Part shown: positions 1-55,668 of the stretch, in pieces
Layout of the letters: every line of letters begins with the position of its first letter
Position numbering within the stretch: position 1 is the stretch's first letter
NCBI GenBank assembly: GCA_010093995.1
Contig: ML992503.1
Coordinates: 62,001 to 117,668 of the forward strand
Direction of reading: 5' to 3'
Source: Elsinoe ampelina
Lineage: Eukaryota
DNA: 55,668 nt
Notes under the pieces: model-generated
The model's input: only the letters and a program-made list of their open reading frames with translations
The model's database searches: none
What the model was told of the DNA's origin: nothing
Program-made: the position numbers and the translations under genes

Positions 1-3000
1 TAAGCCTTAAGGAGAGATACGTAAAAGGTTAAGTAGATTAATTTTATATATACTAGAAGATTAAGTTAGTATACTTAGTAGCCTACTATCTTAGCGATAG
101 TAAATAGACCTATAAACTTCGCTACTAGCTTCTTCTTTAGCTAGAGAGACTAGAGGTTCTTAGTACTTAGTATAACTTCTTAGTCTTTCTTAAACCTTAT
201 TAGCTAGTACTTCTTATTATAGTACACCTTCTACTACGTAATAGTGTTAAGCCTATACTACTTAAGTTCTTCTCTTATGTCTTATAGAGCCTTTACTCTT
301 ACTTCTACTACTAGTGCTTCTAGTAGTTATAGAGCTACCTTCTTCTCTATAGCGTTAGTCTTAACGTTATTAGAGAGATATAGAACTATTCTATAAATAT
401 AGCAAAGTAGGCTTACCTCTAGCGACGCGCTATAGAAGCTATTATAGGCAAACTCGGCCTAATATAGCTAGTATAGCTAGTTATCTTAGTAGAAATTAAT
501 AAACACCCTTAGGTACTATTTAATTATCTAGTTCTACCTCTCTATAGCGCTATTAGTTTAAGAGTAGAACACTATTAAGAGGCGTCTCTAGACCTTCTAT
601 CTCTAGTAGAGAAACGTCTAAAATTTAGACTTAAATAGAGTACCTCTATTAGTAATCTAGCTTCTTAAGAACCTATAGCGACTAAGAATCTCTCTCTCTA
701 TAATATTAGCTAACTCTCGGGCCTTTATATCTTTTCTTACTAGAACGTATCTAACATATTTAGATACTCTATCTACTAGCACTAAAATTAAATTAGTAAT
801 AGAGCTCTATTAGTCCTTTGCTAGAGGTAAATTAGTAATAAAGTCTATTAACTAATACTAGAGTACTTCTCTAATAGAGAGTAATCTTAGAGCCTATATT
901 TTACTATAGAGCTAATGTCGAGGAACCTTTATTCTTTAGTACTTATTATAGTAATTTACATATCTAGTAACATCTATTGTTATACCTTTCTAATAGTACT
1001 TCTACTTTAGTATAAAGAGTATCTTTTCTATTTCGAGGTAGCTTACTATTAGATTATTATAATTCCTATAGAGTATCTCTATAGTTAGTATTTTTATAGC
1101 TAGGATAAAGACTTTATCTTAAAATAGTAGAACGCTATTGTCTTACTATCTTTAGCTTTCTCTCTTAGTAGTCTCTCTTTCTTTAGGATTACTAAGACGC
1201 TTTAGCGTTGTCTCTACTATAGTATCTCGCCGCTATAGCCTCTTTACTAGGCTAAGTAGCCTTAGTAGCGCCTCTTTATATATATTGTCTTCTTTCGTAG
1301 CTATTGCGTATAGATGTCTAGAGCTAGTAAGTTCTCTATAATCTCTCTATAATCTCTTTACTATAGTTATCTATAGGGAATAGCAAAAGGAACTACTTAC
1401 CTCTAGGGGAGTAAACCTACTATCTTTACCCTTATAGAGAGCTATCTTAGCTTCCGCGTCTATATCTAGTATCTCGCCTTAGGCTATAATACTCTCTTAG
1501 GTATCTTTAGATCTCCTAGTATACTCTACTTTACTATACTATCTCGGCAAGGAATCCTTAGTAACTACTAAGTTTATATCTAGTATTTTACTCTATACGT
1601 CTTAGGTTAACTTAACTTACTTAGCTACTATTATAGCGTTAAGGAGAAGACGTCTCTCTAGCCTCTTATATAAGTCTCTTAGAACCTATAGGTATAAGTC
1701 TACCTTAGCTTACTTATCTCTAGTATCTAGGTCTAGTCTCCTTAATAGTCCGTTAGTAGAATTAAGCTTCCCCGAGTTATAGGTAATCTAGATATTATAT
1801 TATAATAGCTCTTTACTAATATAGGTCTATCGAGCTAAGAGTATCTTAGTTATTAAGAAGTATTTTAGGTTATTATAATTTATAAATATAGTAGTAGTAG
1901 AAGAAATAGAAAAGAGATACTACTACTAGTAGCGTACTACCTTAAGGATAGTAAGTAGCTCTTAGTTATATATAGGCTAGTTTAACTCTACTCTCTATAG
2001 TTTCTACAAATAGTATATAATAGAGTACTATTAAACTACCTTCTCTCTATCGTTACTAAATAGTTATATAGCAATTCCGGAGATAGTAAATCTAGAGGAG
2101 TTAGTATATATTCTTATATCTTTACTTTTGTCGAAAAACTATAGAAGAGAAGTAGTTATAAAGTAGTCTTTAAAATGTTAGAATAATTGTCTAGTACTAT
2201 TAGTAAAGTAGAAAGGACCTATCTATTTTCTATCTTTACTCTCTATAAGTAGTTACGTTATAGGTCTTATTATCTCTATATAGCTATTAATAAACCGTTA
2301 GTAAAAGTTTATAAATCTAAGAAAGATCTAGAGTTCTTTTAGAGAAGTAAGTTCTAGCTAGTCTATAATAGCTTAAACTCTCTAGAGCTCTATCGAGACA
2401 CTCTCGAGGCCTAGAATATATCTTAGAAACTATACTTTCTTAACTTTAAAGGCGTACTTAGAAGCCTCTATAAAAAGAAGATACTTTCTAAGTTATACTA
2501 GAACTTCTTTAATATACCTACGGTGCTATAATAGATCTTAGGAGTAGATAAGAATATTATCTATATAGATAATATAGTAGTAGTTAACTAAGCTATTAAG
2601 GTATTAGCTAATATATAACTAGAAGGTAGTAGGAGTATTTATAAGGCTAAAAGGTATAACTACGTATTTAAAATATCTATATCTATATCGGAACGCTATC
2701 TTCTATTCGTTACCTCTCTTAATCTAGATATAGTAGTATACGTCTCTAAGATCTATTTTTAAGTACACCTTAGCTCTCTAGATTCTATCGAGCATCTTAG
2801 TAATAAGAGGCAAAGAGTAGTAGTTCTTTACTAAGACGTTATTAAGACCTTAGTAGTCGACGTAGAGACGTAGCAACTTATTAGCCTTAGGTATAAAGAG
2901 GATAGAAGCCTCTACGGGGCTAGTAGAGTAGTAAATATAGCCTAGCTTTAAATTCTTAGCTAGGTACTCTCTAAGAGTACTTAGCTCTATCTCTATAAGA

Positions 3001-5022
3001 GCGTAAATAGGTCTCTATAGAGGTTACTTCTCTTCGATAAGTTCGATTAAGTAGTTATATAGCGCTAGAGAGAGTATAGTAATAGCTTTCTTATTGTTAA
3101 ATATATCTAAGAAGTTATAGAGCTAGCTCGGAAGTCTACTCTATAACGTTAGAGTATTATCTTTATAAATTACATTTAAGAAAACTATATAGTACTATAG
3201 CTACTCTAACATTTCCTTAGTAAATTCTTCTACTATTAGGAGCGTTATATTAACGCTAGTAGAGTAATATCTCTACCTCTAGCTTTGCTAGTTAATGTCT
3301 AGGTTAATACTAAAGAGCTATATCTAGCCTAGTACTAAGTTATATCTCTTTATCTCTACCGACTCGAAGCGCTATTAAACCTCCTTTATAATGCTATAGT
3401 AGTTAGTAGCTTCTACTATAAGATAGTAGTATCTATATAAGCGTATCTCGTACTAGTTAAGGGACTTTACTCTTATTACGCTATTAGTACATAGGTAAAC
3501 TTCTTTCTCCTTTACGTAATAGTAGTTAATAAAATAAATATTAGCCCCTAAATCTATAAGAGATATAGCTATATAATTGGTAGATAGAGCTCTACCTTCC
3601 TAACTAAGGTAAATGTCTATCCTTAGTTAGCTTAGTAGCGGACCTTCTTTAGATACTCCTAGCTATATAGAGATAAGATCTATAGCTAGAGTATTTAGTT
3701 TTTTATCTTATTATAAGGGTAGTTAGAGTAGATATAGCTAGGTTACTTATACCTATAGTACTTTACCTCTAAGAGGTCGAGGTAATAGAGTATTAGAGTT
3801 ATATTAACTCTAGACATAGAGTTTTTAAACCTTCTTTTTTTCTTATTTTTGTTATTCTAGAATTTCTAGTTGTCTCTCTTTAGCTTATCTATAAAGTAGT
3901 AAGAGATATATATTATCTCGGAGATAGCTTAGCTCCTAAATATACTCTTAATATAAGTAAAGTAGGAGATAGCCTTGTCTTTGCCTCTTAGAGAGTCTTA
4001 GAGCGCTATATAGCTCTATTAATACGTAGGCTTTACGCCGTTAACGAGGTAGCTTATAAACTAAGCCTTATCTATAGTAGTGTTACTAATTTCCTTAGCG
4101 TACTCTTCGAGGTATTAGGCAAACTTAGCGACTAATTAGTTTAACCTCTAAGCACTATTATAGAATAGTTAAGTATATTTTAGAGCTTAGTTACTCTTAT
4201 CTATAATACGATCTTTAATCTATTCTTAAAAGTAGCTCTAGTTCTTAGCCTAAGGTCCTATATTATTAATATAGCTCTCCTATATCGCGGCGAGAGATCT
4301 ATCTAGATAGCTAGCTATAAACTAGACTCGATCTTTACTAGTAAGATAAATATACTTATAGACCCTAAAGATAGCGTAGTATAATTAGATAAACGCCTTT
4401 ATATTAGCGAGGTATATATATCTCTTTAGTTTCTCTAGTACCTCTAGCTTTTATACTTTCTTAAGGTTAATCTAAAGGGAAAGTATCTCTAGAGAGATAT
4501 CTAGATTAGAAGTTCCTTAAGAGATACTATCTCGGTATAACTAATTATTATTATTAGACTTCTCTTACTACTCCTATATATCGATATAAGTTCTCTTTTA
4601 AAGAGGTCCTTTATACTTAATTATAAAAGCTCTCTAGATCTCTATATACTCTCTATTCTAGCGGAGTTAAGCTAGCTCTTCTTAGGTAGTATATAGCTCC
4701 TCCTTAGATATATTAGAGGAGATAAGTTTCGATTAAGTAGCTTCTACCGAGCTAGTAGATATAGCATCTATAGTAGATAATCTATCGGTCCTTTATTAAG
4801 CTAACTACGTTAAGACTATCGGCCTAGGCTATCTTAACTATAGTTTTAGAAGGAATTTAAATTGTAATAGAGTATCTAGATAGAGTAGGTATAATGTCTC
4901 TAGAATAGAGAAGCGATAGAGGAGAAGTATACACTATATAAATATAATAATAAATTCCTAACCTCTCTATAGAAGGTTAAGAACTACTACTATATATACT
5001 ATATAGAATTATAGCCGGAACA
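1..5022 (-). mobile_element. RIP-degraded Ty3/Gypsy LTR retrotransposon 1 (3' end runs off the window)
   Basis: AT-rich, TpA-rich and CpA/TpG-depleted. Minus-strand translation gives YIDNILIYS at ~2541-2567 (RIPped YxDD RT motif) and KKLVAKFIGLF...FYVSLL at ~5-140 (RIPped post-integrase GPF/Y motif). Domain order on - is gag-PR-RT-RH-IN. Confidence 0.85.
4863..5022 (-). repeat. Candidate 5' LTR of Gypsy element 1
   Basis: 160-bp segment bounded by TGT...ACA immediately upstream of the gag region. The partner LTR lies outside the window, so this is unconfirmed. Confidence 0.45.
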
Positions 5023-5479
5023 ATGTATCTCTAACGTCTATCTACTAGCTATAAGTTTATAGTTCCTATTATAATAGTAGTTAATAAGATTATATATACT
5101 AACTTTCTTAAGGCCTATTTAAATATTTATAACTCTACTTTTAACTTCTTTAGTTAGATTAACGCCTTTAAATTAGCTAGTATTTAACCTCTCGATCTAA
5201 GCTATATACTTAACTACCTTAGCTAGCTTACTTCTTTATTATTATAACCTTATAAGAATAGCTCTCTACTAGAGACTACTCTCTTTATACTTTATAAGAC
5301 GCTACGCTCGAACTGTTACTTTAATTACTATCTCTACTAGCTATAGTAACTCGATTAAAGCCTTATAGAGGAGATATAGGAGAAGCTAAAGAAGAAGCTA
5401 GAACAATTACTAAGTACTAATACTCTTTTAATAAAGAGAATAAGTAATTTAGAGAAGTAAGTAAAGACAAAGAAGAAGT

Positions 5480-5683
5480 TAATTACAACTAGTAAGATAA
5501 AGAGGTTAATTATATCTATTCGTTAAGATATTAAGACTTAGAAGAAGAAGAAGAAAAGCTAGTATATAAAGCATATATAATATCGAGAGTAAAGCGGCCG
5601 AAAGTCTAAGTTATAATACTAAAATTACGTAACTAATCTAAACTAGATTCTAACTAAATCTAGTTTATATCTATCTTATATTA
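5480..5683 (-). repeat. 3' LTR of element 2
   Basis: Ungapped direct repeat of 11465-11668, adjacent to the PPT. Confidence 0.95.
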
Positions 5684-8600
5684 CTACTTTCCTTCTTAAG
5701 CGCGTTTACTCTTAAATACTATTATATATTATTTATTAATCTATTTCGGCCTTAGCTTATCCGTATAAGAGTCTAGATAGTTATATAGCACTTCGGCTAG
5801 TCCTTTAAGATTGTTAATTAGCTACTAGGTAAGATTCTCTAGATAGCTCTTCTAGCTTATATAAGTAACTAGCTTCTCTTATAGTAAGTATATATTAATT
5901 ATGTTATTTACCTTATACTTTTCCTTACTATTAATCTCTACTAGAGGTAGTTTCTTAAAGGCTTAGCCTAGTAGAGAGTTATTTAGATACTTAGTAAGGA
6001 GGTTAGCGTAGAATACGGAGTAAATCCTTTATAGTATAGCTAGTAGATCGAGCTTATATACTAATAGTAACTACTTTTTAAGGATTTTATAAGGACTAAT
6101 ATACTTTAGTAGTAGCTTTAGATTGCCTTATAGCTAGAGGTTCTTCGTTAATAGCTAAACTAAATTGCCTACCTTAAACTCTATTAGCTAGTAGTACTTA
6201 TTAGCTTATTCTACTATCCTTAATTAGGCAATAGCGAGGTTAGCCTTAGTAATAGCTAGTGCCTCTTCTAGTTGCTTAGTAAGTACGTAGATATCTACCT
6301 TATTTAGCTTAGCTCTTGTTAATAGCGCGTTAGAAGAGAGCTAGAAGCTTAGCTTTAGCTTATATCCTCTAGTAACCTCGAACGGTAATAGCTTAGTACT
6401 CTCTAATAGGTTAATATTAGTAGAGAATTCTACTACTAGTAGAACAAGTGTCTAATTACTAAAACGTGTAGCGTACGAATAAATAACTTACTTAAACTTA
6501 CAATTTATAACCTCTAATTAGCTATCTATTTATAGATACTCTATAGTAGATAGTTTAGTAGTAATCTTTAGGATTTAGTAGAGCCTCTTCTATACGTCGC
6601 TAACGAACTAAGGGCCGTAGTCCGAGGTAATACTATCTAGTAGACTATATAGTTTCTATACGTAGAAGAATAATAGCTTAGTAGTCTTAAACGCTAAAGT
6701 ACTATCTTCTCTAGAGAAGTATAAAATTAAGTACTATTCCTTAGATAGATAGTTAACGACATAGAGTACTATGTTATAGCTATCTACTAGAGATAGACTA
6801 GTAACAAAGTCTATAGTAATATATTACTATAGTCTTACCGGAATAGGTAATAGCGATAGAAGGCTAGCTAGTAAGCTATAGTAAGCCTTTAAGCGCTTAT
6901 AGTTATAATAGTTAGTAACGAACCTCTTAACGTTACTATTATATCTAGAGATATAAAAAGTAGACTTAATTATAGTAGCTGTTTTAGTAGCTCCTTCGTG
7001 TATATAATTCTTTAATATATAGACTTCTTAGATAACCTTTATAGCTATAGAGAAAGGTATAATTAGTTAGCTATCGGCCTATAGTATTCCCTTTTTAATC
7101 GTAATATTAGTTAATAGCAACTATTTCCTCTTTAGGAAGGCTTCTATTATATAGTAAATGCTATAAACTAACTTAAAGTTAGAGTCTTATAAGTTAGCTC
7201 TAGCTACTTTATTAAACAGTAGTAAAGATAGCTCTTCTAATGCTAAGATAAGTACTATATAGATGTCTAGCTTATAAGCCGAAATAGATAGTAAACTAGT
7301 TTATAAACTAGATGCTGAACTAGATCTTAGTTTAGCTTAAATTAGTAATTTAGTTTAGATACGACCTAGATTTAGTTCGTCGATAATACGCTAATCTAGC
7401 ACCTTATATAGTAATAGCGTCTAGTATAGATTAGAGTCTTCCTTTAAGTATAGTACGTCTCTATTCCTTCTTATAAGTACGTTAGCCTTACTATTAGCGG
7501 CGCTAGGCCTATATATAATCTTAAAGTTAAATTATATAAGGTAGAGAGCCTAGCACACTTAGTAGCGTAACAGCTTCTAAGTCTTTATAAAGTGTATTAA
7601 GGATTAGTAGTTAGTAAGAATATAGATAGCCTTATTAGATTAAGTACTTATAAGCTTAAGAGCCTACTCCTCGAAGGCTTAGATAATAGCTAGTAGTTCC
7701 TTATTATAGATAGTATAGTTACGTTCGGCTTTATTTATAGATTTACTAAAAAAGGTAATAGGCTAGAGAATATTAGACTTGTTATATTATAATAGAATTC
7801 TAGTAGTAGTAGTGTCGGAGGTATCTATCTTAAGGACTATCTATTTCGAGCGATTAAAGTGTATAAGGATAGGCGCGCTTATAATAGTATACTTTATATA
7901 ATTAAACATAGTAGTACACTTATCGTTCTATAGTATAGCGTCCTTCTTAAGTAGATTATTTAGCGGCTTAGCGATAGTACTAAATCCCTTAATAAAGTAA
8001 TAATAGTAGCTATAGAAGCTAATAAAGCTTCTTACCTAAGTAGTGTTACTAGAGGCTAGCTATTTCTACGCTTATATAGCTTCTACCTTCTTAGAATCTA
8101 TCTTAACTCTATCTCGGCTAATAATAATACTAAGGTACTTTACCTCTATTAGGTAGAACTTACTCTTCTTAATATTAGTATTTAGGCCTAATTTATAGAG
8201 CCTTTAGAGCACTAACTTAATATACTTAGTATGTTCTTAGTAAGAGCCGTTAGTATAGATAAGAATATTATTAAGATAGATTAATACGAAGCGCTCTAGT
8301 ATATCGACGAAGTTATAATTTATAAATCTCTACTATATAGTAGAGGCGTTAGTAAGGCCGAATAGTATTACTAGCTACTTAAAATTTCCTATGTGTATAA
8401 AGAACATAGTAAGGTCCTTACTATCGACGGAGTTATAAAGGCAGTAGAAGACTTAGTAGATATTAATCTTGCTAAACTACTTAGCTTTACTTACACGTAT
8501 AAGTGTTTCTTTAATAAGAGGTAATAGATAGATATCTCGCTTAGTTACCTTATTAAGGCTATAGTAATTAACGTAAAGACAGAGACTACTACTTAGCTTA

Positions 8601-11464
8601 TAAATAAAGAGAATAGGTAAGAAATAGCTAGCCGAGCTTAGTATAATAAAGCCTTTATTAAGGTACTTATAGATAAATAGCTCTACTATATCGAGCTTCT
8701 CTAGTAATAGATAGTAAAGAGGTTTAGTACGTAGTAGTTTAGCTCTATTCTTAAGTGTAATTTAATTGTTAAAATCTAGCCGATATAGAGAAAGCGTATT
8801 AGATTACTCTTTAGAGAAGATATTAGTAAACTCTCGTAGCTCCTCTAGGAGAACTACTATAGAGTCTAGTTCTAGCTTAGAGGCTATCTAGTAGTAGTTC
8901 TTAATATTCTTTACCAAGATTATAAACACCTTATTCTTTTAGTATTTAGCTACTAATACAAAGGTAGCGGCGCTAATAAAAGCGATAGTTAGCTCTTCTT
9001 ACTTAGTGTTACTTATATAGGTAAGTATATAGAAGAACTTATACATTAACTAAGTACTATAAGAGATTAGCTTAAACTCTCTCTAATTTAGCTTAAAGTT
9101 CGACCTAAAAGCTAGTAGTTAATATAGTCTAGTTCGTCCTAACTTAGTAGCTAAGCTAGAATCTAGTTTATAAGTTAAACTAGAACTAAACTAGTTCTAA
9201 ACTAGAGTAGTAGCTTTGCTAAGTTAGATTCCTAGATCCGAGCTAGGCTTAGACCTAGATTCTAGCCTTTTAATTAGCTATAGTAGCTCCTACTTAACAA
9301 CGACTAGTAAAAACTCTTCTTTGTATATAACTTAGCTATGCTTATAGTCGATAGTAGCCCTATTAGTCTTAAGCTAGCTAAGGCTAAGAATAATATTAAA
9401 ATAGCTAATATCTATAATATAGAAGGTAGTAAGAGCGTTTAGCTTACTAGAGATAGTAGTAGTAAAGAGAATACTATAAGTAACTTACTCTATTAGAATA
9501 CTATTATAAGCCTAAAGCTAAATAGAGCTAGCTAATACTACGGGGTAGCCGAAGCTCTTTAGCTTATTAAGGATATTATAATTAACTACGGCGCTAATAA
9601 GCGTGCTAGTATTAATAAAGGCTTAAAGCGTAATAGTATAAGAGTAGTTATAAGAGTCGTAAATAGTAATAGAAGTTATAATAGCGAGGATGTAGTAGCT
9701 AACGATACTATTTAATAACTATATACCTTCGGATCTATCTTAAATTACTCTTATTCTACTAGAGAATAGAGCTTATCCTTTAGCTACTTATTTCTCTAGC
9801 TAGAGAGGTTAGTAGACTTATAGTCTACTTTAGAGTTAAACTAAGGCTAAACTAGATTTAGTTTATAACTCGAACTAGTATTAACTTAGTTACTTAATTT
9901 AGCTAAGTAGTTCTAGAGCTATTATATCTCTTCTATAGCGCTAATATATATAGGGCGTATAGTAGCGTAAGTAGCCTTCTCTAAGGCGCTAGCTATATAC
10001 TTAGTAGAGATATAGCTAGGCTTACTACATGCGTAATAGGTAAGTATTAGAGCCGAATAGAAAGGCTATAGAGCTCCTCTAGTAATAGAGTAAAAGGTAG
10101 CTAAAGTAGTAGGTATAAAGGTAAAATAAGATATATAGATTAGTACTATAGTAGCGCGGCTTATAGCTAGGCTAGAGCGTAAGGCCTAAGTATACTTAGT
10201 AATAAGGTTACTCTATTAAATATTATAGTTAGTAGCGTAAGCCTTTATAATAAAGATAAAGAGACTATTAGTGTCGAAATTGACAAGGGCGGTATATAGC
10301 TTACTAGATATCTTCTAGTAGAGCTAGTAGAGTTATTTATCTTTAGTAATCTTAGCGTAGAGAGCGTACTTGTTAAACTTACTAATAAAGGAGTTAAAAG
10401 AAGTATTATACTAAAAGAGACTAGCGAACTAAGTGCGCGTAGTAGCCTTATAGTTAGAGTCTTTAAAGCGCTAGGCTAAGATACTAAGAGTAGCTTTAAT
10501 ATTAAGAGTGTTATTACTAGCAGAGTCTATAATAAGGATATATACTTCGCTAGAGAGATACAAATAGAGATAGGCAAACTAAGTAGCCTTAGTAGAGAAG
10601 TAGTTAGTGTTAGCACGTATCTTGTTCTTTATCTAGTGCTTAAAAACCTTAAACTATTCTAGAGTACTACTAGAGAAGATAGTAAGGTCTAGTATCTTTT
10701 TAAATAATATAGTACTATATATAGAGAAAGTAGGTATAGCGTGTCCTATCTCGGCTCTTAGCTAGGCTAGTTCGGCCTTAAGTTTACTAATATCTATAAG
10801 ATAGTGCGTAGTTTAGATAGTAAGATTATTAGTAGTGCTATTAGTAGTATCTAGTTCTACTAGAGCGTTATCTAACTAGTTATATAGATTAAGAGCGTTA
10901 GTATATACTAAGTTATATATAGTAACCTATTTGTTATAGGTAGACTTAATAAAGATAAAGGCCTTACGTAGAGTAGTTATTCTATCTATCTCTTATAGCC
11001 TCTTCTTAAGGTTAGTGTTACTAAGGCGAATAAGGTTATAATAGGCTAACTAGACTAGTTTATCGTTATTATTAGTAGAGAGTAGAGGGATCTTACTTAC
11101 GTAGTAATTATCTTCGCTATAGTTAGAGTAAGCTATACTTAGCATAGTTAGTCGTAGATAAATAGTATAAAAAGTTAATACGTAACAAAGGAAATATTAA
11201 AATTTTTTAGCTAGTAGCCTACTTCCTTTAGAAGTTGTCTATAACTCGACTTATTACCTTCTTCTTATATCTTCGAGGTTTATAGTATTAACCTATATAG
11301 TAGTAGCGAGGATCTATTATAATGTACATAGGAACTATAGTTGTAATAGCTTCTTCTTTAATTCTTTATAAGTAGTAGTTATTAGTAGTTACGTAAGTAG
11401 TAGAATAACTAGATAATTTAATAGCTCTATTACTTAGTCGTAGTTGTATAAAGTCTCGATATAG

Positions 11465-11668
11465 TAATTACAACTAGTAAGATAAAGAGATTAATTGTGT
11501 CTATTTATTAAAATATTAAGACTTAGAAGAAGAAGAAGAAAAGCTAGTATATAAAGCATATATAATATTAAGAGCGAAGCAGCTAGAAGCCTAGGCTATA
11601 ATACTAAGATTATATAACTAATCTAAACTAGATCCTAACTAAATCTAGTTTATATCTATCTTATATTA
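11465..11668 (-). repeat. 5' LTR of element 2
   Basis: Ungapped direct repeat of 5480-5683, followed by TSD GAAGT. Confidence 0.95.
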
Positions 11669-12500
11669 GAAGTAGCTAAGAAGTACTATAAAGATAAACG
11701 CTTAAGTACTTAAAGTTAAAGAACTAATAAAGAAGTACTAGTAATTAGAGTAACTCTACTAGCTTAAGGAAGCTATATACTAAGCTTATATTAATTATTA
11801 AGGTACTTATAAAGAGCTTATAAACTATAAGTCTCTTCTTAGCTATTAAGATCTATAAACTAAAGCTACTATTACTACTTATAAGTAGCTTAGAGAGTAA
11901 TACCTTACTATAGTTTATAGGCGTAATAAGTTTAAAAAGAGTATTAATTTAGCCTCTTAATCTAGTACTTAATCTAGTGCTTAATCTAGTACTTAATCGA
12001 TAGAGAGGCTAGCTAAAAAGAGGCAGTATATAAACTCTTCTATAAACTCCTTATACTAATCTTTACCTTCTTTATTATAACCTTCTCTAGTACTACTGTC
12101 TTTTATTATACCTCTCTAGCCTTAATAGTCTCTAGTCTTTTCTTTCTTCTTTCTAGTACTACCTTTTATACTATTACTACTCTCTCTAGTAATACTAGCT
12201 TATTCTTTAGCCTTACTAACTCCTCTCCCTTTGATTTTATAACTCTTACCTTAGTTGTAAAGAGCTTAGAGACTACTATAGAAAGTAGTTAGCTAGAGTA
12301 CTTAGAGTACTTAGCCTTTAAGTACTTAGCTATTAAGCACTTAAAGCACTTAGCTTCTAGAAGTGCTAGATAGTTAAGAGTCACAAATAACGCCTTTGTA
12401 CAATAGCTAGTAGTAGATTAAGCCTATTATACCTTTTTTAAGCTTCAATTTCAAGCCTCTAAAGAGCAAGCCTATACTACCTTTTTCTAGCTTTAAGTCT
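11669..12500. mobile_element. Unidentified RIPped repeat (continuous with 5023-5479, the target of element 2)
   Basis: RIP-type composition on both sides of the element 2 TSD. No recognisable protein motif. RIP signal fades at ~12380-12520. Confidence 0.5.
11956..11998. repeat. 12-bp tandem repeat (CTTAATCTAGTR x3.6)
   Basis: Read directly from the sequence. Confidence 0.9.
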
Positions 12501-12699
12501 TCAAGCCTCAAGAAGAAACAGCACAGGGCTTTCAGCCCGCCAAGATGTGTTCAGCCCCGCCAAAAAGACGCCTTTTTGCATACGCTAACGGGCGGCTGGC
12601 CCTATCTCGATCTGGAAGGTGCTCGGAGGGGGGTAACGCTCGTAAGTACCTCTGTGACGTTATCAAGGTCATTTCGCTCTCCGGGTATCATAAACGTGA

Positions 12700-14428
12700 C
12701 TACAGCTCCTCTCTCGGTAAGTCCTCATCGCCATCGCCATCGCCCAAGAACAAAACAATTTCCTCCTCTCCATCCAGCCTTTCAAGTGCCTCCATGATTG
12801 CCTTCTTTTGACCAACATCTGAATCTCCCTTCTTGCCACCCTTACTCTTCTTCTCCTCTTTGCTCTTTTGGCGATGCTTGTTCAGAGCTTCCTCCAATCT
12901 TGACTCAATGCTGTCCTTGTTGTTCTTCGCGCTCTCCTTCAAGCGGTCCTTCACGTTCTTGGCCGTCTCCTTCTGAGCTGCCTCATACTTGTCCTTCTCA
13001 TATTCCTCTCGGCCGGCTTGATTCTTCTTGGTCGCAGCGATTTCTTGTTCATCTTCATCGCCAATTATGCCTCGATACTCCCTGCCTCGCGGAGTATCCA
13101 CGACTTCTAGCGACCAGTCCTTGTCTCCCGCAATCTTGTCCAGCTGCTTCTTGAGTGCATCGATCTGCTTCGTCGAAGTGATCCCTAGCTTCTTGAGCTC
13201 TTCCGTATTCAACGACTTGCCCATGCTGTTGGCGATGACATCCACGAATGTCTCCTTGCCACCACCGACAATGGCCGTCTTCTCCAACTCTCTTCCTTCG
13301 GGCACCCATTTGTGTGCTCCAACCACAATGTCGCCAACGCGAGGAGGCGCGCGCGATGTGGTCTTGTCGCTAAGTGGACTCGGCACCTCTTGCTCAATTG
13401 TCTTCTTTGCTCTTGCTGCAATCTTAGCCTTGTATGCTGGGACCTCTTCAGGCTTCAGAATCGGAGAGCACGAGATAGGATGGGCGTGATCGCGCGATGG
13501 CGGAAGAAAAGCTACATCGTTGCAAAGTCGAGGAGTGTTGATGACCATGAGATATGTGCATGTCGCTAGTTCCTTGATGAATGCAATGTGGTCGTTGGTG
13601 GAGGGGCTGCAATGAAACTGTCCCTGATCAGTATACGAAAGTCTACAGCTTGGAACGTCATACCTGGATGTCAATCTTTCTCTCCTTGCCTGTCAAATCA
13701 CACACAGTACCTCCTTCAAGTCTCTGCACCAGGTACTTGGTATCGCCTCTCGTCTCTAGTGCTCCAACCGACTTGGCCGAAGCAAGGCTTGTCACCTTTC
13801 GAGCTAGCTCCTTGCTATCTGTCACATCATCCGGCTTGATTGTACCCTCCATGGTGCCGAGCTCGAAACCGGGCACGCTTGGATCTTCCACGGGCGTTGA
13901 CAGGGCCATGCCGGGCTGCGGCGGCAGCTGATGGAATTGCTTCACACCTTGGTTGAAGCAGTAGCGATACGACCACCAGCCTGACCAGTAGTATATGCAC
14001 TTTCCTTGCATCTCCTGCAATAGCTCCCATCCGCGGTTGTTCGCTCTCTCCAGCTCCTTCTCCTCTTCTTGCTTGGACAGCGTGACATTCTCGGCTTCGT
14101 CGAGCGCCGTATCAATGACAGGTATGGAACAGAGGTATCGTTGATCGTTCATTGTGAGAGCTTCGTGCTCATAACTGGCAACATCGACGGGACGACCAGG
14201 CTGCAACGAAGGATCCTGCTTCTGCAATGCCAGAGAACTCGCGTCTTGCGCGACATGTTCAGAGCCAGGACCTTGAAGGATCGCATGTGCCTTCTGCTCG
14301 GAAATGTAGTCTTGAGGAAACTTGATCTCGTACTGAGGATGAGCGAGTAGATCGTCGTTGACGCTGAATGAATTCTTGCTAGCTATGGCCACACGCAGCA
14401 GCGCTGGCAGTGCCCAGAAGTTTCTCAT
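12700..14428 (-). CDS. yos9: ER lectin Yos9/OS-9 homolog (ERAD, MRH/PRKCSH domain)
   Basis: Signal peptide MRNFWALPALLRVAIA. MRH motifs CIYYWSGWWSYRYC..VKQFH, YLVQRLEGGTVCDLTG, IKELATCTYLMVINTPRLC. Intron 13618-13663 joins KIDIQ|FHC. C-terminal ER retention signal REEL. Confidence 0.93.
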
Positions 14429-15380
14429 GATGATTGCTCGGTATCCTGAAGCTATGACGGTCGGGTATGTACCTCCACCGGTGTGAACATGATCCAAGGT
14501 TGTGTGAAATGAAGGACAGATGTTCATTTGAAGCCAACCATGACGACCCGGGGTGCTCTGGCCGCGTTTCCCAATCCGGCAGCTCTGCTCAATGCCCATC
14601 ACAGTCCCGTTCCCCTCTTATTTTATGTGCATCACCTTCCTTCACTTTCGCATCCGGCTTGTTGTGGTTCTACTGATACTTCGGCATACTCCAACATCTT
14701 ATGTGGATGGACAGCTGGCCTGGACAAGCGGTCTGAGGTGCACAGCGCTGCATTATTACACTTGACTATCCTCAATCCCACCGGATCGCAAACAACAAGC
14801 AGCCTAGTCTGCCGTCGGTAATAATCGCTTTGGCCTCGAATCGCTGTCAATCTGTGTGTAGACTACCGAGGTGGCTCGTCAGGACTACGGGTTGCACCTG
14901 ATCGTGAGACGTCACCAGAGCGACCCGTGGGACGAACACTTCATAACCCTTCAAGGCTTCCAGGAATATGTGTCGCCCTGCAGTCTGATCGAACAGAACA
15001 CCTCTTCAGCTCGTACGTAACGACTGTAAATTACCATTGAACGTCTTGCGCTCCTAGTGGAACATTCACATGACGGGGTTCGCCCCTCCGCTCCCACCTG
15101 AACACGTATCTTTTGATTTGCATTCAGCCTCCAGTCGTCAATCGTGGGTCGCTCGTGAATACGGCCCGAGATAGCGAGAGGATAGTGAATGGCTGCTGTC
15201 GGGATGAGCGGTCTCGACCGCCTCGACAGTTGCGCAGCCGTTGGCGCGTGGCAGGTATACCGCAGAACCTGGTGAGAACTATCGAATGCTTACTACCACA
15301 CCAATTGCGTGCGGCTACAAGTAGCAAGATGGCTCTCGCTGCAGGGTCCGCGTTTGTGCTCTTCACAAGGTCCATCTGTC

Positions 15381-16375
15381 ATGAAACTTGCCCTCATTGT
15401 TGCCGTTCTGGCGCAGGCTTTGTCGATCACTGCTCAAGGTATGCTTGTGCGATCTCCTGCTCAATTACTTTCCATATCTGACAGTCCTCAGTATGCACGC
15501 CTTCAGCCATCTCCACTGTCCGCAAGGCTCAGTCCGCTCCCGGAAGCTTCTGTAACAGCTACCTTACCGGGCAAAAGACCAAGTCTCCCATCAAAGGGCT
15601 GAATGCTGCTGCCGTATCGAAGGCATGCTACTGCATACTGTCGCCGCAGAAAACAACTACCACCACCGAGACCATCACTAGCATGGTGTTCACAGATGGC
15701 TGCGGTAACGCCACTGCCTACTCGACTACAAACGCCCCACCGTTCACGTCACGGACCTCGACACCTACATCTCGCAAATCTGCCACATCAACAGCCACAC
15801 AAGCAACTGTCTACCCCTCCAATTGTAGAAGATACGAGATGTTCTACATCCAGGTCGTACTCCCCTCGCCGACAAATCCATCGGATCCCATCTCTTCTCA
15901 CGCGGGTATCAACAACACCTTCCTCCTCGGACCCAGCGACGTCTCTGTTGCCTCCAACGGTACCTTTCTAGGCCACTACGACCCTGCCTTCGCCCCTCGC
16001 CGCTTCACAGCGGACGCCGCCAACTATCTGCTGGAGCCCAATGCCAAAGGCAAATATGACATACAATTCGGGCACTACTTTGGCATTTACCTCCACTACG
16101 ACGGGGATATCATCGATATGAAGAGCCCGGCGACGGGACGTGTGGTCGTGGCACAAAATCGGAAGCCAGCGAGTGACGCCAGCGAGTATCGCGAAAATAC
16201 GAGTCTCACGGCTTTTGGGGCCGAAATGACCTACTCTGAAGATCGACAGCGGACGTACATCCTGGCGTATGACAATGACGGTTATTATATGTCGAGGAAT
16301 TATACGATTCCGTGGCGAAGGAGCAAGGCGAATGGATTGCAGGGGGCGAGGTTCTTCCTTGCTAGGGGATGCTAG
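15381..16375 (+). CDS. Secreted protein of unknown function (~313 aa; 4-Cys N-terminal module, Thr-rich linker, beta-rich C-terminal domain)
   Basis: Signal peptide MKLALIVAVLAQALSITA. Intron 15439-15491 (GTATGC..CTGAC..CAG) joins in frame to VCTPSAI...FCNSYL...ACYC and ORF 15683-16375. Confidence 0.8.
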
Positions 16376-16388
16376 GTATCATAATTTA

Positions 16389-17347
16389 CTACGGCTCATT
16401 TTCATAACCCGGCAAGAACTTGACATCGAGTTTGTTGATCCCATACTTCTTCAACGTCGCTCTCCCGAAACTGGCAATCCTCGCCACATCCTGCCGGCAA
16501 TCCAGGTAGAGTCCTCGCAACTCCAACCCCCTTCCTGTGGTCAAGAACGCCGCTGTATTCCCACACAACTCAGGCACATCCTTGAACATCGGCCTCATCT
16601 GCTCTTGCACCTCAGGCGGAGCAGCATTCGCCATACTCGTGTAAACTCCACCAGGATGCAGACAGTAAACATGCACCTTCTCCCCCAACCCCTCGGCCTC
16701 AAACTCCTCCTGCAACGTCGCCGTAGCCCTCACCACCGCCGCTTTACTCGAGCTATAACTCAGTCCACCGGGGTAATCCACCGTCGCCGCCCTCGACGCC
16801 AGATTCACGATACACCCGGACTTTCTCTCCCTCATGCCCGGCAGAACTTGGTATATCGTCAACATGGTGCCCTTGAAATTAATCTCCACGGCGCGCCAGA
16901 ACTTGTCAAAGTCGCCGTCGGAAGACCGCTCGTTGAAGAAGACGCCGGCGTTGTTGATGAGGATGTCGACCTGCCCGAGGGAGGAGAAGATGGAGGAGAA
17001 GGTCGAGGCGACGCTGGTGGTGGAGCGGACGTCGCAGGCGTAGGTCTGGACGGTGATGTTGTAGGTGAGGCATTTGGATTTGGTTTCTTCGAGGGCGTCG
17101 GTGGTGAGGTCGAGGAGGGCGAGGTTGGCGCCTGTGTTGGCTAGGGCGACGGCGATGGCTTGGCCGATGCCTGAGGTGGTGTCAACCTGGGTTATGTGAG
17201 AGGGGAGGCTCCAGGTATACCTCGTCCTGCGCCAGTAACTACTGCGTTCTTGCCCATGTTTGCTCCAGCGAGCCTCTCCGGGAGAATGGGGCCGTATGGC
17301 TCATGGTTGAAGGGGATTGTGCTGATGCCGAAGTCGCTGGCGTTCAT
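16389..17347 (-). CDS. Short-chain dehydrogenase/reductase (classical SDR)
   Basis: TGAGR|GIG across intron 17171-17220, plus DILINNAG and catalytic YSSSK. Confidence 0.92.
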
Positions 17348-17784
17348 GGTGAGGTCGTTGGCGATTGCCTGGATCGAAAATTAGGTATGTAGAAAGGAAC
17401 ATGGTAATAAAAGTGTCCACGCGGAAGTGTAATTGTCTTGGGGCGTTGTCTCATGAAAGTTGGTTACCCCACGACGTCTTCAATAATGAGGAGAGGTGTG
17501 GGGTAACTTTTGGGGTAGCGGGGCAGGCACAGTCACGTGATAAAGACCTCCCCTGGTGCCTAAAAACAGACCCTCCTCGCCGTCAAGCGAGTAGCATTTT
17601 TGCTGTCTCTAGGAACCGCTTGGCCGAGCATGATGAAAATAAGAGCAACATGTATGTCTGATGTGATTGAAGAGATGAAATAGTAATCTGATTTCGATGA
17701 CTACAACAGACATGGACAAAATACTATGCTGTTCTTCAGAATGGTTTTCATATGTTTTGCAAGTACATGCACCTACATTTGATA

Positions 17785-20177
17785 CTACAGCTTAGCCATA
17801 GCACGGAGGTCCCAGGCAGCTGCAAACGATGCAGGTGAGTGTGGATCCCAGTTATTCACGACCTCGATAATCACTTTGAACGTTGGACCTGGAACATTGT
17901 CCCACAGCACCTTCTCGACATTGTCTGTGAACCACTATTAGCTCTTTGATGACACAAGAAATCTCTAAACTATGCCAGGAGAGGGGAGAGGAGAAAGGGT
18001 GAGGCCACGTACTAATGTTATCGAAAGTATTGCCGCCATTGCGGCCCATGTTCCCGTGACGAGCCTCTCCGCCTGACACAACGATCAAGTTCATCGAATT
18101 TTGTAGTGCTGCTCCGGCGGGATCCGGATAGGCGAGGGTGACGACAAGTCGACTTCGTCCAAGACCAGCTGGAATCGCAATTTCGCCGCTCTCCCATCGC
18201 CTCTCGGACTCTGACCCGGTCTGGATCAGCCCTGGCACGTCGAAGCGGGTGCTGTCGCTCCCACTGCTTCTGCCGTCCACGAATGTCCCGTTCCGTATCA
18301 TGGCAAGGGAGCTGTCGATAACGACGCGACCAAAACCTTGTTCGTAATCGTAGCCGAATCCAGGTCCCAACTTGCCCGAGAAGTTGACCGCTCCGTTGAC
18401 AAGCAGTGCCTTGATCAGAGCGGCGCTCGGACGCTTGCTGCCATATAGATCTTCTATAGCTTCCCGCATGAGGGCGACACAACCGGCGACAAGTGGAGTT
18501 GCCATGCTAAAAGTGGAGAGATGGTCAGTCTTGGTCTCGCATTGTACAAATCGTGGATGTACTTACCTTGTCCCAGACATGAATAGCCAGTCCTTATCAC
18601 CAGATTCGCCAAACTTCTGGTGTAACCAATCGCCCAACGGCAAGGCCCGAGACGCAGCGGACAAGATGGCCACGCCGGGCGCGACGATATCGGGCTTGAT
18701 TCGACCTTTGCCTCCGACCTGGCCACCGATGCTTGTCGGAGGTCGCACTGGCCCGCGGCTGCTGAACACGGCAGTGTCATTGATGCCAGTGATTGGCTTA
18801 GCACCAGCGTCCTGTACGAATCTACGGCCATCGTTAGGCCTGCTTGATCCACACGCACCCACCGTGATAGCGTTCTTCGCAGCGGCAGCGGCACCAAGCT
18901 GGCTGGGCCATCGTGCCGGATCTCTTGGCATATCGCCGTTGTTGGCCGCAGCAATGAGGATGATGAAGTCCTCGTGATGTGGCGCCAGTACCGCGCTTGT
19001 CGGTTCGGAGACATCACCATTCGAAGGCAAGCTGAGTGGTGGTATTTCTCCGTAGACGAAACGATCCATTTGAGTGGCTTGATCCTCATAGTCGTATTGT
19101 CCGATCTTATCGGACCACTCTTTGCCCCAAGAGTTGCTATGAATGCGGATACCCTCGTTGTATGCCGACTCGAACAAACGGTTTACTTCCGAGGGCAATA
19201 CGAGTTTCTTGAGTTTCGGATTACTGGGGAGCGGCTTGCTCAGTGACTGAACCAGTATCCTTGCACCAGGTGCGGTGCCCTGGATCGTTATGTCACCCCT
19301 GGTTACGTGCTTGTAGATGCCACTTCCACAGATAGAAGCGCACACATGGGTTCCGTGGCCATTAGTATCATTTCCGTCGTCCCCACGCCAAGGGGTATCA
19401 ACACGAATGATGCGGTCTTTGAATGCAGGGTGTGCCTCGACTCCAGGCAAGATCTTCGTGCCCGTACCAAGGTCGAAGCCCGTGTCGGCAACGCAGATGA
19501 TCTGACCCGCACCAGTATATGTCGATGAGGTCAAGTTTACAGCCCCATCTCCGGCCGTCAACAATGTGCCGCGAGCGAAGTCGTTGACAATAGCATCCTC
19601 GTAGACTTGCTCGATGCGATTGATGAAATCGAGCTTAGTAAGAGCCTCCAGCCTTTCTCCATTCATGACGACTCGGACCTTGTTGCTACTGATCTCGAGA
19701 TCATCCGGGTCAACTTGCGCGGCCTCGGCAATCTGCGCCGCGACTTGACGGGCGATGATATTTGGGGCTTGATGAAGAATACAGTCGACCACGTAATCTT
19801 CCTTGACGTTCTCATCATCAATGGCTTTTTTGAGGGCGATAGTACTCTTCAGCTCGCGCAGATATCTGTCGAGGAAGAAGCCCGTTAGCGCTCCAGTCGA
19901 GCCGGAAGACTGTCTCTACTTACATGCTCACTTCCAGGATATATGTTTTGTCTCGCAAAGGTTGCAGGTCGTGAGGCTCGTACCGGCACAGATATGTGTT
20001 GTTTCCAAGATACTCAATAAGTTGAGCACCAGTCTTGACTATATCATTTTTCTGGCTCGGATCAAGCGGTCTTTTAGTCTGAACGAGAATAAAATCTGTC
20101 TTCTCAGCTGTACGAGGTACATAGGAAGGCAGATCCTCCGGCACAACTTTGTTGCCATTGACCAAGAATGGTGCCAT
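17785..20177 (-). CDS. S8 subtilisin-like serine protease, KP43-type, no signal peptide
   Basis: Triad motifs ICVADTG, GHGTHV, SGTS|MATP. Also IHSNSWG, FSSRGP, IKPDIVAPG, QGFG and C-terminal beta domain NNVEKV. Introns 19866-19923, 18507-18566 and 17925-18012 all restore the frame. Confidence 0.93.
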
Positions 20178-21201
20178 CTCCAGTCCTTGGGCTGTTGGCT
20201 ATTGGGGCTGTTGGCTATTTGGCTTAGTCGACTCTACAGCATGAACACTGTGGAGTTTGCCAATGTATGTGGGGCGTGACAGTATTAATAGTGATTAGTC
20301 CTCTAGCCCAGGGTCTTAGTACATCAAGCCGAGTGAAGGGAAGCCTTCGGGCCCTCGCCTAGCTTGAGCTATATGGTGAGATTCTACGCAGAAGCGAGCT
20401 CGATCAAGTCACAAAGCATGTGATTCGCGTTGAGCACAGGTTCAAGAGACCGGAATAGGCCGGAACACTGTGGGTCTGGTGAAGGATATTACGCAAACCA
20501 CTACCAAAGTCTTTCGGTGCGTGCAGCCGAGTGCATCACTGTGCCAGTATTACGAGCGGACTGTGGCGAGCTGAAAGTATAGCTCCAACAACAAGTCGTT
20601 GGACTAAGTCCCGGGCTTGACAGAGGGCATGCCGATCAGTTGTGCCATTTGCCAGGTTCGAAAGCATGTTCATCTTGGAAGATGCAGGTCATACCGCTCA
20701 AGAGCAGCCATTGCGTGTCCCCCGATATCGTGCAGCATGCAGCCTGCCGATCTTACCGTATGCTCAGAAACCTTCTATCGTGCTATTGGCTGATGGGAAG
20801 ACGGTGAGACCAATGCGGCAACCACCTGTGCTGCCCCCTTGCTATCGCGTGAAGTCAGAGCTTCACGTCTTCCTTCAGCGGACGTGTTCTTTTGCTTTGA
20901 TGCAGCTTGCAAACTGTCTATGCCCATCTCAGAGGGTCTCCCGTCATTGCTTCGCGATTTTCGATATGATTGCAGCATCGAGTGTATGTTAGTTAGTGAG
21001 AAAAGAGGATTTGGCAATCGCTTGATTCTGACTAGCCAAAGAGGAGGTCGTCGCAATCAAATGCAATTGTTGTGATCGAGCGGCTCTATACTGATGACTA
21101 AGCTATATAGAATCGCATTCACTCTTTCTCGAGAGAAGCCGAGCAGTATCGCGATCTTCTATTTGTGCAAAAAAGAAATGATTGAGCGTGTTATATCGGA
21201 A

Positions 21202-22389
21202 TCATAGAACGTGATCATTCGCTGGTGTTGCGTCCTTGTCAATAGGGAAGATATCTTGGTCAAGGAATCTCTTCACGCCGTCGTCACCATCCCAGCTTCT
21301 GCCTGTGGACCACATGGTGCCTAATGCAACGCACTTATCGACTGCATCGCGACAGCCAAGTAGGCCATTCCACTGGTCAAGATTGCTCAGATTGCTAGGT
21401 TCGGGAATTCCATCGGATGGATGATCATAATGCGCATGCTGGCTGTCGTTCTGACCAAAATAGGTGTGAAAGTTGAGAATCGCGCCCCAGCGGTCAATTG
21501 TGCCAGGCTTGTAGGTCAAGGGATCTATTATCTCAGTAAGCCCGACTTGGCCGGCCACAACCTCGATCACTGGACGCTCAAGCTTGCTGCAATTCTGGAA
21601 AACATGGAACAACTTACTTGTGCTCGCCTGATCTTGCTTGTTCAGAGGGACTCGCTGCGCATGTCCTATAGCATAAGAGTCCTGGATGACGTGGAACATG
21701 CTTCCTAGCGCTCGCCGGCGGAAGTCTAGAGCAGAGAATTCCGACTTGGGCGCCAACATATAGCTCAAAGGCTGGAACCTCGGCGGCACGGAACCGCCAG
21801 ATACATCGGGTGGTGAGGCAAGGAGATGTCCCAGTTTGGTGTCCTTGACTAAGGTATGTGGTTCAATTTCTCCGGTTGACAGCTTGTACATGACCTCCAT
21901 CCATATCATGACCCTGGATTTCGTCTGTTCCGGGTGCTCGCCTGCAGCAGATGCCATGCAGTGTAAGAACTGCATGTCGCCATAATGCGAGCGTCCAATA
22001 ACGTTGTAGAAGCGATCCCCGGAAAGTTCCCTCGGGTTCCAGTCTGAGGCGCCCATCTTGTACTTGGCAACCCACTGCGCACCTGAGGCGTATGAATGAT
22101 TGGTGCCGTATGAGTCGTTAAACAACAGGCCGGCTGGATCGTCATTCCAGATGACACCACGAACAAACTCCCAGGTGGCGTTGTCGGCGGAATCCAGTGT
22201 AGTATCACGCGCTACACCGCTGTTGGCGACGTTTGTAAGGGCAGACAGCGTTAGGGACTCATGGATCGGGGTATGGAAGAGACCGCCCGGGCCGCCGGCG
22301 ACAGCCATCGCTGGCTCGACCTCAGTTCCCTCATCATCCTCACTGAAACTGAGTTTGACGGCATTGGGGGCGCGCATAGTGGTAGCCAT
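21202..22389 (-). CDS. Hypothetical protein, putative trinuclear-Zn phospholipase C/P1-nuclease-fold enzyme (~364 aa)
   Basis: Long ORF with a probable in-frame 93-bp intron 21525-21617. Motifs FHTPIHE, WNDDP, RSHYGD..FLH, HVIQDSYAIGH, HAHYD. No signal peptide. The gene is well supported and the fold is inferred. Confidence 0.75.
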   Translation of the reverse strand: MATTMRAPNAVKLSFSEDDEGTEVEPAMAVAGGPGGLFHTPIHESLTLSALTNVANSGVARDTTLDSADNATWEFVRGVIWNDDPAGLLFNDSYGTNHSYASGAQWVAKYKMGASDWNPRELSGDRFYNVIGRSHYGDMQFLHCMASAAGEHPEQTKSRVMIWMEVMYKLSTGEIEPHTLVKDTKLGHLLASPPDVSGGSVPPRFQPLSYMLAPKSEFSALDFRRRALGSMFHVIQDSYAIGHAQRVPLNKQDQASTSKLFHVFQNCSKLERPVIEVVAGQVGLTEIIDPLTYKPGTIDRWGAILNFHTYFGQNDSQHAHYDHPSDGIPEPSNLSNLDQWNGLLGCRDAVDKCVALGTMWSTGRSWDGDDGVKRFLDQDIFPIDKDATPANDHVL

Positions 22390-23641
22390 TGTGCTTGATC
22401 AGAGATGGAATTGAAGTGATCGAGAGGTCATGACCAAAATACAGCGAGTATGAATACTTGGGGAGATGAGACTCCTTACAGCTGTCGAGCACGTGACTGC
22501 ATTCGCGTTCGCCTCGTGCCGCCATGTGTGTGTCTGGCAGTTTACCATGGTGTTACCCGACAGTTTTACCCGACATGGGAACCCTGCACAGCCTGCATGA
22601 CGCTACCAAGTCGGACTGTGCTTCTCATGTTTGCACAGCTCATCAAAAGGACAAGGTGCCCAGAGCGCAGCGAAACCACTTCTACCGTATCAAACGGCCC
22701 CCGCGAGCGGCATCGGACCGTACCACACGCAACCATCCCCCAGCATTTAGACCTCCTGCTGTCAACTGTCGCCAATTGTCAGACATCGACACCAGAACAG
22801 CTGAAGCCTGATCCAATTTGTCAATACCTAACGAGGATTCAGGGGGTTCAAATCCACTTGACTGCGTCCAACGCAAGCTTGGAGAACTCCGCGGAAGAGA
22901 CGCACGATGCAGGGCGATTCAAAGTCATATCCGGTCGCTTCCTGTCGAGGTCTTGCGAGTTTGCATACACTAATCCACTTAGGTGCTCAGGCGAAGGCCG
23001 CTTTACGCCAGCCACACGAGGATGATCTGCACGTCTCGTTGACTCCTTTCCCGAATGAGACACAATACTCCACAATAGATTCTCTATACACGTAATTGAA
23101 GCTCGTGCCGCAATTCGACATTGATCAGGGCTACTGTACACACCACCAGCTTTCACTCTGCACATGTACGCTGGACTTGGGTAGTCGCGGCCGAATGAGT
23201 TTACTACTAACCCTTGCCCCTGCGTGGCTCGGGCTTGTTTCTCCTGTTACGCACCTCTATATCGTGCAGATGCACCTCAGCTGGGTCAGTACAGGTAACA
23301 CAGACCCCAGTGGATGTCTTTGTGGCATCGCTGTCGTCAGCCTAGGAACCTTCACAATCACCGTCCAAAAGAGGCGACCGTGGACCCTATCAGACTACAG
23401 ACAAGCACGGCGAGAGATCCACACATCGGCTAGTCCGACAACAGTCGACCCCTACAGAGAGCTCACGACGTTTGTGCTGCATGGTGGGCAACATGGACAC
23501 CAGACGGTGTGTTTCTGCATGTGCTCCATGTCTGCATATGAGTACATCATTTGCATAGATGTACATTGTCCTCGTCACTCAGATGTCGTTTAGCCGACAA
23601 AGACTTGAAGACCATATGAGTACCTCTCCTGTTTCTTTGTC

Positions 23642-23648
23642 TATAAAT
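23642..23648 (+). promoter_or_regulatory. TATA box of the 150-aa gene
   Basis: TATAAAT ~145 bp upstream of ATG 23787, followed by a C/T-rich leader. Confidence 0.55.
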
Positions 23649-23786
23649 CCAGTCCCAGCCCCCAGCATTCACATCTCGTTGTAAAACTATCCCAATCACA
23701 TCACAGGGTGCTCCGCCCCGATCTCCAAGACACAATCGAATATAGCAGACATCAACGACCGTCCTCACTCTTCTGCTTCCATCATC

Positions 23787-24239
23787 ATGTCTACTACCAC
23801 TACCACCACTACTCAGCAGAAGGAAGTCCCTGCTAATGCCGAAGTTGGCTGGCAGGTGCTTTCGAACGACCAGGGCACCAAGTACCGGGTCAAGGCTGAG
23901 GAGTACGACCTCGCCGAGGAGTCTGCTTCCTCGGACGCTCCTGCCGCAAGCGGTCCTCCTTTCAAGGACGTCAAAGTTACCTGGAGGTTCGGTACCGAGG
24001 GAGCCCCGGACAAGGACGTGCAGGAGCAGACGTCTATCACGTGGTACAAGTTGGCCAAGGCCCCTTGGTACTCACCTTACACGTACGAGTTGACCATTGT
24101 CGCCAAAGACACGTACAACTTCAAGTTCACCGACATGGAGCCCGACACCTACTCCCTCGATGTCTACCAGAACGCCGGTAGCCACTACGTGCAGTACAGC
24201 TCCAAGAACCCTACCATCGTCAGCATCTCCGGCTCCTAG
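23787..24239 (+). CDS. Small hypothetical beta-strand-rich protein (150 aa), no signal peptide
   Basis: Intronless ORF with strong C/G-ending codon bias, CATCATG start context and an upstream TATA. Alternating aromatic/polar strands (YELTIV, YNFKFTD, YSLDVY, HYVQYSS). Confidence 0.85.
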   Translation: MSTTTTTTTQQKEVPANAEVGWQVLSNDQGTKYRVKAEEYDLAEESASSDAPAASGPPFKDVKVTWRFGTEGAPDKDVQEQTSITWYKLAKAPWYSPYTYELTIVAKDTYNFKFTDMEPDTYSLDVYQNAGSHYVQYSSKNPTIVSISGS

Positions 24240-24708
24240 ATGGAAGGTTCCAATACGATCACCGTTGTGCGGGGACGGGGCATGTCATATTAGTGATAGG
24301 TCGTGGACTCATCGATGGCCGAGTCAAGATTGTCGACTCCTCTTCTTTACAGCGTTTTTCGTAGCCCACCGTAAATGAGAACAGCCAACGCTTGACGAAT
24401 GGCATGGCACAGGCAGAAACCTTTCTAGCTCCGATATGCTCAGTGCTCCTTGTGATATACTTGATCGATCTTGGTATCATGGACTCTCAGGTCCGACCAT
24501 ACGCACAAGATCAAGTGATGGATCGTTGTGCTCCGTATATGATGAGTCTTCATCAGCCACATTGCACGTCGGGTATTCCATCGAAAACAGCAGATCGACA
24601 CGAAAATTGCCATCAAAGTGACTTCGTTGATCTCATGCTACGTCCAAAGAAATGGTATCTCGCTAAAGGCAATGCAGACGCTGACGGACCGAAAGAGGCC
24701 CGTATTCC

Positions 24709-27369
24709 CTACTTTCTTGAAAGCAATCTACTGATACTTTTCCTCTTTCCACTGCCAATGCTCGCCATTGATCCGAAACTTTCACTCTGACGCGGCCGAG
24801 AAGGTGATATCGGACTTACAAAGGAAACGCTGGTAGGACTCCTCGGCGAAGTCGCCGGCGATGCACGTCCAGAGTCTTCGCTGTCTGAAATGATGCCGCT
24901 CGAATGTCTACTGATGAGGGTCTTGATGTATGGAGATGTGTCGGAACATCGCGCCCATTCGATCTCGCTGGGATGACCACCAGCGAGCCAGGCACGAACA
25001 AACTTCTCGTTTCTCTTGACGATGGCGACTTCAAGAGGACTGAGGCCCGCACTGTTCTGTAGTGATAGTGTCGCACCGGCACGAATCAGAATGTCGGCAA
25101 GACGGAATTCGCCTTTCTCGGCCGCTGCATGTAGGCCGGTATCGCCATAGGTATTGCGTGCATCCACATTGGCTCTTCGAGGATTGTTGAGAAGCGTGAA
25201 CAAGACTCGATCGTGATTGCCGTGAATAGCGAAGTGAATGGCAGTCCATCCGTCAGCGCCAGCCAGGTTGGGATTGGCACGAGAGTCGAGCAAGAGCTGG
25301 ATGATGTTGAGGTGACCGTACTGGGCAGCAATATGCAAAGCACATTCCCTTGACTGGCTCATCAGATCCGGTTTGACGTCTTTCTCCTTGAGCAGAACAT
25401 GAACGATTTGATGCTTTGCAAACCTTGTGGCCTCGTGGAGGGCAAGCCTGACGAGATCCTCGGGCTGCCCAGATCGTTCGAGAAGGCTTGAGACAGTGCG
25501 CACATCGTCTCGGCGGATAGCTATGCGGAGATCTCTTTGAGCTGCTTTCGGATCAAGGTGGATCTTCGAGTCGTCTGTGGCGCCAGCCACGCACGAGTAA
25601 GTACCGTATAGAGGATCGCCTTGAGCGCTGTCGCTTCGAGTAGTCCAAGGAGCTAGATCCGGTGAATCACTCGACAGCGTCATGGACGGACGAAGTGGAG
25701 CGCCTCCAGAGACCGATTCGACCCTTGACATGGAGCTCCTTGGAGAGACCGAACTCAACGAGGGTGAACTGACTGCACGGTAGGTACTTGGTGCCGGCTG
25801 AGCTCCGATATATAGCTTCCAGTAAACCTCTCGGTGAAGTGTCTTCTCCTGAGCATCGTAGATCTTGAGAAGTAGATCCACAGTGTCAAGGAACTTCGGG
25901 TCTGATGTCGATGCAAAGTGTCTTCTGAGCTTAAAGGCCCTCTTAGCATCACGTTCGGCCACTTCCAAGAGATGCTCGCTGTCGAGACCGTGCTCTTTGT
26001 TGTATTGATATCGGTCATGGTTACCTCTGGAAAGACCTTGGTACTGGATGGCGGCCCTCAGTGCCTTTGACGGGTCTGAGTACTTTTCTGTGAAAGACTT
26101 CTGCTTGACGGGAGAGGCCGGCACGTATTCTGTGTCACCGCGGAGCAGTGCATGTCGGATCCCTTGTGCTTGGTCGTGCTGCTGCTGATTCTCGAGAATG
26201 TCCGCGAGGGTGGTCTGATAGTCCTCGTAGTCAGTAAAAGGCTTGCCGTGGCCGTTGTGTCGCTCCTGGAGGAGAGCTATGGCTTCACGTTGGTGTCTCT
26301 CCGCCTGATTGTACCACCCTTTCTGCATGTCCTCGGCGGCCTGTTGAGTGAGGCGCTCGATCAAAGCTTCCAATGGTTCGAGGTGAGTGGTATCGTCAAA
26401 GTCGGGTGTTGGATCGGCTCGAATGGGGTCCTCTGGCGCAAGAGACAAGCTCGAGGGTGACATGATGGAAGAAGGGTTACGCGGGCGGTTGTACTGAGCT
26501 GAGACGAACGGATCTGCTCTCGCCAGCTCGTCACGTGCGCTTTCAGACATTGTGGTATCGCTGTGCTTGTCCGAGAATGCTTTGACACTGGAGGCTCGGT
26601 GGACATCGACTGCCTGACCAATGACTCTGCGGAAGTCCTTCTCAATGGTCTCCTCATCTTCCGCAATGATGTTCTCTACCTTGACGAGCTCGTCGAGACC
26701 AATGGCAGAGTCATTGGGGTGCTGGCTTCTCTGGTCGCTTGCTTGAGACCTAACCGTCTCACGAGCTTGCTTGAAGACCTCGATGTTTCCCTGGCTCTTG
26801 CTGATCTGTGCGGAGAGGTGGCGGAGGGAGTCGAGAATTTCTGCTTGATTGCCGACATTCATGAGTCTGAGTCATGTCAGTAGTGATGGATCAGGCAGGG
26901 AGGGTGTGCCTTACACTTCATGACATGCTAATGAAACCTGCATCATCTGCAAACGAGTGTCTATAAAGTTCTCGAATCGTCGAATCGCTGCATCGCGTTT
27001 GTCCAGCTGCAGCTGCAGCAATGTCTTGCCGAGCCAGGATGGATGGGAAGGATCTCTGAGCAGGCCTTCAAGAGAGGTTTCGAATTGTTCGAGCACGCGA
27101 GTGCATACAGCAATGTCCTTGGACAGTGTCCTTCTCACCCGCTTTTCTTCATCGTTCAGTGGTCTGCGGGAGAGTGACTCGTTGCGGAGGTTGATGACGG
27201 ATTTGATCGTCTTGATGGTAGTCCATAGCGATTCGACCTTGTCCCTGAGTTCCTTTGCGGCAGTGTCGGCAGTCTTTGCATTGTTGACAAAGTCGCACAG
27301 TGTTTGGAATAGGCGTAGGGCGATATCGGCTAGTTGTACGGTCGACGAGGCCACCGCGAATGCCTCCAT
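24709..27369 (-). CDS. HeLo-like/SesA-type N-terminal domain + TPR-like + ankyrin-repeat protein (~870 aa)
   Basis: N-terminus MEAFAVASSTVQLADIALRLFQTLCDFV..AKTAD...ELRDKVESL is typical of the fungal STAND N-terminal (HeLo-like) domain. Ankyrin repeats ALHIAAQYGH, GWTAIHFA, GDTGLHAAAEKG. Intron 26867-26914 joins the two ORFs in frame. Confidence 0.85.
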
Positions 27370-28460
27370 GTCGACATGCAGGCAGTGTATGCTCGCACCA
27401 CTCTGGTTCGCATGTTGGTCCCAGCAGATGTCGGGACTGTAGAGTGCTTTCGCAGTGGAAAGTTAGGGAAGGATAGTCAGGGCAGCAGCAGAAAGGACAG
27501 CGAGTGTGATGCTGAGGCGCAGCTTTTGGCAAGATCCTTTCAGTTGGTGAGACGCTCAGAAGAAGTCGACGGCTGCCGAGTCATACTGCGGCATGTGAAA
27601 TGAAGACCTGACACCAAGGCAGACGGGAGGTACACCAATACCTACAGAGGTAAGAGAACGAAATCGGAATAATCACAGGGCTGTGCCTTTTGGCAAGAAG
27701 TAGCATGATCGACCTGGCAGGCCCCGGCATTGGCCGCTGTCAAATTGTCAGTCGAGGATCTCCAGAAGGAAGGAAACAACCCCCCCAAAAAAGTGACGAA
27801 ATGGGGTGCATCCGAAACAAACAGTTGCGGAAAAACAGTTGCTCTTGCTCATCCATGTGGGCGGCGTGGGGAAAACAATAATAATCTGGAGCAGGAAACC
27901 TTTTTTTCTCCGTCACCTCTCGCCTACCAATTGCTATTTCAGGCATCGACTGGCGAAGATCGATTCGTGCCTTTCGCTTTTCGGCACGCGTCTGCTTCAT
28001 CCCACCTCGCGTCTGACACGCTATCGACTTGCTATCGACCTTTCCATAACACAAGCAAAAATGATCCCAGTCATCTTCTCCAACATGGCATCGGACCTGC
28101 TTCGTCAACGTCCTGCAAGCCACCCACAGGCTCAGCCTCCGCCATTCGCTCCTTGAGCGTGTTCTGACCATCGATGCCTTCCTCTCGAAATTCAGGCAGA
28201 CCGCCACAAGACTAGTCGTCGATCTCCCGCCGCAGCAGAAGGTTGGTTCAGCTTCATCCATTGTAAGAAGACAGAGCATTATTCCGCCGTCTCCAAAAAC
28301 TTCAACATCTCATATTCTTCACTGCTCGATCGCTAGCTTTCTGTATCGCCAGCTCAGTCACGTGTGGCATTGTCCCTCGCTCACTTAACGGCTCCCGGAT
28401 TGGCCGTGATCAAGCAATGGTGCCGCCTCCAATACAATAATTCTGTATCCTGCAGCCGCA

Positions 28461-31022
28461 ATGGCGGACTTTGACAATGTCGCGCGGCGGCGGACTATAA
28501 TGGCAGATAGGCATCTCGAGTTGCCAAATGGATATGCTGATCATTCTGTAAGTCTCTGCTACCTCAAGCGGACCATGCTAATGCTCATAGTTCCCATCAC
28601 AGCCATCCCACCACAGTCACGAGGACTCCTCGATTCGGCATTCCCCTGCTCCCAGGTCGGCCAACTATCCTACTCCTCGAGACGAACGGCTGACTGTACA
28701 GACCTACCACCAGTCGTATTTACCTCAACAATCCCTTGATCCATCTCAGCCCTCCCGAGCTCGAAAATGCCGCGCGCAACTTTGCAGAGGTCGCCGGACT
28801 GAAAAGCATCACCGATCTTCTTATCAAAGGCGCCAAGTTTGCTCGTAATCCAGATACCTGGAGATCGCTGCCCGGTCTGACCGAAGAGGAACGTGAGGTC
28901 CTCGAAGCACAGTCCAAAGGTTCACGTTTCTTGGATCAGCCAAAAGAGCTTCAGGTGACTCTGCTTGCATGCGCTTGCGCAGCGCTCATCCAGTAGGTTT
29001 CTCCCACGTGGGAATGGCCGACGCTGATGGCTATCCAGAGGTTGGGACCAAGCAAGCCTGAACGGCGCCAATCTTCGCTGGCCTGAGGATCTCGGGCTCG
29101 CTCAAGGACTTGACGAAGGCCGACCTTACGAAGTCTGGCTTTTCGCTCTCGTCAACGCAACCCCCTATCTTATGGCCTCCATCTTCTGTTACCTTTCCGA
29201 CACGTTGAACGAATACCTGCTCGGCCGCCGAGCTGCCATCTTTGTCGCCGCCATCTGCAGCATGTGTGCCGTCATTGGCAGTGCTTGTGTCCGGAACGTC
29301 TGGGAGTTGCTTGCCTGCAGAATCATCCTTGCCGCTGGAATAGGGACAAAAGCTTCTGTGACGTCCATTTTCATGGCTGAAGTCGCACCGGCAAAATTGA
29401 GAGGTGGGCAATTTCTAGTCCATTGGGTCACACCCGTCTCACCTCGTTGTAGGCTCCCTTGTGATGAATTGGCAGGTCTTTGTTGCCTTTGGTATCTTTC
29501 TGTAAGCATACTGTATACTTGTACTGTTGCTTCGGTCACCCTCTGACACCTTCAAGCGGCCATTCCGCAAATCTGGCCGTCTTCGATATTCGCTCTCTCA
29601 ATTGGCGCCTGCAACTCTTCGCCGCTTGCGTACCGTGTGTACCACTCGCTCTACTAATATTCTGCTGTCCTGGTATGTCTGCTTCCAATGCTTATGAGGA
29701 GGCTATCTTCTAACACAGGCTCGTAGAATCACCGCGCTTCTTGATCAAGAAGCAACGTTTCGCAAAGGCTTATCGCTCACTGTGCAGCCTGTCCAAGTTG
29801 CCACTCATTGCCGCCAGAGAATTGTTTCTCATCCACACCCAGATGCAAGCCGAGGCGAGGATGTACACGACACCGATGATGGGGACACACCCAGAGGAAG
29901 ATCTGGATGATGATAAGGTCGACGCTGCCTCCCTGACCGACAATAAGAATATCTATGTCACACAGGGAGGTACCTCGTTCTTCAGGAGGTTCCGTCAGCT
30001 CTTCTCAGTGCCACGAATTCGCCGAGCCTCAACTGGTAAGTCAGCATCAACTCACGGGCCTTCAGCCATACTGATTTACGTCCAGCTGCCTTCGTTATCA
30101 TGATCACACAGCAACTTTCCGGAGTCAACGTTATTTCGTTCTACGGATCAACATTGACAAGTAGCGGCGTTAGATACAGCGATCCGGAGGATGCCAAGTA
30201 CACTGAGTGGCGGCGCGCCCTCTGGCTCAATTGGGGCATCGGAATCACAAATTTCCTGTGCGCGACCCCTTTCAATGTGCTGGATGCATGGCTAACGGAG
30301 ACGCAGGTTCGCATTTCCTGCCTATGGCACAATTGATCGATGGGGTCGCAGAGCTCTGGTCCTCATCAATCTGCCACTTCTGGCGCTTTGCCTTCTAGCC
30401 GCAGCACTCTGTTTCCGCATCCCCGAAGGCTCAGGTCAGCTCGCAGGGGTCGGCCTTTTCCTGGTCCTGTTCACCATATTCTATTCCTTCAGCTGCGGTG
30501 TGGTACCCTTCAGCTACAGCGCGGAGGTATTCCCGATCGTCAATCGAGGTAAGGCACCCATAAAGTCGAGGCACTAGCCACTCATACCGCATAGAAGTCG
30601 GAATGTCGTTTGCCGTGTTCTGCAACCTATTCGGAGCCGGCATTCTGGCGCTCTTTGTCCCCTTTCTCAATTCGAAATTGACCGCCACTGGACTGCTCTG
30701 CCTCTTTGCGTAAGTATCCTTCCACTTCTTGGCTTAACATGCACTAATCTCTGGCAGCGGGCTCAACGTTCTAGCGTTCGTCCTAGTCTGGCTGTTCATG
30801 TATGAGACCAGGCAGGCGGTACTCGAGGAGATGAACGCCATCTTCAATGTGCCTACATCGTGGCACATCCGATATCAATGGCAGGTCATGCTACCCTGGA
30901 TTTGGACGACCTTTATTCGACGACAAGACATTGGCATAGCGGAACCTCTTCCGCAGTGGTACGACGGTCAGATAGCTGGAAGGGATATGGATGGACATCA
31001 GCTACAGGACCAGCATAGCTGA
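28461..31022 (+). CDS. MFS sugar porter (myo-inositol/polyol transporter-like), ~10 introns
   Basis: Spliced motifs IQ|GWDQ, LGRRAAIF, AEVAPAKLRG|SLVMNWQ, CP|ESPRF, QQLSGVNVI, DRWGRR, SAEVFP, ETRQAVLEEM. Confidence 0.9.
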
Positions 31023-31443
31023 GAGACGTAGCACAAGCTTCCCATCGAATCATTGTCAATATTCGCACCCGAACCCACGTTCTTATGCAACCAGACCGAT
31101 TCGCTTGTCTTCAAATGCTTCGATGGGAACGACTGGGTATCCGCTTGCTTGCCGACCTTGTCCCCTATAGATGTCATCTTTTGTATGCTTCCGATCACTC
31201 TTCTGACTACCACAAGCCGTTACATTTCTGGAGCAATGTCTACTATGGTGTCTAGATTGGTCCATCTTTAAGTGGGCTCAAATTGGTCTAATTACAGCCT
31301 CGTCTCACGGAGAGAGAATGGAGGCGGTGACAGACACGTTATATCACACCACCGCTCAAATTGGATCAATTTGAGGTCAGTAGAGTGCCTGACAATACAC
31401 GGGCAATGTGTGTTACGCTGCGATAGCGGTCGCCCATACCCAC

Positions 31444-32301
31444 TCATCCCTCTAGTCCATCTAGTAAATCACATGCCCTTTTGACCTTCTCACTCACATC
31501 CTCCAGCTGTCCCTATCAGCTCACGTCTTCACCAACACTGGCAGATACTCACATGCTCAAACTTGAACACCCCATAATGATCCCCCTCCACCTCATAAGT
31601 CTCCTTGATGAAACCCATATCCCATCTACCCCACCCCAAATCAGGCTCATCCCTCACAAAATCCACCCCCGCCACCTCCCCCGTCCCCGGTGGTAAGACC
31701 CACTCCTTCGACTTCAACAGCACGGTCGGCGGGGGCTTCGTGTCCCGGAAAGCAGGCAATGACCAATCCACGACGAGAGAGCGGGAGTTTCCCATGCATT
31801 TCGCGATCTTGTCACGCATGGCCTGAGACGTGGTAGAGGCGAAGGAGGGCGGGGCGGAAGCGACGGTCTTGCCCTTGGGAGAGGGGTAGCGGGGACAGGG
31901 CGTGTCGATGAAGAGGAGGCCTTTGATATGAAGTGTAGATTCGGGGGTGGTGGCGAGGAGGTGGGCGATTTGGACGGCGATCATGCCGCCGAGGGACCAG
32001 CCTTTTTTAATCAGCATGTTTCTTGCGAAGCATGAGGGAGAAGTGGCTCACCGCCTAGCAGGATATGGCCTGATGGATGAACATCTCGGATGAAGGAGGC
32101 GTAGAGCTCGGCGACTTCGGACATGCTGCTCCATGGCTCGCCGGTCTCGAAGTTGGGGTTCGAGATGCCGTAGACCGGGCGGGAGAGGTCGTCCAGGAGG
32201 TGGTAGCTGAAGATTGTGCCGCCGCCGTCGTGGATGAGGAAGAGTGGTGTACGGGAGGGATCTTCGGGGGGTTGGATCTCGACGCAGGTGGATGCAGGCA
32301 T
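31444..32301 (-). CDS. Stand-alone thioesterase (alpha/beta hydrolase, PKS/NRPS TE-like)
   Basis: LFLIHDGGG, nucleophile G|WSLGG across intron 32002-32051, FIDT, GDHY. Final intron 31507-31552. Confidence 0.88.
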
Positions 32302-32465
32302 GTTCGGATGGTTTTATTGTTGAATCGATGGACGTGGTCCGCAGGGAGGGGGAAGCGAGGTCTGGAGGTAACTGAACAATCACCAATGGCCGCGATGAGC
32401 ACCAGATCTGGCAGACTTTGTTGTACGAGGTCAAGATAAGTATGATATTTTGTTCAAGCAGAACT

Positions 32466-32930
32466 CTAAAATTGTCCAATGACATCTTCAGGCCTGCCGC
32501 TGGTGGCTACTATGTTGTAGGGACGCAACCCGGTCAGCTTCCACTCTCCTCCCAGCATCGAGTATGTGAACTCGGTGTAAACGCTCGACTCCCACTGTGC
32601 CTCTGTACCGTTCCCGAGGACGCTCACGTGGCGAGCACGGGTCTGCTATTGCCCCTTCACTTCGGTTTGGCTGGTTCTGGTGAAGACAGAAGAGCCCAGA
32701 AGGTGCTGTGTTTGCACTGATGGCTTTGGTCAGTACTGAACTCCATGAGCAAGGGACAGACTCTACGCACGCAAGACTTACGTCTTGGATCACCCAGAGC
32801 TATCACCATGAATGAGCGGTCGAAGACGGCTTCAGGAGCTGCAACGACGAAAGTGCCGACTGCAGGGTAGTCTGAGTAATCTGCCACCACTTGCGGCCCG
32901 GTGATGGCGAGAAAGATGTTCCTTCCCTGC
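32466..32930 (-). pseudogene. Scytalone dehydratase-like (NTF2/SnoaL fold) pseudogene
   Basis: Spliced (intron 32717-32781) translation ...VVADYS...LGDPRLQTQHLLGSSVFTRTSQTEVKGQ*QTRARH...YSMLGGEWKLTGLRP...PEDVIGQF matches the scytalone dehydratase pattern. In-frame TAG at 32646-32648 and no clear start. Confidence 0.75.
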
Positions 32931-33306
32931 AGTCATGGTCAACTGGCATACCAAGGAGTATGAGCCACACGTAAGGAGCAATCACGCTTGCCCGAGTATG
33001 TTTGAAAGGGTTGGGAAGGGAGGTGGGAACTCAAACAAGGAAGGTCGAAATTCAGGAGAGGAAGTGAAGTGAGAAACGCCGAGCAAGGCTTTTATACTCT
33101 ACCGATCCAGGCGAACTAGATGGTAAAACCGATCAAGTGATGTCCCCGGCAGCTTGATTCGTCCGTAGCCAAGCAGATCGCAGGACATACTACTCCAATT
33201 GTGTATCCTGTAGCCCGTAAGACCGATCCAAGACGAGTCATGTTATGGAGCCGACCCGATGGCATGAACTGTACATTATACATTATAATCCATCTATGTC
33301 TAGCTC

Positions 33307-34392
33307 TCATGCCTTGAGTGCCTTCTTCACACCTCCCAAGAATCCGCTGTTGGCCATAGCCTGGCTCAGGTCCCAAGACATGACTCCGCCGAAGCTCGAG
33401 AATTGCTTGCAGTAGTTGATGATCGGTCGCAGGTCGGCGACGCTCTTATACCCGCTTCCAGCTGCAGTGGGACCGGCAGGGACGCCGAGGAAGATCTTGA
33501 CGACCTTCTTCTTGGAAACAGTCTTAGCGTAAGCGTCCCAGGTCTCATAGTTGAAGTTGTTCTGCGTCGAAGTCCCGCTGGTGAAGGATTGCAGGCCGCA
33601 GTAATTGTTGTAGAATTGGACGAAGATGGCATCGAAGCCGACATTTGCCAGCATCGGTCCCACTGCGTGGTCTGGGTAAGGACATTGAGGAGCGGCAGTG
33701 AGATAAAACTTCTTGGCTGTGCTCTTGTTCATGAGCGTCCGAAGGCGTTGAGCAAAGGCGACACTGTTGGTCATGGTGGTCTCCATGTCCATGTCGAAAC
33801 CGTCGATGACTGCATTGCCGAATGGACGAAGTTCGCTGGAGCCAGTCTGCTTGGGACCGAACATGGCCCAGAGCTTGTCGGCCCATGCTTTGGCGGTGGC
33901 ATTGTTGCTGAAACCGCCTTCGCCATATGTGGCACCACCAATGGATAACAGAATGGTTTTGCCGTACTGATTCTGACAGGTCTTTATGTCTTTCGTGATA
34001 TTCGGGCATTTGATCAGTTGAGTGCCAGGGAAAACGCCACAGCCATTTTGCTGGTTCGCAAAATTCAGGACCGGTTCGCCCCCTGGACCCGAAGTCATCT
34101 GGGTCAAGAAGGCCATGGGGATAATGTCGACATTGGAATCTGTACTTGTCAGAAACGTTCGCTCGGAAATCTAGGGGAGATTACTTCTGCAGTAGGTCGC
34201 GAGGCTCTGCTGTGAAAGATTACCGGTCCCTTGTCCATAAGAGTTTTGACCTGCGGAAGTGTAAGTCTTTGACGTTTACTTTCAATGGCCCTACTTACCC
34301 CAATACACAGCGACATTAGTGTTTGCGGTCGAGGAAAAGCCGGCGAGCGCGAGCGGTAGGCTGGCGAGCAGTAAAGATGACAAGGCGATCAT
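33307..34392 (-). CDS. Secreted GH18 chitinase, class III (Cts1/hevamine-like)
   Basis: Signal peptide MIALSSLLLASLPLALA, then VAVYW|GQNS, LLSIGGA, catalytic DGFDMDME, AAPQCPYPD, VQFYNNYC, GGVMSWD. Two short 5' introns. Confidence 0.93.
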
Positions 34393-35657
34393 GATGCTAC
34401 TAAGGAACGACTGGAGCCACTTTGGACTTTGGATTTGAAGCAGTAGTGATATAGAAAGACATTATACCTACACGGCAAGGACAGCCACGCAAGTCTCCCA
34501 CGCCTATTGACATTATTATCGAGGCCGTTGAGCTCAGCCTGCGTGGCACGGGAGCTGCCATGGAAGATCATTTTACTTGGAATGAGACCGTTGAGTGGGT
34601 AAACAACGACTTTGCGTGAGGCAATGCTTACATCAGACATCAGAATTGAGGTTTCTTCGTCAGTATCCATGGAGAGACATGTCACGAGTCCATCTCCAGG
34701 TTTATTATAAAGTCGTTGTCGGCGCGCAGAGCATAATAGTTTATGGGTGACTTTCGCCACCCGCCGCCACTGCTCAATATGGGGTGGGGGACGGCATTGT
34801 AAGAGTGGTACAGATACCGAGCCGGAGATCCGGTCGCAGATCTTGTGGTGATAGCGAAGGAGAAGACGGGAGAGCCGTGTGACTTTAGGGTTGAATGATA
34901 TTAAATTGCAGAGACCACAAACCTGTCAGCCCTGGAGTATTTTTGTTCTGCGGCAACCTCAGCACGTCCACGGAACGAGAAATTGCTCTTCGGGCCGACA
35001 AAGCGATCTCCCACGCAGAAGATCTCGAGCTTTTTTTTCTCGACTTTTCCTCTCATCTTCACGGCCGTGCAGCTCTGCTGGCTTCATCTCTTGGATAGCC
35101 GATGGTTCATTCGACGCTCTGGAACTTTGCCTATTACCATGGCTAATATCGCATCTTGTTCAAGACTGTTTGACCAACTCTCTACACCCTCGGGTCTTCC
35201 GGCTACCCTGCGTCACAGCATTGTGCCCTTCATTAGGGCCCAATTTAGAGCAAGCACAATGCTTGTGCAAGGGAGGGAGTTGGTGCCCATACAAGTTCGT
35301 AACGAACCAATCATTATACGCGTAATACCAGCTGTGTCCAGGATCAAGATAGAAAGAGCAGGAGGTTATTTCCTTGTAGACGATCCAGCCTGGTCCCTCC
35401 ATCTACGCCATCTGACTGTGCCCTCCTGTAATTTTGAGTTGCCGATGGTGTTTGCTGATCCAGTGGTCCTTCGCATGGACACGGGCAGTCACCTATGGTT
35501 CCCCATAAACAATTGTAGGTTTCGCTGCTTTCTTTAGATCTCTTGTCTCGAACCTGAAGGTTCTTATGAGCCATCAGAACTGCAGAAGTGGTATCACCGT
35601 CACCTCCAGTGGCCTGCAAATTATACCAGTCGTTTCTCGAACATCCACTACTAAGCC

Positions 35658-37624
35658 ATGGTATCCCTTCGAGGAGTACTCACCGCAGCCTTGCTGGCAG
35701 CTACCTCGCTCGCTGAGCTCTTCACCCATGACGAGACCTTCACGCCGGACTATGTTCTCGAGGCGACCCTACAATCTATCAAGATCAGCTGCAACGTTCG
35801 AGAGTCTGTCGTGATCAACGGCACCTCACCCGGTCCAACGATTCGGCTCAAAGAAGGGGAGACCACTTGGATCAGAGTGTGGAACAGAATCGCCGCAGAC
35901 AATTTCACAGTGGTAAGTCTGACCAGCAATCTCATGTCCTGTGTTAACCCTCCAAGCATTGGCATGGATTAACACAAAGGACTGCGCCATTCTCGGATGG
36001 GACACCACTTGTAGCTCAGTGGCCAATCCCGCAGGACCACTTCTTCGACTACGAGATCCACCCAGAAATTGGAGACGCCGGCTCATATTTCTACCACTCT
36101 CACGTCGGTTTCCAACAGTCTACTGCCCATGGAATCTTGATTGTCGATGATGCTGATGAAAAGCCATACGAGTACGATGGCGATATACCCTTGATATTTG
36201 GCGACTACTATGCCAAAGGCGACGAAGATATTGTCCATGGTCTACTTGCAGATCCGTTCAAGTGGTCAGGCGAGCCGAACAACGTACTCCTCAATGGCCA
36301 AAGCGGAAATGTCTCCTCGACTGCCACATCTGATCCTTCTTGCGCACCACATGTAATCGAAGTCGAGCCGGACAAAGAGTATAGGATACGAGTCATTGGA
36401 GCTACAGCAATTTCTTTCATGAAGGCGGTCCTCGAAGGGCACTCACAGCTCAAGGTCATCGAGGCAGACGGTCAGTACACCAAGCGGGCATCCATCGACC
36501 ATATCCAGGTCTCACCAGGGCAGCGGTTCAGCTATCTGCTCAAGACAAAGTGTCTGGACGACCTGAAGCAGTCTAACAAGACCGACTTCTGGATCAGATA
36601 TGAGTCTCGCGATCGTCCGACGAGTATCAAGGGTTATGCAATCCTTCGATACAAGTTGCCAAATCGACAGCTGCCTCTTCCCGAGCTTCCCGAGACTTCC
36701 CCAGTTCAGGTGCCCAATACCACCTACAATTATCTCGAGTACAAGCTTGAGTCTCATTCGCACAAAAGCCGAAAGAACTTCCCTCGTCTTTCTGAAGTGA
36801 CCAGGACCGTCACGATCCAGATGAACCAAATGCTCCGCACTGGCTCTCTTGTCAACGGTTCCTTACAAGGCGTCGTCGAATGGGCGTAAGTGCATCCTAA
36901 TCCCTTCCCACGTCGCAACACTAATCCATCCAGACAAAACGGTGACTCCTGGAAAGAAAACGTCCAGGCTCTCTCCCCCCGCCCACCTTACCTCGTCGAT
37001 GTCTTCACCACCGGCACCGTCCCCAACTACACCGCCGCCATCGCCAACAAAGGCCTCGATCCAGTCACCAATACCTGGCCCGCCATGGTCGGCGAAGTCC
37101 TCGACATAGTATGGCTGTCCAACTCCGGTCCCACAGGCGGCTTCGACTTCCACCCCATGCACATCCACGGCGAACACATCTACGACCTTGGCTCGGGGAA
37201 CGGGACATACAACGCTGCTGAAAACGAGAAGCGATTCAAGAACTTCACCCCTGCGAAGAGGGACACGACTGTTCTCTACCGATACACGGTCAAGGGGGAA
37301 AAGCCCTTCACCACCGCTGGGTGGCGGGCATGGCGCATTCGCATCACCGAAGAGAACGTCGGTGCTTGGATGGCCCATTGTCACGTCGCTCAGCACGCCG
37401 TGATGGGAATGAATACGGTGTGGGTGTACGGGGATGCGAAGGCGTTGTTGACAAAATTCCCCTCTGTGCCTTATATCCAGGGATACCTGGATTTTGGAGG
37501 CAGTGCCTTTGGGAAGGAGGGCCAGCCTCCGGTCGTGAACCATCATTTCGATACTGAGGATGGGAGTGGAAAGGCGCCAGATGACGAGGGTCATGGCCGT
37601 GGGCATGCAGACCCGGGCAATTGA
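35658..37624 (+). CDS. Secreted multicopper oxidase (AA1, ascorbate-oxidase-like)
   Basis: Signal peptide and the four Cu motifs V|HWHG, YHSH, HPMHIHG, HCHVAQHAVMGM. Introns ~35913-35957 and ~36886-36933. Confidence 0.93.
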
Positions 37625-37838
37625 GTTCTAGTGGCCGCGGAGAGCACTTCGGCTATGATACTAATCATACTCTTACCATGTCGTTTACTTTCCGGGATCC
37701 GACTGTGATCACATACTGTCGGTCCCTCATGCCGGAAGCCTTGAGTCATTGCGGTCGTGTTCCGGCACTGTGACGGCACTGCATTGCGTGGTACGTACCA
37801 GTTGTGCCTTCCTCAGTGCTAAAACTGATTGTTCCCGC

Positions 37839-38999
37839 TCACTTCTTGCTGAAAAGTGCTCGATGACTATGCGCAACTAGACTCCGCTCCCCTGTCGCAT
37901 CTCCGACACCAGTCCAATAGAAAACACCACCTAGACCTTGGGCTTTGACATACTCGCACTTGATGACTACAGTCTCCGGAACATCATAGGAGACGAAGCC
38001 GCCCTCCTGACCTGTGCAGTATGCTGCCACCCTGTCACGTTGCACCTGCTCCTTCATATCGGGCAATGGCAGATCCCGATACAAAACTGTGCCATCGCCA
38101 CCACCAGAGGCCTTACTAGGCTTGCCCGGACTGTCGACATCGGCAAACGATCGACCGTAAGCTGGTATACCCATAACGATTTTATTCGCCGGGATCCCCT
38201 GGGTGATGGCGAAAGAGATCGCAGTGTGAGCAGACCGCGCATCGTACGGGTTTTGCGGGGTCGTGCTTGAGTATAGCTGTGAGTGATACCCAGAAACGCC
38301 GGTCCAAGGCCCGACGAAGTCGTAGCACATGAGGTTGAGATTGTCCAGGACGGACCCTACGCGAGCCAACGGGACGTTTCGTAAGCACCATTCGCCAGCT
38401 GGTAAGGCGGCACTGAGCTTGTAGCGAGGTACAGGGAGGGAATTGCGGAGAGCCTGGACGAGAGCCAAAAAGTCCCTGCCTTGCTCGAGACTACTGGGAT
38501 GCTCCCAGTCGAGGTCGATTCCGTCGAATCCGTATTGGTCGACCCAAGATCTACACGAAGTTGCAAATTGTTCTCTTCCAGTCGAAGTAGAGGCGAGAGC
38601 TGGAAAGTGAGCGCTGCCACTTCCTCCTCCGACGCTGAGCATCAATTGGAGGCGCTCGTGAGTTGTCGCCTTGGCCAGCCGGAGGGCGCTCAGGCATCCC
38701 TTCGTTCCATCTACGGAAATGTCGAGGTCGGCCTTCTTATCAAGGTGCTGTTCAAGCGTCAGGTCTGTGTTGAACGAGGATGAGCCAAGGTCAGACCGTC
38801 AAGGTGCCATCCTCGTTTAAGCTGTCACCTGTTAGTGACATGCTACTCGTCCATTGCGATTCCCGTACCGCACGAATGCATATTAGATACGATTCAAGAG
38901 GTCGAGCCTCATAGAGCTAGGAGTCTCCCCCTTGTAGACCCGCCAGCTGGGATAGTATGCGCCGTGCACATACGACGAGATATCATCGGAGACATCCAT
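37839..38999 (-). pseudogene. Cytoplasmic GH18 chitinase (class V-like) with a premature stop at codon 39
   Basis: ATG 38999 reads MDVSDDISSYVHGAYYPSWRVY...LNRI*YAFVR with TAA at 38883-38885. Two introns follow, then LSVGGG, catalytic DGIDLDWEHP, NLMCYDF, YGRSF, GGVFYW. A sequencing error cannot be excluded. Confidence 0.75.
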
Positions 39000-39552
39000 G
39001 TTCACACCCTCGTTTCCAAGGATGAACACCGGGGGTTAAGGACGCATGCCTGTAGTAGACTGCCGACGATTGGTCTTTCCGTCAGGTTGAGACAATCTGT
39101 TGACTTGTGGATAAGTGTTCAGTAGTTCACCCTTGGGATGAACTGAATCAGGGTCTTTCTTGGTACTCATGCTTGTACCGAGGTTGACACAATCGCCACT
39201 CCACGTGCTCGATGCGATTTCGGGGATACTGTACCCATGGGACCGATGGTATAGGCAGCGTTGCATCCGCTCGACCCGCAAAACGTTCCATAGAACAACA
39301 GGGACGATCGCTAAACGCCATCTTTCCAGGAAGTGAGACATCTACCGGACCATGTTCTAGGCGGCAGGAGACCTTCATCAGATAATCTCTGGTCCTTACG
39401 ACACAGCATGGACGGATTGCCGTCCTCGTCCCGGCCATCCCCTGCCCAGACTATCTTGGTATCGTCCACAGTGGCGATCATGGTATCTCTTATGAGTACA
39501 GGGCATCGGCGCGAGATGGCGCTCGGTAGTCATTTTGAGATTGCTGGAAGTC

Positions 39553-40826
39553 ATGTACACCCGATCTGTGATATTGCCTCTTGCTGCCATTTGCGTTGTC
39601 ATTGTTGATAGTAGGTACACGTACAACGAGGAGAGGCCAGAAGCTGACCTAGCTCAGAAGCTCTTGCATCAAATTGCAATTGTGGTTTTAGCATCAACCG
39701 CAGAGACGGGACCTCGTCGCCGGCCTATTTTTCACAAGTCCTCGAGACCGACTTCCTTCATCTCAGAAGTTTCTCGACGGCGCCTGACTGGGACAAAAAG
39801 CATGGCAACAAAGACTGGACTGTGCAAGTCTTCAACAAGACTTCCTCCCAAACTCGCGGTCCATACGGCAAGGCAGCCACTCTCCAAAACACAATCAAGA
39901 ACCCTATCGATGAGCTCGACACCTGGTCCGGAGATGGGATTCGTGGTCGGGATCCAGGACTCCAACTCGTCACATCGCCCCTTTCAGACTCACTGCCTGC
40001 TCCCGATGGAGGCCCTCCCATGATCAAGTCCGGCGAGATTGCCACCGTCCGCTCCGATATCCTCTATGGCAGCTTTCGAGCGGGGCTCAAAATGACTGGT
40101 GTGAACGGCACATGTGGCGCCTTCTTCTGGTATCGCAACGACAGCGCCGAGATCGACATTGAGTCGCTATCCCGCCAACTCCAAGTGGACAGCAAGAACA
40201 AGACAGTCGCCGGCCTGACCAACATCGTTATACAATCTCCTCAATCAGTCGCGCAGGGCTTCGACGCGGCCGGTACTCCAGGGTACCAAGTCGCCGCCCT
40301 ACTATTCGACCCGACAGAGGGCTACCATGAGTACCGCTTCGACTGGCTCCCTGGCTCCGTAGCATTCTACGCCGACGGCCAGCATCTCGGCACCCTCACC
40401 TCCTCAGTGCCTAGTGATCCCGGCAAGATCCTACTCAGCCACTGGAGCAACGGCGGGGCAGGCTGGTCCGGAGGCCCACCTCCCGAACCTGCAGTCATGA
40501 CTGTTAGCTACGTCAAAGCGTACTTCAACTCTAGCGACGCAGCCACGAACCAGAAGACGGATGAAAGGTGTGCTGCTGCTAAGACAGATGTCTGTACTGT
40601 CCCAGAGTGGTCCGGGTCCATCGATCCCACACAGACGGATAGTCAGAGTTTGTCCTCGGATAGTCCGTTTTTGACGAACCCGAATCAGACGCCAGGGTCG
40701 TTACAGACTGGGTCTGCGAGTGGGTCTTACGTCAGTGCCGCAGAAAGGGTGGCGATGGCTGGGAGGTCTGTGAGCTTGCTGCTTCTGGGCTTTCTGCTTT
40801 CAGCTGTTCAGGGATGGTTCTGGTAA
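39553..40826 (+). CDS. GH16 glycoside hydrolase/transglycosylase, probably GPI-anchored
   Basis: Signal peptide, intron 39611-39657, then CNCG..LETDF, YGSFRA, catalytic EIDIE, YHEYRFDW, HWSNG. Ser/Thr linker and hydrophobic C-terminal tail. Confidence 0.9.
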
Positions 40827-41167
40827 TTTGGGAATCAAGGGAAGTCCGTGGTTAGGTTTACATAGTGATATACCGATCTTTATGTATCTTCGAGGAACGA
40901 TCAATCTTGTAGAGTAGGATGATGTGAAGATGGGCAGATCTCATGGAGGGGTGTGTACGAAGCATCCGTCGACTCTTTGCATCACTTTGAAGAGTGCCTT
41001 TCAGTGCATGTGCCGGATAACCTTGAATGCTTCCAGTAATCACCTCAACTCATAAATCCCACTTCCATCGAGGTTGCACGTGTAGCACTGAAGAATCGAG
41101 TAAATTACTTTTTTGAAGACTCCTGAAATGCGCCGCCTATTCTTAGCCTGCTCACACCGATGCCTCG

Positions 41168-42879
41168 TCACAAACCGACCTTGGCCTCCTCATCTAACGA
41201 ATTCGATCTCCTTGCAATGAGCACAGCATCGTACTTTTCGTCCTCAATAGCATCAGCATCATGCGACACCACCTTTCTCGTCTTCCCCCACCCAAACGAA
41301 TCCATGTAGAAAACAGCATAGACCAGCACCGAAATATTGATGAAAGGTCCAACAAAGACATACGTTGCACATCCAACCCAGAACAGTACCCTCTCTTTCC
41401 AACGAGTGTGAAGCCATGCAGGAATGCAGAGGTAGTAGACAATCGGAATCGCCATGACGCTGACGAAGCAAGCGATGATCCACCCAGGCACCCGTGTGGC
41501 CGCGTAGATGAATGTCGCTATACTGGCCCAGATAAATGGGTTGAGGAACCATGTCATGACGTTGACGCCCGCGAGGATCCGTTCAAACCATTGCACTCCT
41601 GGAGCAGTGACGAGGTAGAGATCATTGGACGTGGCGCCAAGGGTCCAGCGGCGTCGTTGCGAGAGGAACACGGCTGTGTTGCCCGGAACGTCGGTGAAGG
41701 CCTTCGCTCGCAGGGCTTGACGAGTGCGAGCATTGGGCCTGGCGGAGAGCATGAGGCAGACGTGGTTGCGGTCTTCAGAAGCTGTGGCCCGGATCTGCTT
41801 CAAGAGACTATCGGTAGCATTGGGGCAGTAGCCGAACCGGTCTATCAGCACGTCGTCGCCGCAGGTCTCTTCGCAAATCTTCAGTAGCTGACAGCATCCT
41901 GGGAGACAAGATACTTTGTTGGTGACCATAGATTGATGGAGTCGTCGAAGAGCTTGGGCGATCGTGTACTCGGCGGATTGATAAAGACGCCACAGATTCC
42001 ACGGGTTGCCTTTGCCGTCGACGGCGACATAACCACACACGCCCACGGTATCTTTGTAGCTATGTCATGTTAGCCGAGTTGCGTGATCGTGGGCAGAAAA
42101 CTCACTGGTATTCTTTCAGGAGCTCCGCTACGCAGTCCTTGTCGAACAGGGTATCGGCGTCCATACCCACCAAACCATCAACCTTGTCAATGCCGGCTTC
42201 GGAGAGGTACTCTGCCATATGGTCGAAGAAAGTTGGTGTGAAGATGGTCGTAGGCTTCTCATGGCGCCTGCTGTAATTGTAGCAGAATGATCTGGCGACA
42301 ATTAGACTGTCTCGCTTGCCTTGATTCTGTTCCTTGATGACACAGAAATAGGGAAGACCTTTGTAGTCGCCTTTCTGTACCACCACGTCCATCATTTGCT
42401 GATCCCAAGCACGGTAAGCCCGTCTGATCTTCTTCCTGTAGTCTTTGTGGACTAAGATATCTTCGAGAAGATAGTCCGCAGATGTTTTGGACATACCCGG
42501 TCCTCGCACTTTACCATCGCAGAGGACCATGATCGTCTGCTTGTGATGACCGATGCCTTGCTGCGCAACAAGCGAGTCCAGAGATTTGGTCATTTCATCC
42601 AGCGTCTCATTGTAACACGGCATCAGCAGGACAAGCGTCTCTGGCTCTTGCGGGAGATACTTCTTCTCGGGTCGAATGGTGAAACGAGTCTTGTTGAATA
42701 TGAGCGAGACGACCATGGCACAATTGAGTGCGACTGTGACGGTGATGAAGGGCAGGAAAACGTAGTAGTATCGGGACCACCACCACGTACCAAAGATCAT
42801 AAACACGCTGGGTCTGTTAGCTAATTCACCTTTGAGTGGAATTCTGTACTTGCTTGATTCCGAGTTGAGCCACCTGCAT
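41168..42879 (-). CDS. Compact GT2 chitin synthase (Chitin_synth_2-type); 5' end uncertain
   Basis: PCYNE, LCDG, GKRDS, GMDADT, CLPGC, SEDR and QRRRW motifs, with C-terminal TM helices and FGWGKTR. Introns 42808-42853 (GC-AG) and 42060-42105. Confidence 0.88.
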
Positions 42880-43041
42880 TACATACTTCTGTATCGCATG
42901 TTTCCGCCGACCACGAGCTTGTAAGTGGCCGTCTGTATCAATGAGGGTTGGCTTCGCAGGCTTGAGAATGACCGAATCGCTGCTTCCGGATACAGTACAT
43001 CCGGCGTGACAAGACGATGCGACTGAAGCGAGCCACCAAGA

Positions 43042-43049
43042 TATAAATA
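43042..43049 (+). promoter_or_regulatory. TATA box of the small Cys-rich gene
   Basis: TATAAATA ~115 bp upstream of ATG 43159. Confidence 0.55.
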
Positions 43050-43158
43050 CTAGGTCGACGACGTTGAACGGTCTCCTTCTTCCTCCATCAGTACATCTTT
43101 CCTCGATTTACTACAAACCCGAACAATCCTAGCAATCAATACCAGCCTTTCAACCAAT

Positions 43159-43470
43159 ATGAAGCCAACCACTCTCTTCATTGCCGCCCTCGGCCTCTTC
43201 TCCACCTCCGCCACGGCTCAAGTCTGCGCCAAGCCAGGAAAGTCCTGCGTCGGACAGGTCCTTGGTCATCAAGAATGCCAGTGCAATGCCGGTATTGTGG
43301 TCAGTACACTCCTTCCATAGGTGCTATAGAGAGCCACCTCATGCTGATGGAATTTGCAGCTTGAATGTGTCAAGATCGGCAACGGACCGAGGACTTATCA
43401 AATGCTCAAGAATTGCCCAAAGCCAAAGAATGGAGGCATCAGGTGTATCGACGGGAGGTGCGTGGGTTAG
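43159..43470 (+). CDS. Small secreted cysteine-rich protein (83 aa, 8 Cys), effector/antimicrobial candidate
   Basis: MKPTTLFIAALGLFSTSATA-QVCAKPGKSCVGQVLGHQECQCNAGIV|LECVKIGNGPRTYQMLKNCPKPKNGGIRCIDGRCVG*. Intron 43300-43359 (GTCAGT..GCTGAT..CAG) is phase 0, and there is an upstream TATA. Confidence 0.88.
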
Positions 43471-43703
43471 TCGAGTGATGGGAGTGGAGATGCCACCGAT
43501 TGATCTGGCAGAGGGATTGTATGTTCAATTCGTGGGGTTTCCAATACCAGCGGGGGGTTGATGTATTCACAATAGACGTGCCAAAAACCAAGATCCTTGT
43601 GTGACCGAGTGGAGCCTTGTATCATGTTGTTCAGCTTTGACAAACCACTGTGACTCATGAACTTCGCAGACTCGAACCTCATGCGAATATGAGCGGTCGC
43701 TCC

Positions 43704-44430
43704 TCACGGTCTTCTCTTCTGCAGCGCCGCTGCGAACCCAGTTGGCAATTGTATGGTACGCAGGGTCTCCAAAGTCCCCGCCGTTTCCAGAATCCTCTCG
43801 AGCAGAGTTGATCGCATCCCATCCGAGACCACTAGCAGCCATGGCTGTCAGACTCGCTTGGTTCTCGCGGCCAGGTCTACCAGGCGCTGTCATGTTCTGT
43901 AGAAGGCGGAGTCAGTCATGATCCTTGATAGACTCATGGAGAATTGCTCACAGGCTTCATGTTGACATCGAACAATGCAAAGGGTGCTCCATGCTGATCT
44001 GATGTTCGTCGAACATCAATCGCTATGGGCGCCGTGACCCGTAAGAGCTTCACCACAAGCTCACATTCGTTTCACAGCCTGGCAAAGGCAGGGTCCTGAA
44101 CATACCCGGACTTCGGAACTACTCTTGAATTCGCTGTCACTGCGACTGTCCCATTGTATGGCGCTTTCTCATTGTCATGGTTGAAGCGAGTCACTATCGG
44201 CAGTGCCCAATACTCGTTCCTGCTCGGGGAAGGTGGCATGACCGTGACCGTCGCTTCGAGTCCTGCGAGGTACTCTTCGACGATGACCAGGGTCGATTCC
44301 TTCCATAAGTGCGAACAGTGGTCCGCGAGAGATGAAACAGTCCTACACAACTTGACCCCATGACATAAACGGCCACGGACAGGCTTTGCAATAACTGGGA
44401 GGGAGAGCCTGTAATCATTGAGCGACTGAG
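43704..44430 (-). pseudogene. ATP-grasp (D-Ala-D-Ala ligase-like) pseudogene, 5'-truncated
   Basis: PVIAKPVRG..HGVK, VEEYLAG.EATVTV, IDVRR, FDVNMKP|NMTAPGR. Stop at 44072-44074, frameshift near 43815, and the N-terminal half is absent. Confidence 0.8.
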
Positions 44431-44489
44431 ATATCTCAGCTCCAATATCAGAACTTGCAAGAAAGAACCTTAGTATGGTGAAGGATCCA

Positions 44490-44779
44490 TAATTTGCAAG
44501 TACACACAGTTCTTCTTCGGCTTTTTGATGGTAATCATGAGTTTCTGGGCGTGGTGGCGCATCCGTGAGACAAAGGTAAGATCGGAATCTTGCAATAGCA
44601 CCGTCGCACAATCACTGACGCTGCGACAGGGTCTTCCAATCAAAGAGATGGACAAGCTCTTTGGCGCCGAGTATTCGGAGAGCATCGACAGCGATAAGCT
44701 TGGAGACGAGCAATTTGATATCTCGGAGACTAAGGAGAAGAACGGTACGATGTTCACGTACGTCGAGCGTGTTCAGTAA
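44490..44779 (+). pseudogene. Orphan 3' fragment of an MFS sugar porter
   Basis: Last TM helix followed by RETK|GLPIKEMDKLFG (PETKG..EEMD.LF signature) across a 54-bp intron 44576-44629. No upstream exons. Confidence 0.7.
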
Positions 44780-45328
44780 GGCCGCGTACGAGTAACACCG
44801 AGGGAAAAAAGACGACACGACGAGGTGGATGTCAGGTGGTGCTCTACTACCGAAACATAATGACAGCTAGTTTGTGGATACTCGATTAATATCGGACTGC
44901 AAAGGAGTGATTGATGTAAAACAAAAAAACAATGATTCATGTACACTGCTTGGGTTCCTTCTGTGCAGCTCTGTGATCGTGGACAACTGGCCACATACCG
45001 ATCCTTTGGCAAAATCATCATGAGCACGTGCTTCAGACGACGGGGAACGAGTGGAAGCGAAGTAGTAGGAGCGAGAAGGCATGTAAAGCCGAACACTCGG
45101 ATGTTGTTACAAGGACCGAGGATACAATCTGCTCTCATTGGCTATCCCACATCAACCCCAGCAGTTCCAAGCCGCCAACCAACGGGCCGTCCTCTAGTCC
45201 TATAGTGCACGGACAAGATGAGCAACACTTCCATGGTTGAGATGATTAAGAAATGCGATTGAAAAGCCCCGATCTCTCAAATTCCAAGAGTGAAGGCCTT
45301 GAAAACCCTTCCCTCCCATGCTTTTGTC

Positions 45329-46460
45329 TCAGATCTCGCGTTGACGGACTGCGATCCTTGTGTCTAGGTACTCATCGCTTCCCTTCTCTGCGTCGACGAT
45401 GACCTCGACACCTCTCTTGATTTCGTTCAGAGGAAACGTGTCCCCGTTGCGATCGGTGTGGACCTGTCTCTGAGCGGTTCTGTTCCCCGTGTGCCTGCTG
45501 GGCTCGGTGGTTCCTTGGGTCGAGATGATCTTGAATCTGACCAAGAAGTCGTGCAGGAGCGGGCGAATCATGGCCAGGTTCGCTGCAAGAATACCAGCTG
45601 CGAGCTCTATAATGACCCAGCGTGCAAGATCGAAAAGTTGTTGAGTATAGCGGAGCGGGTCGGTAGGCTGAAGCACGTATGCTAGGCGGATGATACTCGC
45701 GACACCACCTACGCAGCCGATCAGAACCAGTGCGCAAGCAGAGATCTTGGTTGGCACAGGCAACTTCGCTTTCCAAAGAGCCGTGACGGCCATTGTGGTG
45801 AAGATGAAATCGCTCAGGATATTCATCAACGAGAAGATGGTAAAGATGGCGGTCGAAGTGGACTGCAAAGCGCAAGAGTCGGTCAGACCCTGAAGTGCCT
45901 TGAGCTGGACACAGGTGAAGACTGGGAAGGCAAAGTACGTCAGACCGGAGAGAGTATGGAGACCAAGCGTCACGTAAATGATGGTACGCTGAATCTTCTT
46001 GTGACTAAAGATCCTGAGGAAGAAGAAACCCAGAGAGAATTTGAGAGCGATCAATGTGAGGGCGTAGAAGCCGTATGAGACGCGCGACATGTGATCGTTG
46101 AGTTTTGCGACTCCAGCATTACCACTCCAGAGTTGTTTACCCGTCTCCGAGATGACTGCTGAGAGGATGCTCTGTGTCATTGAGAAGAGCTGAAAATGTC
46201 AGAACCATGCAGCAATGATAAGTGCGGATGCGCACATATGTGACCACCATAGCCCAGTCTTCGCGACCCCAGATTCTGGTCATTGCAAGCCGGACGTACA
46301 CTCTGATCAACATGGAGAGAGTGATGAGAACCGCGAAAACGATGACGAGAGTCTCAATCTTGTTGAGTTCGTGGATGATCATCTTGGCCGTGATACTCGC
46401 GGTGTAGCCATCGACGGATCCGTCGCCATCTTGACGTTTGATCATGGCGTCGACGCTCAT
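45329..46460 (-). CDS. Pth11-like integral membrane protein (fungal rhodopsin-like GPCR family, no CFEM)
   Basis: LIRVYVR..IWGREDW, LKFSLGFFFLRIF, NILSDF, ASIIRL, W.IIE..AGILAANL..IRPL. Intron 46190-46235. Confidence 0.88.
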
Positions 46461-48436
46461 GATGGTCTCAAATGGGAGTGATGCTGTGGTATGCAAGGTA
46501 CGAGAACTATAACCTTGGTTACCAGGAGACCAAACCCTATATACCTGGTCCCTGCTGGCCAGTGTTTCGGATGTAACAACCGACGATTGGTCCCGAACCA
46601 CATGGCGTTCCATAGCGTTGTTCGCTTACCAGAAGTGGAGGGGCGCCGAAGATTGCCAATGGTTGGAGTACCAGCGTAGACGATCCAGAACGCATTATTT
46701 GTCTCTGAAATGATCGGAACATGCCATGTATGAAGTGGTGATAATCTGAAGAATGGTTGCTGCAGCCGTAGACGATTCAATTGGCAAGTCGTTGCACTGA
46801 TGTTGCATGATCCGGCAGATTCACAACTGTACAGATCCTATTGCATCTGTTGCCGAGCACTGCCTGATTGATCACATGTAAATTAGCTGAGCGGCCACTA
46901 TACTCACGCTGCGGGTAATCATTGGCAGCAGACATCTTGGGGGTTGGCTTCCAGGTGCCCCGTATCATGTCATTTGATGTCTTTCTCGAGTGTCTCCTAT
47001 CCTAGAGACCTCTCCTCTGGCGGCGATGTGCGAAAAGGATGTGCGTCCGCCCAAAGCTGCGACTACACCTCATGGTATATAATCAAGATATATTCGGCGC
47101 GCGTCATGTCAGGCCGAACTTCTTTGTATGTACCCGTTCGAAGTGGCTTTGTGCCTACCAACCAGCGGCTTGATTGCGAGATACTCAATCAAGATGCTTG
47201 TGCGCGATTAGAGCAGCGACAATGGTAATCATCGATTCTGCGTGATATCAATACTGTGTCTGATTGCGGCTCAGCTAAATACTTCCACTGACGATCACAA
47301 GAATCATCTGTGTTTCGCGGACGAGAAGTCGCATTTGTATGCACAAGGTCCCGGGGTTGCCAATGTGGGTGACGGCCCACCACATAGAAAAGATCAGTAC
47401 AGGGATGACCAAGGGGAGCCTGGTATGCATGCCACCCCGGATCTACAGCGCCGGCGAACGTGCCATGTTTCGGGGCCTTGGAAGATCGTTCTCAAGAGCG
47501 TGGGATGTGTGGGACCAGTTCTATCGATAGCCAAGGCGTGCATCGATCTGGTATCGCTGATCAGGGACCCCAGCAGTAAGTCGTCGTCGTTGATGCTGTC
47601 AGCGACAGAAGATCGGATGTGGTCCATGATTCCAAAATTGGCGTCATTGCAGGCGTATGTGTTGCCCCAAATAGCCTATGCAACATGTTTGCTCAGAAGG
47701 TACCAAAAATGGCTATAAGTCGGACGCAGGCATCGAAAAGTCAGCACAACATCGGCGCCAGCTAGATCTGTTCAGAGATGGATGCCGCCATGCCCCGCCT
47801 GACCGAGGTGCGAGGCAGTGGATGTCGAGAAGAAGAAGGGTTCTTTCAACGCGGAAAAACCAAAATGAACCAAGGAAAAAGACAAATCGCTGATCAGACT
47901 CGGTACAGCCGTCAAAGCTTCCGTGACCTCTTGGTTCAACCTCACTCCATCATTTCAATCCATCACTACTGTCCTTCTCATCGTCATGGCAGACTCTGCT
48001 GACAAGTCCCACCGTGGGATGCAAACTAGTGGTCCATGGCCTCTTCATTGCGGCACAGCTGCATGTGTCCTGCTCTAAAAAGAGGCTAAGAAGCCATCGT
48101 CTTCAGCTCCGATTGGATCTCTTTCAGCCTCCAGGTTTGCCTTGGTTTGCCTGATCGAATCACGTCCAACGCGCTACACTCTTCGGGCAGCTTATCGTCC
48201 ACGTTCCGGTGAGCCAGGCACTCTGCGCTGCATCTAGCGTCGGTGAGTAAGAGTCCAGGTGAGATGCATACCAAGCTACCCCTCTGGCCCTTCTGGCCTT
48301 GATCTGTTCTGTCCTTGTCACGCCTTGCACCTCTTTTCCTCCTTTGTCACACGAACACGGCTGATCTGTTTCTCTTCTTCCATCATGCCTGGCTGATCGA
48401 CTGCTGTTGATCAAGCCTGTTATCAACATTATTATT

Positions 48437-49591
48437 ATGCTGCGGACATTGCTAATAGCAGGCATCTCGCTTCCACTCATCGCGGCGCAGACGGTAGCTC
48501 CAAAGGTCTCGGACGACTGGCTCGCGCCGCTATGGCCCGACGAGACGACTTCTCTCACGGCTGGTGAACAATTCGAGATTCGCTGGACACCAAATATCAC
48601 ACGCTGGTTTCCAGGCTACGCTCCATCAGCGGACATTAACAATGTGACACTATGGATCACCGGTGCATTCCAAGCTCAATACGCCCACGTCGTCAGCCCC
48701 TACCTCAACCTCACCCGCCAACAGGGTACACGATGGACCGTCAACCTCCCCGACTCCGAACTCCAGGCCACCGACGTTTGGACCTTTCGCTTCCTCGCTG
48801 CCAATGAGACACGATTCTCCGGGCAGAACGGACAGCAAGTGTCCTCACCACAGCTTCGCATCCGCGCCAACTCCACCACCTCCCTCCCACCCGCTCGCAC
48901 CGGCCCGCCATCCTCAACATCCTCCACCGCCGTCCCCTCCCTTAGTCCCACCCCAATCCCTGCATCCTCCAGTGGTCTCTCCTCAGGCGCCACCGCCGGC
49001 ATAGCAGTCGGCACCGCCCTCCTTGCCCTCCTCCTCGCCGCCATCGCCTTCTTCCTCTTCCGCCGCCGCCGCCGCCAACGCAAACGCAAACGCAACGCCA
49101 CCCCGGCCCCCGCCCCCGAAATGTCCGCCTACCACGACAACGCAACCACCTACTCGCCGGGCCACGCACACAACCTCTCCGACGGCTCGTCGGGCTACTT
49201 CCCTGGTTTCGGCCCCAACTCCCACGCCCAACACAGCGGCACCTTCTCCGGCGCCAGCACCGTCTCCAGCTTCCCCGGCAGCCAAGGCCTCCCTGCCTAC
49301 GCCCAACACCCGCCCATGCCCATGACGCCGCAGAGCAACGTCTTCACGCCGGGGTCCGACGCGAGTGGACACCTGAGCCAAGGCGCAGCAGGGGGTCAGG
49401 GGTACTATGCGCCTACGCCGGAGAAAGGACCGGGAGAGGTGCCTGCTACGCCGGTGGTGGGGAACGAGTCGGAGGTGAGTGGGGAGCGGGAAGTGGGGGA
49501 GTTGACGGGGACGGAGGTGGAGAGGAGTGAGCTTGAGGCGCCCAAGGGGGGACTGTGGAGGGATGAGGGGGCGGGGGCGAGGAGGGATTAG
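48437..49591 (+). CDS. Single-pass type I membrane protein (Mid2/Wsc-like architecture)
   Basis: Signal peptide, beta-rich ectodomain, Ser/Thr stalk, GLSSGATAGIAVG TM helix, poly-Arg stop-transfer, and a disordered tail with ELxG/ELEA motifs. Confidence 0.85.
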   Translation: MLRTLLIAGISLPLIAAQTVAPKVSDDWLAPLWPDETTSLTAGEQFEIRWTPNITRWFPGYAPSADINNVTLWITGAFQAQYAHVVSPYLNLTRQQGTRWTVNLPDSELQATDVWTFRFLAANETRFSGQNGQQVSSPQLRIRANSTTSLPPARTGPPSSTSSTAVPSLSPTPIPASSSGLSSGATAGIAVGTALLALLLAAIAFFLFRRRRRQRKRKRNATPAPAPEMSAYHDNATTYSPGHAHNLSDGSSGYFPGFGPNSHAQHSGTFSGASTVSSFPGSQGLPAYAQHPPMPMTPQSNVFTPGSDASGHLSQGAAGGQGYYAPTPEKGPGEVPATPVVGNESEVSGEREVGELTGTEVERSELEAPKGGLWRDEGAGARRD

Positions 49592-50378
49592 GATACCGTG
49601 GGAGACGAAGTATGTTGGAGGGAGGGGAAAGGGATGTGATGATGTGAGTTACGCTCTTTATGACGGGATGAGATGTAGATGTGGGTCGTGTGCATAGCTT
49701 TTGGAAATACCATTGATTTGACCTCCCAGTTTGTCCTGCTGTTCGTCAGAAGTCACTTTCATCGTCTCGTTCGTGGCATCAAAGCCGTGCATTCATTGTC
49801 GAGCTGAAGACACCTGCCATCACAAGGAACCAATCGAACTCATGCTTGGTTCACTATAAGTATAAAGTACCGAGCAGTCGACGCGGGTGATGTTGACCGC
49901 AAACTTTCAGTACAGGCTTGCGGCATAATCACAGAAACGACATAGGTCTGACGGAGACCGGCCATCAACCGCCTAGTACACCAGCTGTCCCAACAAGTAG
50001 CCATAGGCGAGGCCGAAGACGTAGCCCAACACCTCCATGGTCTTGGACCTGCTCATACGAGGATCCAACATGGTGCAGCCGTCACTTCCTGTCGGCATCC
50101 GCATACTCTGTCGTTCTGGCTTGGTTTAGTTAACAGGTCAATAGACGTGGGCAAATGGTCAACGAATAGTATTACAGAAGGTCATATCCCTATGCCATGC
50201 TTTTCTCTCCACCCCTATATCGTATCATTCATTCGTGAAATTTCTCGGGTCGTAAGAAGCCCTTCGCCAACGCAATTTATCCTTGTATCCATGCAGTCTA
50301 TCGCAAATTCCATGTCTGACGTCGTTTGACGTGGTCCAATCGACCAATCAAGCATTCTTCCCCTTGCTCAATCACCGC

Positions 50379-53318
50379 CTACAGCCTCCTCATCTCAAAA
50401 TCTTCAGTCTGACTCCTACCGACAGGACGAATGTGGCTGTCGCTCCTAATGGCCTGGTTCCCGACAGTGCCAGTTCTGGGATCTAGGGTCCCCTGTCTAT
50501 GCACGTCAGAGACGCCTTGACCTCCGACGCCATTCGCACCAGCAGTGCCGGCAGCAACATGAGCTTCAGGCACGTCTGCGAGACCAGACTCCATGAGGTA
50601 TTCCCTCTCGACGCCTTCTTGATTGGTAGCCGAGCGGTGTCTGCCGAAGAACCTATTCCTGTGCACACTCCTGTTGGTGTCTGTACTGCGCCTAGCAAGT
50701 CCATGTCCCGCGGGTCCGCTACGACTGGTGGTACGGGCAATATCATGGCTGGCTCGAGTGGCCTCCTCGCTGGCCCGCTGTGAGTCACGCTCGCGAGAAG
50801 CAGACACTTCGCGGATCTCAGGTGGCAAGCGAGTGCGTTCGCGATCCTCGTAGACATCCGACATTCCGTCCATGTTGGCGGCGTCTTGGGCCCCGAGCGA
50901 GAAGTCGACCCTGCGATTCATGGCTGCGAGTGATTCGGACCGTTGTCGGCGGGACGGCGCGCGGAAAGACGTGTGACGGTTGAAGTCCTCGGACATGACG
51001 CCCGGTGTGCTTCCAGCGGCAGGAGTGACAAAGTCTGGTTCCTTGTGCTCTTGTGGCATCCAGCCGCGAGGATCGTCGGGATGGCCACCATGTCCCATAC
51101 CAGGGGTGGCCATGTGGGGGATGTTCTGAAGGTATACCGGGAACGACTCCTTCATACCAGGGTAGCGCATACGTGGACCCTCGATTCCGAGCTCTTGCAT
51201 CGTGACCATGAGTGCGCAAATGAACTTGTTGCGGCGGGCGAGACGGAGACCCTCATTCTGCCAATTCGATTTGTAAAAGAAGACGACATTGAGGGTGATG
51301 CTGTGGGCTTCGCTGACTTCGCGGAGTTCGGTGAGGATGTTTGACTGGTACTCGCGCTTCTCGGATTTGACGAACTCGAGTAGACGGGTGCGGAGACCCT
51401 CAATCTGGTCGAGAGTTGTGCCATACTTGAAAGTGATCGGAACAGCCTCTGCCAAACCGCCAGAACGGCGCTGATTGAGGATGAACAGGGTATTGAGGTA
51501 AGAGTTGGGAGCCTGCACGATATGTCCCTCCATCTTCTTGAACTCGGTGTATAGAAGGGAAATCTCCTTGACAAAGTAGTCATCGCCGAGTCCTTTGGCT
51601 CCGGTATTGCCGTAGACAGACACGCGGTCACCGACGTCGAAGGGATGCTTGACGAAGACGAAAATGACCGACTGCAGGAACTCCTGGGCAGTGGCAGAAA
51701 AAAGCCAGGACAAGGCCAAGAGAGCAGACCCAGCAGAAGTAATCGCAGTAGCAGCCGAGGTGCTGATGAGCGAGATGAAAACCAGGATGACGATGATGGC
51801 GACGACAAACATGAAGACATCGTCGAGTTTTGAGACGACGCTATCGAGATCCTTTAAAGAGGCAGTAATGGACTTTCGCTCACGGCCGATCTCGACGCAG
51901 ACGGCCTCGAGCTCTTCCATACTAATGTCGCCGTTCATGTCCTTGTCAAACATGGAGAATGCTGCAGTGGCTTCTTCCTCGTTGCTGAAAGCTTCGGTAA
52001 GATCCTCCTGGTGGACGGTCTGAGTCTCCTCTCGAGCGAAAGTACGGTAAAGTCGACGTGCAAGGACTTGAGATCCGGACGTGCTGTTCAAAAGCTGAAG
52101 TATCACCTGCTGAGGATGCGACGACTTGAGCACGCTCTTTCCAGTAAAGTCACCAGCGACCTTGCCAGCGATGTCACCGAATTTGTTTACAGCCTGCTTG
52201 GTCTGCTTTGTGGCTTCATTGAAGAAAGCTCCAGGAGTGCGAGCTCCAGAGCCAGGACCACTTGGTGCCTCAAATTCGGAGTCTTCCATCGTAATCTTGC
52301 CCTTTGAGAACTCGTAAAGCTTCGCCAGACTGCCGATCTGGAACTTGTTGATCTCAATCCTGTCCTGATAGGTCCTCAAGTGGAAGCTGATGGCGATCAA
52401 CTGAATGATGATTTTCTCGGCGAAATTAAGAATGGCACCAACAAAGATACTAATGATGATCTTGTTGATAGTCGTCATCCAAGGAGCTGTCTCGACACGA
52501 CGATCGAGACGATGGTTCCTCATGGTTGGCAAGAATGAGATCTCGACAGCGAGCCACCAGAAAAAAAGGGTCGCCGGCAGCTCGAGCTGCTTTCCCATGT
52601 CTCTCCATTTTTTGCTGTTGTTGGTAAACAAGCTGCTGACGATACCAATGGGCCAGGGTAGACACTTTGCGAGAAGACGGCCAGCCCAGAGAGTGAGCCA
52701 GACGATCTCTAGCCAGATCATGAACCATACGAGCTCGACACCACCGACGCTGGCGTTGGGGAAGACCAGAGCTCCAAGCAGCAGAGGAATGAGAAGGATG
52801 AGAACCAGAGGAGTGATGTAGGTAAAGTAGCGGACCAGCCAGCTGGATTGATGTACCTTCTTGAAGAAGACGGCGAACTTGTTGCTGGGCTCGACAGTGA
52901 CTGGGTTGTAGACCTGAGCTTTCTCGTGAACGGGATTGGTGGCCACGTCGAACTCATCCACATTATCGTCACGACGTGATCTCGTACGGTTGATGCCATT
53001 CTCGTTCTCTTTTTCCAATGCTTCTTTGACCTGTTGTTCGGCTTGAAGCATGGCGAGGTCGTCGCCCAGTCTGTTGGCTTCTTCTCGCACTCGAGATCGC
53101 GAGACAACGCGGTCGATGTCATGACCATGACTGCTAGGGATCTGGAGATGATCTGTATCTTGTCTGTGGTTGATGTCCTTCTCTTTGAAGCTGCCATTGG
53201 TGTCCCCGAAGACTGTGCCTTCGTCGGATCGGTCATGGCTGTTTGTACGAGCAGCTGTGTTCTGGTCGTGTTGGTCCATGTAGGACTTTCCACCCTTGTC
53301 GTCCACAGGCGTGGTCAT
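50379..53318 (-). CDS. MscS-like mechanosensitive channel with EF-hand (Msy1/Msy2-like)
   Basis: Long single ORF with TM helices, EF-hand [12 protein letters not shown], and MscS core [14 protein letters not shown]...APNS.L...I.N.RRS. Confidence 0.93.
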
Positions 53319-54149
53319 GTTGTCGCTCTGCACAGCTGATAGACCAGCTATCTGCTTTCTTGAGAGTATCCAAGTTTCCTTCTCGTGTTTGCTGCAGGGA
53401 TATGACGTTCCGTAAAAGCTTATCGGAGCTGTGTTTCGGTGGGACTCTGTAGCGAATGTGTTGTGATATTAGGGCTATGGCGAGGTTGATGTGGTAAAGA
53501 CCGATGTGCTGTTGGTGGGATTAATGGGAAGAGAAGAGTGAGAGAAGAGACTGGAACGAGCAGCGTGCGAGTGATTGTTCCTTGACATGTGTTTGCCCTG
53601 GCTGGCCAAGGGTCAAGGATGGGTCCAGGATGCATAAAAATCGGCCATTGGGCGCGTTTGGCGAAATTTTGGGGATAGATAAGCTTGTCCAATGACGCAA
53701 CAGGCACCGGGTCCGCCCAAAAATGGATATTTTGGGGTTCCCACTCTTTCTCGTTTTGTGAATTGCTGTCGTGTGCTCAACCGACCGATTCTCTTCAATC
53801 TCGTGTCTTTGATCAATCACGATCGACTCCTTGCCCGGATGACGACGGAGATGATGCCGCTGCTCTTTCACAAGTAAAGCACTCATGTTTCCATGTCTTA
53901 TCAAAGCATCCGAGCGTGCTTTTGCTGCCGGCAGATCGACGGGCTCAAAACGGGCGGCTCAGCGCCACAAGCGCTGTCACCTTTCCTTCAACCACATCCG
54001 TTGTCGAAACGTCCTCGTGGGTCAAAAGGTGGTTTTAGCAGCTGCACAGTCTCTGTAGCAGAGGATCGTCTGGCGTTTTTAGCGGCCGCCTCGATCATAC
54101 TTTAGCCTCACCAAAATAGCTAGCGGCCGACGTACCTTCTAGGCAATCT

Positions 54150-55668
54150 TGGCCAAATTTTGATATTGCTACTGTCGTAATAGCTGGTCGTTGGTATAGA
54201 GCCTTAATTCGTCTAAAAAGGTGTTAGTGCTACTATTATAGATAAAGATAAAGAGCTTAATAAACTACTCCTCCTCTAGCTATATCTCTGTCGCTATTAC
54301 TACTAATAATAGTAGTAGTAGCCTCGGCGCTAAGGCAATAAGAAGAAGAGGCCAATTAGATATTAATATTAGAAGCTCTATCTATACTACTAATTTAACT
54401 AGAGCTTAGAGATATAGTTTAAAGCTACCTTCTATAATAATATAAGGTTTAAGAGAGACTAGATCTCTTACCTTACTAAGCTTCTCTAGATAGATAATAT
54501 TATATTTAGTAACTATAATTAACTATTACTAGAGCTAGTAATAACTCTTATCTTATATTAACTTACCTTTCTAAACTAGTAGACTAATATCTATAATACC
54601 TTTAGCTAATGCTAAGGCTAGTTATTAAGTGTCTTTACTAACGTTATTTACTATATAGATAAGCTCTTCTATAATAGGATAGTATAGTACCTATAGCTTA
54701 ATAATTAAGAACTAATTAAGGAATTTACTAAAGCTATTAAAGATACTAGTAGCTACTCTTAGATATAGAGATTTATTAATAGTACCTTCTAAAGCTTCTA
54801 GAGGCTAATACTAAACTAGTAGAAGGTATATAGTAGTTATTATAGCAGTTATAGCCTTAAGTTCTAAGGGGTAGTAACACTTAATAGATTAGTTAGTTCG
54901 CTAGTTAGTTCTTTTATTAGTAAAGAGAATAACTAGACTATATAGAATTACTTAGTTATAAAGGAAAAGCTATACTATATTAATACTAGATATCTTCCTA
55001 GAGATAAACACTTATACCTTTATAGTAACGCTATCTATTACTTTAGTGTCTTAGTTATAGCTTCTTATAGCTATAAGTATAGCTAGTAATTTCTTAGCAA
55101 GGATAAGCTAGATTTTAACTATATAATATTATTACTCTATATAGTAGTTAAGAACAGCTTTAGTAAAGTTTAATAGAACTAGATATATATAGCTTTTAAT
55201 AAAGGCCTATATAAAGGTAAGTAACTAGTTAGTTTACTAAGAATATAGCTCTCTCTAGATAATTAGGCCCGAAGGTTATATAACTATAGGTTATATAATG
55301 CTAAGTCCTAGGGATTTATAGCTGTTCTTTCCTTCGGTAGATAGACTCCTTAATTAATTAACTCGTCTATTACCTAACTAGTGTGCGGATTAGTTCTATA
55401 TAATACTCTACTCCTAAATATGCCTTCCGCTTAATAGGTTATAAGCCTAGAGCTTATAGCACAAGTATAGAATTATATATATAGTAGTTAGCCTACTACT
55501 TAAACAAAATAAAAGCGGAATTACAATATCCCTACCGCCTTATAGTCAACTATCTAGATACCTTTAGTAAGCCTAGTAGACTATACTATAAGTCGTAAAA
55601 CATTATACTACTTAGGACAATAAGTAGGAATAGTACTTCTATTTAGTATAGGTTTAACTCCTATAATT
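54150..55668 (+). mobile_element. RIP-degraded PIF/Harbinger DNA transposon (DDE_Tnp_4/HARBI1-type transposase)
   Basis: Plus-frame I*RFINSTF (=IWGFIDGTF, ~54763-54789), YSLKF*GVVTLNRLV (=HGLKFQGVVTPDGLV), LYSNAIY (=LYGDAxY), FN..I...VVKNSFSKV (=FN..M...AVENGFGKV). Element ends not resolved. Confidence 0.82.

Follow-up and report, generated by a model that had tools for sequence, protein, structure and literature searches.

A conserved fungal gene trio joining a cytoplasmic subtilase to a predicted zinc phospholipase C/P1 nuclease-like hydrolase: a candidate protease-gated toxin

Among the known systems closest to the locus described here are the PC-PLC (PlcB) of Listeria monocytogenes with its protease Mpl, and the PC-PLC of Bacillus cereus. 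The Listeria enzyme, LmPC-PLC, is produced as an inactive precursor, from which Mpl cleaves a propeptide of 26 aa; W1 must be correctly positioned, and a single residue added at the N-terminus is enough to destroy activity, as described in the relevant parts of PMC10576769. In fungi, the HET-Q2 subtilisin and HET-Q1 gasdermin pair a cytoplasmic S8 protease with a neighbouring latent effector that carries a short inhibitory extension, and this clustering is kept across fungi (from the corresponding section of PMC8851545). A third point of comparison is Tox-HET-C, an all-alpha domain with a predicted PLC / S1-P1 fold and active site, which is described, in the portion of PMC3482391 concerned with it, from bacterial toxins with a PVC-metallopeptidase (DUF4157/eCIS_core) and also from fungi.

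The DNA analysed (the window) is a stretch of 55,668 nucleotides from Elsinoe ampelina, and the best matches to the region come from Elsinoe fawcettii at 95-97% identity. The first-pass annotation had pointed to four adjacent genes, none with a signal peptide, as a possible protease-activated toxin system. All four are present and intact, with the following features.

17785..20177, minus strand: KP-43-type S8 subtilase gene (gene model, triad motifs, splicing, Pfam S8)
21202..22389, minus strand: Zn-PLC / S1-P1-nuclease-like hydrolase gene, proposed zymogen (fold and motifs)
22309..22389, minus strand: leader of the hydrolase, codons 1-27 (pLDDT, homologue leaders)
22291..22308, minus strand: motif M28-A-V-A-G-G, proposed mature N-terminus (family pattern)
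21525..21617, minus strand: intron within the hydrolase gene, 93 nt, in frame (GTAAGT...AG; spliced in 4/4 runs)
22390..23786, no strand: divergent intergenic region between the hydrolase and small genes, 1.4 kb, presumed shared promoter
23787..24239, plus strand: small beta-sandwich protein gene, 150 aa, third conserved module member
24709..27369, minus strand: HeLo-like/ANK neighbour gene, 870 aa, outside the conserved module

All four genes are transcribed and spliced. Transcripts of the S8, hydrolase and small genes all occur in the same sets of RNA-derived contigs, from four runs (X1, X2, X3 and X6) of three studies. As the annotation had said, no signal peptide is evident on the N-termini, which were judged by eye.

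The S8 gene (CDS 20177..17785, minus strand) has three introns, all of which are spliced out in the contigs of X1, X2, X3 and X6, giving exons 20177..19924, 19865..18567, 18506..18013 and 17924..17785 (stop included). The spliced model of 728 aa is identical to the E. fawcettii sequence P0130 at 706 of 728 positions and 97% identical to E. fawcettii D9617_12g037970. It consists of an N-terminal region of ~200 aa that matches no known family, an S8 domain at ~203-577 (Pfam Peptidase_S8, PF00082, E 1.8e-36) and a C-terminal region of ~150 aa. The triad motifs are found as DTG at 212, HGTH at 255 and GTSMA at 516, and the top PDB sequence match is 1wmd (E 6.6e-36), which we take to be KP-43. The Peptidase_S8 match, the triad and 1wmd as the closest solved relative together bear out the earlier assignment as a KP43-type protease. 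HET-Q2, at 366 aa, is half the size, and the Elsinoe protein differs from it in its likeness to KP-43, its extra N- and C-terminal regions and its lack of repeats. Pfam searches of the protease found no sensor repeats and no sensor or NLR-type domains; because the protease has no sensor repeats, no trigger is evident, which we count against our preferred explanation.

The hydrolase gene has two exons, 22389..21618 and 21524..21202 (stop included). Its ORF of 395 aa includes a 93-nt in-frame intron, which the E. fawcettii annotation reads through; the intron is skipped in the contigs of all four runs, so the protein is 364 aa long. Close homologues of 362-367 aa are without the 31 intron-encoded residues. 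The protein matched no Pfam family at E <= 0.1, gasdermin included, and no NCBIfam model, and belongs to a family of ~1100 clusters at 50% identity (1.84 billion representatives searched). Its structure model, a predicted all-alpha fold, can be superimposed on solved structures of PLC and P1/S1, and zinc phospholipase C and the S1/P1 nucleases are the only matches that it gives. Among 44 family sequences, H233-x3-D237-x5-H243 and H318-x3-D322 are invariant, and the full set of invariant or near-invariant positions is H43, D83/D84 (at least 90%), H135, H143, H233, D237, H243, H318 and D322. These presumably correspond to PLC H14, D55, H69, H118, D122, H128, H142 and E146, a mapping made without residue-level superposition. 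Fold and motifs thus agree with the PLC/P1-like Zn-ligand spacing behind an acidic leader that had been read from the sequence, and we take the hydrolase to be a cytoplasmic protein whose family, so far unannotated, belongs to the Zn-PLC / S1-P1-nuclease fold.

Known families of this fold were scarcely reached by sequence searches. Zn_dep_PLPC (PF00882) was matched by one of the 44 family members, at E 0.054, and S1-P1_nuclease (PF02265) by none; the hydrolase profile found no PLC or P1 chain among PDB sequences and has no detectable similarity to PC-PLC. We count this failure of the profiles to reach Zn_dep_PLPC or PDB chains of the fold against our preferred explanation. As to Tox-HET-C, neighbour clusters of the hydrolase in a protein atlas carry VWA7_N and Het-C with scores of 0.92 and 0.89, which are leads only, and neither the hydrolase nor any of the 44 family members matched Het-C (PF07217) or VWA7_N (PF25107). 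An hhalign comparison with the bacterial Het-C protein L161 recovered only a P-x-H-E-S motif (E 0.11, 23 columns), and the hydrolase spacing H-x3-D-x5-H differs from the H-x3-D-x3-H listed for Tox-HET-C in the part of PMC3482391 that gives it.

The hydrolase begins with an acidic leader of 27 residues ending in V-E-P-A. Leaders are kept among close homologues and vary in length across the family. Behind them lies a family N-terminal pattern, [MFYW]-x-[IV]-x-G-[GP], placed 13-15 residues before the first His; of 167 family sequences with this pattern, 136 open it with M, F, Y or W. The motif comes directly after leaders or after fused protease domains, and 3/44 members begin exactly at the Met/motif after the leader position. 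Residues 1-37 were modelled at pLDDT < 50, so neither the leader nor residues 28-37 are confidently placed; when VIA aligned the model with 1ah7_A and 3w52_A, the alignments started with model residue 29 at chain residue 2, within this stretch of pLDDT < 50.

In our preferred explanation, to which we give about an even chance, the S8, hydrolase and small genes make up a self-contained, protease-gated toxin module. The hydrolase would be made as an inactive pro-form, and the S8 protease would cut between Ala27 and Met28 (V-E-P-A/M-A-V-A-G-G). Met28, now N-terminal, would fold back to complete the trinuclear metal site as a ligand, much as Trp1 does in P1 nuclease and in the PC-PLCs of Bacillus and Listeria. 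Once released, the enzyme would hydrolyse phosphodiester bonds, with those of membrane lipids slightly favoured over nucleic acids, and so damage the cell. The abundant small beta-sandwich protein would be the third partner, and its simplest role would be to inhibit the enzyme or the protease, or to regulate one of them in the manner of an immunity protein. The proposed N-terminal residue is Met here and Phe, Tyr or Trp in relatives, where Listeria has Trp1. The PlcB/Mpl pair is secreted, bacterial and uses a metalloprotease, whereas the fungal genes would encode a cytoplasmic system with an S8 protease and add the small beta-sandwich gene. Several residues (A, M, N, Q, G, E, H, D) occur in front of the proposed cleavage site, which is loose for a dedicated protease and counts against the proposed cleavage. 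Proteobacterial family members have signal peptides and an N-terminus ~40 residues before the first His, and the N-terminal-ligand rule may therefore not be universal.

The gene order of this trio recurs in other fungi. S8 and hydrolase homologues carry consecutive locus tags in six fungi (D9617_12g037970/80 in E. fawcettii, FSARC_6372/3, G7046_g953/4, AK830_g3275/6, MMC26_001416/7 and Q9195_009560/1). Nineteen hydrolase matches have a longest contig of exactly the same size as that of an S8 match and were taken to share it; these come from the 41 matches of rank 1-54 on contigs of at least 5 kb, whereas none of the 52 more distant fungal matches (ranks 55-120) shared an S8 contig. Small, hydrolase and S8 genes all occur on contigs of equal size (2157736 and 9080). 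Five metagenome loci (L082, L087, L088, L091 and L120) show the order small(-)/hydrolase(+)/S8(+), and in L085 and L089 the small and hydrolase genes are present and the contig ends short of the S8 site. Six loci have an identity of 45% or more and enough room downstream; five of them carry the S8 gene, L095 being the one without it. In M. nivale the small gene adjoins the hydrolase gene (MN608_09403/04). Gene order therefore points to genes 1-3 as a conserved three-gene module, as expected from the earlier pairing of a cytoplasmic subtilase with a pro-form Zn-PLC/P1-like effector and a small beta protein, since the order is kept in independent fungal lineages. The expectation that homologues stay linked held in the close clade and failed for the distant matches. 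In bacteria, an S8 gene lay near only one of 80 hydrolase-family loci, so S8 linkage is limited to one clade of the family, and other clades with leaders must use other means, a point against our preferred explanation.

The likeness to HET-Q thus extends to cluster conservation: in both, an S8 protease without a signal peptide adjoins a latent effector (a proposed one here), and the S8 gene is conserved beside the effector gene (here in 6 tag pairs, on 19 shared contigs and at 5 DNA loci). The two differ in that HET-Q1 is a gasdermin with a removed C-terminal piece, where the putative Elsinoe effector has a predicted zinc-hydrolase fold and would lose an N-terminal one; a part in incompatibility or cell death is a prediction for the Elsinoe module.

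Proteases accompany the hydrolase domain well beyond the S8 clade, and five classes are fused to it or encoded beside it across the family. Among 24 long members, Peptidase_C70 lies immediately upstream in 8, eCIS_core (HExxH) is present in 5, trypsin with a lipase domain in 1 and a fused S8 in 1, and nothing recognisable lies upstream in 9. Further members carry C70 (P0116) or a caspase domain (L018), and eCIS_core was found in 6/12 bacterial long ORFs. In bacteria the hydrolase domain is C-terminal in eCIS_core/DUF4157 proteins and in proteins of 1000-2200 aa, behind a releasing peptidase, a layout that matches the architecture given for injected and polymorphic toxins in parts of PMC8213781 and PMC3482391. 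Bacterial members with eCIS_core or Peptidase_C70 directly upstream, some of 1000-2200 aa, resemble the eCIS/PVC cargo toxins (architecture as in that part of PMC8213781); the Elsinoe hydrolase differs in that it is eukaryotic, stands alone and would rely on a separate protease gene. This coupling, with the co-occurring transcripts, strengthens the earlier proposal of a subtilase/pro-effector/beta trio.

The same data bear on two other readings. The trio could be a conserved non-lethal module, in which the protease matures a zinc phosphodiesterase for lipid or nucleic-acid turnover in development, autolysis or nutrient recycling. Housekeeping functions are known for S1/P1 nucleases and PLCs too, sensor and NLR-type domains are absent from the protease, and the four contig sets of the three studies contain transcripts of the whole trio and give no hint that it is specially induced. 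We nevertheless regard this reading as unlikely: the bacterial domain occurs in injected or polymorphic toxin architectures (PMC8213781 and PMC3482391, as far as the cited parts go), the module is patchily distributed in varying genomic contexts, and a cytoplasmic zymogen with a dedicated protease would be an unusual housekeeping design. All three genes are apparently expressed together without obvious harm, which we count against the toxin reading.

Alternatively, the hydrolase, the small beta-sandwich protein or both could be exported unconventionally as a weapon against the host plant or competitors. Among named relatives the closest is a plant pathogen, and the bacterial relatives are secreted or injected toxins, but the three N-termini show no signal peptide by eye, the module is also present in lichen-forming and saprotrophic fungi, and the SIX8 and ToxA matches of the small protein are tied with dozens of unrelated beta-sandwiches. 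Export is accordingly very unlikely in our judgement.

The fourth gene (27369..24709, minus strand) encodes 870 aa and has a 48-nt intron at 26867-26914, spliced in X1 and X2. It had been described as a HeLo-like-TPR-ANK protein. The ANK repeats are clear (Pfam E 1e-21 to 1e-14; Ank_2 at E 9.9e-22 and four other ANK models) and the HeLo-like N-terminus is weak and at most suggestive (PF17111, now PigL_N; E 2.4e-5, 24.3 bits, below the Pfam cut-off of 27.2). The TPR part of the description was not borne out: no TPR family was matched at E <= 0.1 in Pfam, and a helical non-TPR linker may be present. Adjacency at this locus, with the ANK repeats and the weak HeLo-like match, might suggest a four-gene system in which this protein acts as a sensor or second executioner with the protease. 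However, none of 80 related loci holds a homologue, including L087 and L120, which reach 7.8-8.2 kb past the small gene, and the flanks elsewhere are unrelated metabolic and transporter genes (PRISE, MFS, ADH, cutinase, esterase, acyl-CoA dehydrogenase). A four-gene system is thus extremely improbable, and the gene was set aside as a mere neighbour.

A broader view is possible, which we hold tentatively and at somewhat less than even: that the ~1100 clusters, which have no Pfam model, make up a widespread but so far unrecognised class of zinc-hydrolase death effectors under protease control, with the Elsinoe module as its fungal representative. Their on-switch would be a metal-binding N-terminus made by a dedicated protease. 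In one fungal clade this protease would be a separate S8 enzyme; in bacteria it would be a fused domain of the C70, HExxH, trypsin-like or caspase-like kind. In fungi, a subtilase would thereby trigger regulated cell death or immunity independently of gasdermins, with the beta-sandwich protein as a novel regulator.

The small gene (23787-24239, plus strand) is divergent from the hydrolase gene and, as noted earlier, strongly codon-biased: its Nc is 42.7 and its GC3 0.77, where its neighbours have an Nc of 55-57 and a GC3 of 0.58-0.60. The AF2 model of its product is a beta-sandwich (pLDDT 75.8) with an all-beta core at residues 56-150 and gave no specific fold match. There are nine homologues, its own sequence included. 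Its conserved N-terminal P-x-x-A-x-V-G-W faintly resembles P-A-M-A-V-A-G-G of the hydrolase; the claimed similarity of leaders comes down to this short likeness (P-A-x-A-x-V/A-G) and goes no further. More distant homologues adjoin the hydrolase gene in seven metagenome loci. We consider the protein a third module partner and a candidate inhibitor or immunity protein, targeting subunit or second substrate. As a targeting subunit it might be a counterpart of the C-terminal beta-sandwich of clostridial alpha-toxin, the analogy drawn in the annotation, although its model, as said, gave no specific match. One version would make it a stoichiometric, antitoxin-like inhibitor of the hydrolase that the S8 protease destroys, with or without leader trimming. 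This would suit a gene kept next to the hydrolase gene and divergently transcribed, its codon bias, its faint motif resemblance and the word depth of its contigs, 1670 in X2 and 1647 in X3 against 58-91, although depth is a poor measure of expression. It leaves unexplained why [MFYW]-x-[IV]-x-G-G is conserved and why fused proteases lie exactly upstream of that motif, and we consider this version distinctly unlikely beside leader cleavage as the switch. Contigs of X2, X3 and X6 cover the hydrolase and small genes but not 22605-23585, which lies between them. The two genes are also divergent in L082, L087, L088, L091, L120 and L089, the 1.4-kb intergenic region is presumed to be a shared promoter, and contigs of the small-gene transcript cover ~23708-24395.

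The open reading frames of the window are broken up as by fungal introns, and their closest protein matches are from Elsinoe fawcettii, at 95–97% identity. Gene models for the four genes described in the first-pass annotation were as follows.

20177..19924, 19865..18567, 18506..18013, 17924..17785, minus strand: S8 subtilase gene (gene 1), exons; 728 aa
22389..21202, minus strand: hydrolase gene (gene 2), an open 395-aa ORF with an in-frame 93-nt intron; product 364 aa
21525-21617, minus strand: hydrolase intron, GTAAGT...AG, 93 nt
23787-24239, plus strand: small-protein gene (gene 3), 150 aa
27369..24709, minus strand: HeLo-like/ANK gene (gene 4), 870 aa

Contigs from four public runs (three studies), none of them on record as RNA, were aligned to 17700–27500. 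In all four runs the contigs skip exactly 17925–18012, 18507–18566, 19866–19923 and 21525–21617, and in two of the four they also skip 26867–26914, the gene 4 intron. Because introns are skipped so exactly, the contigs must derive from RNA. Every modelled intron is thus confirmed and all four genes are transcribed. The original observation of four genes was largely right. The subtilase model shares 706 of 728 residues with its E. fawcettii orthologue and contains the triad motifs DTG, HGTH and GTSMA. The hydrolase transcript ends at 21070, where a contig has a loose poly-A end, and its intron lies where homologues of 362–367 aa are 31 residues shorter. Since the RNA-derived contigs splice out these 93 nt, the deposited E. 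fawcettii hydrolase (D9617_12g037980, 395 aa) probably retains the intron and is 31 residues too long, a gene model that is corrected here.

Three details of the contigs concern the subtilase transcript ends. In run X1, the spliced contig runs ∼835 nt upstream of the start codon (20178–21012), ending no more than 60 nt from the hydrolase poly-A site at 21070; read-through or a long 5′ UTR could explain this extension. In run X2, the contig stops at 20494. Run X3 alone has an extra 53-nt skip just past the stop codon (17724–17776, CT..AC ends, short side 24 nt), which could be a 3′-UTR intron.

Judged from gene order, the subtilase, the hydrolase and the small protein are predicted to form a system, and gene 4 is placed outside it. 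In six fungi, drawn from Dothideomycetes, Sordariomycetes and Lecanoromycetes, the locus tags of the hydrolase and S8 homologues follow directly on each other. Nineteen hydrolase matches share a longest contig of identical size with an S8 match; all 19 are among the 54 closest hydrolase matches (19 of the 41 with contigs of at least 5 kb), with none among the 52 remoter ones. The small protein has only nine homologues by word search and is found beside the hydrolase gene, as in MN608_09403/04 and in further pairs on contigs of identical size (758531, 9080 and 77640). The order small(−), hydrolase(+), S8(+) of the window recurs in five metagenome loci (L082, L087, L088, L091 and L120), at identities of just 35–54%; in two others (L085 and L089) the small protein and hydrolase genes are present and then the contig ends. 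Since L087, L088 and L091 resemble one organism or close kin, the number of independent lineages is put at about six, with the window, M. nivale and the 9080-bp contig among them. L095 has room for an S8 gene, yet none lies within 3.3 kb downstream. Its hydrolase (L095:668-1737, P0065), a close fungal-like relative, has altered family motifs, for example WNDDL, and RSHHGS for RSH-x-GD, and may be a decaying copy. Elsewhere, the trio is flanked by genes for PRISE, MFS transporters, dehydrogenases, cutinase, esterase and acyl-CoA dehydrogenase.

The proposal of a four-gene module therefore stands for the protease, the PLC/P1-like pro-effector and the beta protein, whose gene order recurs, and falls for gene 4, as the HeLo/ANK pieces of the latter had a match in none of 80 related loci. 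The description of gene 4 as a HeLo-like–TPR–ANK protein also holds in part: the ANK repeats are clear, the HeLo-like (PigL_N) match is below threshold, and no TPR match was found among Pfam families at E ≤ 0.1. All three module proteins are 63–74% identical to Sordariomycete homologues from Microdochium and Plectosphaerella (P0002, P0004, P0122–P0126, P0131), and the nearest other Dothideomycete hydrolase match, from Aureobasidium, has an identity of only ∼45%. The distribution is patchy, and the trio may have been transferred horizontally.

The gene 1 product belongs to Peptidase_S8 (E = 1.8e-36, measured on the E. fawcettii orthologue). Among solved structures, 1wmd, which we take to be KP-43, is the closest to it in sequence (E = 6.6e-36). 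Some 200 N-terminal and 150 C-terminal residues match no known family and contain no repeats.

For the hydrolase, the family-wide invariant residues are H233-x3-D237-x5-H243 and H318-x3-D322, presumably the metal-ligand spacings of PLC and P1. The P1/PLC-like Zn-ligand spacing originally noted is thus borne out by fold and motifs, whilst membership of the corresponding Pfam families fails. Neither the hydrolase nor the small protein had a PDB sequence match at E ≤ 10, a Foldseek match of its model to the PDB at E ≤ 0.001, or a match in NCBIfam or PADLOC, and the sole match of the hydrolase-family profile to PDB sequences was a chance one to a xylanase. Identity of the family with Pfam Het-C was ruled out by family-model and hhalign comparisons. 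The protein-atlas feature neighbours of the hydrolase do point to kinship with Het-C, which we regard as a hint. Zhang et al. (PMC3482391) assign the related Het-C domain to the PLC/S1-P1 fold and describe its linkage to a PVC-metallopeptidase; this metallopeptidase, equivalent to DUF4157/eCIS_core, is the same one that is joined to the window's hydrolase family in bacteria.

Searching 1.84 billion representatives with the family profile gave 1100 hydrolase clusters at E ≤ 1e-3, of which 326 reach E ≤ 1e-30. This large family, blank in current domain libraries, is here given a fold and a working hypothesis. In bacteria, relatives were found at 192 loci. In the 80 kept for neighbour analysis, S8 was a neighbour only once (L040) and no neighbour family was common to more than five. 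The hydrolase domain itself is repeatedly fused to proteases. Among 24 long members, Peptidase_C70 is present in eight, ending 30–60 residues ahead of the hydrolase domain, and an eCIS_core/DUF4157 (HExxH) domain in five; one has trypsin-like and lipase domains, one a fused S8, and nine nothing recognisable. Several of the C70–hydrolase arrangements sit at the ends of 1000–2200-aa proteins, and further fusions are P0116 (with C70) and, among 12 long bacterial ORFs, six that carry eCIS_core. An N-terminal DUF4157 is described as a mark of contractile-injection-system cargo toxins (PMC8213781). Two bacterial multi-enzyme fusions combine the hydrolase domain with a caspase (Peptidase_C14; L018:7785-10817) or with a trypsin-like domain and an LCAT-like lipase (P0329).

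A motif, [MFYW]-x-[IV]-x-G-[GP], lies 13–15 residues ahead of the first conserved His (M28-A-V-A-G-G in the window). The pattern was found in 167 of the 248 family sequences with sufficient upstream sequence, and its first residue was M, F, Y or W in 136 of these. Three of 44 fungal members start exactly at the motif Met and the others have leaders of 20–60 residues, often acidic; in the fusion proteins, the motif directly follows the protease domain. Structural alignments to 1ah7 and 3w52 start at model residue 29, equivalent to chain residue 2, which puts the modelled Met28, in a stretch of low confidence, at the Trp1 position. Listeria PC-PLC is an inactive proenzyme until Mpl cuts off a 26-residue propeptide, and the exact W1 position is essential, with one extra N-terminal residue killing activity (PMC10576769). 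The motif, the leaders, the alignment start and this precedent lead us to propose that the S8 protease would cut the hydrolase before Met28, at V-E-P-A|M-A-V, and that the cut would create its metal-binding N-terminus. In relatives the site context is V-x-P-M|M, resembling the classical subtilisin substrate A-A-P-F/M. Against the proposed cut, the residue preceding the site varies across the family, and S8 linkage is confined to one clade of it. Unmasking of an N-terminal metal ligand is established for the Listeria enzyme and is proposed, by analogy, for the hydrolase.

The hydrolase may act as a nuclease. We lean slightly towards membrane lipids over nucleic acids as the likely substrate, because some fungal paralogues (500–600 aa) end in a hydrophobic, tail-anchor-like segment and because of the bacterial lipase-domain fusion. 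In the 450–600-aa paralogues P0069, P0070, P0103, P0113, P0117 and P0102, an N-terminal beta-rich domain that belongs to no known family replaces the leader and the C-terminal tail is hydrophobic; P0073 and P0089 form a second type, with another N-terminal domain. Pfam gave no match to the fused N-terminal domains of the 530–600-aa paralogues even at E ≤ 10.

The small-protein gene is conserved and divergently transcribed, with a codon bias above that of its neighbours (Nc 42.7 versus 55–57). Its contigs had high word depth in two runs, depth being a poor measure of expression that was not used for ranking. The simplest guess is that the protein is an inhibitor or immunity-like; it may instead be a second substrate or, as was also suggested originally, a targeting subunit. 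The domains fused at the N-terminus of the 530–600-aa fungal paralogues are not related to it (hhalign E = 0.71 and 0.25), and the protein atlas gave no usable feature match for it, with all structure rows at TM < 0.5.

The bacterial toxin architectures, the proposed zymogen design and the patchy distribution lead us to favour a putative conflict or cell-death role over housekeeping. By analogy, we propose that the module is a variant of protease/effector death clusters, pro-PLC activation and Het-C-like toxins, with a specific activation mechanism. The consulted parts of the HET-Q paper (PMC8851545) and of a 2025 review on regulated cell death in fungi describe only protease/gasdermin clusters, and no description of an S8/PLC-like pairing in fungi was found in the literature, mainly open-access main texts. 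If true, the module would be a second type of protease-switched executioner in fungi beside the protease/gasdermin pairs, an enzyme instead of a pore, and would connect cell death in fungi with the injected toxins of bacteria and with the Het-C branch of this fold.

The GC content is ∼0.30 (0.30–0.32) over 1–12000 and ∼0.53 in the remainder of the window. The AT-rich block borders the gene-rich part ∼5 kb upstream of the module, in what looks like the edge of a degraded-repeat (RIP-like) compartment. Downstream, at 33300–42900, cell-wall and oxidase genes stand in a row (two GH18 chitinase-like ORFs, a multicopper oxidase, GH16 and chitin synthase), followed by a fungal-rhodopsin-domain gene and an MscS/EF-hand channel gene.

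Follow-up and report, generated by a model that had tools for sequence, protein, structure and literature searches.

A proposed subtilase-armed zymogen trio with a zinc phosphoesterase of the phospholipase C/S1-P1 nuclease fold in Elsinoe ampelina

The stretch of Elsinoe ampelina DNA analysed here (the window, 55,668 nucleotides of contig ML992503.1) carries genes with introns, bordered on both sides by AT-rich sequence whose dinucleotide ratios are RIP-like. These flanks (1-12200 and 54100-55668) have about 30% GC, no long ORFs and TpA/ApT values of 2.09 and 1.94; they probably represent decayed repeats that enclose a gene island of 42 kb. A group of closely spaced genes at 33307-42806 comprises two for GH18 chitinases, one for a multicopper oxidase, a GH16 gene and one of the chitin-synthase-2 type. 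The present analysis concerns three other genes, which encode a protein here called the effector, a subtilase and a 150-aa protein (Table 1). The subtilase gene starts 1025 bases downstream of the effector gene and the gene for the 150-aa protein starts divergently 1398 bases upstream. The trio is adjoined in this genome by a gene on the reverse strand (24709-27369) encoding an ankyrin-repeat protein with a PigL_N-like N-terminal exon, which resembles fungal NLR-associated proteins. This gene was considered as a sensor and dropped, since the fungal loci do not have it next to the effector, apart from one weak match at locus L111. We derived by computation how the effector gene is built and transcribed, how its product folds, how far the ligands are conserved, where the N-terminus falls and how the clustering is conserved.

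Table 1. Features of the three-gene cluster (positions in the window)
Feature	Position	Strand	Details
Effector gene, pro-form of a PLC/S1-P1-fold zinc phosphoesterase	21202..22389	-	exons 22389-21618 and 21524-21202; 364 aa
In-frame 93-nt GT-AG intron of the effector gene	21525..21617	-	joint 21524/21618 in 4/4 runs
Effector leader, 27 aa, acidic, disordered, ending G-T-E-V-E-P-A; putative pro-peptide	22309..22389	-	pLDDT <50 for residues 1-26
Met28 codon, predicted mature N-terminus (Trp1 equivalent)	22306..22308	-	structural alignments, homologues, signal-peptide ends
150-aa protein, flexible N-terminal part and beta-sandwich (residues 57-150); third conserved cluster member	23787..24239	+	
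KP-43-like S8 subtilase, 728 aa; putative activator	17785..20177	-	Pfam Peptidase_S8, E 1e-24
Subtilase introns, three	19866-19923, 18507-18566, 17925-18012	-	spliced joints

The effector ORF (22389-21202) has 395 open codons when its intron is read through, and 31 of these residues form an insertion that is missing in all 26 other rows of a 27-row alignment. Spliced contigs were obtained from four sequencing runs whose RNA origin is a guess, none being on record as RNA. Transcript-like contigs of the effector extend 5' to 22424-22478, past Met1, and one ends at 21070 with a poly(A)-type tail. In the same runs spliced or transcript-like contigs cover all three genes of the trio, with the three introns of the subtilase removed; read depth in these runs cannot rank the genes by expression. 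The effector is a real, spliced and transcribed fungal gene. It has a single match within its own genome, and among named relatives the ORF comes closest to a hypothetical protein from Elsinoe fawcettii (95% identity), which differs at 20 of 395 positions and at none of the ligands described below. A second strain shows seven coding differences in the effector, three of which change the residue, versus three in the twice-longer subtilase, and the effector is possibly evolving faster.

No family was found for the effector in Pfam, NCBIfam or PADLOC, and a PDB sequence search with the protein and with its family alignment gave no match at E 10. The AlphaFold2 model (pLDDT 86) gave zero Foldseek matches at E 0.001, a check that the initial annotation had proposed for the fold. 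In an exhaustive structural alignment, the six best matches of the model were the Zn-PC-PLCs of Clostridium (1olp, Z 9.3), B. cereus (1ah7, 8.4) and Listeria (8cqm, 7.7), giving a range of Z 7.7-9.3, and the S1/P1-type nucleases 8qjl (7.8), 5fb9 (7.5) and 3w52 (7.0), with a range of 7.0-7.8. They aligned with an rmsd of 3.7-4.3 over 159-169 residues and the following match reached only Z 3.4, so that the PLC/nuclease fold proposed from sequence is borne out. Values of Z 7-9 with an rmsd of about 4 A over about 167 residues are modest for a helical protein; nevertheless the membership of the modelled protein in the PLC/S1-P1 nuclease superfamily is firm because the near-invariant set of His and Asp residues agrees with it. 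The PLC and nuclease scores are nearly tied, and therefore the fold does not decide between a lipid and a nucleic-acid substrate.

The His and Asp motifs pointed out initially are indeed present. In an alignment of 121 proteins (ORF numbering) H43, H135, H233, D237 and H243 were found in 121/121 and D83, D84 and H143 in 120/121. H318 and D322 were scored in the 27-row alignment, in which they do not vary, since many rows of the larger alignment stop at the intron, without this region; in the spliced product they form H287-x3-D291 (HAHYD). The assignment of single ligands is based on motif spacing and on the PLC/P1 reference numbering. The H-x3-D-x5-H motif is shared with both Zn-PC-PLCs and S1/P1 nucleases. 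On the reference numberings of PLC and P1, the distance from the N-terminus to the first His is PLC-like and the terminal H-x3-D is P1-like, and the last metal ligand, Asp in the effector, is Glu in Zn-PLC. Unlike S1/P1 nucleases, the effector has no signal peptide, has its first His 15 and not 5 residues from the start and is about 100 residues longer.

Sequence models of the neighbouring families do not capture this protein. Pfam Zn_dep_PLPC (PF00882) did not match the effector and reached two of 97 family members at E 0.021 or worse, below the curated cut-off; two bacterial members scored 13 bits against 26.8. The S1-P1 nuclease model had no match among the 97 at E 0.1, and no Het-C or VWA7_N match was found in Pfam for the effector or the 97 members; the spacing in the 27-row alignment is H-x3-D-x5-H and not the HxxxDxxxH signature given in PMC3482391. 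No gasdermin model matches the effector and its predicted fold is also different. A family profile search collected 1119 clusters at 50% identity (E 0.001). The family is unnamed and has no Pfam model.

Het-C is predicted to share the PLC/P1 fold, and Tox-HET-C is listed among polymorphic toxin domains (Zhang et al., PMC3482391, accessible part). By that prediction Het-C, VWA7_N and Tox-HET-C would fall in the same superfamily as the effector, and the domain occurs there as a toxin domain on carriers. Feature neighbours of the effector in the Atlas carry VWA7_N or Het-C, which we treat as a lead only. Het-C is a membrane or secreted het protein, whereas the effector is neither.

Five of the six structural alignments start at model residue 28. 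It stands opposite chain residue 1 of 1ah7, 1olp and 3w52, and opposite residue 21 of 5fb9 and residue 27 of 8qjl, which we take to be the mature first residues; the sixth alignment (8cqm) starts at model residue 39 against chain residue 10. Since the alignments start there, Met28 is the equivalent of Trp1. Residues 28-37 are conserved and ordered, and an M/F/Y-x-I/V-x-G motif begins at Met28, ten residues before Phe38. The same column marks the N-terminus of relatives with other architectures. The signal peptides of P0069, P0098, P0099 and P0115 terminate there, P0120 has a KR|F junction, most bacterial relatives have a signal peptide ending A-x-A|F/W/H/Y (read by eye), and three proteins start with Met at this position. 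In eCIS_core fusions Q-R or H-R directly precedes the column, with a junction Q-R|Y/F/W, and several C70-fused proteins have a G|Y/F junction; no clear junction was seen at the column in the C70 fusions P0254, P0280 and L095. The relatives thus appear, from their sequences, to expose the same N-terminus by means of signal peptides, fused C70 proteases or eCIS_core carriers. Met28 is the predicted position of the mature N-terminus and, once freed, would bind metal. The need for N-terminal processing that had been put forward is supported and the zymogen logic stands, with a leader of 27 aa instead of the 37 aa first assumed, given alignments that begin at residue 28.

The leaders were surveyed in 49 of 50 close-clade proteins, those in which the anchor was found. 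Relative to the predicted cut, P7 is Gly in 34, P5 is Glu in 37, P4 is Val in 37 and P2 is Pro in 23 (Pro, Ala or Thr in 40), while P1 varies (M, A, Q, N, K, D); P1' is Met in 40 of the 49 and Phe in nine. The resulting motif is G-x-E-V-x-P-x|M/F, and the leader is net acidic in 44 of the 49. The motif was not found in the 44 of 67 distant proteins in which the anchor was located. No hydrophobic signal stretch occurs in any of the 49 leaders (10-residue Kyte-Doolittle maximum <2.0), in agreement with the absence of a signal peptide noted for the effector at the outset. Subtilases prefer a hydrophobic P4 and a small P2, as conserved in these leaders.

The subtilase has intact catalytic triad motifs (D212/H255/S518) and its homologues carry the name kp-43 peptidase. 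The N-termini of the homologues gave no evident signal peptide, and a Pfam search gave no repeat-type sensor domain. In six annotated assemblies from five species (Fusarium sarcochroum, Xylographa, Stylonectria, Neonectria and two of Aureobasidium) the locus tags of the effector and S8 genes follow one another directly. The small gene lies next to the effector gene in Microdochium nivale and Plectosphaerella; in the latter the best S8 match lies on a different contig from these two. When pairing is taken as both genes on equally long contigs, 16 of 39 close-clade effectors (contigs of at least 5 kb) pair with S8 among the matches listed, versus 0 of 54 in distant clades; the other 23 are unpaired among the best 120 of 427 S8 matches, the set used throughout. 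Across the 16 pairs the effector and S8 identity matrices are correlated (rho 0.85, 0/5000 permutations), which can equally come from shared species history.

Nine close-clade loci from metagenomes were also inspected. All three genes are present in the five contigs with room downstream, four of which look closely related and not independent; of the other four, two carry the small gene but break off early, and the remaining two are of insufficient length. One locus (L086) has the small gene on the same strand. A quick tree of 99 rows places the S8-linked rows on one side of a branch (SH-aLRT 100) and groups the effector with Microdochium and Plectosphaerella proteins at 60-66% identity. Transfer of the trio between lineages is possible. 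Linkage to S8 is restricted to the clade with the leader motif of the effector. The trio is conserved across several ascomycete classes, and the conserved S8 neighbour lends support to the subtilase as the likely activator named in the initial annotation.

Ten homologues were aligned with the 150-aa protein. No signal peptide and no NCBIfam or PADLOC model was found for it; Foldseek gave nothing at E 0.001 and the Atlas search no usable match. Its best fold matches are ToxA (Z 5.6, rmsd 3.1, 77 residues aligned), tied with TRAF and Ig-like folds, and SIX8 (Z 5.3). A profile comparison indicated that the effector family and this family are unrelated. An acidic linker of the protein ends P-A-A|S-G-P before the folded domain and could be a second subtilase site. 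In the trio it may serve as a cofactor, inhibitor, sensor or second substrate.

The N-terminal classes of bacterial relatives, assigned by eye in the best 80 of 153 members from GTDB genomes, comprise 64 signal-peptide forms (a few uncertain), six eCIS_core fusions and ten forms with a pro-segment, including two that are also signal-like (L012 has both a signal-like stretch and a pro-segment), one cut by the contig end and one on a neighbourless contig. Among up to four nearest ORFs (278 in all), an S8, C14, CHAT, C25, C70 or trypsin domain lies near six of the ten pro-segment loci versus four of the 64 signal loci in this set (Fisher p 0.0002, or 0.0013 with three other peptidases counted; the statistics ignore kinship). 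Two loci of Myxococcota (L007:1678-11063 and L039:398-6945) encode, besides a leader-bearing family member, a gasdermin (NF051890), the former with CHAT and the latter with two S8 proteases; they are candidate multi-effector death islands.

Other architectures were also noticed in the family. Proteins of 1000-2200 aa (L094:763-7212, L095:3723-8987, P0248, P0249, P0254, P0256, P0258, P0268) combine an N-terminal part that has no annotation with an AvrRpt2-like C70 protease and, at the C-terminus, the effector-family domain, and are likely self-processing toxins. At L002:551-7059 the C70 long protein (C70 match E 8e-7, outside the cut-off of the neighbour scan) and the effector-family domain are separate genes. 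A fungal clade (P0070, P0071, P0074, P0242, P0244, P0251, P0253) has at least one unannotated beta-rich domain before the same junction; in P0070/P0242/P0074-type relatives it may be aegerolysin-like, but no aegerolysin Pfam match was found at E 1. Leaderless members of Fulvia and Cercospora (P0100, P0101, P0105) start M-F/Y-I-G, and their second residue would presumably keep the initiator Met; judged by these sequences, they are possibly active without processing. Secreted bacterial members often adjoin defence-type genes, namely an AAA-S8 pair, restriction-modification, SAVED/cyclase, OLD-UvrD, SLOG-TIR and RloB (loci L031, L037, L044, L048, L059, L061, L064-L066, L075, L077).

We propose that the cluster is a subtilase-armed zymogen trio in which the zinc phosphoesterase is a conflict effector, a reading to which we give a probability of roughly 0.58. 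The effector would be made as an inactive cytoplasmic pro-enzyme. As in PC-PLC, binding of the third metal requires a free first residue, so the 27-residue leader would keep the metal site incomplete. After a trigger, the neighbouring signal-less S8 subtilase would cut V-E-P-A|M28 (Ala27|Met28), and the freed Met28 would complete a trinuclear site with H43, D84 (or D83), H135, H233, D237, H243, H287 and D291. The released enzyme would hydrolyse membrane phospholipids or nucleic acid and, most simply, kill the compromised hyphal compartment, like gasdermin after HET-Q2 cleavage. Cleavage by the cluster subtilase is quite probable and a defence role is favoured; a lipid substrate has slightly better than an even chance, and nucleic acid somewhat less than one. 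The whole trio appears to be transcribed in the same samples, so a brake must exist, for which the pro-domain of the subtilase and the small protein are candidates.

The closest parallel to this switch is Listeria PC-PLC, for which the accessible part of PMC10576769 reports that main-chain atoms of W1 bind metal 3 with W1F tolerated, that one added N-terminal residue abolishes activity and that a 26-aa pro-peptide is cut off by a protease. A pro-peptide of 26-27 aa, blocking activity in PC-PLC (same source), would do so in the effector, whose first residue is likewise a predicted metal ligand. Unlike Zn-PC-PLC, the effector is eukaryotic and cytoplasmic, has 13% identity and begins with Met/Phe instead of Trp; its activating partner would be an S8 protease and not a metalloprotease.

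In its gene arrangement the trio resembles fungal gasdermin clusters. About 80% of fungal gasdermins cluster with S8 or CHAT proteases, and in HET-Q1/HET-Q2 and het-Q2-like S8 clusters the effector gene lies, as here, with an S8 gene (Clave et al., PMC8851545, accessible part). A short inhibitory terminal peptide, a clade-specific protease and a two- or three-gene cluster are further common features, as far as that part describes them. Unlike gasdermin clusters, the effector would be an enzyme and not a pore former, its predicted inhibitory piece is N-terminal, there is a third small gene, and no sensor repeats were found on the protease of the trio. Bacterial protease-effector modules with an MBL nuclease, alpha/beta hydrolase, Pepco or EACC1 are described in the accessible parts of bioRxiv 2025.11.14.688446 and 2025.07.28.667249; they have in common with the trio a latent hydrolase freed by a linked protease of exchangeable class. 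They differ in fold and host, and in that an insertion is removed whereas here a metal-binding N-terminus would be created.

The same zymogen and protease might instead be aimed outward, as a stored cytoplasmic toxin that is armed on hyphal wounding, lysis or feeding and acts on fungivores, bacteria, rival fungi or host tissue and not on the producing cell. Signal-less fungal anti-predator proteins do exist. Moreover, relatives of the effector are secreted, carried on eCIS_core domains or placed behind C70 proteases in long proteins, and the top fold matches of the 150-aa protein, weak and tied, are ToxA and SIX8. The related Tox-HET-C also stands among polymorphic toxins (PMC3482391, accessible part). 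We nevertheless consider this reading unlikely, if a serious one: none of the three proteins has a signal peptide or delivery domain, homologous clusters occur not only in pathogens but also in lichen fungi and Aureobasidium, which argues against a plant-specific target, and the gasdermin neighbours in bacteria suggest self-killing. Self-killing is favoured because of this lack of export signals together with the gasdermin parallels.

A housekeeping role, with a protease-gated phosphoesterase recycling the phosphate of phospholipids or nucleic acids in autolysis or starvation, is improbable. S1/P1 nucleases and PLCs often scavenge phosphate, and chitinase-family genes occur in the same window. 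However, the distribution is patchy, with the effector grouping with proteins of Microdochium and Plectosphaerella as given above, the genome has one copy, and bacterial relatives have toxin-type fusions and defence-type neighbours.

Still less probable is that the subtilase merely co-travels, with translation starting at Met28 by leaky scanning or an unrelated protease removing the leader. Most close homologues do have Met at the column (40 of 49), and the leaderless clade starting M-F/Y-I-G exists. But Phe, found in the remaining nine, is unable to start translation, and its presence together with the conservation of the upstream motif (P7 Gly, P5 Glu, P4 Val) argues against plain initiation at Met28. 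Transcript-like contigs contain Met1, methionine aminopeptidase would remove an initiator Met before Ala or Ser, and only the clade that has the leader motif shows the S8 link.

Cleavage at GGL|F with Phe38 as the mature N-terminus, as the initial annotation had it, reproduces, with F38-x4-H43, the W1-x4-H6 spacing given for nuclease P1 and would use Leu, a common P1 of subtilases, yet it is very improbable, since among 121 proteins that column holds I (30), V (22), K (16) and F (13), as well as L or E, the preceding residue is not conserved, and residues 28-37 are conserved, ordered and included in structural alignments that begin at 28. Moreover, the distance from the first residue to the first His is 15 in the effector and longer in bacterial secreted forms (a distance of 11 in seven rows is a regex artefact), so the P1 spacing is not applicable. 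A delta1-37 construct would lose the metal-binding N-terminus, should be dead and would give a false negative.

Our literature search, covering mainly open-access articles in their main text, turned up no description of the effector family or of the trio. The words 'phospholipase', 'nuclease' and 'KP-43' are absent from the main text of PMC8851545 as far as accessible, and 'phospholipase' and 'fung' from the accessible parts of bioRxiv 2025.11.14.688446 and 2025.07.28.667249. No such effector appears in the portion covered of a 2025 review of fungal cell death (PMC12881547), nor a Het-C or PLC-fold toxin in that of an eCIS toxin paper (PMC11297309). Protease-gated clusters being already known, what is new here is such an effector cluster with an unnamed PLC/S1-P1-fold enzyme.

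More tentatively, the subtilase-armed trio may be a fungal regulated-cell-death or wound-defence circuit, with a trinuclear-zinc executioner, the 150-aa protein as guard or second substrate, and one 'neo-N-terminus switch' common to bacteria and fungi. If this is true, the executioner would be neither a pore nor a TIR/HET enzyme and would be armed by creating its own N-terminal metal ligand, and the same domain, on eCIS carriers and in bacterial gasdermin islands, would serve as an effector that is activated by proteases and can be exchanged. One chemical switch, the freed N-terminal amine, would then recur with partners of the signal peptidase, Kex2-like, C70, trypsin, caspase-like and S8 types, and the exact cut site that is predicted makes the idea testable. 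Protease-triggered death in fungi is so far known via gasdermins; an executioner that is an enzyme and is controlled by a clustered subtilase would be a new kind of output, and the KP-43-like subtilases that ascomycetes have without a signal peptide would gain a role.
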